Shown here piece after piece: positions 1 to 64,000 of a DNA stretch of 64,000 nucleotides; the first letter of the stretch is position 1, and each line of letters starts with the position of its first letter. The stretch is taken from assembly GCA_951406725.2 (NCBI GenBank), contig OX597814.1, forward strand, positions 113,398,001-113,462,000, read 5' to 3'. The DNA comes from Octopus vulgaris. Lineage: Eukaryota. The position numbers were made by a program, and so were the translations under genes. The notes under the pieces were generated by a model that did not search any database, had not been told where the DNA came from, and was given only the letters and a program-made list of their open reading frames with translations.

Positions 1-760
1 ATATATATATGTATATAAATATATATATATATATATACATACATACATACATACATACATACATACATACATACATACATACATACATACATACATACAT
101 ACATACATACGTACGTACATACATGCATAGATACATACATACACGTACATATAGATAGAGAGACAGAAAGATACATGCATCCATGCATACACAAATACGC
201 AGATATAATAACAGAATTTCTAATTAAATAGCGCTCTACACTACACACACACGCACATACACACACTATACCACATACACATACACTCGTAGATACATGC
301 ACGTATTCATACGCATGTGTGTGTATGTGTGTGTGTATGTATGTATACCTGTATATATGTATGTATGTATGCATATATGTATGTATGTATGCATATATGT
401 ATGTATGATGTATGTATGATGTATGTATGCATTTATGTATGTATGCATGCATATATGTATGTATGATGTATGTATGATGTATGTATGTATTTATGTATGT
501 ATGTATGTATGTATTTATGTATGTATGTATGTATGATGTATTTATGTATTTATGTGTGTATGTATATATGCATGTATGTATGTACGCATGTATGTATGTA
601 TTTATGTATGTATGCATGCATGTATATATGTATGTATTTATGTATGTATGTATTTATGTATGTATGTATACATGTGTATGTATGTATGTATGCATGTATT
701 TATGTATGTGTGTGTATGTATGTATGTATGTATGTATGTATGTATGTATGTATGTATGGT
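1..760. repeat. (TACA)n/(TATG)n microsatellite block, representative of dozens of (TA)n, (CA)n, (TACA)n, (GA)n, (TATC)n and trinucleotide tracts across the window
   Basis: Directly visible tandem repeats; they explain the [12 protein letters not shown]-type ORFs. Confidence 0.97.
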
Positions 761-1110
761 ATGCATGGAGAGACATTGAGATAAATAAAAGCCAAGTTGA
801 AAAAGACAGATGTTGCATACGTGTGAGGAAAGAAAGAAAGAAAGGAAAGAAGGAAGGAAGAAAGAAAGGAAGAAGGAAAGAAGGAAGGAAGAATGTCGAT
901 AGAAGGAAAAGAAAGAAAGAAGAGACTAAAGAAATGGAAGGAGTTGGAGTTGATGAGTTAATGGCGGTGGGGGGTTATATAATTTATTCTGGTCACATAT
1001 TTTGGATGGCGACACTGTTTCACGTTTCTAATGTTGAGAGTATCAGGAAAATTCATTTTCTGTGGTCGTTATGTCAACACATGTCATAAGTTTCCAGTTG
1101 TCATCACGCT

Positions 1111-1141
<31 letters not shown>

Positions 1142-1478
1142 ACAACAGCAGCAGCAGTAGCAACAGCAGCAAGGACCACCATCAGCACCACTAGCACCAT
1201 CACCACAGTCACCATCATTACCACCGCCACGACGACGACGACGACCACCACCACCATCATCGTCACCACCACCATTCGCAACAACAATCACGACATGGCC
1301 TATATTAATGAACACACACAAACAAATAGAGAAATAAACTCAAACCAGAAGTAATTAAGCCAGATTACACAGAAAATGCTTGGTTCCTGAGTCACAAGAA
1401 TTTCTGGTTAATTATGGAGAGATTTCGTGAGGTGACTTCTATTCTTTGCCCAGACTATGAGTTTCACTCAGGAAATCA

Positions 1479-1728
1479 TATTGGGTTGGTGCATAATTAT
1501 TGCGGCTTTTTTTCAACAAATTTATTCAACAAAAACAATAACAACATGTAACAAAAACATTTTTAAATGATTATTCCGGAGCATATTCTCCATCTACTTC
1601 AATTACTGCTTCCCATTTACATGGCTGGCGGTCAGACCGTCATTTAAAGATGTTTTTGTTAAATATTGTTTTTGCTGAATAAAATTTGTTGAATAAAATA
1701 CCCGCAATAATTATGCACCAACCCAATA
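1479..1728. mobile_element. Mariner-derived MITE (internally deleted element)
   Basis: TA-TTGGGTTGGTGCATAATTATTGCGG...CCGCAATAATTATGCACCAACCCAA-TA; about 90 bp imperfect inverted ends and TA flanks. The interior on the minus strand reads KWEAVIEVDGEY, like a mariner transposase C-terminus. Confidence 0.85.
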
Positions 1729-1924
1729 ATAAAGAGGACAACACTATTGAGATACGCGCCCCTATGTACGTAAGGTTTTGTTGTGTAGTTAAGAAGCTTG
1801 CTTAAGAACCTTAATACCATGTCAACATTGTAGAATTCTTGATTCTTCAGTTTATCTCCCCTTCTCAAGCGGAACTGGTCATAATTGCCATTTGGTAAGT
1901 TATGACACACCCTCAGAAATCATT

Positions 1925-2138
1925 CTTTTTTACTCTAGGCACAAGGACCGAAATTTTGGGAGAGTGGACCAGTCGATTAGATTGCTCCCAGTACGCAATT
2001 GGAACTTAATTTATCGACCCCGAAAGGATGAAAGGCAAAGTCGACCTCGGCGGAATTTGAACTCAGAATGTAAAGACGGACGAAATGCCGCTAGGCATTT
2101 TCCCCGAAGTGCTAACGATTCTGCCAGCTCGCCACCTT
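1925..2138 (-). mobile_element. tRNA-headed SINE, family A (head GGCGGCGAGCTGGCAG...)
   Basis: B-box GAGTTCAAATTCC and central GCCTTTCATCCTTTCGGGGTCGATAAA; more than 12 copies in the window. Confidence 0.85.
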
Positions 2139-2797
2139 ACTGATGACGGTGATTGAGATAGAAATACGTGTTCACGACTTTCCATTTATCTCCAAACAAT
2201 AAACTTGTCCTTTACCTTAATGCCATATCAACATTGGAAAATTCCTGATTCCTAAGTTTATCTCCCCTTCTCAAGCGGAACTGGTTATAACTGCTAATTT
2301 GGTAGTTATGACATACCCTCAGAGATCATTATAGCAAATCAAAAATTAATGTTGTATGATATTTGATATACCTACATTTGTCTGTGTTGTTTCAAATACA
2401 TGCCATTAGCCACTCTGTCTTATTTCTCTTACCTCATTTGTGCTTAGATTATGCAAATTACCCAAGCCATAAATCGTTCTCTTCCTTTTTGAATAAGTCT
2501 AAGTCCTTTGGCTACTGGGGATAAAGTCGGATAATTGTCGCGCTGGTATCGGCTATTGAGGTAGAAACACGTTCCGGAAACACGTGCAATGGCATGTCAG
2601 TTTTGGAGAATGCTTCAATCTTGAGATCATCTCCCTTGGTGGTCTTAATTATCAATTGGTAATTATAGTAAATCTGGAGTTGGAGATAATTTTAATAAAT
2701 CAAGAATTTTCGTTGAATGGTATTTGATATACAAGTTTCTATCGCTTGGTCGAATACGTATTTTAATTATTAGTACTCTCAAATTTATAACTGAAAT

Positions 2798-2871
2798 ACT
2801 ACACTGAAGACGGAAATAAGTGAGTAAAAATAAAATTTTACATCTCTTTAATCCAGAAACGCGTATGTGGT
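2798..2871 (+). ncRNA. Type I hammerhead ribozyme (family 1 element)
   Basis: ACUACA-CUGAAGA-(c)GGA..long stem II..UCC(a)-GAAAC-GC-GUA-UGUGGU; 6-bp stem I and palindromic ACGCGU stem III. Confidence 0.8.
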
Positions 2872-3147
2872 TGATCAAAGCCGGGTGGATTCGTTATTTT
2901 TTCTCTTTACCTACGTTAATTAAGAGTATTGCTGTCTAGGAGATATTTTGTGGTGGAGGAATAGTATTTAACTGCTATTCCTAAATTTCGGTATGTGATG
3001 AAGCAATTTGCTGCACCCTAATTGTAATTATGCTTATAATTATTGAGTTGTTGTACAAGGTTACCGATAATGGTTCTTTTAACATACCGAACTACTTGGT
3101 AAAATTATTAATTATTAATTAATTAATTTTACCCTTTATTATTATTG
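2798..3147 (+). mobile_element. HHR-containing non-autonomous retroelement, family 1 (5' limit uncertain)
   Basis: The HHR is followed about 280 nt later by the family tail ...CATACCGAACTACTTGGT...AATTAATTAATTTTACCCT, then a microsatellite. Confidence 0.75.
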
Positions 3148-3228
3148 ATAATATATGTGTGTGTGTGTGTGTGTATGTATATAAATATAAATATGTGTAT
3201 ATATATATATATATATAAATATGTGTAT

Positions 3229-3315
<87 letters not shown>

Positions 3316-3320
3316 TATAA

Positions 3321-3393
<73 letters not shown>

Positions 3394-3425
3394 TTTATTT
3401 TAAGCAGCAGAAAAATCAACAAAAT

Positions 3426-3463
3426 CTGTTACTCTGAGTTTCTCGTTGCCGTTCATCAGACAG
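3426..3463 (-). ncRNA. Minimal type I hammerhead ribozyme (mirror copy)
   Basis: Exact reverse complement of 3481-3518. Confidence 0.75.
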
Positions 3464-3480
3464 TTTTTGCTTAGCAAAAA

Positions 3481-3518
3481 CTGTCTGATGAACGGCAACG
3501 AGAAACTCAGAGTAACAG
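3481..3518 (+). ncRNA. Minimal type I hammerhead ribozyme
   Basis: CUGU-CUGAUGA-a-CG(GCAA)CG-a-GAAAC-UCAGA-GUA-ACAG; stem II is short and has a mismatched closing pair. Confidence 0.75.
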
Positions 3519-3622
3519 ATTTTGTTGATTTTTCTGCTGCTTAAAATAAAGCATATTACTCTACCACTGGTATTTGAGTACTCTTTTTTCCACCTTGTTT
3601 CACATTTATGTGTTTACTCCGG

Positions 3623-3655
<33 letters not shown>

Positions 3656-5509
3656 AGAGTGAGAAATTAGATATTCAATAAACATCGATTTTACACCAGT
3701 GGTCTAGCATATAAAAAACTGAAGGTTCAGTAAAATTGTATTATATACATATTAGAGGGAAACCTCTATGTATGTGTATATATATATATATGTATAAATG
3801 TAGAAGCTGGGCTTCTATACAAGTTCTATCTAAATTCCATTCATAAGGTATTAGACTAAAGCCTTCGCTGAAGACACCGTAAAGCGAGATGAAACTTAGG
3901 ACCATGCGATAAAGAGATGCGATGAGACTTTCAGAGCCACATAAACCCTGCTGGTGATCATTGTATTATAATTGATTAGCGTTATAGTTAATTACGACAA
4001 CTGATTAGGAACATTATAGTTAATTAGATCAACCGATTAACTTCATAGTTAATCAGAAAAAAAACACGGTTTTTATCTTGTTTTAAATTGTCGCCAGTTT
4101 TTTTTTAAGTAGCTGTTTTCTTCACATATCAGATTCATGTGTTCTGGTTGCAGTTACAGAAGAAGGGTTGCCAAGTAGAACACGATCAACCCGCCACCCC
4201 TCTTAGCTTTCGACAGCACCCCAAGAGGCGCCTGGCAATATAAGATAGGGGAGGGCTTGGGATAGTAAAACAAGGAATACTATCACTGACAAATTGATTC
4301 AGAGCTGCTTGAAGTTTCTTTGGGAGGTCAGCACAATGGTATTAGAAACTTATTCTCTGCCTTTATTCAACGCCTTTGCCGTCGTCCAACTCCTGGTAAC
4401 CCCTGCCGTTTATAACAAATTAAATAAATAAATAAAAAGAGACGGGACTGAGTGTTCTATGGCGATCATTTTCAGCTAAACCCCAACGGACTGTTAATGA
4501 TATACTGTGTATATATGTGTGTGTGTGTATGTATGTGTATGTGTGTATAGAATGTATGAAGGTGTGTGTCTGTGCATGTATGTATGTATGTATGTATGTA
4601 TGTATGTATGTATGTATGTATGTATGTGTGTATATGTGTTTGTGTGTATGTGCGTATGTATGTGTGAATGTGTGTATGTATGTGCGTGTGTATGTGTGTA
4701 TGTATATATGTGTTTTGTATATGCATGCATGTGTTTGTGTGTATCTATGTATGTATGCATATTTGTATGTGTGTATGTGTTTGAGTGTATACATGTATGT
4801 GTGTATGTATGTGTGTGTATGTACGTGTATGTATGTATATGTGTGTGTATATATGCATGTATGTGTGTGTATGTATGTATGTGTGTGTATGTATATATGT
4901 TTGCATATGTGTGTATTTATGTATGTATGTATAAGATTTTTTTTTAGCTTTATAAAAAAGAGAAAAATATATGTATGCATGTGCATGTGTGTGGATGTGT
5001 GTGTTTTGTCGGCTCGGTGCCATAGTAGAAGAGACTCGGGTAAGGTGTCACACAATTGGACTGAACCCAAAGCATAGGATTGGAAATCCACGCCTGCGTC
5101 TGTATAAGCATCCACCTTCTTCCTTGCTGGTCGTGTGACGACAGGGTTGCTTGCGTCAGCCAGGGTTAGAAAAGGACCTGCTTCTGAATGAAATAAATTA
5201 GCTGTTTACCCTTGGTTTCAGAGAAAGCAACAGGGTTACCTTTGAAACCAGGGATTGGCAACTTTAGTCGAAAAAATCGACACCAGTACTCATTCTTTGT
5301 AAGCCTAGTACTTATTATATCGGTCTCTTTTGCCGAACCGCTTAGTTATGGGAACGTAAACATACCAGCATCAGTTGTCAAGCGATGCTGGAGGACAAAC
5401 ACAGACACACAAATATATACACACACGTCTCAAAGACAGGTCAATTCCTCCGATATTTTGTAAATTCTTAAATATATCTCCTTCTATGTGTGTATATATA
5501 TATATATAT

Positions 5510-5556
<47 letters not shown>

Positions 5557-6169
5557 CCTAAAAAAAACATGATTTTTATTGAACTCATAATACTTTTTGT
5601 TGAGTACTTTCTTAAATAGTTTCTTGTAAACAGTTTTTAACATTTTCTTATTATTATCAAAGAATGTATAACTGTATTTTAATACTTTTCTGAAAACCAG
5701 TACTTAACACAACAAAGCTCAAACAAAGCTTTATATTTTACTTGTGACAATCTTTTTCTAAAAAAGTGAAACCGGTCAACTCAATAAATTGTGAGTGGAT
5801 TTGGTAAACGGAAACTGAAAGAAACCCGTTGTATATGTAACGAAGATGTACAGGTGTCAATGTAAAAGTGTCAATTCAATGAATTGACACCTGTATATCT
5901 TTGTTACTTATTTATATTTTGTTGACCTAACTTGGAATCTGCACTTCGGAAATACTATAGAAAGTACCTTTATATAAAAAGTACACGTCTGAATTACCAA
6001 GAGCGGATATCTTCACTTAGCTGGGTTGAGTTGTCTGCACACACGACAGTAATATTAAGAAATAGAGATAAATCAATTACTAATTATATTTATTAATTAC
6101 AAAAATAGACATAATCCCTAACAGCTGTTTCATGAGTATCTATCCATCTATCTATCTATCTATCTCTAG

Positions 6170-6353
6170 GGGTATGAGTGGCTGTGTGGTGGCGCAGAAG
6201 TGGTTGTATGGTAAGTAGTATGCTTCCCATCCATATGGTTCCGGGTTCAGTCTCACTGCGTTGCACCTTGGGCAAGTGTCTTCTATTACAGCTTCGGACC
6301 GACCACAGCCTCATGAGTGGATTTGGTAGAGGGAAACTGAACGAAGCCTGTCG

Positions 6354-6394
<41 letters not shown>

Positions 6395-6602
6395 ACACAT
6401 GTGTATCTGTTTGTCCCACCACCATCGCTTGACACCCGGTACTGGTGTATTTATGTCCCCGTAGCTTAGCGGTTCGGCAAAAAAGAGCGATAGATTGAGT
6501 AGTAGGCTTACAAAGAATAAGTCCTGGGGTTGATTTGTTCGACGAAAGGCGGTGCTACAGTATGGCCGCAGTCAAATGACAAACAGGTAAAAGAATAAAA
6601 GA
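6170..6602 (+). mobile_element. tRNA-headed CORE-like SINE, family B, with internal microsatellite
   Basis: A/B-box-like TGGCTGTGTGG and GGTTCAGTC, CCTTGGGCAAGTGTCTT core, 3' ...GGCCGCAGTCAAATGAC; more than 15 copies in the window. Confidence 0.85.
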
Positions 6603-7043
6603 ATATATATGTGTATATATTCCTCCCCACAACTACGAAACTCTACAAAATGATTAAATTCCTCACAAAGGAATTAATTTGATTTGAAAACCCCACTAGA
6701 ATGGGAGAAAGCGCTAATAATCTGAATGATATGATCTGAATGATATGATATATATATGTAAAAAATGTAATATATAAATAAATATCTATAAATATGAACC
6801 ATCTGATCTTCTGATTACCCCATTTCTTCTAATATATATATATATATATGACCAGTGAACAGTAATTGATGAAACCGGTATGACTTTGAATCTCTTTAAC
6901 AATTCATAATAATGACTTTTATTCCTCTTAATTCTACCTCAGTTCATCTAATTGTAGTTATTTATCGCTACTTTTCATAAAAAAGACTTTATTAATTTTT
7001 TTTATATTCAATATGCATTTTCGCTTTTTTATTCTTACTTTCC

Positions 7044-7081
<38 letters not shown>

Positions 7082-7086
<5 letters not shown>

Positions 7087-7957
7087 TGAGGGTAAAATTA
7101 ATTAATTAATCAATTTCACCGAGTGTTCAGTATGTAAAAGGACCATTTAAGGTGAATTCAAAATATTACATTATATAATTAGGGCTTAGTAAAATAAATT
7201 ACTTTGCCACATACTGAACTAAGTAGAAATAGCAGCCAAAAAATTTTTTTAGCCATTTCTACAACTTAAAGAAAATTTCTCTCAGATAATGTTTACTCTA
7301 GACAGCTCACGGAGGTTTTGAGGTAAATACAGAAAAATATCACAAGTACATAGATCGTTTGAGTACGTCAACGTTTCAAGATTAGCCAAATAAAATCAGC
7401 ATTTCTTTCGTCAGCTCAAAATTTCTTAATTTGGATTTGGAAACACTAAAAAGAAGGAACTTTACCTATCAACGAACTTGTCGCTTCAGATGAACCACTC
7501 CAACTAACAGTGTCAACAAGTTCAAAATGCGCAGGCGTAAATCTCTGCACTCCCCTTCCACCCACGTGGTCTATCTAGCAAACATTATATTTTAACCGCG
7601 AGAACCGAGGCAGTATGACAGAGAGAAATGAATTATAATATCAACAATTGAGGGTAAAATTAATTAATTAATCAATTTCACCGAGTGTTCAGTATGTAAA
7701 AGGACCATTTAAGGTGAATTCAAAATATTACATTATATAATTAGGGCTTAGTAAAATAAATTACTTTGCCACATACTGAACTAAGTAGAAATAGCAGCCA
7801 AAAAAATTTTTTTAGCCATTTCTACAACTTAAAGAAAATTTCTCTCAGATAATGTTTACTCTAGACAGCTCACGGAGGTTTTGAGGTAAATACAGAAAAA
7901 TATCACAAGTACATAGATCGTTTGAGTACGTCAACGTTTCAAGATTAGCCAAATAAA

Positions 7958-7959
<2 letters not shown>
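7082..7959 (-). mobile_element. Family 1 HHR element: about 1.56 tandem copies of a ~562-bp unit inside (TA)n
   Basis: 7082-7396 is repeated almost identically at 7644-7959; no significant ORF; flanked by (TA)n. Confidence 0.9.
7358..7420 (-). ncRNA. Type I hammerhead ribozyme
   Basis: UUUGAG-CUGACGA-AAGA..UCUU-GAAAC-GUUGAC-GUA-CUCAAA; perfect 6-bp stem I and 4-bp stem II base. Confidence 0.88.
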
Positions 7960-7995
<36 letters not shown>

Positions 7996-8001
7996 GTATA
8001 T

Positions 8002-8056
<55 letters not shown>

Positions 8057-8207
8057 TACGCATATATATACATATATATGTATATATACGTGTATATATA
8101 CACATACACACGCATATATGTGCAGAGAAACATAAAGATAGTGGAGGAAAGAGAGTGAGTGTGAGTGAGTGAGTGAGTGAGTGAGTGAGTGAGTGAGTGA
8201 GGGGGAA

Positions 8208-8278
<71 letters not shown>

Positions 8279-8691
8279 CTCGGACCACACAAGGCCTCTG
8301 CTGTCGACACTTTGGAATGACCTGTAAATACCATTAGCAAAGAACTTAAAAGGAAAACAGCGGAATCATCTGGAAGCGAAACTTAGTTCTCTATGGCCGA
8401 CCGCCATTTAATTGTGAATTATATGCTTTTTGAGGGTAAATGAAAAAGAAAAACAAACATTTAATTTGATATCAAACACCGCTTCTGTTGCAGCGACTAC
8501 TAACCCGCAATCTACCGGCTGGTGTTCGCGCTGAGGTTGCTCTGCTTGATGTTTTTGTTATTGTTCTTGTTGTTGTTTATTGGTGTTGTGGATGTTATTT
8601 TTTTTGTGTTTTGTTTTGTTTTGTAAAGAAAAATTTCTCTGCTACGCTTCTATGTACTTCGTTCATTCAGAGACACTGCTGCTGCTGCTTC

Positions 8692-8727
<36 letters not shown>

Positions 8728-8765
8728 CACCACCACCACCACCACCACCACCACCACCTCCATTG

Positions 8766-8811
<46 letters not shown>

Positions 8812-9284
8812 CACCACCTCCATTGCTACTACTACTACTACTACTACTACTACTATGACGACGACGACGACGAGATGACGACGACGACGACCACCACCAC
8901 CACCACCACCACCACCACCACTACTATTACTAAAAGGTTCACCGTCTGATCGAAGATTATTCATGGGGATACAGTCATTTCTGTATCCTGTAAACATTGA
9001 TGATAATGATGATGATGATGTTGATGATGGTAATGATGATGCTGGTGATGTGACGGTGATGGTGGTGATGATGATGATGATGATGATGATGATAGCGATG
9101 ACAATGATGATGACGACGATGATGAGGATGATGGATCACGACTACGAAATCGATATCGATCGTGATGATGACGAGAAAAACGGGGATTTTCAGATTTTAT
9201 TCACGTCCAAGCATTTTGGAGAAGACGAAGAAGAAGAAGAAGAAGAAGAAGAAGAAGAAGAAGAAGAAGAAGAAGAAGAAGAAG

Positions 9285-9317
<33 letters not shown>

Positions 9318-10193
9318 AACTAAAAGAAGCGAAACGATTTAAATCTAAAAATAAATTCCTTCCCCCACCCCGTGAACTATTGGTGCGAATCTCTCCGTGG
9401 GTGGTGGTGGCGAGAGGGGGCAGAATGTAAACATCAAACAAATTTAGAATAAGGAACCGTAGCTTCTAAGAATCCCCGTTAATTAGTCCCCTACCACCAC
9501 CCACCCATCACTACCACCTACCCATCACTAACACCATCGCAACCACCACCACCACCACCACCACCAATTTGGTATTTTGTGAGGCAGAAACAATAATAAA
9601 CGACACTTAATATTTGGTGTCAATAATAAAAAAAGTAAAAACCGAAAAAGCTGAAGAGCTCTTTTACAGTAGGTTTACCATTTGGGAACCGACACGGGCC
9701 CACGAGGGGAAGGGCTCTACATGGTCGATCAGTGTGCTAGAGATAGGAGTTATGTTTGCATAAAATCGTGCACTACTTTCTTAAAAAATAAAGGTAGGAC
9801 GCATAAAATATTAAATCTAATCCAACATAACCTTAGATGACATGATGGCCCCGGTTGGAAAGTATTGTTTATAGGCCTGCCGGATCAGGGCTAATCTTTT
9901 TGGCATGGGAATAAACAACAACAACACCAACAACAACTACAGAAATCGATGGCGCATGAACTTAGGATTGTATTATGTATTGAATCCTTCCTTTCTGATG
10001 ACAGTAATGTTGGCTATGACGGAGATTTGGCTGATGTTTCTAGCACTCCAAGATATCACCTTTAGGATTCCGTCATCGGTTGAGAGAAACCTAAACCTCA
10101 ATCAGTGCTACTTTTAGAAATGCCATCGCTGCTACCAGCACCACCAGCATCACCAACAACATCACCACCACCACCACCACCACCACCACCACC

Positions 10194-10229
<36 letters not shown>

Positions 10230-10899
10230 TCACCACCACCACCAACAACATCACCACCACCAGCAACAACATCACCACCACCAGCAATAACAACAATACC
10301 TCCATTTCCACCATCCCCCCACCACCACTACCAACAACAACAACAAAACCTCCAGCAGCAGCAGCAGCAGCAGCACCACCACCACCACCACCACCACCAC
10401 CATCGCTACTATTAGCACCGCCGCCAGTGGTGGTGGCAACAATACCATACGCTGTGATGGCGAAAAGCTTCAATATATAACAACAATTTTATTTTATGGA
10501 AGATGTGTTTGACCCATGGTTAATTCAAATCAAGCAGATTTATGAGCATGGCCGTTCCAGCAGTGGCAATATGGGTTACGACTGTCAGTAGGCTGAATGT
10601 TCACATAGTGGCTCCGATTTTGTGATGCTCCAGCTTGGTTTGAACCGCGATGAATAAAACTAAATAACATTACTTATGATAACGTTTCGACCTCTAGGAA
10701 AGATTGACCATCGACAGTTTAGTCTTTTTGCTGTGAAGGGGCTTGGTCTAGTGGCTACTGTATCAGCTAACGATCATAAGGTCACAGTTTCAATTCCTGA
10801 ACCAGCCAGACGCATTGTGTCCTTGGGCAAGGTACGTCATTCAACGTTGGCCCAGTTTACTAAGCTGTAAATGTGCACCAACCGCATGCTTTTGAGGAA

Positions 10900-11240
10900 A
10901 CGAGGAAGTCGATTACAACTGGTACTTATTTTTATTGACCCCGAAAGGCTGAAAGGCAAAATCGACCTCGGCGGAATTTGAGCTCAGAACATAAAGACGG
11001 GCGAAATGGCGCTAAGCATTTTGTCCGGCGCGCTAACAATTCTGCCAGGTCATTGCCCTTTGAAAATATTCTTTTTTACTCTTGGCACAAGGCCCGAAAT
11101 TTTTGAGGAGGTGGGGCCAGTCAATTAGATCGACCCCTGTACGTAATTGGTGCTTAATTTATTGACCTCGAAAGGATGAAAGGCAAAGTCGAACTCGGTG
11201 GAATTTGAACTCAGAACGTAACGGCAGACGAAATACCGTT
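10900..11240 (-). mobile_element. Two adjacent family A SINEs
   Basis: GACCCCGAAAGG(A/C)TGAAAGGCAAA...GGAATTTGA(A/G)CTCAGAAC occurs twice. Confidence 0.8.
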
Positions 11241-11779
11241 ATGTACCTACTGTAAAACTTGTAACTCCACTACGACAGGGATAGATTCAGAGAGGAATAG
11301 GGGGATGCACCCCACCCCTACCAACCAAGAAACTTTTCAAGTTTGTTTTGTTTAAAGATGCAAAGAATATTTTTACATTAGCAACAAACAACCCTTGAAG
11401 GGTTCAATATAAAAACGAATGTTTTCAGTATCTCTGGACATATTACACTGTCATTTCATTGATCAATTGCAATGATTCAGACCTCAGACCCACCTACTCC
11501 ACCCCTATCACAAATTTCTGGATCCACTCCTGCACTACAATACTCCAGTTCGAATATTCACTATTCGGCCTAGCAGTGATTTTTATTTTCACGTGTTTCG
11601 TCAGAAAGGTTCTTGGCTAATTAATAGTGTTTCAGTTCACACAAGTGGACAGGGCTACAGCTGCTGCTGTATTTTAAGATTTTGGTAGTATTGTATGTAG
11701 ACTCATACAGCACTTTTTTTTTTGCCTCAATCAAAGAAAAAAAAACTAAACTCCACAACAGGAAATTTATTGTGAGAAA

Positions 11780-12147
11780 TACCACATGGTTCCGGGTTCA
11801 TTCCCACTGCGTGGCTCCTTGGGCAAGTGTCTCCTACTATAGCCTCGGGCCGGCCAAAACCTTGTGAGATTCGGTAGACGGAAACTGAAAGAAGCCCGTC
11901 GTATATATGTATATATATATATGTATGTGTATATATGTTTGTGTGTCTGTGTTTGTCCCCCAGCATCGCTTGACAACCGATGCTGGTGTGTTTACGTTCC
12001 CGTAACTTAGCGGTTCGGTAAAACAGACCGATAGAATAAGTACTAGGCTTATAAAGAATAAGTCCTGGAGTCAATTTACTCGACGAAAGACGGTGCACCA
12101 GTATGGCCGCAGTCAAATGAGTGAAACAAGGAAAAGAGCAAAGAGTT

Positions 12148-12184
<37 letters not shown>

Positions 12185-12629
12185 GTATGTGCGTGTCTTT
12201 GCGTCTGTTTTTGTCCCTCCAACGTTTGACAATCAATGTTGGCGTGTTTATGTCCCCGAAACCTATCGATTCGGCAGAAGAGACCGATAGAATAAGTACT
12301 AGGCTTACAAAGAATAAGTCCTGGGGTTGATTTGATCGACTAAAGGTGCTCCAGCGTGGCTGCATTCAAATTAATTATTAATTGTTACGATGTGAATATC
12401 TAATATTTTTAATAGGCATGCCTTTGCGACTATTAAAGTTTCAAAGTGTTTAGTTAAAACAAAAATTAATTAAAAGAATCTGGCCGTCAAATTGAATAGA
12501 TCCATTCTTTGTAAGCCTAGTACTTATTCTATCGGTGTCTTTTGCCGAACCGCTAAGTTTCGGGGATGTAAAACACCAACATCGGTTGTCGAGTGATGAT
12601 GGGAGGACAAACACAGACACAGACACACA

Positions 12630-12666
<37 letters not shown>

Positions 12667-12745
12667 TAGGTTTCTTTCAGTTTCCGTCTACCAATTCCAC
12701 TCACAAGGCTACCGTCGGCCCCCGAGGCTATAGTGAAAGACACCG
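11780..12745. mobile_element. Cluster of family B SINE copies (two on +, one on -)
   Basis: Matches the 6170-6602 and 26395-26795 copies. Confidence 0.8.
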
Positions 12746-13534
12746 CAGTGTCTTCTTACCGCTGAGCTACGCCTTTGCGCGTTGTGTATACGCGTAGGTA
12801 TGTTTGTGTGTGTGAATGTGAGCGTGTGCGCCTGTGTGTGCGCGAGTGTTTGTATTTGCAAGTGTGTGTGTGTGTGAGTGTGTGTGTGTGTGAGTGTGTG
12901 TAAGCTAAAAGAATTTACATCAATCAAAAGAATACGACATGTATATGCGTGTCTGTTTGTATGTATATATATATGTATGTGTGTGTGTGTGTATGTATTA
13001 TATATAAATGTATGTATGTATATATATATGTAACACATATATCTGTTTGAGTGTTTATACGTGTGTGTGTGTATGTGTGTGTATGTGTGTGTGTGTGTGT
13101 GCATGTGTGTGAAACACTGTTGCCATGACCTCTATTTAGCACATCCTTTATGGTCTATGGTTGTGGAACGTCAAGGCTGCAACGCTTCACTGCTACCATT
13201 TTTTGTTTTACTTGTTTCTGATTACTTTTTTCTTAAATTTTGTTTTATTTTCTCTTCTCTTCCCTTATCTTTGCCAATTTTTCTCTTCTCTACCGTTCCA
13301 TCAATGGCGAACATTTTGAAGACGACGGCACGATATCGAAGACCCATGCTGAGAAGGTCAAGTTATTCCTGTTCTGGTTGAAAGAGAAAAACAAACAAAT
13401 AATAAATAATAAATAAATAAATAAATACGTGGAGTTTGCCCACTCCACGGTAACCCTAACACCCTACAAAATCCCACTCAACCCTTAATTTTTTTATTTT
13501 GAAATATTCTACTCCTATAATTGCTTCTCTGCGG

Positions 13535-13878
13535 TTAGACCATCCGTCGTTGTCGACGATGATCATTGGAGAAGACGTGGCACGGGGTATCCAGCTGTAA
13601 CGGATCAGTGCTATGCGTGTTCGAATGGCACTGGTGGCTTGTTGGGACTAAAGGCAAGGATTTGGGGCTCTGGGCTTGTTTGGTTCACGTTTTCTTTATG
13701 CCCTTGCAATCTTGTTCAGTTCGTAGGAGGTGGCACATCGCCAGGCAGGTTGGTTTTGTGCTTGCGTTTTCCAGGTGTTGGGGTTGATGTCAATGCTCTC
13801 CAGGGAAGCTTTCAGTGTGTCCTTGAAGCGCTTTTTTCTGTCCACCTTGTGTGCGCTTGCCTTCCGCCAGTTCCCTGT
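13535..13878 (-). pseudogene. Decayed RTE-clade LINE 3' end
   Basis: Minus-strand translation GGQKK.RFKDTLKASLESIDINPNTWE...AWR, typical of the RTE ORF C-terminal region; disrupted by stops and frameshifts. Confidence 0.7.
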
Positions 13879-13964
13879 GGTATGCTAACACGAATATTAA
13901 TAATCTGAGTTGTTACAAGAACTACATTAATGGAATGGAATTGATTTTGGTAAAATTACATTGG

Positions 13965-14215
13965 TGGAGGCGCGTGGCTTAGTGGTTAAGGTGTCAGTAT
14001 CATGATCGTAAGATTGTGGTTTCAATTCCTGGACCGGGCGACGCGTTGTGTTCTTGAGCAAAATACTTCATTTCACGTTGCTGCAGTCCACTCAGTTGGC
14101 AAAAATGAGTAAGGCTGCGATGGACTGGCGTCCCGTCCAGCTGGGGAACACATACGCCATAGAAACCGGGAAACCGGGCCCATGAGCCTGGCTAGGTTTT
14201 AAAAGGGCGCATTTA
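13965..14215 (+). mobile_element. tRNA-headed SINE, family C-like
   Basis: GGAGGCGCGTGGCTTAGTGGTTA...GGTTTCAATTCC head; related copies at 43755 and 57830. Confidence 0.8.
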
Positions 14216-15257
14216 TTTTTTATTTTTTAAATTACAATGAATTCTAATTTTGATTCATTGCAGAGAGGTACTGGCAGCGAGCTGCAAGTGCTGGTCGTTA
14301 GTGCGTCGGACAATATGCTTAGCGGCATTTCCTCCGGCTTTTTAATATTCTGAGTTCGAATACTGCCGAGGTCGAGTTGATCTTTCATTCCCCAGGAAAT
14401 AAAATAAGTACACAGGATTTTATTTGGGGACCAGATGAAGCAAGAAACATAGATCAAGACAGATTAGTCCAACATCGAGGATTCGCTAGAACCAAACCCT
14501 GAGAGATGTTCCGTGAAAGTGAAATAAAATAAACTAGCACTAAATGAATGATGGTGTCCCAGTATGGCCATATACCTTGGCTGAAACAAGTAAAAATAAT
14601 AAGAATTTTCTAAAACATCATGATCAGCGATTAATTAATAAATTAACTTTAATTAGAATGCTTGAGAGAATATTAATAATAATCCTTTTTATTATAGGTA
14701 CAAAGCCTGATGTTTTGTGGGAGAAGAGAATCGATTATAATGATCTCAGTACTAGATTTGTGCTTAATTTATCTGCCCCAAAACGATGAGAAGCAATGTC
14801 GGCCTCGATGGGATTCTAGCTATGAACAACAACAAAAAAAAAACGGAGGAAATACTTCTAAGTATTTTGTCCGACGCGTTAACGTTCCTGTCAGCTCGCA
14901 GCTTTAACAGCAACAACAACAACAACAAAAACAACAACAACAACAATCCATTCTACTATAGGCACAAAGCCTGAAATGTTGGCTGGAGGGGTCAGTCGAT
15001 TACATTAACCCCATTGCTGTAAGTGGTTTTTATTTCATCGACCCTGAAATAGTAAAAGGCAAGGTCGACCTCGGCGGAATCTGAACACAGATTTTAAAGA
15101 CGGATAAATAGTACTAAGTGTTTTATCCGGCGGGCTAACCAATCTACTGGCGATGAAAGTATCGCGAGGGGAGAGGTCATTGTGCCTATAATAAACTTAC
15201 GCTCTGATTTTTTTTCAGGTCGTGGGTAGAGAGAGTATGATATAGATGGGGTCACAA

Positions 15258-15640
15258 GGCGGCGAGCTGGCAGAAACTTTAGCACGCGGTATTTCGTCTG
15301 CCGTTACGTTCTGAGTTCAAATTCCGCCGAGATCGACTTTGCCTTTCATCCTTTCGGGGTCGATAAATTAAGTACCAGTTACGCACTGGGGTCGATATAA
15401 TCGACTTAATCCGTTTGTCTGTCTTTGTTTGTCCTCTCTGTATTTAGTTCCTTGTGGGTAGTAAAGAAATAGGTATTTCGTCTACTGCTACGTTTTGAGT
15501 TCAAATTCCGCTTACATTGACTTTGCCTTTCATCCTTTCGGGGTCGATTAGATAAGTACCAGTTACGCACTGGTTCGATCTAATCGACTAGGCCCCCTCC
15601 CGCCAAATTTCGGGCCTTCTGTCTAAAGTAGAAAAGGATA
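15258..15640 (+). mobile_element. Family A SINE with internally duplicated body
   Basis: The GAGTTCAAATTCCG...GGGGTCGAT block occurs twice. Confidence 0.85.
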
Positions 15641-15682
15641 CTGATGTGGTCGCAAATGTCAACGAAAGGACTTTTGACAAAA

Positions 15683-15929
15683 CTTTTCCTTTTGATGGAC
15701 GGAATTTTCTAGTTAACTAAACAATTTGAAACTTCGTATACTGGTAGAATGGGTCAAAAGAAAACATTATTGTAAACAAAATTGAAAACAAAATTGTAAT
15801 TTGTAAGTTTAACGTAGTTTAATTCTTCGAAGAATTAAACTACATTGTTTTCTTTTGACACATTCTACCAGTATACGACGCTTCAAATTGTTTAGTTAAC
15901 TAGAAAATTCCGTCCATCAAAAGGAAAAG
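15683..15929. mobile_element. Foldback MITE with ~85-bp terminal inverted repeats
   Basis: CTTTTCCTTTTGATGGACGGAATTTTCTAGTTAACTAAACAATTTGAA... is mirrored by ...TTCAAATTGTTTAGTTAACTAGAAAATTCCGTCCATCAAAAGGAAAAG. Confidence 0.8.
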
Positions 15930-16434
15930 ATCCAACTAGCCGATTGACTGATCGAAAGATTTATGAAAAAATCGATTAGTTAATTGGTTAAATAATTAAC
16001 CAATTGACAAAAAGAAATATTAATAAACTGAAATAGAACCAGTGCATGTGTTTATTATTAGCAACATGACCGTTCCGAGATACAACAATAATTTATGCTT
16101 CACCACATGAGTTCCCATTAGGAATCTAACGAATAAAGTAGGACAGAAAAAAGTTATGCTCCCTCTTATACTTATATCCCCGACTTGCTGGTCAAAGATG
16201 AAGTCCCTAGGGGCTGCCCCTGTCAACGATCTGTCTGGATTGTGAAGTAGTGATAAGATTTATTGTCATGTTTCAGAGGAAGGATTTTTACGTGAAATGG
16301 CCAGAACACGACAACTGTATCGGAGTTAGTTGTTTGACCGCAGAGAAGGGAATGTAAGAGAGTGTAACACTATACAATGCGTGAGTGAGTGTGTGTGTGT
16401 ATGTGTGTGTGTGAGAGAGAAAGACAGAGAGAGA

Positions 16435-16473
<39 letters not shown>

Positions 16474-16877
16474 GGTGGATTGATGGATAGATGTATGTAT
16501 GTGTGTATATCTGTCTGTCTATCTTTATGTATGGGTGGATGGATGGATAGATTTGTGTACGTATATGTGTCTGTTTGTCTGTATGTATGGGTGGACGGAT
16601 AGATGAATGTGTGTGTATGTATGCATGTATGTATGTATGTGTGTATGTATGTGTGTATGTATGTATGTGTGTATGTATGTATGTATGCATGTTTGTATGG
16701 CTGGATGTCATTCAGTTTTATTTCTTGCCAAGTGAGAAAGAACCGGTTTCTAACCTGGATTCAAAGCGCCTTCATTGGAATTTAAACATGAACAGGACAT
16801 TTTTGTATGTATGTATGTATGTATGTATGTATGTATGTATGTATGTATGTATGTATGTATGTATGTATGTATGTATG

Positions 16878-17217
16878 TGACAGGCCATGCTTTTCTTTTG
16901 CTGAGCTCAAATCTCATTTGCGAACCCATGGAAAATGAACCTCCACCAACTATTCTGCTTATGTGTCTGTGCACACATTTCAATGCAATGTAAGCCAGAA
17001 GGTCTGCAAATCTAACGGACGCCTCGAAAGACATTTTAAGATCCACAAAGATCAGAACTTATCTGCAACTCTTGGTGGTCCAAAACGGATATGCAATCTA
17101 TGTGGGTGTCTTTTCAAAACATTGTCTGGTATAGAAAGCTACATCAGATGCCATGATGGTTCCAAGGTGTAGGCACGGGAGGAGGTCAAACTTTGCATAA
17201 GGAGTAGACAATCACCA
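16878..17217 (+). pseudogene. Decayed C2H2 zinc-finger fragment, probably an RTE-like LINE 3' end, in (TATG)n
   Basis: [23 protein letters not shown]...CNLCGCLFKTLSGIESYIRCH; flanked by (TATG)n like the element at 39712. Confidence 0.6.
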
Positions 17218-17935
17218 TGTATGTATGTATGTATGTATGTATGTATGTATGTATGTATGTATGTATGTATGTATGTATGTGCGTATGTATGTATGTGTGC
17301 AGATTTGTAAGTTTTGTTTTATGTATGTATTCTCATGCATATAGTTGCATATCTAAACATGTTCATATATATTTAAATGAAAAACTTCTGGAAAGTTCTA
17401 CAGATTTTTACAGTTCCTGTGATAGATTGGATCTCTAGTCTTCGAATCAGCTTTCTCCTTTCTGATTTTGAGAAGCCTAATTTCTCAAGATTGGTATTTA
17501 GGCAATATGTTACATATCCTAGGGCCTCCAATAATTACAGGTATAAACCCGAACTTGTAATCTGAATAGAGTAACTGCAGATTTCTCAATAGTTCAGCAC
17601 AAGTGTTCTCTTTTTGACGGATCTTCAGTTTTATGTATGTATGTATGTATGTATGTATGTATGTATGTATGTTTATGTATGCTTATGGATATGTACATAT
17701 GTATTTGTGTATGGATGGATAGATGAAGGAATGTGTACGTATGTTGTATGTATATATATACAGACTTATACGTGTGTGTGTCTATAGATCTGTACGTGTG
17801 TGAGTGTATATATATATATATATATATAAAGTTAATCCAAACATGAAAACACAAAGAGAAAACACAACAACGCGAGGTCGTGGAACAAATATAGTATTAT
17901 TGGACGCTCAGGAAGGAAGGAAGGGAAGAAGGAGG

Positions 17936-17970
17936 GTTTTACGTTTCGAGCGGAGCTCTTCGTCAGAAAC
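17936..17970 (-). ncRNA. Minimal type I hammerhead ribozyme (family 3, element about 17828-18040)
   Basis: GUUU-CUGACGA-A-GAGC(UCC)GCUC-GAAAC-GUA-AAAC; loopless ACGU stem III. Confidence 0.85.
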
Positions 17971-18722
17971 ATGGGAAAAGGAAAGATTCAGAGAAGGGTA
18001 GACAGAGGAAAAAAAATCGCCAACGGTACACACGCGGTCACATATATGTACATATGTATATATGAATATATATACACGCAATGTATGCGTTTATATGAGC
18101 GCATGTATGTGGATGTGCTGTAACAAGTTTGTTTCCCAACCACACCGTTCCGGGATCAGTCCCACTGCGTGGCAGCTTGTGACTGAATTTCGTAAATGGA
18201 AACTGAGAGAAGCCCGTCATACACACACACAGACACACGCACAAATATATATCTGTGCGTGTGTCTATGTTTGTCCGCCACCATTGCTTGACAGCGATGT
18301 TGGTGTGCTTTCGTCCTCGTAACCTAGCGAGTCGGCAAAAGAAATCGATAGAATTAGTACCAAGCTTTAAAAAGAAAAAAGTACTGAGTTGGATTTGTCC
18401 GATTAATATTCTTCAAGGCGGTGCCCCAGCATGGCCGCAGTCTAATGACAAACAAATAAAAGATTAAGGGGAAAAGTGTATGTGAAAGAGAGAGAGAGAG
18501 GAAGAGAGAAACAGGGAGAGAGAGAAAGAGGAAAAGAGAAACAGAGAGAGAGAGAAGAGAGAAACAAGGAGAGAGAGAGGAAGAGAGAAGGAGGAAGAGA
18601 GAGAGAGAAAAAGAGGAAGCGAGAGAGAGAGAGGAAGAGAGAAACAGGGAGAGAAAGAAAGAGAGAAAGAGAGAAACAGGGAAAGAGAGAGGAAGAGAGA
18701 CACAGGGAGAGAAAGAGCGAGA

Positions 18723-18786
<64 letters not shown>

Positions 18787-19187
18787 AAGGGAGAGCGGGA
18801 AACAATTCTTCAGTTCTGGAAACTTCAAAGTGTTTAATCATCTCCAGCCATGACTACTCTTTTACGGTGATTCTGCCTTTAAAACATTCCCCTAATTATG
18901 TTTGACAGAGGCGAATCCTATAAAATACTCCGTCCTGATAAGAGATTAGCGACCATTTGACAAAAATGACAATATAAATAAAAAATACAAAAATAAGAAG
19001 AAAGCCACAAACCAGTGTTTAAGATTTGCTCATCAATATTCCGCTGACATTTTTGATGAATGAGGTTAAATTTGGTTGAAATTGATGCTTAAGAAAGACA
19101 AAAAATATAGAAGAAAACGACCAACGACAAATGTATACACGTATACATACATACATACATACATATATACATACATACATACATACA

Positions 19188-19222
<35 letters not shown>

Positions 19223-19249
19223 GTGAATGGTAATGTACATATATGTGCG

Positions 19250-19615
19250 TGGAGGCGCAATGGCCCAGTGGTTAGGGCAGTGGACACGCGGTCGTAGGAT
19301 CACGGTTTCGATTCCCAGACCGGACGTTGTGAGTGTTTATTGAGCGAAAACACCTAAAGCTCCACGGTGGCGAACCCTGCGTTGTTCTTTCACCACAACT
19401 TTCTCTCACTCTTTCTTCATGTTTCTGTTGTACCTGTATTTCAAAGGGGCCAGTTTTGTGACACTCTGCGTCACGCTGAATCTCCCCGAGAACTACGTTA
19501 AGGGTACACACATGTCTGTGGAGTGCTCAGCCACTTGCACGTTAATTTCACGAGCAGGCTGTTCCGTTGATCGGATCAACTGGAACCTTCGTCGTCGTAA
19601 CCGACGGAGTGCCAC
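19250..19615 (+). mobile_element. tRNA-headed SINE, family C
   Basis: GGAGGCGCAATGGCCCAGTGGTTAGGGCAG...GGTTTCGATTCCC; copies at 21145-21317(-) and 29275-29560(-). Confidence 0.85.
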
Positions 19616-19954
19616 ATATATGCGCGCGCGCGTGTCTAGATAATGAATGTATGTTTGTATTGCATTTTTTCTTTTATCCTTTATTGTTTCAGCCATTGGA
19701 CTGCGGCCATGCTGGGGCACCGCCTCGAAGGGTTTAGTCAAACAAATGGACACCAGTATGTCTTTGTATTTTTTTTCAACCCTAGTACCCATTCTATCGG
19801 TTTCCTTTGCCAAAACGCTATATTACCAGGATGTAAATGAACCAGCACCGTTTCTCAAGCGTTTCTCACAAACATACATACGGGGTGTTATCAAATGGTT
19901 CCCGGACTAGTAATGTTTAATGAAAAATAACTCAACTAATTTATTGTTTTATTC

Positions 19955-20456
19955 TTTTATTTGTTTCAGTCATTTGACTGCGGCCATGCTGGAGCACCAC
20001 TTTTAGTCGAGCAAATCGACTCCAGGACTTATTCTTTGTAAGCCTAGTACTTATTCTATTAGTTTCTTGCCGAACCGCTAAGTTACGGGGACGTAAACAC
20101 ATCAGTATCGCATCGGTTGTTAAGCGATATTGGGAGGTACAAACACAGACATACAAACTCACACACACTCATACATACATACATACATACATACATACAT
20201 ACATACATACATACATACATACATACACACATACATATAGACAAACACACACACACGCACACAAATACATATATATATATATATATACATACATACATAC
20301 ATATATGACAGGCTTCTTTTAGTTTCCGTCCACCAAATCCACTCACAAAGCTTCGGTCGATCCGAGGCTATAACAGAAGACACTTGCCCAAGGTGCCGCG
20401 CAGTGGGACTGAACCCGGAACCATGGGGTTGGTAAGCAAGCAACATTCTACACAGC
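19955..20456 (-). mobile_element. Family B SINE
   Basis: Near full-length reverse-complement match to 26395-26795. Confidence 0.85.
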
Positions 20457-21511
20457 CAAACATAATCTACTTCGAAATAATTAAATGACTGAAGTAAGTA
20501 AACAAATAAAAGAATAAAAGTAAAGCCCTTGGACATCACTGTCCCGAGCCCAGGGTTTCATATAATCTGTTACCCGGTTTCCATGGCGTGTAAGTGACCG
20601 AGGTCACAACATACCCGCTAAAAGGGACCCTAGTCCTTCACAAGTTTGCTCATTTTCAGTCGAGTGAACCAGAACGACGTGTTTTCCTCAAGGCAATTCA
20701 CTCTTATGTTATTGCTGCTGCTGCTACTGCTGTTGCTGTTGTTGCTGCTGTTGTCTTCTTCTTCTTCTTCTTCTTCTTCTTCTTCTTCTTCTTCTTCTTC
20801 TTCTTCTTCTTCTTCTTCTTCTTCTTCTTCTTCTTCTTCTTCTTCCAGTCAGGACTCACGCCATTAGCCACAAAGAATAATTTCTAATTCGTGTCTACTC
20901 CAAGCTACTAAGAATGCGTGTGACAACTTGAAGATCCACCCACCACACGAGATAGACTAGCGGTTGCACGGGCACGAAAGCTACGTTGTTATCCTCATTC
21001 CGTAAACGGTGGCTTTTAACGGGTGGAGAGCTGAACCATCCTGGGGTACAGAGGATTCGCAATCTAGACTAGGGTCTGAAAGTTTACCACACCCTAGTGG
21101 GTTGCATCATAGTTCTTTTGCTTTGTGGCAGAAGTAGGAAGAATGAGTGAGAGAAAGTTGTGGTGAAAGAGTACAGCCCCCCCCCCCCCCGCCGGTGCCT
21201 CGTAGAGCTCAGGTGTTTTTGCTCAATAAACACTCACAATGCCCGGTCTGGAAATCGAAACCGCGGTCATGCGACCGCGAGTCCGCTGCCCTGACCACTG
21301 GGCCATTGCGCCTCCACTGTTGTTGTTGTTGATGATGATGAAAGCTATAGAGTGAATGGCCTTGCTCTAAGCAAATTGCGCCCGTAGATTGGTGAGCAAG
21401 AGAAAGGGCTCCTTCCTTTGATGGTCAAGGTAATCCTGGATCTGTAAGGTTCCTTGATTGATCCTAGTTGGACTTTCTACTGTACAAGAAGGAATATATC
21501 ATTTTATGACG

Positions 21512-22032
21512 TACAGTAATCCCTCGCCATATCGCGGTTCACGTGTCGTGGTTTATTATTTAAGCTTACGTCAATTCCTCTTTGGTGTTGTTTTGCATTT
21601 ATAACAAAATAAATATATACAAATTCTAATAATAATAAAAACAAGAGCGCTCAGAGAGCGCAAATCTCCGCTAAGGCAACACCAATATCTGAAATAAAAT
21701 TGACTGCTCTCTCAAACGTGAATACTAAAAATAAACCCGACCGCTCTCAAAAATTAAGTAAAAAGACAGAAAAAATATTTCCAGAATCATTGTTCGGTAC
21801 AGGATCGATCCCAAAATCTAATCAGTTCGTGCCAGTTACGAGGCCAAGCATCCCTGAAAGTTTTATCCGAATCCATCCAGCGGTTCTTGAGATATCTTGT
21901 CTACGATCAGCCAAGACAAACGCGACTGAAAACAATACCTCCGCCTTAGCGAAGGGCGAGTTAAAAATATACAGTACAGTACTGTATCTACTTCGTGGAT
22001 TTTCACCTAACGAGGGGAATTTTGGAACGTAT
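21512..22032. mobile_element. Tigger/pogo-like MITE interrupted by a nested element
   Basis: Begins TA-CAGTAATCCCTCG; both flanks match the intact copy at 56281-56509 in the opposite orientation. Confidence 0.7.
21639..21963 (+). mobile_element. Helentron-type non-autonomous element (HINE/DINE-like), nested
   Basis: AACAAGAG start, subterminal TCTCCGCTAAGGC, and 3' hairpin-like CCTCCGCCTTAGCGAAGGGCGAG; class assigned from recalled architecture. Confidence 0.5.
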
Positions 22033-22439
22033 TTATGTACTTTAATCGCATTTTACTGTCTTTTCCATTTTACTCCCCATCCTTTACCTAAATATCCACT
22101 CAAATTGTAGTCTGTCTGTGTGATATCCCCCTCATTTACCACCCCACTGTGGCTAATAAAAATTATTGTTATTATTATTATTATTGTTGTTGTTGTCATC
22201 GTTGTTATTATTGCTAAGACATGCTTATTGTTTTTGTCTTCCCATAGTGTTTATTTATCAAACATCTGCCTCTGCTAATCGACGTCTGCATTTCGTCTAT
22301 GCTGAGAATTTGCTGTGAACTTGAGGAATTTGTCATCCACCTCCGCCTCCTTTAGCACTCACTTTTCAAATCACAACTCACCGCCCTGTCCAGCGATCGA
22401 AACCAACAACTTGCGAGCGTGAGTGCAACACCGTAAACT

Positions 22440-22850
22440 CTTATTTCTTTACTGCCCACAAGGGGCTATACACAGAGGGGACAAACAAGGACAGACAAAC
22501 GGATTAAGTCGATTATATCGACCCCAGTGCGTAACTGGTACTTATTTAATCGAACCCGAAAGGATGAAAGGCAAAGTCGACCTCGGCGGAATTTGAACTC
22601 AGAACGTAGCGGCACACGAAATACCTATTTCTTTACTACCCACAAGGGGCTACACACAGAAGTGACAAACAAGGACAGACAAACGGATTAAGTCGATTAC
22701 ATCGACCCCAGTGCGTAACTGGTATTTATTTAATCGACCCCGAAAGGATGAAAGGCAGAGTCGACCTCGGCGGAATTTGAACTCAGAACGTAACGGTAGA
22801 CGAAATACGGCTACGCATTTCGCCCGGCGCGCAAACGTTTCTGCCAGCTC
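22440..22850 (-). mobile_element. Family A SINE, dimeric body
   Basis: Two ~180-bp tandem units; another copy at 23170-23400(+). Confidence 0.85.
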
Positions 22851-22940
22851 TATGTTACGCCGAACCACTATGTTACAGGGACGTAAATAAACAAAAATTT
22901 GGTTGTTAAGCGGTGTAGTTAGACGGGCCAAAGACAAGCA

Positions 22941-23008
<68 letters not shown>

Positions 23009-23942
23009 CGCTCACACACACACACAGACGACAGGCTTCCACACAGTTCCTATCTACCAAATTCACTCACGAGGCAATGAGGCATTGGTCGGCCCGGGAC
23101 TATAATAGAAGACATTTGCCCAAGGTGGCTAGAATCTACTTTGGAAATAAGTAACGTAAATTTCGGTTTTGGCGAGCTGACAGAAACGTTAGCACTCCGG
23201 GCGAAATGCTAAGCGGAATTTCGTCTGCCGCTACGTACTGAGTTCAAATTCCGCCGAGGTCGACTTTGCCTTTCATCCTTTCGGGGTCGATTAAATAAGT
23301 ACCAGTTACGCAATAGGGTCGATATAATCGACTTAATCAGTTTGTCTGTCCTTGTTTGTCCTCCCTGTGTTTAACCCCTTATGGGTAGTAAAGAAATAGG
23401 TTCTAGTAAGATTTCAACAGAAAAAAAAAAGTCGAGGGTTTGTAGCGTAAACAAGAGAATCTTGGAATGGACCAAAACTTAATATTCTTCATTCTACAAC
23501 AGAAGAAGTAGCTCATCAAACATTCTACAACACGAAGAAGACTGATCGAACAACGGGAAAAAGCCTGATCGAACATGAAAGAATGTTTCTTTGGACTAAT
23601 TCTGGCTGATTTCACATCATCGTCGTTTTTCTTAGACTTTGAGATTTTTGCTCCGGGTAAACGAAGTAGTAATGCCTCATTTTACTATAACCGGTGTTAG
23701 TTTGTTTATGCCACCGAAAATTCTAGAGGTTCGGCAAAATGGAGACGATAGAATTAACGACCATAAAGTCTCCAGTTTGGATCTTTCCCTCGCTCATCAC
23801 CACCACGACTAGTTACCGTTAAAGGGTCTGGGGGAAATAAAAGCAGGCAAAACCCCGCTAAAATTCATTAGCATTTAAGTTCCAGCACGAGCCGAGAAAA
23901 CCGATCTACCCCTTGATAATGTTGATGTTGATATTGCTCAAG

Positions 23943-23992
<50 letters not shown>

Positions 23993-24001
23993 TACTATCA
24001 C

Positions 24002-24090
<89 letters not shown>

Positions 24091-24111
24091 TACTATCACT
24101 ATTTATTATTA

Positions 24112-24169
<58 letters not shown>

Positions 24170-25238
24170 CATTATTATTTATGGTCCTTTACACACATGA
24201 CATGCTTATTTTCGTTCTTTTTCTCTTCCCATCTTGTTATTTTATCAAACAACTGCCTCTACTAATCGACGTCTCCATTTCGTCTATGCCGAGAATTTTG
24301 CTGTGAAATCAAGGAATTCGTCACACCTCCCTTTAACACTCGCCCTCGCCCCCCCAAAATATTTTTTTATCTTGATTTACTGACCAATGCCGCCAGATTG
24401 CTTAAATACTTTTCTCGTGTGGATCCGTCAGAGACATTCTTCAACGACATTTTCCACGTGAAATAATGGTACTCTTGCCGCCGCCTCCACCGCCACCTTC
24501 TTCTTCTTCTTCTTCTTCTTCTTCTTCTTCTTCTTCTTCTTCTTCTTCTTCTTCTCCTCCTCCTCCTCCTTCTCCTCCTTCTACGTCGTCTCTCCTTTCT
24601 TCTTCTTCTTCTTCTTCTTCTTCTTCTTCTTCTTCTTCTTCTTCTTCTTCTTCCCCTCCTCCTCCTCCTACGTCGTCGTCACCATCATCATCATCTCCTT
24701 TCTTCTTCTTCTCCTTCTTCTACTACTACTACTACTACTACTACTACTAAGTCGTCGCCGTCGTCGTCACCATCATCTTCATCACCCTTCTTCTTCTTCT
24801 TCTTCTACTTCAGCCTCCTCCTCCTCCTCCTCCTCCTCCTCCTCTTCCTTTTTTGTTTACACATTTCCCCCCCTGCTAATCGTTTGTTTGTTTCTTACAA
24901 ATTTACTAACAGTTTACGTGACACAATTTCATTAACTTTTCCTAATTACAATCTCTTTATAAGATTTCGAAAATAATCTCATTCACCCGCAAAAAAAAAG
25001 TAAGATAAATTCAGTGTGATTGTATTTTTCATTACACCTCGCCTCCCTCCCTACACACACCAGAAAAAAACAACAAAACACAACACCGGTGTTCTAATTT
25101 CCATTGGTAAATCAACAACTGTTTCTGAATCATAAACTGTTAAAACATTTAAGATGCACTTCACTGATATCGTTTATCTTTTACTTGTTTCAGTCTTTGG
25201 ACTGCGGCCATACTGGGGCACCATCTTGAAAGGTTTAT

Positions 25239-25296
<58 letters not shown>

Positions 25297-25299
<3 letters not shown>

Positions 25300-25483
25300 T
25301 AATACTAAGCAATTAAGGGTTTAGCAACGAATTGCCTTACCACACACCGAATTTAGGTTGCTAAACCCTTAATTGCTTAGTATTACTTAAATTTTCCTCG
25401 AATGAGGCTTTTACATGCCGAAGACTACTTGGTGTAATTGATAATTGTTCCAAATTAATTAATTTCACCCTTCATTGTTACTC
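25297..25483 (+). mobile_element. Family 1 3'-tail-only insertion with 5' inversion
   Basis: AAGTAATACTAAGCAATTAAGGGTTTAGCAAC / GTTGCTAAACCCTTAATTGCTTAGTATTACTT inverted arms, then family tail AATTAATTAATTTCACCCT; lies in (TA)n. Confidence 0.75.
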
Positions 25484-25502
25484 ATATATATATATATATA
25501 GT

Positions 25503-25818
25503 TACAAATTGAGATAGGGGTTGTAAATGCAACCCTCCATAGGATAACATATATCCAATATACTGCTAGTGAAGTACCCAACAAAGTTAATACATAAATG
25601 TTAAGAATTGCGATGCAATTAATTCATTTACTGTATTATATGGGCAAAGGTAAAATGTTTTACCACAAATTCATAATACAAAATAAGAAAATGGAGAAAT
25701 ACATCCAAATCAAATATCAACTACCAGATAATACCCAATCATATACTTTATGTGATTGGGTATTATCTGGTAGTTGATATTTGATTTGGATGTATTTCTC
25801 CATTTTCTTATTTTGTAT
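25503..25818 (-). mobile_element. Family 4 truncated element with ~70-bp terminal hairpin
   Basis: Homologous to 52765-53010; 25676-25744 is inverted at about 25750-25818. Confidence 0.8.
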
Positions 25819-26394
25819 ATGTATATATATATATATATAAACGCAGGAGTGGCTCTATCGGTCTCTTTTGCCGAACCGCCAAGTTACGGGGATGTAAACA
25901 CACCAGCATCGGTTGTCAAGCGACGGTTGGGGTGACAAACAGACACAAGCATATACACATACATATATATATAAATACATATATACGACGGGCTTCTTTC
26001 AGTTTCCATCTACCAAATCCACTCACAAGGCTTTGGTCGGTCCGAGGCTATAGTAGAAGACACTTGCCCAAGGTGCCACGCAGTGGGACTGAACCCGGAA
26101 CCACGTGGCTGGTAAGCAAGCTACATACCACACAGCCACTCCTGCACCTATGATTATAAATCGGTAGAACAATGAAGCTGATATTAAAGAAATCAATTTA
26201 CTGCAGCTCTTGATAAATCGAACATTCTTATTGAAGCAAAGATTTAACTTAGTGGTTCTTAATTAGGGTCCCTGAGGGTCCTTGAGGGTCCATATAAGAT
26301 TTTGTTGTTAAGATTGATGCGCAATAAATAGGTTACGATACACAAAATATTTTAACAATTTTCTATACAATCCCTTATAATATTTAATTATATG

Positions 26395-26795
26395 GGCGCA
26401 GGAGTGGCTGAGTGGTAAGTAGCTTGCTTACCAACCACATGGTTCCGGGTTCAGTCCCACTGCGTGGCACCTTGGGCAAGTGTCTTCTACTATAGCCTCG
26501 GGCCGACCAAAGCCTTGTGAGTGGATTTGGTAGAGGGAAAATGAAAGAAACCCGTCGTATATATGTATATGTATGTGTATATGTGTGTGTGTGTGTTTGT
26601 GCGTCCGTGTTTGTTCCCCAAACATCGCTTGACAACCGATGTTGGTGTGTTTACGTCCCCGTAACTTAGCGGTTCGGCAAAAGAGACTGATAGTACTAGG
26701 CTACCAAAGAATAAGTCCTGGTGTCGATTTGCTCGACTGAAGGCAGTGCCCCAGCATGGCCGCAGTCAAATGACTGAAACAAGTAAAAGAATAAA
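26395..26795 (+). mobile_element. Family B SINE, full length
   Basis: GGCGCAGGAGTGGCTGAGTGGTAAG...GGTTCAGTCCC...CCTTGGGCAAGTGTC...GCAGTCAAATGACTGAAACAAGTAAAAGA; inverted partner at about 25855-26148. Confidence 0.9.
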
Positions 26796-27378
26796 AGTGA
26801 GAGTAACAGAGTAAATAGGATTTTCTGTTAAACATCGAATGGCTATGGGGGTCTAGTTGAGTAAAGTAGGAAATAAAGGGGTCCATAGGGGCTAAAAATA
26901 GTTGGGAACCACTTGAACTTTTGCTGTTAAACGTTGATCTGCGGTGAAAATCAAAATTTTCAGTACCAACAAACACCACCACCATCACTACCGATACCAC
27001 TACCACCAACACAGACTCAACTACAACCACAACTACAACCGCAACCACAACTACCGCTATCACTAACACTACGAACAACCACTACCGCATTACATCACTA
27101 CCTCTCACCACTACCCCTTCACTACTTTGCTACCGTTACGTGCAATGCTATTTATCAATCCGATGAAATATTTGGTACTAACGTTACTTTTATACTCTTG
27201 TCAAGACTTTGAAGCCCACTTCACATCATTCTCTCTCTCTCTCTCTCACACACACACACGCATACACACACACACCACTCAAACTCACACTCACACACAT
27301 ACAGATCTGCTTACAGACACAGACTCACACATTCTCAAGCATACATATACATCCACACACACAAGCACACAAACACAC

Positions 27379-27424
<46 letters not shown>

Positions 27425-27774
27425 ACATTCACACAAATAGACACATATAGGTACACACGTATATATATGCATTCACACACGCGCACACACATAGACAGAA
27501 ATAGATAAATACGCCCATCAGTTACACATACAAAAAACCCTTATAAACATACACACAAATAGGCATGCACATACTCCCACAAACCCATACACTCACACAA
27601 ATACACACACACACACATACAAAACTATACATGTACATATATATTCATATATATATACATATACATATATATACACATACACGCACAAACACACACAGAC
27701 AGTGACGTAAAGGCCTATATTATATATATATATATGTATGTATATGTATACACACATATATATATATACATACA

Positions 27775-27812
<38 letters not shown>

Positions 27813-27831
27813 TAAATACATACATATACAT

Positions 27832-27865
<34 letters not shown>

Positions 27866-29037
27866 TAGGTGTATGTCTATATCAGTTAATATGTTGAAGT
27901 TTATAAAATCACAAGTTTTTAGGGCAGTGGACCCGCCCTGAAATCTGAAGACGGGTATTATAATCTACCCTGATGTGGGTCGCGTTGGAAGAAATAATGG
28001 TTCTTCGTACTATGGAAGGGTAAATGGTATTTGAGTAAGAATAAGTAAAATGGCGCTTCGATTTGTGAGTCAAAGAGAGTAAGGTTAAGGAGTGCGTATG
28101 TATGTGTGTACGTATGTATGTATGTATGTATGTATGTATGTATGTATTTATGTATGTATGTATGTATGTATGTATGTATGTATGTATGTATGCATGTATG
28201 TATGTATATATGTATGTATGTATTTATGCATGTATGTATGTATGTATGCATGTATGTATTATGTATCTCTTCTCTCTGAATCTATCATCTATCAATCTAC
28301 CTACCTACCTACCTACCTACCTACCTACCTACCTATATGTCTGTCTATCTGTCTGTCTGTCTGTCCCTCTCTCTCTGTCTCTCTGTCTCTCTCTTTCTGT
28401 TCTGTATATAGACAAATTGGCAACTGATTTTCTGGGACACCTCTGATGAAACTCCAATAAAAATTGAAAATCGATTGAAGCAGTTCATCATTTATTGAAT
28501 CTACGGAGAAATACTTGAATTTGCTATGTACGTTTACCCCCCCCCCCACACACACACTCATATAGGTTTATATTTGTCTATTGCTTTCTTCTATAGGCAC
28601 AAGGCCTGAAGTTTTAGAGGATTCCATCCATCTCAGGGCTCCAGTGGTACTTAGCTTATTGACCCCGACAGGATGAAAAGTAAAATCGACTTCAACGGAA
28701 TTTGAAATCAAAAAGTAAAGATGGACGAACTACCACTAAACATTTTGCCCGGCGTGCACCAAACATAGAAAAAGAAACGAAAAATGAAAAAAAAAAGATT
28801 CGACTAAAATTCTTCACGGCGGTGCCCCAGCATGAACGCAGTCTACTGACTCAAACAAGTAAAAGAAAGAGATGGGCGCCTGTTAGAGGCCTGCGAAACT
28901 TTAAGTCGCATAAAACCGAACCAAGCTTTTTAAAAATGCTACATATAACTGCTACTATACATATATATATATGAGCGTGCGTATGTATGTATGTATGTAT
29001 GTATGTATGTATGTATGTATGTATGTATGTATGTATG

Positions 29038-29084
<47 letters not shown>

Positions 29085-29116
29085 TTTATTTAAAGCAGCA
29101 GAAAATTCAACAAAAC

Positions 29117-29154
29117 CTGTTACTCTGAGTTTCCCGTTGCCGTTCGTCGGACAG
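29117..29154 (-). ncRNA. Hammerhead-like motif with CCGACGA core (family 2, element 29084-29168)
   Basis: CUGU-CCGACGA-a-CG(GCAA)CG-g-GAAAC-UCAGA-GUA-ACAG; homologous to 3393-3471. Confidence 0.65.
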
Positions 29155-29165
29155 TTTTTGCTAGA

Positions 29166-29210
<45 letters not shown>

Positions 29211-29214
29211 GATA

Positions 29215-29250
<36 letters not shown>

Positions 29251-29558
29251 ATAAACGTCGCCCTTTTCAAGCCTAGCCAAGCTCGGACCCGGTTTCCTGG
29301 TTTCTGTGGCATATCTATTCCCCCCAGTTGGACGAGTCGCCAGTCCATCGCAGCGTTTCTCAAGAAACGGGAAGAGAGAGGGAGTGAGATAAAGTTGTGG
29401 CGAAAGAGTGCAATAGGGGTCATCACACCCCTGCTGGAGCCTCGTGGAGCTTTTAGGTGTTTTCGCTCAATAAACACACACAACGCCCGGTCTGGGAATC
29501 GAACCCGCGTTCCTCCGACCGCGAGTCCGCTGCCCTAACCACTGGGCCATTGCGCCTC

Positions 29559-29589
<31 letters not shown>

Positions 29590-29607
29590 ACACACATACA
29601 CACACAT

Positions 29608-29653
<46 letters not shown>

Positions 29654-29664
29654 TATATAGAAGG

Positions 29665-29715
29665 AGCTTCTACAGGACTAGTACTGTTTCATTCAAGAGA
29701 AATCTTCAGGAAGCT
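29665..29715 (-). ncRNA. Type I hammerhead ribozyme (mirror copy)
   Basis: Reverse complement of 30305-30355. Confidence 0.85.
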
Positions 29716-30304
29716 ATTTAACAAGAATTGTATTAGCATTTATACATTTAGGCAGGTTTAAAGGAGTGGTGGTGGGGGACTTTTTGGGGGTAGGCATAGC
29801 GCAAAATATCATACTTGGGGGAGTGGTCAAGGAGTCAGTGGTAAGTTAGATGAAAGAATAGATAAATAAAGAAATAAAAAAATAAAAAAATAAAAAAATA
29901 AAAAAAAAAAAAAAAAAAAATAAAAAGATAAAATAAAAGAATAAAAAAATAAAAAATATAAAAAATATATATAAAAAAATATATATATAAAATATATATA
30001 TAAAAAAATATATATATAAAAAAAGGGGGGATAGAGTTATAGGTAAATAAGGAGATTCTCACTTATACCTATACACACATGTATACGTATCTACACACAC
30101 ATACACACATACACATATATATACACACACATATATATATATATATATATTTATTTATCTATTCTTTCATCTAACTTACCACTGACTCCTTGACCACTCC
30201 CCCAAGTATGATATTTTGCGCTATGCCTACCCCCAAAAAGTCCCCCACCACCACTCCTTTAAACCTGCCTAAATGTATAAATGCTAATACAATTCTTGTT
30301 AAAT

Positions 30305-30355
30305 AGCTTCCTGAAGATTTCTCTTGAATGAAACAGTACTAGTCCTGTAGAAGCT
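30305..30355 (+). ncRNA. Type I hammerhead ribozyme with a full stem III
   Basis: AGCUUC-CUGAAGA-uUUC(UCUU)GAAu-GAA-ACAG(UACUAGUC)CUGU-A-GAAGCU. Confidence 0.85.
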
Positions 30356-30438
30356 CCTTCTATATAATAAATTAATTTTACTCTGCTATGTATTGAGTAC
30401 CTTACTTACTGTGGTTAACCCCGAATCAACCCGGGACC

Positions 30439-30504
<66 letters not shown>

Positions 30505-31150
30505 ATGTTATATATATATATATATAACATACACACACACACACACACACATATATATCACAGACATGCACCCTCACACACTCATACATACGCATTCTAT
30601 GGCTTCGTGACATTTCCCTCTTTCAGTAACAGCCACAACAACAAGCTCTCCCACTAAACGCAGGTGCTGAAGCCATTAGAAAGCATCTCGCTCAATGAAA
30701 ATGCAATACCATTGTCTTAGCCCTACCCCCGCCGTTACCTCAGCTTCTAATTGCTCTCCCCACCGACGCCGACGCCGCCGTTGCTTCAATCACCACCACC
30801 ATTTAATCCTTTTTAAAATGTCACATTCTTTTTCTTCCATTTTAAAAAGAAAAAAAAATTCTTCAAAATTGTTTCTATTACAGAAGAGCGCACTCTGTTG
30901 TTGATTGTTGTTGAAGCTGTTGCTGTTGGTCTTTTCCTTGTTGTTGTTGTTATCGTTATTGTTGATATTCGTGTATTGTAGATCACAGTAATAGATATAT
31001 ACAACTATTCTTCAATAATATATATACACAACCAGTTCTTCTGTAATTTATATATACAACAACGCTTTGAGACGTTTCAACAAAATCATAACTTTTCGTC
31101 ACTCAGTCAAAAACATGTCTTCGCAGACAGAACGTCCCATGTGGTTTTCA

Positions 31151-31237
<87 letters not shown>

Positions 31238-31354
31238 GCTATCTATGTCTGTCTGTATGTATGTATGTCTGTATGTCTGTATGTATGTATGTCTGTATGT
31301 CTGTCTGTATGTATGTATGTATGTATGTATGTATGTATGTATGTATGTCTGTCC

Positions 31355-31398
<44 letters not shown>

Positions 31399-31545
31399 GC
31401 CTGACTGTCCACCCATCCGTCTGTCTCTGTCTGTCCGTCTACCTATTCATCTATTTATCTATCTATCTGTCTGTCTGTCTGTCTGTCCGTCCATCTATCC
31501 GTCTGTCTGTCTGTCTACATATCTACCTACCTATCTATCTATCTA

Positions 31546-31765
31546 AGGCGGCGAGCTGGCAGAAACGTTAGCACGCTGGGCGAAATGCGTAGCTGTATTT
31601 CGTCTGCAGTTACGTTCTGAGTTCAAATTCCGCCGAGGTCGACTTTGCCTTTCATCCTTTCGGGGTCGATAAATTAAGTACCAGTTACGCACTGGGGTCG
31701 ACGTAATCCGTTTGTCTGTCCTTATTTGTCCCCTCTGTGTGTAGCCCCTTGTGGGTAGTAAAGAA

Positions 31766-31766
<1 letters not shown>
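31546..31766 (+). mobile_element. Family A SINE inside (TATC)n
   Basis: Full head and body between (CTAT)n tracts. Confidence 0.88.
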
Positions 31767-31847
<81 letters not shown>

Positions 31848-32079
31848 TTTCCCCTTACAGTTTCTCCAGGTCATTTTTCCCCACAATTTCTTCCCAATAT
31901 TCCATCCCTGGCATCCTGATCCCTTTACATTCCCTAAGCGATATTTCAAAACACTTTCCTTTCCACCAATCTTATAATTCCCTTATCCTTATTTCCATTC
32001 CGATCTCTTCCCACACAGATGCGGACACACACGTATATATGTATATTATTTCTATAATGCACTGTCGTATATATATACT

Positions 32080-32319
32080 CTTTACTCTTACTTGTTTCAG
32101 TCATTTGATTGCGGTCATGCTGGAGCACCGCCTTTAGTCGAGCAAATCTACCCCAGGACTTATTCTTCGTAAGCCTATTACTTATTCTATCGGTCTCTTT
32201 TACAGAACCACTAGGTTACGGGGTTACGGGGGCGTAAACACACCAGCATCGGTTGTCAAACACAGACACACAAACATATATATATATACACACACACACA
32301 AACACACACACACACACAC

Positions 32320-32364
<45 letters not shown>

Positions 32365-32535
32365 CATATATACGATGGGCTTCTTTCAGTTTCCGTCTAC
32401 CAAATCCTCTCACAAAGCTTTGGCCAGCCCGAAGCTATAGTAGAAGACACTTGCCCAAGGTGCCACGCAATGGGAATGAACCCGGAATCATGTGGTTGGT
32501 AAGCAAGCTACTTACCACACAGCCATTCCTGCGCC

Positions 32536-32536
<1 letters not shown>
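32080..32536 (-). mobile_element. Family B SINE, full length
   Basis: Reverse-complement match to 26395-26795. Confidence 0.88.
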
Positions 32537-32610
<74 letters not shown>

Positions 32611-33109
32611 ATATGTGTATAATTGTGCGTATTTGTGCGTGTGTGTGCATGTAGGGGTGTGTCTCTGTATACATACATACATAATCCATCCAACCATACA
32701 TACATAATCCATCCAACCATACATACATACATACAGAAGTACACACTCGCACACACACACACACAGATGTTTGCTTGGCTCTACGCCCGCTTTTCTACCA
32801 ATCTCTTCTTATTACATCGAGCCTCCTCAATTTTCCCTTCCATGCCAAATAAATAACAAACAAATACAACACAATACATTAACTAAACATGTAAGAAATC
32901 GTGTCTTTAAACAGCTTTTTTTGCTTCTCTTCTCTTGTTTTTGTTCCTGACAAACGAGTTTAGCATCGGAACAATGGCAGACGTATTCAACATTAAAGAC
33001 ACCTGATCTGGCAGGTGGCGACATCTAGCGGTGATAAAGAATTCTAAGATGAAAGAACGAAAAAAAAAAACTAAAATTATAACTATCATTAAGATAGCCA
33101 TCCTCTCCC

Positions 33110-33166
<57 letters not shown>

Positions 33167-33241
33167 CTCTCTGTTGCTTTCTCCGAGATATTGTTTTTTT
33201 ATCTTTTCATTAATTTTCCTTCTGTATACGTATGTGCGTGC

Positions 33242-33312
<71 letters not shown>

Positions 33313-33425
33313 TGTGTGTATAATATTTTCTGGTTTCATTCAACACTTGGATAAAGCTACTGTTTAGAATATTGTATACATAAATCGTATACGCATGCGT
33401 TTACACGTACACACGCACGCACAAG

Positions 33426-33511
<86 letters not shown>

Positions 33512-34189
33512 TGTATGTATGTATGTGTGAATGTGTGTTTATGTGCGTGTATGTGTGTGTGTATGTATATTTGGACAATGCTGTGCTGATGACGTCAACA
33601 GAGGTAGAAAACGTTGTGAACACCCGTTGTCAGCTTCACAATTATCTCTAAAAACAAAACCCAACAATATTCTCGTTTTCTTGATAATTTCATTCAAGAG
33701 ATAAATTATTGATTCTTAACAATTATCTCTCCTTCTTAACCAGAGCGGGTTTTAAGTACCGCTAGGTGTTTGTTTGGCCTCTCTCTAAGAGAAGATATTT
33801 TCTTTATCTGAAAAATTTATCCTGTATGTTACCTAATCAATCTTTTGGTACCTTTGTTGTTCAAATTCGTGGCACTGCCCACTCTCTTTGCTCATTTCCG
33901 TTGGAAGTGCTTCAAATTGAGGCCATCACGAACTTCATAGAAACTGCAACGAGAAATTGGCAATCCATTCTTCTGGTCCTCATGAAAATGCGTATAAGAT
34001 CTCTGTTAACGAGATGCTGGGGCATCACCTTGAATTATTTTAGTCAAACCAGTCGTCCACAGAACTTATTTTTAAAGCCACGTACATATTCTATCGGGCA
34101 CCATGGAATTGTACTTAGGAAGTTCCCTTCCGAGGCACAAGTCCGGGCAAGGCTTGTTTATGGAAGGATCGTTAAAAAAAGGGATCGTT

Positions 34190-34885
34190 AAAAAAAAAAG
34201 CCGATCAATAGGGATCGTGTATCATAGAAATGTCATGATGTAAAAAGGGGAAACAGATTAGGTTTATCCGTGGATAGAAAAGCCTACGGAAACGACCACG
34301 GGAATCTTGGACAATAGTGTCATGCCAAAAGAAAACACATTACAGTAAGTGGCTCTCTTTTTTCCTTTCGTCTCTTTTTTTTTTGTTCATAGGACTATGC
34401 TCAAGCTGGCTCCGTCAATCTCACGTGCCATCCTTGCTACATTTACCCATCTTTTTTTGAAAAATTCACTAGACAAAACTTCCCTCTCTATTCTCACCTT
34501 CCTCTTCAAATGATACTTGAAGAAGTTGATGAGAGACTGACCAGAGAGGAAAGTGTTTGTCTCTAGACCTTACAGACGTGTCCACCACACACATTCTTTC
34601 GCCATAGCCACAAGTACTATGAAAATAGCTCTTCCTTCCCGTTTCAAGGAAGGAGGCGTGACAGTATTCACGATAGACTCGGTTGATAAACTGACTCGTC
34701 CCACACACGATAGCAGTCGTTCGACATAAGCCCACAGGTCGGAAATGGTTGGACACTGCACGAGTGCGTGCAGAACTGTTTCGTCGATCTGACCGCATAT
34801 CGGGTAGATCGGCCCCATGTTTCTCGAGCCATGCCTGTAGAGCTTATCTCGATCGGGTAGGGCTTCTCGATAGCACTGCCACACA
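34190..34885 (-). pseudogene. L1/Tx1-type LINE 3' fragment (ORF2 zinc-knuckle region)
   Basis: REALPDRDKL...yPICGQIDETVLHALVQCPTISDLW...AKECVWWTR, a degenerate CxxC-x4-ET-xx-H-x4-C motif. Confidence 0.75.
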
Positions 34886-34898
34886 CGCACGCACACAC

Positions 34899-34962
<64 letters not shown>

Positions 34963-35681
34963 CGCAAACACACACAGAGATTTGTATACGAGGGGCTTCT
35001 TTTCATTCCTTTACTAAATCCACTCTACAAGGCTTTGATCGAGATGTGTTTTTAGTGCTTTGCTGATGCTTATTTTATCGACTCCGCAAGAGTGAAAGAA
35101 AAAAATTGACCTCGACAAGATTTGATCTCAACGCACAAGGGGTCAGATCCAGTTAAGCATTTTGTTCGGCGGGCTAACGATTCTGCCAGTTCGCCGCCTT
35201 TATGCCTTGAACATTTTGAACAAAGCCGACAATTTTGAAGGAAGGGGGTTTGTTGGTGCCATTAATATTAACACTTAACTGTTCGTTTTTTTTTAAAAAA
35301 TTTCAACTGTAGAAAAACGAAAGGCAAAACCAATCTCGGCTGAATTTGAGCTAGGATTGTAAAGTCAAATAACTAAATAGCTCAAAGCAGCCTCACAACC
35401 GCTCTGTCGATTCTGTCATCGGTGAATGACGTATTTCATATAACGATATTTAATTTTGAGGATGTTTCAGAGCAGAATCGTAAGAAAGCATGGAAGGATA
35501 TGAAAACAGAATGAGAAAATATTGAATGATTGATAAGGATATTTTCATTTAACCAGATTTACTCAGTCAAATGCTAAGCATATTTACTTACATCGTTTTC
35601 AATAAATCAAATATTATTTTGTAGCTTTGAGATTTCGATGAAGTGATCGTTTATTTTCAGAATGATATTGTAGGGTAGGAA

Positions 35682-36080
35682 GGCGGCGAGCTGGCAGAAA
35701 CGTTAGCACGCCGGGCGAAATGCTTATTTCGTCTGCCGTTACGTTGTGAGTTCAAATTCCGCCGGGGTCGACTTTGCCTTTTATCCTTTCGGGATCGATT
35801 AAATAAGTACCAGTTACGCACTGAGGGTCGATATAATCGACTTATCCGTTTGTCTGTCCTTGTTTGTTCTCTCTGTGTTTAGCCCCTTGTGTGTAGTAAA
35901 GAAATAGAATTAGGTATTTCGTCTGTCTTTACGTTCTGAGTTCAAATTCTGCCGTGGTCGACTTTGCCTTTCATCCTTTCGGGGTCGATTAATTAAGTAC
36001 GAGTTGCGTACTGGAGCCGATCTAATCGACTGGCCCCGCACCTTCAAAATTTCGAGCCTTGTGCCTAGAGTAGAGAAGGA
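35682..36080 (+). mobile_element. Family A SINE, dimeric body
   Basis: Same organisation as 15258-15640. Confidence 0.88.
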
Positions 36081-36545
36081 TATTGTATGGTAGGTGTGGT
36101 AGATCGGTTCTTGCCAGTTTGATCATAGAACAAGCGGAATATTAGGGCTAGATATGACTGCTAAACAACTAAGAGAAATGGAATAATTTTAGCTAGAATT
36201 GAAACCGGGTTTAGTCGGAGATCACGAGTACCTCCAAACACTCATTACCCCTACAGCAATGAGATAAGTCCTGGTGTTCACATATTTAAGAGAAAAAAAT
36301 AGCATTATTTATGATCTAAATATAAGATTTAAGGCGGGAGATGTACAGCGGTAGACGAACGATGTTGTCTGACGTTTCCATCTCTCACAAGGGTATATTA
36401 ATGGTTGAAAGTGAGCTTGCCTTTAACAGAACGGCAAAAGTCACTAGAATTTCAAGAGATAGACGAGGAAAATCTTGGTTTTGATCTGTGTAGTTAGGAG
36501 AAAAAAAATTATCTTGGCTAGAATCACGAAACTCAAAGGAGAACG

Positions 36546-36604
<59 letters not shown>

Positions 36605-37021
36605 GTATGTATGTATGTATGTATACAGACAGAGATTGCATTGTTCAAAATACGTTAGTTGTATCCACATCGCTAAATAAATTTCACCTCACCCAAAAAT
36701 TCATCTTCTTTTTGCCTGATAAGCTACGAAGTTGAACCGGAAGTCAGATATGATAAATATTAACACAAATAGTATTATAATTGTTTTCTTATAATTTCTC
36801 TGAGACATCTCTTCGTCGTCGTCGTCGCTGGAACAACATTTCACATAAACTTGCACGGCAGATGTTAAGATCTCTGAATGTTCAGCGGAATGGTATAGGC
36901 ATGCATACACTCACTCACCCACACTCACACTCCACCCCCCGCTCTCTACACAGATATGTGTGCTTCACTGTGCTTAAATTTATATGTGGATATACACATA
37001 TATATACACACATTCACAAAC

Positions 37022-37055
<34 letters not shown>

Positions 37056-37123
37056 AATGAAGTACCATTATGTTCAGCGTGCTTTCAACTCTAGATTATT
37101 AATACAGTCAAACGAGATTATAT

Positions 37124-37197
<74 letters not shown>

Positions 37198-37608
37198 ATA
37201 GGCAAATCAGAAATATAAAACAAAAACAGGGAAGAAACTCCACAAAAGTCAATTAGATGTACATAGGGAATATGTTAGATTGGTACTCAATGAAAGATTT
37301 AGATCGAAAAATAGAAGTGGAAATGACGTTTCCAGCATGGCTCTTTGTTGCATAGACGAGAAAGACTCGAAAGGAAGAAGATAGTCCACAGAAAAACTTG
37401 TATTCGTTACATGGCGCGAATAAACACACACATGCACACACACACATGAACACACACACACACACATACGCACACATATGCACAAACATATATATATTTC
37501 TATATCATATATAAACTAAATATGTATGTGCATCAATAAATATATATATATATGTATATATGCTTGTGTGCCTGTCTGTGTATGTGTGAAGGCACGTAGC
37601 CTAAGGGC

Positions 37609-37639
<31 letters not shown>

Positions 37640-37727
37640 AGAGTTTACGAAAAAAACATAAGACGAAGACAGGTGGTGTACAAAACAAACAGATGTATTA
37701 GTATAACGCTCAGGAATAGAAAAAAGT

Positions 37728-37763
37728 ATTTTACGTTTCGAGCCTACGCTCTTTTGCAGAAAG
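37728..37763 (-). ncRNA. Degenerate hammerhead motif (family 3, element about 37637-37817)
   Basis: CUUU-CUGCAAA-A-GAGC(GUAG)GCUC-GAAAC-GUA-AAAU; the core is damaged. Confidence 0.5.
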
Positions 37764-37815
37764 GGACACAGAAAAAACAAGGAGAGATACAAGGAGAGAA
37801 AAATGTGTGTAGTGG

Positions 37816-37866
<51 letters not shown>

Positions 37867-37869
37867 CAC

Positions 37870-38864
37870 CTTGTCCAGCTTATTAGATCACTCTACCAAA
37901 ACCAAGAGGCTAGAGTACGGACACCATATGGCGACACTGATTGGTTTGAGATTGGAAAAGGCACTCGGCAAGGTTGCATCCTGTCACCAACAGCCTTCAA
38001 TATGTACGCTGAAAAGGTCATGAGGAATGCAGGCTTGGAGGATAGCAGTATTGGAGTGAGGATTGGAGGAATAAATATTAATAACTTTCGCTATGCAGAT
38101 GATGCAACCCTGCTGGTGGAGAGTGGTAAGGATCTGGAGGATCTTGTCCTGCTGGTCAAGAAAGAGAGTGAGAAATTTGGGCTGTACCTCAATGTTAAGA
38201 AAACGAAGATCATGTCAACAGCAGCCACAACAAACATCAGCATCAAGATCGATAATGAAGAGATCGTAGTGGTTGATGATTTCATCTTCCTTGGCTCCAA
38301 AATAAATCGAGATGGTGACTGCACTCCAGAAATAAGACGGCGGATAGTACTAGGCAGAGAGGCAATGGTCAGCATGAGCAGGGTCTGGAAGAGTAGAGAC
38401 ATCAAACTCGCTACCAAATGCAGATTGGGAATGCAATTGTCTTCCTAATAGCAACATATGGATGCGAGACCTGGACACTAAAGAAAGCTGACCAAAAGAG
38501 AATTAATGCATTCGCGCTTTGGTGTTGGGGAAGACTTTTACGGATTCCATGGACAGCGAGGCTCACCAATGGAGAAGTTCTTAAGCAAATCAGGCCGAAA
38601 ATGTCGCTAGAAGCTAGGATCACCAAGCATAGATTGGCATATTTCGGTCATATTATGCGGAGAAAATCCCTGGAGAAGGACATCATGCTCGGAATGGTCA
38701 GTGGCAAGAGAGGAAGAGGCCGACCAAGAACCCGCTGGCTTGATACCATCAAGAGTGATTCCGGAATGGACATAGCCAATCTGAAAGAAGCGGCCCAGGA
38801 TAGAACTGACTGGAGGACACTGATCCAACGAGTAACCGAGAGTCGACTTCGACTGAGCGGATAG
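37870..38864 (+). pseudogene. 5'-truncated RTE (BovB-like) LINE reverse transcriptase, frameshifted
   Basis: GTRQGCILSP...NNFRYADD...GLYLNVKKTKIM...FIFLGS, a frameshift near 38430, then YGCETWT...RRLLRIPW-like, YFGHIMR, GKRGRGRPRTRWLD, DRTDWR. Confidence 0.95.
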
Positions 38865-39222
38865 AGAGATAGCATATATATATATGCACACATACACACT
38901 AGTAACCACATAAATGTAAAGAAAAGTAGAAAAAAGTAGTACTCAATTACCAAAGGTAGTCATATATTATTCGCCATGAAAAATTTCCCAGAGTAATTTC
39001 TTTTGTGTTATTACATATATATATGTATGTATGTATATATATATGTGCGCGCGTGCGCGTGTGTGCGTGTGTATTAATGTTTGTTTACATGATCAGTTAT
39101 AATAAAAACAATTTTACATTAATTTAATGGGTTTCTCTTAACTTTTGTAGAGTACAAATTTATTATTTCTTTTTTGTATTTGGTTTGCCAGATTCTTTAT
39201 GTGAATTCGTGTGTTGAAGTAT

Positions 39223-39422
39223 ATTTTATTGTGTCTGGGGAGAGTCTTTCTCTTTTAGCGCCTTATTAATTTAATAAATTCACTGGTCTGAAAATTTTAC
39301 ACACTTACCGGTCGGAAATTTTTGGTAAAAATAAATAAGTAAATGAATGAAAATCAGACCGGTGAGTGTGTTAAATTAATAAGGCACTAAAAGAGAATGA
39401 CCCTCCCGAGACACAATAAAAT
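39223..39422. repeat. ~69-bp-arm imperfect inverted repeat of an interspersed family
   Basis: Arms at 39223-39291 and 39354-39422; related single arm at about 60097-60160. Confidence 0.8.
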
Positions 39423-39635
39423 TCATTTTTTTAAAACAAGAGTATTATTGATACTGAGTTCCAAGATTCTGGCAGTTAAGCCACTGTGGGACTAACCAGC
39501 CGAAATTGCAAAGATAATCTTGAACACGACTGAGGAAAGAAAATTCCAAATGACTCGTCCTTGTTTTTTCTTGTCCCCTTTTTGTATCATCTAACTGTCT
39601 GGATGTTTTGCGTTCTTGTCCCATTTTTTGTATTC

Positions 39636-39706
<71 letters not shown>

Positions 39707-39711
39707 TGTAT

Positions 39712-40107
39712 GATGGTTGCCCCCTCGTTATCGAGTATGGCCATTGCATGAAGCTTAACTGTTACTGGTGCTGTGATCGAATGTGACTTTTTAGCCCAGC
39801 TAAAGACCTACAATGTCTTGTACAGAATTGGCAACTAAAATCTTTACCGGCAATAGCCGGCTGTAGTTGTAACTGGGCTTCATGTACCTTTGCATGTCGT
39901 TTAAGTCCTGCCGAATTACATTCTCTTCCACATGCCCGACAGATATGATTAGTATGGTGTGTTACACCACCACCAGTGGCCAGGTTGTCACTCATCTGTC
40001 TCGCTTTATGACTACGAAGGTGACTCTTGAGTCCAGCTTTACTGAGGCAGGGTCTTGCACAGACACTGCATGTCAGCATCATAGGAAGACCCTTCCCATC
40101 TGGAAGT
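39712..40107 (-). pseudogene. Triple C2H2 zinc-finger fragment, probably an RTE-like LINE C-terminus and 3' UTR
   Basis: CSVCARPCLSKAGLKSHLRSH, CRACGRECNSAGLKRHAKVH and CQFCTRHCRSLAGLKSHIRSQH; no TGEKP linkers; embedded in microsatellite. Confidence 0.7.
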
Positions 40108-40158
40108 ATATACATACATACATACATACATACATACATACATACATACATAGATACA

Positions 40159-40191
<33 letters not shown>

Positions 40192-40192
<1 letters not shown>

Positions 40193-40454
40193 ACTGAGAT
40201 TCAGTTGAATTAGGTACTTAAATTGAAGCACCAAGTCAGTTTGGTATTATCTGCACAACTCGAAGTAAGGTGAATAAAATCAAAATAAGGAATAGAATAT
40301 CAAGCCGTGATGCAGTACGACAGTTTCAAGTGACTCCATGACACTGAAGATGGCACTGCATTTAAATTGATGTAATGATTGCATTGTTTACTTAAATGGA
40401 GCCGCTTGAAACGGTCGTACTGCAGCACAGCTTGATATCCTGTTCCTTATTCTG

Positions 40455-40457
<3 letters not shown>
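40192..40457 (-). mobile_element. TA-flanked element with 56-bp inverted arms carrying HHR 3' halves
   Basis: Arms 40284-40339 and 40396-40451 each read GAAAC-(G/U)GUC-GUA-CUGCA on their own strand. Confidence 0.6.
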
Positions 40458-40498
<41 letters not shown>

Positions 40499-41184
40499 TA
40501 TATGGGTACAAGACGTCACCAACTGTAAACAACATGAAATACGAAAACAAGCGAGTTAAATACACAAACAACGAGAGAAAAAAATGAAAACAGGACAAGT
40601 AGCACACAGAACGACCTTTCATCAATTGGCGGCTGTCTATCTACTCCTCATTTCGAGCATTCAGCGTCAATATTAGTTTTCGAAGACAGTTGTTCCAATT
40701 GCTTCTCAAACAAATTTTGGATTTTTTGGAGGAACAAAAACAGGACAGTGGAGACATACAAGGAAACCGAACGAAAACAAACGTGGAGGGTCGTTAGACC
40801 AGAACGAGGCGAAAGATAGTGAATGCTGGAAGAAATATTTTCTTTGAAAAGAGAAAAGATAGAAGAGAGAGAAGACGTCTAGTCCTTAGAACGTCCGTGC
40901 GGGAAAAGAAAGATGAGCACATGAGGAAAAGAAAGATGGATGATGATCACGTGTGAGCAACGAGAGAGAAAAAAGAGAAAGAAGAAGAGGGAGAGAGAGA
41001 CAGATAGGAAACGGTAAAGGAGAGAAAAAGGGAATTAGAGAAGGATGGGGGAGAAAACAGTATAGAGTAGAGTCGCATCAAAAAGGTTAAGGTAAGCTGA
41101 CTTGGAAATGGATGCATGGCGCTCAATTAAATAATAGTATAAGTAATATAAGTAATATATATATGTTTATATATATAATTGAAC

Positions 41185-41249
<65 letters not shown>

Positions 41250-42109
41250 GAACGCCATATATTTGAACTCTCAACGTAGACGGATGAAATACCTATTTCT
41301 TTACTACCTACAAAGGGTTAAACACAGAGAGGACAGACAAACGGATTAAGTCGATAATATCGACCCCAGTGTGTAACTGGTACTTATTTAATCGGCCCCG
41401 AAAGGATGAAAGGCAAAGTCGACCTCGGCGGAATTTGAACTCAAAACGTAAAGACAGACGAAATGCCGCTAAGCATTTCGCCCGGCATGCTAACGATTCT
41501 GTTAGCTAGTCGCTTTCCGTATTGAAATAATCCACTAAGCAAACTAAGAAATTACAAGCAGCCGTGATTGTGGGGTAAGAGGTTTGCTTCCCAACTACGT
41601 GGTTCCAGGTTCAGTCTCACTGCATGGTGCTTTGGGTGTCTTCTACTATAGCCACGGGCCGACCAAAGCTTTAAGAGTGGATTTGGTATATGGAAACTGA
41701 CAAAAAGCACATCGTCTCTCTCTCTTCTCTCCTTCTCTCCGTGTGTGTGTGTGTGTGTGTGTATGTGTTACTGTGTTTGTTTACCATCACTGATTGACAA
41801 TCGATGTTGGTTTGTTTACACCTCCGTAACTTAGCAGTTCTTACTACATATTCATATATGCTTGCATCTATATATATATTTTCCTCTACCCTTCTCTCTC
41901 TCTCTCTCACAGCTTACCAGTTTCCATTTACAACTCGAGATCATATTAGAAACATTTTATCCAGGGGGTTGCGCATGCGCAGCTCTGTGGGTAGGCGGCT
42001 TATTACAAAGACGACGCAAGCAGGGGCGGAAGTGATTTTTAAAGCCATCGTAGGAGAATAATTTTTCCGACAACAGTACGTTCATCACAATCTTATTGGT
42101 GCACGGCAT

Positions 42110-42153
42110 TCTGGAACACTGGCGTTTCGACACGTTGAGTCTCTTCAGCCAGA
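42110..42153 (-). ncRNA. Type I hammerhead ribozyme
   Basis: UCUGG-CUGAAGA-GAC(UCAACGU)GUC-GAAAC-GCCAGU-GUU-CCAGA; 5-bp stem I and canonical G10.1-C11.1 pair. Confidence 0.82.
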
Positions 42154-42719
42154 GGCGGCCTGAACTCTGAGCTTAAGTGCGTGAGAGAGAGAGTGTGAGA
42201 ATATGTTGTGATGCCAATGATGAAGTGCTTGATGAGTAAAGTTCGCTTCCATTGTGATTACATTTTAAAGTTCCTTGAATGCAAGAGAATTACTAATTCT
42301 AATCTCTCTCTGTTTCTCCCTCTCTTTCTCCCTCTTCCTCTCTTACATATCATATCTCTTTACCATTTTATCTCGGTCTACTCTACATCTCTTATCGTGT
42401 CATTGTTTATCTCTTCTATCTATTTATCAAGTATTTCTCATTTATTACACTCGCATACACCTTTACTCTCTCTCTATCTTTGTATTTCCTCTTTCTTAAT
42501 CCTCCTTTCTTACACGTTCGTTCTTTTCCATACTTTTCTCCTCTCTCTCTCTCTCTCGTTTTTTATTCGCTGTTTCTCTCACTCTTTTTCTTTTCCATTT
42601 GTTTCTGCTCTCATTATAATATAGATATTTTCTATTTCCCGTCTTATTAAAATTTTTCTTTGTATTGTTTTTCATACAGTTCCAAATTTCTAGCAAGACT
42701 CATGCACGCACACATGCGC

Positions 42720-42839
<120 letters not shown>

Positions 42840-42904
42840 CATTATACAAACCTTCACACATACATATATGTATATATATTATATAATATATATCTATACA
42901 TACA

Positions 42905-43032
42905 TATAATAATAAAGGGTAAAATTAATTAATTAATTAATAATTAATAATTTTACCAAGTAGTTCGGTATGTTAAAAGAACCATTATCGGTAAATTTAT
43001 ACAAAAATTCTATAATTATGAGTATAATTATA
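42905..43032 (-). mobile_element. Family 1 3'-tail fragment
   Basis: Close reverse-complement match to about 3030-3145. Confidence 0.8.
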
Positions 43033-43189
43033 ATACTCATAATTATAGAATTTTTATACACACACACACACATGCACACACACACATATATATATATACA
43101 TATAGTACATATATATACGTAAAAACTAATATATATATATACATACATACATATACATATACCTACTACATGTATATACGTAAAAACTG

Positions 43190-43220
<31 letters not shown>

Positions 43221-43242
43221 CATACATACATACATACATACA

Positions 43243-43275
<33 letters not shown>

Positions 43276-43698
43276 GAGTATGAGTCACTATTCAGCCACC
43301 CACACACCATCTTACATACACACACACATTTTTTAATTATGCAAACTCTACGCTGTTTGTTCACACTCAGTGTCACCTGATCCAGAAAGTCTCTCCCTGT
43401 TTATCTCCGTCTTCGATCTTTACATCAATATGACGAGACAAATGTCCCAGCATCACCCCTGGGTATCACTGGTAAAATGAAACCCTTACTGACAGATTCT
43501 TTGTTTGTTTTCGGGTAATACGGTCTGACTTGGTAAATTCGCTGTACGTAATGCACCTAGTGCAAAACACACATATATATACAGAGACACAGAGACACAC
43601 AAGCATATACACTCATATACATACACAGATACTATACATTTCTAAGAGCGAGCGCGTTATATATATATAGATATATATATATACATGTATGTGTGTAT

Positions 43699-43745
<47 letters not shown>

Positions 43746-43754
43746 TGTGTATGA

Positions 43755-44077
43755 AGGTACGTGGCTTAGTGGTTTGGGGCATTGGGCTGACGATCGTAAG
43801 GTCGTGAGTTCAATTCCCGGCGACGCGTTGTGTCCTTGAGCAAGACACTTTATTTCACGTTGCTCCAGTCCACTCAGCTGGCAAAAATGAATTGTAGGTG
43901 TATTACAAAGGCACCAACCTTGTCACACTCTGTATCACACTGAATCTCACTGAGAACTACGTTAAGGGTACACGTGTCTGTGGAGTATTCAGCCACTGGC
44001 GCGTTAATCTCAAGAGCAGGCTGTTCCGTTCATCGGATCAACTGGAACCCTCGTCGTCGTAACCGACGGAGTGCCAC
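43755..44077 (+). mobile_element. tRNA-headed SINE, family C-like
   Basis: GTGGCTTAGTGG...GAGTTCAATTCCC head; 3' GGATCAACTGGAACCCTCGTCGTCGTAACCGACGGAGTGCCA shared with 19250-19615. Confidence 0.85.
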
Positions 44078-44078
44078 G

Positions 44079-44129
<51 letters not shown>

Positions 44130-44177
44130 CACATACATATATACATATATATACATATAAATACATATATATACACG

Positions 44178-44221
<44 letters not shown>

Positions 44222-44223
<2 letters not shown>

Positions 44224-44577
44224 GGCCCTTTTCGTCTATGCAGACGTTCAATTTAGCTTAGAGGTCACTTAATCGAATATATCATGGGCTCCTTTTGTTG
44301 CAGCTTGTTTCATGGCTGATTCTTCCTATGATTGAAGCACAGCTTCTGTCACAGTACTTGCATACCAAGAGGGTGGCTCGGCGCTCTGCATTTCTGTTGC
44401 TTTCCTTTTGCCGCTGACCCTTCTCAACTTGTTTGTTTCTGTAGCTGTTCTCTAGCGAAGCAGTTCTTCCCTTCACCACAGTCCTCCATGTTGATCTGTC
44501 CTCAGCCCTCTCTTCCCAGGTGCTGACATCCATCTCACACGTGGACAAACTAGTTTTGCAAGTGTCCTTATACACCC
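44222..44577 (-). pseudogene. RTE-clade LINE 3' end with terminal zinc finger
   Basis: YKDTCKTSL...WEERAEDRSTWR...CKYCDRSCASIIGRISHETSC. Confidence 0.85.
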
Positions 44578-44619
<42 letters not shown>

Positions 44620-45172
44620 GAGTGAGCGAGCAGAGCATGCCATCAAAGTGACACTGGGGTAAAATATACGAGAAGCCCAGTATACCCATCATGACTACCC
44701 GTCTGATAAGGGTACACCAGGCACATGCATCACAACCATATGTGCGCGACATGGTGATCTCATATCAAGATAAACAGCACATGACCTTGCAGGTGGAGCC
44801 CAGTTAGAATTTTCTTCAGATCGAGTAACCCATCCCGCTCAAAAGGTCCCTGAATAAGGGTTGTTTAAGGACGTTGAACGAAACACCCATGTTTCCAGAG
44901 GTAAATTATTCAAACCCCAAAGAATCCTTCTCAACACATGGCTATGATGCTCCCCCACTACTTCTGCTCGTGATCAGAGATGCACATATCGTCAGCCACT
45001 AAGGGACATGCTCAACTGGTTAAGGTCAAACAACTGACAAGCAAATCTGTGGTATTGAGCAGAATATTTGCTATAGCCCATCTTTTATACCAAGACAAAA
45101 CAATGTACATGATAACACTTCCAATCAGTTAAGATCAGAAGCCATGAGAGCCACTGCCTGGTACTGCATCAG
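44620..45172. mobile_element. Non-coding insertion within a (TTA)n tract, possibly the 3' part of a TAA-targeting non-LTR element
   Basis: Complex sequence bounded on both sides by (TTA)n; family not identified. Confidence 0.45.
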
Positions 45173-45240
<68 letters not shown>

Positions 45241-46141
45241 CATCATTATTATTAAGGTTTAGTCGGTATATCTACTAAAACCCTTCCACTCAGTGCCCCA
45301 GCATGGCCATAGTCGAATAAGTACACTTGCGTAAAGGTGTAAATGCTGAGACATACCTATGCATACGCATACATACAGACTCACATACATACACCCCACC
45401 CCCATATATATACACATACATACATGCATACATACATACATACATACATACATACATACATACATAAATAGTGTTAGGTTCCGCACAGTCTCCACGTCCG
45501 AAATTCCGCTTGCAAAATATTGACCAACTCGTGGCTATAGAACATACTTTTCTAAGGTGTCGTGTAGTGAAATCGAACTTGGAATCACACGACTGAGAGG
45601 GGAACTTCAGGTCAAAGCCATTTTCTCTCTCTCTCTCTCTCTCTGTTTGGTTTCACTTTTTCCTCTCTCTCTCTCTTTCTCTCTCACTCACTACTAAACA
45701 TGTACAAGCACATACACACATTTGTACCTACATATCAACCTACGTACATATACATACATAAACATTCATACACACACATTCAGATACATAAAAGATATAA
45801 AATACGTACACACTTATACAAACACCGACACATTTATACACACATATTCATTCACACACGTGTGTACAAGCATGTAAATGCACGCGCATACGTAGAACGT
45901 ATATATATATATATATACGTAGAATTACTAGATCACCATATATATATATACATACGAACACCAGACAGCAAAGGAAGATATAAAAAAAAAAAACAATAAT
46001 GAATACAGAAACATGAAATAGAAGCATTAACGGTGAAAACACAGTGTCTACGACTGATAACAAGCACAAATTTTTCTCTGGCGCAATGAAAAAGCCTTTA
46101 TAGTGGCGGACGAAAAAGCGATGTTAACAAGAGAGGGTCAG

Positions 46142-46194
<53 letters not shown>

Positions 46195-46331
46195 CAAACA
46201 GAGAGTCTACAATTATTATATATATATATATATATATATACAACATGGACAAATATATATATATATACGGATCATCGTATTGCTGATTAATGAGATATAT
46301 ATATACTGGAAGCGTAGATTTCCTGGAAGAA

Positions 46332-46385
<54 letters not shown>

Positions 46386-47406
46386 GTGACAGAGAGAGGA
46401 AAGAAAAGAAGAAGCAAAGAAGAGAGAGGGGAGAGAGAGAGGAGGGACAAACGCAACAAAGAAGAGAGAGAGAGAAGAAGGAATCAGAGAGGAGAAGGGA
46501 TGGTGTCGAAGAATGACCTGTAGTGCAGAGCGAGACAAAGAAATAGGAGGGTAGTATATATATATATAGGTGTATACATACTGACAAATTGTACATCTGC
46601 AAAAACAAACAGTAAAGATGAATTTTTTTCCCCTTAATACAACCATCTGAAGATTCTCTTTTCGTTTTTTCCCTTAATGTAACATCGGATTTCTTTTCCT
46701 ACCTCACCACCCTCCACCATATTTTCTTTCTCAGTTTGTTTATTCTGCTGACTGCTTGGAATCGGTTCTTCAAGGAACTCGTTCCAAGGTCGCTGAGTTT
46801 GTTCAATTTTCTGCCCCAGTAGAGAATTTTGTGTGTTCCCTCTATGCGTTTGAATGTAATATTAATTAACGTTATTATCAGACGTTCTATCGTATCAATA
46901 TACACTCCGTCGTATCAATGTACGCTTTGTCGTATCACTGTACAAAACCGTTCACCTAAGTACGCTCAGAAAAAAATAATACACCGCAACAAAAAATAGC
47001 ACCCCGCAACAAAACCCCCTCCTCCAAAGATATTGATAATTGCTTAATGTGTTGCTATCATTGACAAGAATAACGAAGAAAAATGAAGACAACGAATAAA
47101 AACAACATTCTGGGGTTTGGTATCAATTCTTAAAATCAACGAAAGAAATGAATAATGCTGTACGAAAATATCATTTGAACATGGATGTTGGTTTGTGTAT
47201 GTTGAGAACATGTCTTGGCTTTTTGATTGTTATTGGCTTTTTTAAGATACAGGACGAAAGACCTTTGTTGCCATTTTGTTATGTTGCACAGAGCTTGAGA
47301 TATATGAGGGGACAAGCAACAAGAACAACGGGTTAGGCTTCTGCTCTCTTTTTGCGTGGTCAGCCATCTTACTGAGGATTTACTTGATCGAATACTTAAG
47401 CCACAG

Positions 47407-47450
<44 letters not shown>

Positions 47451-47575
47451 TATATATGATGATGATGATAGAAATGGCAAGACAACAAAGAAAAAAAAAC
47501 GAAAGAGACCTCGATATTATGTAAATAGAGAAATTTATCTGTAAATATAAAATATGACAATTATTCAGTAGCCAT

Positions 47576-47636
47576 GATAAAACTCTGAGTTTCGGATGAC
47601 GGGGCGGAAACCCATGCCGACATCTCTTCAGTTATC
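47576..47636 (-). ncRNA. Type I hammerhead ribozyme with adjacent 50-bp-arm inversion (47610-47718)
   Basis: GAUAA-CUGAAGA-GAUGuCGG..CCGuCAUC-c-GAAAC-UCAGA-GUU-UUAUC. Confidence 0.8.
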
Positions 47637-47816
47637 GAGCCATCGAAAAAATGCTATGAAAATGAAAATCATAGCATCTTTTCGATGGCCCGATAACTGA
47701 AGAGATGCCGGCGCGGGTATATATATAGTTGAAATTTACAGAAAAACAAAAGATGAAGACAAGTGTATAAACAACAAATAGGTGTATTAGTTTAACACTT
47801 GGGAAGGTGAGTAAAG

Positions 47817-47852
47817 CTTTTACGTTTCGAGCCTACGCTCTTCAACAGAAAG
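47817..47852 (-). ncRNA. Hammerhead motif with CUGUUGA core (family 3)
   Basis: CUUU-CUGUUGA-A-GAGC(GUAG)GCUC-GAAAC-GUA-AAAG. Confidence 0.65.
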
Positions 47853-49229
47853 GAACACGAGGAAATAAACAGAGAATAAAAAAAAAAAAATTGGGAGCTA
47901 GCGGTCAATCATACAGTATCCCGGGATGGTCATTTTTATTTATCTATATTTTTTTTTTGTCAAGAGTCCCAGATGAACCAACTGCACAGCAGAAAGTGGA
48001 AATGAGAGCAGTGGCATCAAACTCCCTTAAAAGGCCGGCTTTTAAGCTAGCTCCTGTGGAGGGCTCTTCATCAGGCCTTGGGCCCAACAATGACATTTCA
48101 TGCATTGAGTACTAAGAAAATTTTATTGAACTTGAACAATATTTTTCAAGTAATGAACAATTTTCATGGAAACAATCGGTGCCCCAGCATGGCCACAGCT
48201 CATGAGCTGAAATTAGAATCAATCAATCAATCAATTTGTCGACTTGGAACTTATTGCAAAGCTGCATTATAAACAGCATTTTTTGTCTTCCCATTCAGGG
48301 GTCAGTACAATTTTTTTTCTGTCTAACCTCTTTGTCTTCTCTCTGTTTCTCTTTTTGCTGGTTGTTTTCAACTATCATCATCATCAGTACCACCACCATC
48401 GCTACCACAACTGCCACACACACACACACACCATTCAGACTTCTGATGCCACCACCATCAATACCTTTGACTTCGCCGCCTTCTCCTCCACCATCATCAC
48501 CACCGTCTTTCACATCGCTTACTATCACCGACATCCCTGACTGACCACCACCACCACCACCACCACCAGCATCATCACCGTTGCCTCCACCTCTATCACA
48601 ACTATAACTCATACTATTACTATCTTATCATTACCATCACAACGGTCAATCTACTGCCGTCTCTATGCCTACTATTGCTCTCACCCCATCACGAGGAATA
48701 GTGGAAGGGTCATTGAATAGTGAGAGAGTGGGGGGTCTAACTGTGGCAAACTGACACAGAAATTCGTTTTGGCATTTATTATTATAGATGACATATTTTC
48801 GAAAGGAAAAATGTGACAGTGGCATCGGAGTTTCGGCTCTGTTGCATTTTAAACACACACGCACACACACACACACACGCTACCACATGCACACACACAC
48901 ACACACGTATGTATTGAACATCTTCAACCTGAACGTTGCCCGCACGGATGCCACAATTTTGCGATCCCTGCAAAGTTTATGTATAAAAAAAACCCATAAA
49001 AATAAATGAAATCTGGAGTATTTGTTTTTTTTTTCTTGTCTATTCTTTATCAATAAATAAATCCTTAAGAAAATAAAACGATAAATATAAAACGATATCA
49101 TGGCATCTGTTTTCATATGAAAACCCTGTTTATTTTTTATCGAGATTCAAGTTCTATCCGTTTGGATACGACGGTACCCCTTTCCCCTCTCCTCTCTCAA
49201 CCCGCATCTTTAAAACTGAACATCATTAT

Positions 49230-49399
49230 CACTCATCTCACTGCCAGTGCAAGAATTTTTTTCCATCTTTCAATTAGGAAGGAAAGTAGCGCCTTTGATC
49301 CTTTTACAGGGCCTTGCGAGGCCAGTGGAAAAGAGAGACGAGATTGTCTCCCACATCGAAGATCTTGGTTCGAATGCTTTCAGTGCAAACCTCACCAAA
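49230..49399 (+). repeat. 170-bp segment duplicated, apparently exactly, at 52000-52169
   Basis: CACTCATCTCACTGCC...AACCTCACCAAA occurs twice, 2770 bp apart. Confidence 0.92.
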
Positions 49400-50987
49400 G
49401 ATACCCAAGGTAATTAATGATGGTGTTAAACGGGGCGACGAATTAAGTCTGATATCAAATAAAACTCGGAAGGTTTATAAGCATTGATTCTCCTTTTTAG
49501 ACAAATTATTGAATAAGAATTTTGTATTTCCATATTCAAATGATATTTTTGCACAGCATTATTCATTTCTCTCCTTGATTTTTGTATTTAGTTTCCAATA
49601 TTCTTAATCTGAGCTCGAGTTGCAATAGATTTTGTTGTATATCGGGAGGGTCATTATGCCAATAATAAACATACGCACTGTTTGTTTTCCCTTCTTTGAT
49701 ATAGTAAAAAAAAAAAAATAATAACTGATAGTGTAATAACTAAATTATTTCGGAATTTAACTAGTGTTTAATGTATTAATGACTATAAATATAACCAATG
49801 TTTAATAAATATTAATGGTTATAATTATAACCAGTATTTGGTTAGTGCTAATGGTTCTAAGCACAAGCAGTGTTTAACAGGCGTTAATATTTATAAGTAC
49901 AACCAGTGTTTAATAAGTGTTAATGGTTAAAGGTTGATAAAGGCGAACTTCTGCTGACTCTTTCGCCACAAATCAGTAAATGTTCAGTTGTATATTTGAA
50001 AGATGAGGAGTTATGTACATTATTTACATTTGACGGATATTTGTCCTCATCTTGCTGACTCTTTCGCCACAACTTTCTCTCACTCTTCCCTCCTGCATCT
50101 TGCAGCTCACCTGCAACGGACCGGCGTCCCGTCCAGGTAGGGAACCTATACGCCAAGGTAACCGGGAAACCGGCCCTTATGAGCCAGGCATGGCTCGAGA
50201 AGGAACAAACTCCAATAACGGGTCCTTAGGTGCCAGATAGTGGTAGAAGTGCTAAGGGGGCTGCGGATTAACTGTGATAAACCTATGATATTTACTTTCC
50301 TGGAGAGAAAAACAGATTCGATAAAAATAAGGCTCAGCGAAATTCTGGTTTCGATTTAACCGAACGCGTCGTCCTCTCACAAACTGTGTGGTCTTGTGTG
50401 TGGCGATGTTAAGAAATAAATAGTTGTAAAAATTGTAAGAGTTACGTACCGGTTAATTATTCTGTATAAATAATCTGCGGTTTGGTGAATGATGGTAACA
50501 ACGGACAAGTTTCCTCCTACCAAAGGAAGAAAAAATAAAGAAACATTTCTAGAAAAATAAACTCCAGTGTTTTAATTAGCTGCTTACAGGAAGTAAGAAT
50601 TTGGTTGGAAATAAAGCGAGGTGTCTTGTATCAAACGATGAAAGGAAACATGTTACTTCTTTCACTATGGAAAGTTATTTTAGCAGTTAATATTTGGATA
50701 AAGAAAAAAAAGGCGGAGAGCAGGCAGAATGGTTAGCAGGCTGGGAGAAATGCTTAGCGGCGTTTCGTCCGGCTTTACATTCTGAGTTCAAACTCCGCCG
50801 AGTTCGATAAATTGCGTACTAGTTGAGCCCTAGGGGTCGATGTAATCGTCTTACCCTTTCTCTACGAAATTGCTGGTCTTGTAGCAAAGTTTTTTTTCTT
50901 CTTTTTCCTTTTCCATCTCCGAAAAGAAAAGCTCTACATTTGTAATTGTCCCCTCTGTGTCCAGCCCTGAGTGGCCAATAAAGAAAG

Positions 50988-51071
<84 letters not shown>

Positions 51072-52666
51072 TTGTCTATCTATCTATCAGCTAGATGTCG
51101 CCTCCTTATTTCTTTTTAATCTTTTTTCCTTTTTTTTCTGCCGTAAATAGTTTATCATTTCTTTGATGAAATAAATAAAAATTCTTTTCTGAAACTTTAT
51201 TTCAAGTGACATTATATTTCTCATTATTTATTTATTTATGTCCTCTTATCCTTTATTCCTTTCTACTTTCCTTCTTTTGTGGTTTTTTTATTTCTTTTCC
51301 CTCATCCTTCCTCACTTTCGTCTACTCGTTCTCTTCTTCTTCTTCTTGAATTTATTTTCTTACATTCCTCAACAAATCGTAAAACAATTGAAGTGTTTGA
51401 AATACTGGAAATGCTTTTATTACTGTCTTGGAGACTGGTTTATTTCAAACGACAACTTGGAACTTAACGATTTCGCTGCCATTAATATTAAACCGTAAAT
51501 ACACACTGGAATTATAAAATGGCACATTTAGCCATTAAATGAGGGCGTTCTTAGAAAAGAAAAAGAAAAAAAGACTTAGGATAAGAATGGTAGAAATAAA
51601 ATAAAATGAAACCACCATCAGAACGAGAAGTATGGTAATACCACCACCACCACCGTCGCTGCTGCCACCACTACCAGCACCACCACCAGCACCACCACCA
51701 GCACCACCATCACCAGCACCACCAGCACCACCAGCAGCAGCAGCAGCACCAGCACCAGCACCACCACCACCACCACCATCGCCACCATCACCATGTGTGT
51801 GCGAGTATGTGTATGCATCTGTGCGCGGGTGTAACAGTTTTTGCGATATTTTTGCGCGCGCGCGTGTGCGTGGGTGCGTGTGTGTATGCATGCGTGTGCG
51901 TGCGTGCGTGTGGGCGCGTGTATGTGTGGGCGTGTGTGCATAGACACAAAGAACGCTCTCACACACACACACTCATACACACGCATACATGTTCACACAC
52001 ACTCATCTCACTGCCAGTGCAAGAATTTTTTTCCATCTTTCAATTAGGAAGGAAAGTAGCGCCTTTGATCCTTTTACAGGGCCTTGCGAGGCCAGTGGAA
52101 AAGAGAGACGAGATTGTCTCCCACATCGAAGATCTTGGTTCGAATGCTTTCAGTGCAAACCTCACCAAACACACATATACGACGGGATTCTTTCAGTTTC
52201 CGTCTGCCAAATCCACTTACAAGTCTTTGACCGGTGATGCCAAAAACAGTGGGAACCATGTGATTGGGAACACACAACCACAAAGAGGTCATTAGTTTTC
52301 ACACAAACGTTAATTAGTAAGAACAAACTAAATTAATTAGTTTAATCAAAGATGATTTGAAACTCGATAAATGCGACAATGTTTATAGGGAGCAAATTTT
52401 ATTTTTTAATATGTCATTTACTAGTTTCAAATTTGCGGTTTACATATGAATATATATGTGTATATGTGTGTTTGTGTGTGTGTGTATATATATATGTATA
52501 TATATATGTATATATGTATATATGATGACTGAGGACTTCGAAAGTCCCATCCTGTGGTTCTTGTGTCGTCTCCTTGGTGTTTCACGTTCTTGTCCATGTT
52601 TGTATTTATTTTTTACTGTTTACATATATATGTATATATGTATATATGTATATATATGTATATATG

Positions 52667-52697
<31 letters not shown>

Positions 52698-52722
52698 GCA
52701 TATGTTTTATTTATTAAATTGT

Positions 52723-52764
<42 letters not shown>

Positions 52765-52767
<3 letters not shown>

Positions 52768-53280
52768 AATTGAGATAGGGGTTTCAAATTCAACCCTCCA
52801 TGGGATAACATATATCCAATATACTGCTAGTGAAGTACCCAACAAAGTTAATACATAACTGTTAAGAATTGCGATGCAATTAATTCATTTACTGTATTAC
52901 ATGGGCAAAGGTAAAATTATTTTTACCATAAATTAATAATACAAAATAAGAAAATGGAGAAATACATCTAAATCATTTATCAACTACCAGATAATACCCA
53001 ATCACATACTTTATTAAACCACTACATAAAAATATATAACAAAACAGCGTACATGAATGAGTAATACAATACAATAAGTATAATCATTATAAGAGGATAT
53101 AAATAAATAAATATAAATAGATATAAATATAAATATACACTATATCTTACAGCTGTTTCGGCCATGCAGATAAATATGCCTCATTTTACTTATATTAGCC
53201 ATGTATAGTATGTCAATATGAAGTTAAAAATGAGACATTTACAAATATATCTTAAGGCCTCTTCGGAGATTCTAAAGTAT
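52765..53280 (-). mobile_element. Family 4 HHR element next to (TA)n (5' limit uncertain)
   Basis: Same terminus as 25503 (ACAAATTGAGATAGGGG); contains the HHR-like motif at 53144-53270. Confidence 0.75.
53144..53270 (-). ncRNA. Hammerhead-like motif with CCGAAGA core and ~100-nt stem II domain
   Basis: AUCU-CCGAAGA-GGCC..(internal UGUCUCAUUUU/AAAAUGAGGCA helix)..GGCC-GAAAC-AGCU-GUA-AGAU. Confidence 0.7.
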
Positions 53281-54701
53281 AAACCAAATTACATATATAC
53301 TCATATAAGTGTGGGTACATACCCATAATAAATCATTTACATATATATGAGTGCATATACTCATACTCTTATACATACACATATACATATACATAATAAT
53401 ACAAATAATACAAATCAATAAATATATACATGTTCCATATTCAATGTTTTTCAACTTAATATTAATATATTACAACGTAGAGAACATAGACATATTCATA
53501 CTTCAATGCAGATATATAGAGTCAGTATTACCTTATATTAATTTACAACTCAGAACGCAGCGGCGGACGAAATACCACAAAGCATTTCGCCCGGCATGCT
53601 AACGTTTCTGCCAGCTCGCCGCCGGAATATATAACACGCATCAAGGCGCTGAATTTGGAATTGTTCAGTTCATTTGTTCTACTAATTGACATTTTTCTTC
53701 TACATTGCTCCACAAATTTCTCTTTTACTCCTAGCTTATGCACAATTTAAACCTGATACACTTTCCTGTATATTTTACTTCTATCCAAGTATTTAACCTT
53801 TATCTTGATAAATCCGGTTTATCTTTATGCAGCAGGTGGTTGGGCGTCTGTCATAGACTTTGGGGACGTTCTCAGAGCGAATCAATTCTTTTGTTTATAT
53901 GACTTCTACAAGAAAGTTATTTTTTGTTACGTTTGTTGATATTGTAATCTTAACTATCTGAAATGTTTGGTTACAGGACAGTAAGTCTACAGTACGATTT
54001 TGCCGCGATTTTGTCTTCCCCAAAAAGAGTAGAATTTCCAGTGTCTCTATAAAACCTGCTTAGGCTTGCACCTTGGACGGAAACCTGAGATTTTGTTTAT
54101 CATGAAATAATATCAGAATATATCCAGAGAAAGTGATTTACTGGAAGATCCAAGTCACTCTCAAATAACTTTCATAATTAGGGTTGACGGAGAACATAGT
54201 TCGCTACAGAAGCCCCTCTAAGTGTTGGTAGGTATTTGGGTGGGGGTAGGAATATATTCTGAATCATAAATGGGTGTTTGACAACATAAATTAAAGTTTA
54301 AATACAAATGTCTTTTGTACTTGTTTAGTAACTGATTCGATCTGAGATAGAGTGTCGGAGCTAAAACAATTGCGTCGTTGTAGAATCACCGTAGCCACAC
54401 ACACACACATACACACACACACACACACACTGCTGTATTTACTTTTCTTAATTAATACTTCTTAACAATAATACACGGGATTTGTTCCATACTTATGACC
54501 TGATCACTAATAAATACTCCAGTGTAACTCATTTTAATTCAACGAAAGACGGTTCTCAGTTTCGAGTGCGTCTGTTATTTAAATTCTAGCCTACCTAACT
54601 TTCGCAGAAATTAGTAAATGTTCAGTTGTATATTAGAAAGATGAGGAATTATGTACATTATTTACATTTGACGGATATTTGTTCTCATCTTGTCTATTTT
54701 T

Positions 54702-54747
54702 AACACAACGTTTCGGCTGGTGTACTCTCCAGCCTTCATCAGGTGTC
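54702..54747 (-). ncRNA. Minimal type I hammerhead ribozyme
   Basis: GACAC-CUGAUGA-A-GGCUGG(AGAGUACA)CCAGCC-GAAAC-GUU-GUGUU. Confidence 0.88.
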
Positions 54748-54808
54748 CTGGGAGAATTTCGGACCTCATTCCTAAGGTAGTCCAAATACCTCATTCCTAA
54801 GGTATTTA

Positions 54809-54880
54809 GGGCATATGGCGTAGTGGTTAAGAGCGTGGGCTGCTAACTCCAAGATTCCGAGTTCGATTCCAGGTAGTGAC
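54809..54880 (+). pseudogene. tRNA-derived head (A and B boxes; GCT at the anticodon-like position)
   Basis: TGGCGTAGTGG A-box and GAGTTCGATTCC B-box; the acceptor stem does not pair, so this is not a functional tRNA. Confidence 0.7.
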
Positions 54881-55489
54881 TTGAATGATAATAATAATAA
54901 TAATAATAATAATAATCACAACATCGGAAAATACCTTAGGAATGAGAACCCAGTTTCGAAATTCACCCAGGACACCTGATGAAGACTGGCAAATATATCA
55001 ACCGAATGATTCTGCGCGGTAATGATTCTGCCAGCTCGCCGCCTTAAAGTTTGTATATACATAGTAAATGTTATACACACCGGTATCTTATACTTATTTT
55101 CTTTTCTGAAGAGAATCGAGACATCTTCAAGAAATTATATGTAATACTAAAGAAAGATTATTATAACTTTGGACGCTGACAAGCAGGTTGTTTGAAATTT
55201 GGTGGTTTGCTTCCCAAAAGTGACAACCAGTCACAAGAATAGATACCGTTGCTATATTCTCTTTTTTTTGGGGGGTGGGGATACATTTTATTTCCCAACT
55301 TCAAAGAATGAAAAGTAAAGTTCATCAGGTATAACTTGAACTCAGAAACTAGTTAACATAAAATGTATCACAACACAACTGCAACCTTCTATTTCGGGCA
55401 TGAGGTATCACGTATTTTAAACTATTCGGTTTTATATTTTTAAATAGTTATAACCAATGCAGTATCAATACTTTTCTCTCTCTTCCTCA

Positions 55490-55525
55490 CTTTCTGATGA
55501 GGGACAAAATCCCAAAACGTTAGAG
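55490..55525 (+). ncRNA. Hammerhead motif with G12>A change (probably inactive)
   Basis: CUUU-CUGAUGA-GGGA(CAAAA)UCCC-aAAAC-GUU-AGAG. Confidence 0.6.
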
Positions 55526-56090
55526 AATTTACTCCGACTTAGGAAACTTTACTATTAACTTTCTTATGCTGTTGCAATTTTTTTAATGTTTTGGTTTTCT
55601 TTTTTAAACGAGCGAGTGTAAGGGGAGCAACCATGATAACGATGGTGATGCTGGTTGTGATAATGGTGATGATGATATTGGTTTTGATGATGATGATGAT
55701 AATGATGTCGACAGTGGTGATAATGTTGGTTGCAAAGATGATGACAATGGTGATGATAATGATAGTAGTTATGGCGAGGTCAGGATGATGATGGTTGTCA
55801 TAATGATGATGATGATGACGACGACGAAGATGGTTATGATTGATGATGGAAGTGATAATGGCAAAGAGAGCGGTGTAGTACAATAAATGATGATGATGAT
55901 GATGACGACGATGAGATAATGATTATAATGATGATGACGATGAAGATGAAGGTGATGATGATGAGGAGGTGTAGGAGGAAAGGGAGAAAGTGGATGATGA
56001 TGATAAGGATGGTGATAGTAATGATGAAAATGAGAAAGATGGGGGTAGAGTTCGTGGCAAATCTGATGCCAATGACAGTAATGATGATGG

Positions 56091-56133
<43 letters not shown>

Positions 56134-56280
56134 AACAACGACGGCGACGACGACAGTATTGATGATGGTGAGGAGGGAAAGGAAAAAGCGGTGGATGCTA
56201 ATGATAATGATGTGTTGTGGCTTTCGTGGTGACTTAAAGATGATGACGGTCCAAAACTCGTATATATCAATACATACATG

Positions 56281-56509
56281 CAGCAAACCCTCGACTATCG
56301 CGGGAGTTACGTTCCAAAACCACCCCGCCATTGGGGAAAATCCGCGAAGTAGAAAGAGTACTGTACTGTATGTCTTTTTTAAAACATATTTTTATAATTT
56401 GTATATATTTATTTTATTATGAATGTAAAACAACACCGCGGAGGAATCGACGTAAGGTTAAATGATAAACCGCGATAGGTGAAGCGGGATATGGCGAGGG
56501 ATTACTGTA
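56281..56509. mobile_element. Tigger/pogo-like MITE
   Basis: CAGCAAACCCTCGACTATCGCG ... GGGATATGGCGAGGGATTACTG-TA imperfect terminal inverted repeats. Confidence 0.7.
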
Positions 56510-56669
56510 CACTGCTGTGTGGTAAGTAGCTTACTTACCAAGCACATGGTCATGGTTTCGGTTTCAGTCCCACTGCGTGGCACCTTGGGCAGGTGTCTTC
56601 TAGTAATGCCTCGGGCCGACTAAAGCCTTGTGAATGGATTTGGTAGACGGAACCTGAAAGAAGACCGTC

Positions 56670-56768
<99 letters not shown>

Positions 56769-56886
56769 TGTGTGTGAGTTTGTCCCTACAACACCGCTTG
56801 ACAAACAATACTGGTGTGTTTCATAGACCATTTGGGGTCTATTTCTAGCAGACTGGTGTTCTAACCATTCAGCACCCTTGTTATAA

Positions 56887-56927
<41 letters not shown>

Positions 56928-58467
56928 GCACAGGCATACACACACGCTTACATACTACACACATATATACATACATATATTCATCAATCAGTAGTACTTA
57001 ATTCCATTTCGAGTATTCACACTATTTATTCATGTATTTGTTTATTTATTTATTTATTCACATTTATGTATTTGTTTATTTGTTTATCGGCCATAACCAT
57101 CGTCGAAGAATTAGTACACGTATCATTTTGTGGAACTGTCCTTTGATTTTTACAACCACTGTACTCCGTCCAGTTATCAGATAACTTTAAACAACCGCTT
57201 CGTCTTCAATACATGGCTTATAATTGGAGGCTGACCTCTCTGGGTGGGCTAAAAGTAGGAGGGAACTTGTCTAAAGTTTTTGGCATTTAGCACCACGCTA
57301 TCATGTATTTTTACAATCGTAAATTCTAGCGTCGCCATTTCTGTTGCCCTTGCTTTTATTCGGTTTTATTGAAAGGACATAAAAATGGTCTTTACGAATA
57401 GATCATGTTACCAACTGACCCAACTTGGGTTTATTTCCAAAGATTTCTTCAGTTCTTTCTTTATATTTCCTGTTTTACCTTTTACTTGTTTCAGTCATTG
57501 GACTGCGGCCATGCTGGGGTATCGCCTTGAAGGGTTTTAGTCAATCAAGTCGACCCCAGGACTTATTCTCTCCATTTTAAATCTAGTACTTATTACTGTT
57601 GATGTCTTTTGCGAGTTGTTAAGTTAGGGAACGTAAATAGATCAACACCGGTTATCAAGCAGTGGTGAGAGACAATCACAGTTACAAAGGCAAAAAAAAC
57701 ACACACACACACACACAAACACATAGACACATAGACATATACACACGCACACACACACACACACACATACACATACACACACACACACATACACATACAC
57801 GCGTGCACACTCACAGACAGATGCCTGGCTCCTCGTCGGTCACGACGAAGAGTGTTCCAGTTGAAATTAACGTGCAAATGGCTGAGTACTCCACACACAG
57901 ACACGCGCACCATTAACGTAGTTCCCAGGGAGATTCAGCATGACACAGAATGTAACAAGGATGGCCCTTTGAAATACAGGTACAACTAATTTATGCCAGC
58001 TGAGTGGAGTGGAACAACGAGAAATAAAGTGTCTTGCTCAAGGACACAACGCGCTGCCGAGAATCGAACTAAAGACTTTCCGATCGCCAGCTGAATACCC
58101 GAACCACTAAGCTGTATATCTTCACAACATGTATACACGCGATAGGCTTCCTTACAGTTACCCTCTACCAAATCCACTCTCATTGGTCAGTATTGGCCAG
58201 GGATACAGGAGACACTTGGCCAAGGTGCCGCGCAGTGTCTTCTCTAACACTATGGAAGACTGAATAGAGTATCTAGGAATACATTATCATATGTGCTCTT
58301 TATTTTCTGGTATAAAGATTAGGTGGCTGCATTCTATTGTGAGTGGCTTTGGGAGACGAAAACTGAAAGAAGCTCGTTGTATGTTTGTGTGTCTGTGTTT
58401 GTACCCCCACCGTCGCTTGACAACTGATGCTGGTGTGTTTATGTTCCCGTAACACCGTAACACAGCA

Positions 58468-58753
58468 GTTCCATACACAGCAGAAATGGTGCGAGCAGCT
58501 TTTGCGACCTTAGAACCTTGATTAAAAGCCAAAAGAAGGAGGTGTCGAAAATGCTCGTTTTCTTAACTTGACATTTCATTTTAATGATCTGAAAATAAAT
58601 AAAAGTTCACTAAAATTAACTAGAAAAAAAAAAAAGATTCCAAAATATTCAAAAATAGAATTCTCGAAAAAAAAAATAGATTCCAAAATTTAAAAACGCA
58701 AGAAATTCCAAAATTTAAAAAAAACGGGAGGAACTTATTTGCCAACCTAATAT
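58468..58753 (-). mobile_element. Mariner 5' end: terminal repeat plus start of transposase
   Basis: TATTAGGTTGGCAAATAAG terminus; the minus strand encodes NEHFRHLLLLAFNQGSKVAKAARTISAVYG, a mariner N-terminal HTH region. Confidence 0.85.
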
Positions 58754-58822
58754 CTTATACCTGTTTAGGCAGACGTCTTGCTAGCCACTTCATTATTACT
58801 GTTTATTTACTTTATTTAATTT

Positions 58823-58876
<54 letters not shown>

Positions 58877-59056
58877 TTTATAATTAGGGTTCAGCAAAGA
58901 TTTGCTTTACTACATACCGAAGTTTAGAGATAGCAGTCGAAAAACCTTAGCTATTTCTTCTACTTTAAAAAGGGACTCCCAGAAAAACCAAAATACTTGA
59001 AAACAATCTACGCAGGCAGAGAGGAAAAATAACGAAAATCAATCCATATCTGGTCA

Positions 59057-59141
59057 CCCATGTACGCGCGTTTCGGAATTAGATTGGTATAAAGAATATA
59101 GAATTATACTTTACCCAACCATTTTCGTTCATCAGCATGGG
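59057..59141 (-). ncRNA. Type I hammerhead ribozyme
   Basis: CCCAUG-CUGAUGA-a..long imperfect stem II..-GAAAC-GCGC-GUA-CAUGGG. Confidence 0.85.
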
Positions 59142-59671
59142 ATTCCAACAATATTAAATATTAAATATTAAATTCGAAGGCACTGGAAGAATTGAATATA
59201 TCTCTCCATCTAACGGTATCAGACAGATCATATTCAGTGTTAGTGCCGCCGAATTCGAAATGTGAATGAGGTTCATCACCTTCCCCTGCCCATCAGCGCA
59301 TGTCGTCAAATAAGATACTACAGAAAAAAACTGTAGTTTATTATCAGGGAGAAAAATTCCATTATCAATAATAACAAAGGGTAAAATTAATTAATTAAGA
59401 AGTAATCAATAATTTCACCAAGTAGAATTCGGCATGAAAAAAGACTATTTCACGGTAAACTTAAGAAATACTTTATAATTAGGGTTCAGCAAAGATTTGC
59501 TTTACTACATACCGAAGTTTAGATATAGCAATCAAAAAACTTAGCTATTTCTTCTACTTTAAAAAGGGACTAACACTGAATATGATCTGTCTGATACCGT
59601 TAGGTGGAGAGATATATTCAATCCTTCCAGTGCCTTCGAATTTAATATTTAATATTTAATATTGTTGGAGT

Positions 59672-59756
59672 CCTATGCTGATGAACGAAAATGGTTGGGT
59701 AAAGTATAATTCTATATTCTTTATACCGATCTAATTCCGAAACGCGCGTACATGGG
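59672..59756 (+). ncRNA. Type I hammerhead ribozyme (inverted copy)
   Basis: CCUAUG-CUGAUGA...GAAAC-GCGC-GUA-CAUGGG; the C>U change in stem I leaves a G-U pair. Confidence 0.85.
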
Positions 59757-60033
59757 TGACCAGATATGGATTGATTTTCGTTATTTTTCTTCTCTGCCTG
59801 CGTAGATTGTTTTCAAGTATTTTGGTTTTTCTGGGAGTCCCTTTTTAAAGTAGAAGAAATAGGTAAGGTTTTTCGACTGCTATTTCTAAACTTCGGTATG
59901 TAGTAAAGCAAATCTTTGCTGAACCCTAATTATAAAGTATTACTTAAGTTTACCTTGAACTGGTCTTTTTTCATGCCGAATTCTACTTGGTGAAATTATT
60001 GATTACTTCTTAATTAATTAATTTGACCCTTTG

Positions 60034-60096
<63 letters not shown>

Positions 60097-60325
60097 GTTG
60101 TGCATGGGGAGAATCATTCTCTTTTAGTGCCTCATTTTTTAACACACCGATTCAGTTTCCGCTCATTTGCTTATTCATTTTCTATATTTTCTTTCATTTC
60201 TCTATTTGTTTCAGTCATTTACCGCTAGGTTACAGGGACGTAAACACGCCAACATCGGTTGTCAAGCGATGGTGGTGGTGGAACAAACACAGACACACAA
60301 AATACAAACATTTGATAAGTTCCCT

Positions 60326-60380
<55 letters not shown>

Positions 60381-60637
60381 ATGCGTGTCTGTGTTTGTCC
60401 TACCACCATCGCTTGACAAATATGATGGGATGTTTATGCCTACGTAACATTCGCTGTTCGGCAAAAGAGACCGATAGAATAAGCACTAGGCTTACAAAGA
60501 ATAAATCCTGGAGTCGATTTGTTCGACTAAAAGGCGGTGCTCCAGCATGGCCGCAGTCAAAATGACTGAAACAAAAAAAGAGTAAAAGAGTAAGTAGGTT
60601 TGAAATTCTGAACGACAGTTCGTGAGATAAGCAAGGG

Positions 60638-60674
<37 letters not shown>

Positions 60675-60888
60675 GGGGAAGAGAGTTAGAGAGAGAGTGT
60701 CAGGCGAGGCCCGTTATGTCATTTTCTCGCTCACTTTAGTTTATTAATGGCGGTGTTAAGTGGAGAAGAATTGGTTCAACTGTTTAATAGGGAACGGGTC
60801 ACGGATTACACGCAATAACTCCATCACCACCAGTGTGGCCGACATCAGAGGTAAATCGACTATGGCAGCAGTAATACTGCTGCTGCTG

Positions 60889-60949
<61 letters not shown>

Positions 60950-61147
60950 ATCCACTACCTAAACCATCATCACTACCACCACCACTACAAGAACAACAAC
61001 TACCACCGCCACAACCACTACCACCACCATGACTACTACTACTACTACTCAACCATTACCACCACCATCACCACGACGACGTCTACTACTACTACTACCA
61101 ACACCATCAACACCACCACCACCACCATGACTACCACGACTACCACG

Positions 61148-61197
<50 letters not shown>

Positions 61198-61552
61198 CAC
61201 CACTACCACCACCACCATTACTACTACTACTACCACCGCTACCCCCACCATTACTACTGCTACCACCACCACCACCACCACCACCACCACCACCACCACC
61301 ACCACCACTATTACTACTATTACTACAAGTGCGTCACGTGAATTATTGATTCCATAACCGTCTGAGAATTCTCTTGCAGCCGTTTTATCTTGTTGCGATC
61401 TTTATCAATCTAATGTTACCTTAAACTTAACGCCTCCCAACCGATTTAATCCTCTACCATCACCACTACCACCACCACCATCACCATCACCACCACCACC
61501 ACTACCACCACCGCTACCACCACATACTACTACTACTACAACAACAACAACA

Positions 61553-61591
<39 letters not shown>

Positions 61592-62265
61592 GCTACTACT
61601 ACCACCAACGATTACCACCACCACCACCACCACCACCACCACCAATAACAATAACAACATCGAGTAAGCTTATCCCCCCACCACCACCGTTACTATGCTG
61701 CCACTACCAACACCAGCACCACCACCACCACCACTATCGGCGCCATCAAACAGCATCATTACCATCATCATAACGCCTCCTCCACCACCACCACCACCAC
61801 CTTAAAAACCACAACCTCCACCACCGTAATTATCGTAACCAACACCAGCGCCACCACCACCACCACCATAAATACCAACACTTCCCATACAACCACCACT
61901 ACACCTCCACCACCAGCATATCTCCACCACCACCACCACCACCACCACCTCCACCATCACCACCACCCCCACCAAAACCACCACCACCACCACCACCACC
62001 ACCACCAGCTCCACCGCCAAATACCTATCACCATCACCGGCTATCAATTTAACTAATATAATTGACTTGAAGTATATGCTAGTTAACAGCAACATATAAC
62101 ACCAAAGACTAACATTTGCGTTCTTTTCAACACCAATCACTTCTCTCGTTAGTTTACACACAATACATACATACATACATACATACATACATACATACAT
62201 ACATACATACATACATACATACATACATACATACATGCACATAGAATTCTACATCTAATTAAAAG

Positions 62266-62318
<53 letters not shown>

Positions 62319-62615
62319 TATATATTTATGTATTTTTGTCTGTTAGATGCTTTTTGCATTAGTTGTTCTTGTTGAAACCCCCGCCTGTATCTTATTAGTA
62401 ACTTCTGCATGTGTGGCCCTTCTTTATTGCACTCACAGTGATCTTTATTAATAGATTCGCTGCCCTTGCAAGTCTGATTATTAAACAGAATAAAAAGTGA
62501 AAAACTGTTATTTCCACTTCAAACAATGATGAATTCAAATTTTGGTGCAGACACAGCGATTTTTGAGGGGATGGTTGACGGTGGTGGTGGTGTTGGGAGG
62601 TGAGTCGATTCCATC

Positions 62616-62855
62616 GGCGGTGGTAGTAGTACCATTAATTGTCGGAGCACTGGGAACAGTGAGCAAAAATCTTGAGAAGTACGTGGAACAACTAGGGGCT
62701 GCAATAAGGGTGGAGCACTTGCAGAAAACAGCACTGCTTGGAACCGCTCGAATACTCTGGAAGGTGCTCGAAAAATAAGGGGTGTTACCTTAGTTCACTG
62801 GTAGTGAACAGCTAACACCATAGTACTACTCCTGCGTTAGAAGTTGTGCAAAGGC

Positions 62856-62856
<1 letters not shown>
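62616..62856 (+). pseudogene. R4/Dong-type (RLE-clade) non-LTR element 3' end followed by (TAA)n
   Basis: VVVVPLIVGALGTV...LQKTALLGTARILWKVLE, a short 3' UTR, then (AAT)n. Confidence 0.8.
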
Positions 62857-62910
<54 letters not shown>

Positions 62911-63026
62911 GTAATAATAATAACAATGAATAATATTTGGCAAAGATACCCACATGTGAGTGGATTTGGTAGATGGAAAATGGAAGAAGTCTATCGTATA
63001 CATACATTCAGACATACATACATACA

Positions 63027-63058
<32 letters not shown>

Positions 63059-63089
63059 CATACATACATACACATATATATATATATAT

Positions 63090-63183
<94 letters not shown>

Positions 63184-63245
63184 CATGACTGACCGCTAGC
63201 TCCAAATTTTTTTTTTATTCTCTCTCTGTTTATTTCCTCGTGTTT

Positions 63246-63281
63246 CTTTCTGCTGAAGAGCGAAGGCTCGAAACGTAAACG
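63246..63281 (+). ncRNA. Hammerhead motif with CUGCUGA core (family 3, element about 63182-63372, nested in a family B SINE microsatellite)
   Basis: CUUU-CUGCUGA-A-GAGC(GAAG)GCUC-GAAAC-GUA-AACG. Confidence 0.62.
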
Positions 63282-64000
63282 ACTTTCTCACCTTCCTGAG
63301 CGTTAAACTATTACACTTGATTGCTGTTTATACACTTGCCTTCGTCTTTTGTTTTTCTGTCAATTTCAACTATATATATACACGCCCTTCGTATATGTAT
63401 GCATGTGTGTGTGTCTTTGTGATTATCCCCCACCGTTGCGTGACAACCGGTGTTGGTGTGTCTACATCCCGTATCTTTGCGGTTCGGCAAAAGAGTCCAA
63501 CAGAATAAGTACCAGGCTTAAAAGAAAACAAATATGTACTGGGGTCGATTCATTCGGTAAGAAATTTTGCAAGGCACTGCTCCAGCATGGCGTGGTCTAT
63601 AACTGTAGCAAATAAAAGATAAACGAGAAATTTCTTTAATTATTTTCCTATTGAAAATTAGCATTCATTTTCTCATTTTGTACAAGCACCAAGAGAACTG
63701 ATAAGAGTTAAATTATGATTATTGTATGTATGCTATATTTCCTGATAGTAACCAGCATGGTAAAGGAATACTTCCAAAGTTACCCGTCATAAGACGTGTA
63801 ACTCTAGTACACAGAATTAAGGAGAAAATACAAGCTTACAAGATCTGATAATAAAAGGGTTTTTTATGATTTCTAATTACAAACAATACAACTGCTAACT
63901 CTGACGCCTTAACCCAATATAAACTGATAAAAAAATATGTTTTCTTACGAAATAAAAATGTCTCATAAATTGACTGAGTCAGACGATAAGTATGCAATGT

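Follow-up and report, generated by a model that had tools for sequence, protein, structure and literature searches.

A copy of a non-coding hammerhead repeat unit in the octopus genome, likely a non-LTR retrozyme mobilized in trans by a Penelope-like enzyme

We analyzed a window of 64,000 nucleotides of Octopus vulgaris DNA (positions 113398001-113462000 of contig OX597814.1; the genome assembly spans 2.8 Gb in 227 contigs), in which an initial annotation had described three diverged members of a ribozyme-bearing family. The window is rich in microsatellites, which dominated whole-window repeat finding, and it holds five insertions of the family, more than average. These insertions, belonging to subfamilies denoted e1 to e4, and the parts of the first of them are as follows.

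2743..3155, plus strand: e1 copy, 5′-truncated, with the last ~50 nt of the spacer, the ribozyme, the rod arm and the 3′ domain, followed by (TG)n and (TA)n (BLAST to e1 monomers 85-89%; HMM 2741-3134, E 3.5e-74)
2792..2877, plus strand: extended type I hammerhead, predicted cleavage after 2865; helix I 2798-2803/2866-2871, 3x3 internal loop, 3-bp extension 2792-2794/2875-2877
within 2792..2877, plus strand: ribozyme core of the e1 copy, with CUGAAGA at 2804-2810, helix II with an internal loop and a long distal stem, and GAAAC-GC-GUA
2878..2935 (approximate), plus strand: 3′ arm of a predicted long rod whose other arm lies in the spacer 5′ of the ribozyme (from circular folds and an alignment fold of 14 full monomers)
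2957..2982, plus strand: hairpin P1, start of the conserved 3′ domain
2987..3091, plus strand: helix P2 (2987-2995/3083-3091), closing a loop with P3, site A and P4
2997-3017, plus strand: hairpin P3, degraded in this copy
~3043-3056 in e1 coordinates, plus strand: short-end site A, unused by this copy
3063-3074, plus strand: small hairpin P4
3098..3155, plus strand: hairpin P5 (3098-3133), then long-end site B ~15-20 nt on, where the copy meets the microsatellite
7071..7959, minus strand: e2 partial tandem of 1.55 units with a 562-nt period, bordered by (TA)n on each side; the ribozyme is at 7420-7358 and the overlapping units are 99.7% identical
25296..25493, both strands: minimal e4 back-to-back insertion flanked by (TA)n on each side, its minus arm running to site A and its plus arm to site B
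42906..43034, minus strand: short 5′-truncated e1 copy ending at site B
58873..60037, both strands: e3 insertion of two back-to-back arms with 97.6% identity, one on the minus strand (59571-58873, 1.2 units, ending at site A) and one on the plus strand (59566-60037, ending at site B)

Three type I hammerhead cores were confirmed, at 2798-2871 (plus), at 7420-7358 (minus) and at 59.1 kb (minus)/59.7 kb (plus); a geometry scan returned the motif at 2804-2865 (plus) and 7414-7364 (minus), and a targeted search the third. The stem III inserts of the three members read as it had given them, and the long stem II that it had noted corresponded to inserts of 45, 30 and ~54 nt. Its stem I strands are also as written, but CCCAUG/CAUGGG belongs to the minus copy at 59.1 kb, which ends 187 nt past the cleavage site, and the copy that extends to the far end carries CCUAUG/CAUGGG instead. 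The three elements aligned as homologs over their whole length. The reported spacing of 280-290 nt to the 3′ end was correct, as the distance from the cleavage site to the end of ACCCT was 270, 275 and 280 nt with a further ~10-20 nt to the microsatellite, but the unit does not stop at this "3′ end" and runs on for ~270-310 nt to the next ribozyme. Likewise, the conserved 3′ blocks and two extra copies were found, while the copy at 25297-25483, thought to be a plain tail, consists of two short back-to-back arms, 25356-25296 (minus) and 25357-25493 (plus). The full monomer, the tandem arrays and a second start had been missed.

Several other repeats share the window. Another hammerhead family occurs as a back-to-back pair at 29648-29884 (minus) and 30136-30372+ (plus), whose members are 98% alike, have (TA)n outside and a 14-nt palindromic stem III, and end differently by a tail. 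A third family is represented by a perfect fold-back at 3395-3550 with two hammerhead-like motifs in opposite orientation, at 3459 (minus) and 3485 (plus), and recurs at ~29085-29170 and in L350, one of the genomic regions (prefixed L) retrieved elsewhere. Hammerhead-like motifs of further kinds lie at 42148-42115 (minus), ~17975 (minus) and 44995-44882 (minus), the last of which may be a chance occurrence. A broken LINE-like RT fragment, its translation judged by eye, occupies 37813-38864 (plus); 28851-29000 (minus) was listed alongside it and a SINE-like repeat, which is present in many copies in the window (e.g., 22442-22808).

The family is built from a non-coding unit that is repeated in tandem and contains a type I hammerhead in each repeat, as in non-LTR retrozymes. 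Monomers taken from tandem copies measured 536-563 nt in e1, mostly 560-566 nt in e2 and 578-602 nt in e3, and those of e4, e5 and e6 were mostly 600-602, 561-564 and 554-556 nt, with a GC content of 32-37%. Five further subfamilies were found outside the window, e4-e6 being followed by searches and two more known from single copies. The six monomers e1-e6 are collinear with 55-68% identity between subfamilies (in this comparison the e4 row started with an inverted piece), and copies within a subfamily are 88-98% identical. In each of the six subfamilies with full monomers the unit closes head to tail, and their spacers are homologous; arrays of at least three units occur in e2, e5 and e6, and arrays of 3-5 units exist. 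In 37 e1-e3 monomers the longest stop-free frame spanned 42-116 codons, and an ORF for RT and GIY-YIG was absent from the unit; terminal repeats distinct from the unit were not seen in the loci read.

First-look searches of the genome gave 2,200-2,600 candidates per window member, and evenly spaced regions amounting to 400 kb contained 3 insertions versus 0 in the reversed control. Scaled from these 3, the whole genome would hold about 20,000 insertions, with a wide margin of ~4,000-60,000. The lineage may be wider than eight subfamilies. Distant hammerhead repeats were noticed at L287:100-430, L126:830-530 (minus), L249:1434-740 (minus) and L136 ~5250-5470 (oriented strand); a GCTATT block is retained in L287 and L126, as is a hairpin preceding (TA)n, and the repeat in L249 has a period of ~494 nt.

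Units within one locus often shared non-majority letters, at 127/258 for e2 and 164/317 for e5, compared with 883/12492 and 714/9559, respectively, between loci. Such sharing was 3.5-7.5 times commoner within a locus than between loci, in inverted arms as well as in tandem units, which is consistent with a single template or source locus for each insertion. RNA editing was considered and rejected, since the sense strand had no excess of A>G over T>C (181 vs 222 among rare variants; 55 vs 59 among variants shared within loci). Contigs of four sequencing runs guessed to be RNA covered most of an e2 unit, and contigs of this kind cannot reveal strand, ends or circles.

The ribozyme has the core CUGANGA / GAAA / UH and three helices, and is open at helix I. 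The fold is an extended one: helix I has 6 bp and is followed by a conserved 3x3 internal loop and then by an extension of 3 bp that covaries, and helix II is broken by a conserved internal loop and continues into a distal stem of variable length. Across 19 copies from eight subfamilies, 18/20 named pairs change on both sides, and 92.8% of the alignment cells were paired versus 22-40% in slid controls, counts that describe subfamily patterns and not all copies, because for e1-e6 the rows came from copies whose core was intact and whose helix I had 5-6 pairs (90/116 qualified; 108/116 had 5-6 helix I pairs). The compensatory changes across the eight subfamilies include a conversion of C3-G8 to U3-A8 in the core; in e6 the core is mostly of the U3-A8 form, reading UUGAUAA in 14/21 and UUGAUGA in 5/21.

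The initial annotation had stated that all stems covary. We evaluated this with one majority row per subfamily, permuting the 3′ strands among the eight subfamilies, a design that preserves relatedness within each strand; with the three window subfamilies only, the floor of the test would be 1 of 6. The observed pairing was reached in 4/40320 permutations for helix I, 2/40320 for its extension, and 24/40320 and 1/40320 for two parts of helix II. The claim therefore holds for these helices, but not for stem III, which barely covaries (10080/40320), nor for the 3′ helix formed by UUCGGUAUG and CAUACCGAA. Stem III varies in length and sequence and yet stays self-complementary in the six subfamilies assessed, with duplex energies of -8.8 to -13.3 kcal/mol in five and -2.8 kcal/mol in e8.

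The helix II position adjoining the core (10.1-11.1) was mismatched in 14/19 rows, and the next pair was G-C or A-U; cleavage may be slow because of this mismatch. A search of 2740-3150 against Rfam at E values up to 10 detected no hammerhead, and for the whole window the matches listed (150 of 202) contained only microsatellite-driven miRNA matches. Since the fold has been kept through 30-45% divergence, some function of it must be needed. The data support selection on the ribozyme fold; catalysis, on which the initial annotation had proposed selection, is a prediction.

The ~180-nt 3′ domain P1-P5 is the most conserved part of the unit, with a mean identity between subfamilies of 75% versus 54-57% elsewhere. 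Its sense-strand folds beat shuffled sequences with z scores of -3.5 to -6.5, and the antisense strand scored equally well in 2/7 sequences. The initial annotation had pointed out that the blocks UUCGGUAUG and CAUACCGAA are complementary, and they are indeed predicted to pair as helix P2 in each of the seven single-sequence folds as well as in the alignment fold. Of the 9 P2 pairs, 5 are invariant, 2 show wobble variation and 1 has changed on both sides; with six subfamilies, the observed pairing was reached in 120/720 permutations for P2 alone and in 12/720 for P2, P3 and P5 together. P4 was paired in just 71% of cells. These data indicated conserved complementarity with modest covariation. 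A structured RT-recognition element had been proposed for this region; conservation, the folds against shuffles and the location of both copying starts within it support the structure, and the recognition role is a conjecture, because no Penelope ORF carrying the tail was found.

The alignment fold of 14 monomers predicted a long rod formed by the spacer and the sequence that follows the cleavage site; 52/130 pairs of this fold changed on both sides overall (a count without a control). The spacer arm of the rod is mostly missing from the truncated e1 copy at 2743-3155. A CACGTG block in the spacer was considered as a promoter box and rejected, as it pairs within the predicted rod.

Copies of the family end at two points in the 3′ domain. 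Among 198 TA-flanked 3′ ends, site B accounted for 116 and site A for 70; the other 12 included 5 at a shifted e1 site A. This A:B ratio means little because the queries favored B for e1-e5 and A for e6. Site A lies a median of 16 nt past P3, within the loop that P2 closes, and site B a median of 15 nt past P5; the two starts are ~190 and 285 nt past the cleavage site. Subfamily e1 has an insertion after P3, and its short end is 26-39 nt past P3, whereas this distance is 11-22 nt for most copies of the other subfamilies; e1 nevertheless keeps an A-to-B tail of about 95-100 nt. The 3′ end seen earlier corresponds to a start of copying within the unit, with another start ~95-100 nt upstream of it. 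A rule that both starts fall 10-20 nt after a hairpin closed by GGN/NCC is a lead only, because it fits B and five subfamilies at A, and not e1 at A.

Inverted insertions combine the two ends, as do both examples in the window (58873-60037 and 25296-25493). Of 49 diverging pairs at (TA)n, in which the query had selected one arm only, 29 were clearly A/B, 20 were incompletely classified but compatible, and 0 were clearly A/A or B/B; one further locus converged. The junctions between arms (n = 63) overlapped by 1-5 nt in 26, were flush in 5 and had a gap in 32, and were not informative. With tail-only queries, 25/30 e5 copies passed the cleavage site and 0 stopped there, and 14 e4 copies passed it, 3 stopped within 13 nt of it and 13 stopped earlier. 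The template is accordingly either a circle or an uncleaved multimer, because most of these copies run past the cleavage site.

The family bears the footprint of Penelope-like mobilization: partial tandems, an adjoining inverted copy, a one-sided tail and an AT-rich target. The genome contains many young elements with an RT, a CxxxxCxxC finger and GIY-YIG, called Neptune-type here because of a linker finger such as that described in PMC8557442. We sampled about eleven autonomous families (16 clusters, some of which are fragments) by a GIY-YIG family search and three protein searches of the octopus genome, each scoring the best 150 of 5,400-18,800 first-look candidates, and 60 longer regions were screened with DNA profiles and a ribozyme covariance model. 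Autonomous GIY-YIG elements in L342, L344, L351 and L352 had paired short and long ends at (TA)n in back-to-back arms, 35-45 nt apart.

None of the roughly eleven sampled families carries the ribozyme or the tail as its own end, and a tail adjoining a Penelope RT ORF, the arrangement that the initial annotation had suggested looking for, was found in continuous form in none of them. A PLE protein match lay near 11/180 family loci, and in the 7 of these 11 that were read it was never continuous with the copy; every co-occurrence with a PLE ORF that was read was separated by (TA)n or unrelated DNA. Inspection by eye of the ends of the sampled autonomous families revealed no counterparts of the hairpins that precede sites A and B. 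Partner candidates in L135, L136, L138, L263, L266, L286, L346 and L357 were rejected as separate insertions across (TA)n or other DNA (the letter-by-letter reading covered the candidates other than L240, L268 and L098). We therefore infer the enzyme from the scar and not from sequence held in common with an autonomous element.

Other features of these loci were recorded in passing. Different elements are stacked in one (TA)n site in L138:4000-6500, L135, L053, L161 and L203, and nested insertions of this kind mimic a partner relationship. The young autonomous Penelope-like families of L121-L129, L342-L346 and L351-L354 have open frames of 781 to 859 codons and hammerhead-like motifs with U3-A8 cores, one of them with GCAAC instead of GAAAC; promoter-like repeats, TGACGTC and GATTGGTC, follow the 781-codon ORF.

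The unit, its homology across subfamilies, the tandem and inverted layout, the two ends, the target and the pairing patterns were observed in the copies themselves. The stretch at 2743-3155 is a copy of a non-coding unit of 540-600 nt with a predicted hammerhead, whose copies terminate at one or the other of two fixed points of the 3′ domain, and it is likely a non-LTR retrozyme moved at (TA)n in trans by a Penelope-like, probably Neptune-type, RT-endonuclease. The family is old, widespread and protein-free, a known kind of element with an unusually clear anatomy. In the cycle that we propose, a tandem locus would be transcribed, two ribozyme copies would pair through the self-complementary stem III and excise a monomer, and the long rod would keep the monomer ends together for circularization. 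A Penelope-like enzyme could then bind the P1-P5 domain, the candidate binding site, and nick both strands of a (TA)n site. Reverse transcription would begin at internal positions of the RNA, with one strand priming at site B and the other at site A, and copying would pass the cleavage site, often for more than one round, after which the two cDNAs would be joined back to back or just one arm would survive.

The main rival keeps the same enzyme and the two starts and takes an uncleaved linear tandem transcript as the template, with the ribozyme as a weak or occasional accessory and no need for a circle. We consider it less probable than the circular template, and still a serious contender. Copies that read through the cleavage site, the mismatch at the base of helix II in 14/19 rows and the arrays of 3-5 units available for transcription all suit it, as does the finding that unprocessed RNA is the main substrate for an anole element (PMC11167929), and the sharing of letters within loci fits an uncleaved tandem transcript as well as a circle. 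However, helix I, its extension, helix II and the 3-8 pair have been kept through 30-45% divergence, the rod flanking the ribozyme would be predicted to hold the ends of a cut monomer, and the animal retrozymes tested in PMC7229834 make circles.

It appears improbable that the repeats are terminal-repeat fragments shed by an unsampled autonomous Penelope-like family and not a self-standing lineage. Xenopus retrozymes do match PLE pseudo-LTRs (10.64898/2026.07.22.740005), and our protein searches each scored the best 150 of 5,400-18,800 candidates, which leaves room for such a family. Against this, the unit closes head to tail in all six full-monomer subfamilies with a spacer homologous across them, and no ORF was continuous with any family copy read. 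A LINE-dependent SINE-like repeat or a satellite, with the inversions arising by ordinary twin priming or recombination, is very improbable: microsatellite-flanked ends and 5′ truncation occur with LINE partners too and LINE fragments are present in the window, but the copies have no poly(A) or repeat tail of their own and stop within a unit that continues, the outer ends of inverted insertions are both fixed and different, and the arms diverge from a central junction as in autonomous PLE loci.

Returning to a retrozyme served by a Penelope-like enzyme, we tentatively suggest, as a possibility that we hold to be less than even, that this is a long-lived retrozyme lineage which has no terminal sequence in common with autonomous host elements and recruits the enzyme through its own 180-nt RNA fold; this fold would set two starts ~95-100 nt apart, one per nicked strand, on a single circular template. 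If this were true, the eight diverged subfamilies would map the RNA structure read by a Penelope RT and would provide a compact, protein-free handle for two-strand insertion at (TA)n. For the RNA features recognized by Penelope-like RTs and the return of retrozymes to genomes, one element has been studied in vitro, and the link between retrozymes and PLEs has so far been based on co-occurrence and terminal-repeat similarity. The family is a natural mutational series, with eight subfamilies, a 180-nt domain, two mapped starts and strict pairing of ends, and the recognition element and the two-strand priming model are therefore directly testable.

The comparison with known systems draws on the available parts of the cited sources. 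Non-LTR retrozymes whose circles have been demonstrated are known from coral, mussel and axolotl (PMC7229834), and a 2026 preprint regards non-LTR retrozymes, mainly of vertebrates, as non-autonomous PLE derivatives and reports that 8/9 Xenopus retrozyme dimers failed to cleave (10.64898/2026.07.22.740005). An element from anole has two internal RT starts in a stem-loop, both target strands are cut and a protein dimer is predicted, and ribozyme mutants were without effect on insertion in vitro (PMC11167929). PLE tails with paired short and long ends have been described (PMC8557442), and copying of more than a unit from a circle has been proposed (PMC4209133). A literature search, with Repbase, Dfam and most subscription journals outside its scope, found no paper on cephalopod retrozymes or on paired fixed ends in retrozymes.

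Like the metazoan non-LTR retrozymes of PMC7229834 and 10.64898/2026.07.22.740005, the octopus family is non-coding and low in GC with one type I hammerhead per unit, ranges from monomers to multimers, is predicted to be highly self-paired and resides in a genome rich in Penelope-like elements. Its unit of 540-600 nt is longer than the 170-400-nt invertebrate circles (PMC7229834) and within the range of 51-972 (10.64898/2026.07.22.740005). It differs from known retrozymes in retaining a single fold across at least eight subfamilies of 55-68% identity, and in its two fixed ends and A/B back-to-back insertions, which the available text of those two sources does not describe for retrozymes. Circles and cleavage have been demonstrated for the retrozymes of these studies, whereas the octopus family is known from sequence alone.

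With PLEs (PMC8557442, PMC11167929) the family has in common partial tandems, an adjoining inverted 5′-truncated copy, a tail at one end and an AT-rich or (TA)n target, as well as starts inside the RNA near a stem-loop downstream of the hammerhead (PMC11167929). Unlike PLEs, it has no ORF, and its tail is ~95-100 nt versus 30-40 nt in the available print descriptions and 35-45 nt in the autonomous families of this genome. Its ribozyme resembles PLE-associated hammerheads (PMC4209133) in the palindromic stem III fit for dimer cleavage, the extra nucleotide after position 9, the U3-A8 variant, the many compensatory changes and the occurrence of opposite-strand pairs a few hundred bases apart. 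In contrast to the minimal ribozymes of that class (PMC4209133), it is extended, with a full 6-bp helix I, a 3x3 loop, a covarying extension, and a helix II with a loop and a long distal stem. Covariation of the ribozyme is expected for the class of hammerhead retrozymes, and the added value lies in a series of eight subfamilies that outlines a candidate recognition domain with two starts; because the kind of element is already known, the gain offered by the family is one of resolution and not of category.

Follow-up and report, generated by a model that had tools for sequence, protein, structure and literature searches.

What kind of RNA molecule could have served as the template for an insertion that carries one and a half copies of a hammerhead ribozyme unit? 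The question is raised by a single minus-strand locus in the window, meaning the whole stretch of 64,000 nt that was analysed. The insertion is 878 nt long and consists of one 562-nt unit followed upstream by 316 nt of the next, i.e., 1.56 units, very close to the one unit plus about 315 nt of the original prediction (Table 1). Over an alignment of 316 columns, the two repeats show no substitution and differ by a single 1-nt indel in an A/T run, in agreement with the predicted difference of about one base, and a chance origin of the repeat is excluded (repeat E 1e-163). The 5' end of the partial unit shares a 2-nt AT microhomology with the adjoining TA tract, and the flanking (TA)n tract at 7958-8004 shows no readable target-site duplication. 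The 3' end indeed lies against (TA)n, but the single family tail assumed for it turned out to be one of two fixed family 3' ends, and the copy breaks off 2 nt (TG) before the usual end B, the only one of 210 anchored B sites to do so. No inverted arm is present. The copy is a lone B arm with its 5' end joined to TA, as in 31 of 76 single-arm copies. The unit contains no ORF of 120 aa, the 2-kb bin holding it has a GC content of 32%, and a tRNA scan found no tRNA.

Table 1. Features of the insertion and its flanks, in window positions.
Feature	Position	Strand	Basis or remark
Whole insertion, single B-type arm, 1.56 units	7082..7959	-	878 nt
Complete 562-nt 3' unit (unit positions 1-562)	7082..7643	-	
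5'-truncated partial unit (unit 248-562)	7644..7959	-	316-nt direct repeat
(TA)n target tract, 3' side, (AT)18	7046-7082	not assigned	
(TA)n target tract, 5' side	7958-8004	not assigned	
Site A (unit 472-474): the family's other fixed 3' end, lying in a predicted hairpin loop; not an end in this insertion	7170..7172	-	
Internal copy of site B (TGATAT), usual family 3' end; predicted loop across unit junction	7638..7643	-	
Complete type I hammerhead with a long stem II and, in helix III, the self-complementary segment ACGUUGACGU	7358..7420	-	not matched by Rfam
3' half of second hammerhead, CUGACGA core missing; predicted cut between 7927 and 7926	7921..7959	-	
Long stem P1 (unit 426-440 with 504-518), encloses site A; covaries across subfamilies	7126..7218	-	predicted
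Hairpin P3 (unit 524-553), just before end B	7091..7120	-	predicted

The complete hammerhead (7420-7358) is ordered as stem I (UUUGAG/CUCAAA), the core CUGACGA, stem II, GAAA, ACGUUGACGU and GUA, with the predicted cut after GUA between 7364 and 7363 of the minus strand. The second, upstream GUA has its last base at 7927, at a distance of 33 nt from the 5' end of the insertion. The 5' stop was rightly placed inside stem II, but the second hammerhead named in the original prediction is present only as a 3' half without CUGACGA. Both predicted cuts (7364/7363 and 7927/7926) lie inside the insertion, which spans the cleavage site twice, as had been claimed. With one whole and one half motif, the copy lacks the two complete motifs expected of an active copy under the rule of Li et al. 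(Li, Clavereau and Pollet 2026, bioRxiv 10.64898/2026.07.22.740005). Rfam detects no hammerhead in the 64,000-nt window at gathering scores and no hammerhead match in 6900-8100 even at E up to 10, and the motif folded alone does not form the active core (z -0.75). The helix III segment is computed to pair with a second copy of itself in a dimer helix of 10 bp (-12.8 kcal/mol). Dimer-dependent hammerheads have been described (Cervera and de la Pena 2014, PMC4209133), and the helix III of the 562-nt unit matches that design as given there. The motif is exact in 110 of the 132 family pieces that span it. Across subfamilies, stem I is fully rewritten with compensatory changes while helix III stays self-complementary, and for these reasons the ribozyme looks to be under selection. 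Where relatives carry an intact hammerhead upstream of their 3' module, it lies mostly about 90 nt away.

The insertion belongs to a large family in a microsatellite-rich host genome of 2.8 Gb. A search with the unit yielded 1802 candidates, and the longest arrays among the 40 of these that were scored reach 3.4-3.6 units. Pattern counts over the genome gave 506 exact B-type ends, 278 exact A-type ends, 265 exact internal unit-to-unit junctions and 523 copies of a core 23-mer of the unit, with zero matches in each reversed control. A looser motif, which misses the main subfamily, detects 2867 relatives. Related units are mostly about 531-595 nt long, four relatives lie inside the window, and full units of separate insertions differ by 2.1% on average. 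The contigs C1-C5, of which C1 carries the window and which together hold 34% of the genome, contain 96 of the 265 unit junctions; no large master array is evident from the distribution of junctions over the genome, in an assembly that can collapse arrays. Because the 265 exact copies of the same junction are dispersed over the genome, an assembly artefact is unlikely to be the source of the repeat in the insertion.

Mapping of the ends revealed a more complex picture than a single tail. Among 210 anchored B sites, 150 terminate, and 119 of these do so at one position, after TGATAT. Of 301 anchored A sites, 148 terminate, and for 102 of these the end is at unit 472 or 474. About 94 nt separate end A from end B, and most terminations at either run straight into TA. 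The 5' ends vary continuously and are spread over the whole unit. Arms longer than one unit account for 37 of 220 in length-unselected samples and for 19 of 115 under stricter selection. What had been anticipated for the genomic copies, namely 3' ends that are fixed, 5' ends that vary and lengths that exceed one unit, was thus recovered in full, with two fixed ends instead of one; the second priming site A and the two-armed insertions are features absent from the earlier interpretation. Arms under 100 nt are found in 34 of 56 A arms and 13 of 59 B arms of the stricter sample, and the class of very short A arms perhaps reflects stalling in the stems just upstream of A. A conserved CCCT motif is located a few bases before each priming site (window 7170-7190 and 7082-7095). 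Priming site A may resemble a telomerase template stretch.

Many copies are arranged head-to-head, and an A arm is paired with a B arm in 97 of the 102 two-armed copies that could be classified. The remainder are four B+B copies, one of them an alignment artefact, and one A+A copy; nine further copies have one unclassified end. Samples chosen by one end only contained 54 A+B against 4 B+B and 23 A+B against 1 A+A, while an independent choice of sites would be expected to yield about half same-type pairs. The junctions between arms are mostly overlaps of a few bases or short inserts, and the inverted 5'-truncated copy is accompanied by a tail of about 94 nt at one end only. Fold-back on the first cDNA was rejected as the source of the inverted arms since these often reach past each other (e.g., locus L031), and twin priming of the L1 type was rejected since the arms overlap in sequence. 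Two loci 7 kb apart on contig C1 (L027 and L028) show the same insertion with the same flanks twice, i.e., a local segmental duplication; the pair counts as one in insertion-level counts and as two among the 143 passages considered next.

A cleaved linear monomer is excluded as the template because arms exceed one unit and arrays extend to 3.4-3.6 units. This bears out the corresponding claim of the original prediction, and the predicted cut site is crossed with neither extra stops nor scars. Stops at unit 277-287, near the cut, number 4 in 143 passages against 3.46 expected from the baseline rate (4 in 84 against 3.0 without length-selected and diverged loci), and an indel at the cut site occurs in 1 of 142 spanning copies. 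A cluster of 5' ends at the cut site was only apparent and was gone in an at-risk test. Overlapping units within an insertion are discordant at 12 of 478 polymorphic columns, compared to 147.5 expected by random draws; the values are 6 of 282 against 86 expected for tandem units and 6 of 289 against 90 for opposite arms. In the scored overlap the focal insertion departs from the family majority by seven differences, all of them shared by both repeats, and two of the seven are unique to it in a set of 148 insertions. Shared singleton variants are few, with 11 in 8 of 45 insertions for tandem units and 12 in 8 of 55 for opposite arms. As discordance is far below random and the cut shows no excess of stops or scars, each insertion derives from a single haplotype that was read uninterrupted. 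The 76 single-arm copies have no host flank in common, their matches being to subfamily sequence only, and no long-arm junction recurs among 97 junctions, the three near-coincidences all involving very short arms. The mapped 5' ends show no pile-up marking a cleaved or transcribed start. Termination beyond one unit appears 1.7-2.4-fold higher (p 0.02-0.03), a tentative sign of increased termination after one lap, in analyses where edge-touching groups were dropped, identical keys merged or 24 non-aligning sites lost. Family contigs at 90-99% identity occur in four sequencing runs whose RNA status is a guess, and such contigs show neither ends, strand nor level.

Diverged relatives have in common a stretch of 170 nt that contains both A and B. 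The stem around A, a small hairpin and the hairpin before B are 93.9% paired over 11 representatives, with five pairs changed on both sides. None of 500 shuffles reached the pairing or covariation score and slid controls remained at or below 52%, figures that amount to support, not proof, given that the structure was derived from the same 11 related sequences on which it was scored. The module appears to be kept, with compensatory changes, in thousands of copies whose units come in several sizes (about 530-595 nt). Folded as a circle, the 562-nt unit has a predicted energy of -146.8 kcal/mol against -111.1 +/- 5.8 kcal/mol for 60 shuffles (z -6.2). Stem I of the ribozyme is sequestered in the predicted circle, with a pair probability of at most 0.05, and A and B are both placed in hairpin loops, the B loop forming only across the unit junction.

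The DNA itself shows the two fixed ends, the pairing of A with B, the read-through, a single haplotype in each insertion and the TA targeting. We suggest that these insertions probably arose by rolling reverse transcription of a 562-nt circle, cut and religated, using a borrowed Penelope-like reverse transcriptase (RT) and endonuclease. Tandem copies would be transcribed, paired hammerheads would excise the monomer RNA, and ligation of the monomer would produce a circle whose predicted fold hides the ribozyme. The Penelope-type enzyme would then cut a (TA)n tract on both strands, with each target end priming on an AU-rich loop at the fixed site A or B of one RNA through 4-6 nt of TA identity. 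Copying would continue past the ligated junction and stop at random, and each cDNA 5' end would be joined either to the other one, creating the head-to-head arms, or to the target. The insertion at 7082..7959 would represent a B arm alone that ran for 878 nt. More tentatively, and with a confidence that stays below even, the 170-nt module might allow a dimeric Penelope-type enzyme to prime from two loops of a single RNA circle, one loop for each TA end, with both copies rolling round that same circle. If so, the genome would provide a countable record of rolling-circle, two-ended reverse transcription, and the tail, tandem and inverted layout of Penelope elements would be explained in a single step.

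The original prediction admitted either a circular RNA or an uncleaved multimer as template. Both fit the read-through, and the DNA leans towards the circle. The multimer reading keeps the same family and a Penelope-type enzyme but takes as template an uncleaved linear multimer transcribed from young tandem copies, with no need of the hammerhead for insertion. Homogeneous arrays of up to 3.6 units are present, read-through and the absence of scars are predicted equally well, and the increased termination past one unit could reflect a finite template length. In vitro, hammerhead mutants of the green anole element are inserted normally by its Penelope-like protein and unprocessed RNA is the main substrate (PMC11167929), with which a multimeric template agrees. 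Such a template would, however, leave a compensated hammerhead in a non-coding element unexplained. Linear sources would also yield copies no longer than themselves, and arrays would be expected to shrink without a regenerating step. Source flanks or junctions should appear in the progeny, yet there are none among the 76 single arms and 97 junctions, nor is there a 5' pile-up at a cleaved or transcribed start. We therefore regard the multimer as rather unlikely and favor the religated circle, since it explains one-haplotype read-through together with the conserved ribozyme. The circle has its own difficulties. Rfam does not recognize the ribozyme and the lone fold lacks an active core, the tail of about 94 nt exceeds the published 30-40 nt (PMC8557442), shared singleton variants are few, and no autonomous partner with the 3' module was found. 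A single haplotype per insertion would also be expected from the young homogeneous arrays of 2-3.6 units that are present. The priming sites share bases with the target, unlike those described for the anole element, whose protein can dispense with the hammerhead in vitro (PMC11167929), and 8 of 9 Xenopus retrozyme dimers showed no cleavage in vitro in the report of Li et al.

The remaining explanations are less probable still. An enzyme that jumps, on reaching the 5' end of a cleaved monomer, to the 3' end of that molecule or of a second one would dispense with a covalent circle; stem I would hold both monomer ends together, and the ribozyme would stay under selection. Jumping should leave stops, indels or haplotype switches at unit 280/281, but the numbers found there were 4 against 3.5, 1 in 142 and 6 in 282, respectively, making it very unlikely. 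We consider it more improbable yet that the partial repeat was made at the DNA level after insertion, by tandem duplication or unequal exchange, or through an assembly error. A recent duplication would also suit the near-identity of the repeats, but the junction is the same fixed unit junction as at the 265 places across the genome and the start of the repeat on its 5' side is arbitrary and abuts TA, as in other copies. Divergence between units within insertions is 0.85% elsewhere, on a par with the 0.89% between opposite arms. The idea of a terminal-repeat retrotransposon in miniature (TRIM) or a plant-type LTR retrozyme draws on the 316-nt direct repeats, which flank a 246-nt middle, contain hammerhead sequence and could be taken for LTRs. 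This identity has next to no probability and is refuted by the end mapping: 5' ends are continuous rather than fixed, arms are inverted, arrays extend to 3.6 units, the ribozyme is of type I and not type III, and no target-site duplication of 4-6 bp is readable. The original prediction had named that very pattern as its refutation, and the pattern is absent.

The identity of the enzyme presumed to act on the religated circle was sought among 6136 RT + GIY-YIG candidates in the genome, of which 150 were scored. No autonomous element ending in the 3' module was found in 86 GIY-YIG loci, 30 loci of a second family and 300 loci of the 562-nt family, and the module hits near 6 of the 86 endonuclease loci are separate insertions or lie on the opposite strand. 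An intact family of 781-aa RT + GIY-YIG proteins is present (L151-L159), with many open copies, pseudo-LTRs and a CxxxxCxxC linker, and appears Neptune-like by the description in PMC8557442. Its copies have TA-joined ends and their own hammerhead core variant UUGAUAA. It was rejected as the partner since it has no similarity to the 562-nt unit. The 562-nt family itself contains no RT + GIY-YIG ORF and is not an autonomous Penelope-like element; its link to Penelope rests on layout, not homology. Another RT/endonuclease-type family carries, in 14 of 30 copies, the same short inverted A+B fragment (unit 346-474 and 497-562) at about 2480-2800, a few hundred bases past the stop codon (L362, L364, L367, L373-L377, L380, L382-L386). 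The fragment is a passenger amplified by that element.

Judged by its testable features, the family appears to be an animal non-LTR retrozyme, i.e., a non-autonomous Penelope-type element. Its units are tandem, non-coding, low in GC, equipped with a type I hammerhead, free of LTR-type ends and of fitting size. Retrozyme units were given as 150-450 bp (Cervera and de la Pena 2020, PMC7229834) and more recently as 51-972 bp (Li et al.), a range that includes the 562-nt unit and removes the earlier impression of unusual length. As described in these two sources, animal non-LTR retrozymes are likewise built of AT-rich tandem units that do not code for protein and each hold one type I hammerhead, have a weak self-complementary helix III and a highly paired predicted circle, and co-occur with Penelope-like elements. 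Circles have been reported in coral, mussel and axolotl (PMC7229834). Compared to the retrozymes in these descriptions, the present family forms dispersed short arrays, mostly of less than two units, instead of long satellites, and has two fixed priming sites as well as arms arranged head-to-head. Self-pairing is predicted to block its ribozyme in the circle, a property that PMC7229834 attributes to plant circles and not to the majority of animal ones. The rolling model is a published hypothesis and not new here: PMC4209133 and PMC7229834 proposed that Penelope-like enzymes copy hammerhead circles in a rolling fashion into cDNA longer than one unit.

The layout resembles that of Penelope-like elements. 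Endonuclease-bearing members are described with partial tandems, an inverted 5'-truncated copy, a tail of 30-40 nt at one end and a TA bias (Craig et al. 2021, PMC8557442). The family has (TA)n microsatellite targeting, partial tandems, fixed 3' ends and variable 5' truncation, and shares with these elements the inverted copy, the one-end tail and a hammerhead upstream of the 3' end (PMC8557442; PMC4209133). It differs from their descriptions in lacking an ORF, in the longer tail and in having no homologous autonomous element among the loci examined. The green anole Poseidon element uses, in vitro, two internal start sites downstream of its hammerhead, located in stem-loops, and both target strands are extended (Frangieh et al. 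2024, PMC11167929). Two start sites downstream of the hammerhead, in stem-loops that are here predicted, and an AT-rich target are found in the octopus family as well, and its two-armed insertions match the extension of both target strands. The Poseidon start site is not homologous to the target, whereas each of the two sites here has 4-6 nt in common with (TA)n, and a fixed rule by which A and B occupy opposite ends of a single insertion is unlike Poseidon as described in that study. Chlamys elements such as MRC1 are also non-coding, Penelope-type and inserted as multiple head-to-tail copies in microsatellites (PMC8557442), as is the family here. According to the same source, the 3' sequence of non-autonomous Chlamys elements is also found in known autonomous families, and canonical hammerheads are absent from most Chlamys. 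A literature search covering the main text of largely openly accessible papers found neither the family nor the A+B pairing rule nor read-through statistics. The role of hammerheads in Penelope-like elements, and whether retrozyme circles are real insertion templates, are open in the cited papers. The family offers a short, defined RNA whose start sites are mapped and whose recognition module covaries, together with dated outcomes numbering in the hundreds, thereby making both the choice between circle and multimer and the A+B rule directly testable at the bench. Its value is that of a test system for rolling and two-ended priming, as the element class and the rolling model are already in print.

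The window contains further elements of related kinds. A head-to-head A+B insertion of a related family with 595-nt units occupies 58873-60037, with hammerheads at 59135 (-) and 59678 (+); this family has 2356 candidates in the genome and the same two ends. Relatives with the shared 3' module are located at 2948-3149 (+), 25296-25485 and 42908-43018 (-), the second being a very short inverted A+B pair, and a hammerhead core lies at 2804 (+). Other hammerhead-like cores, several of them inverted pairs, are found at 3459 (-)/3485 (+), 17966, 29709 (-)/30311 (+), 40344, 42148, 47631/47697, 54742 and 63253, and probably come from other Penelope-type families. Beside the insertion lie short interspersed repeats, as an 81% inverted pair (5262-5394 / 6416-6548) and an 83% direct pair (5792-5839 / 6314-6361).
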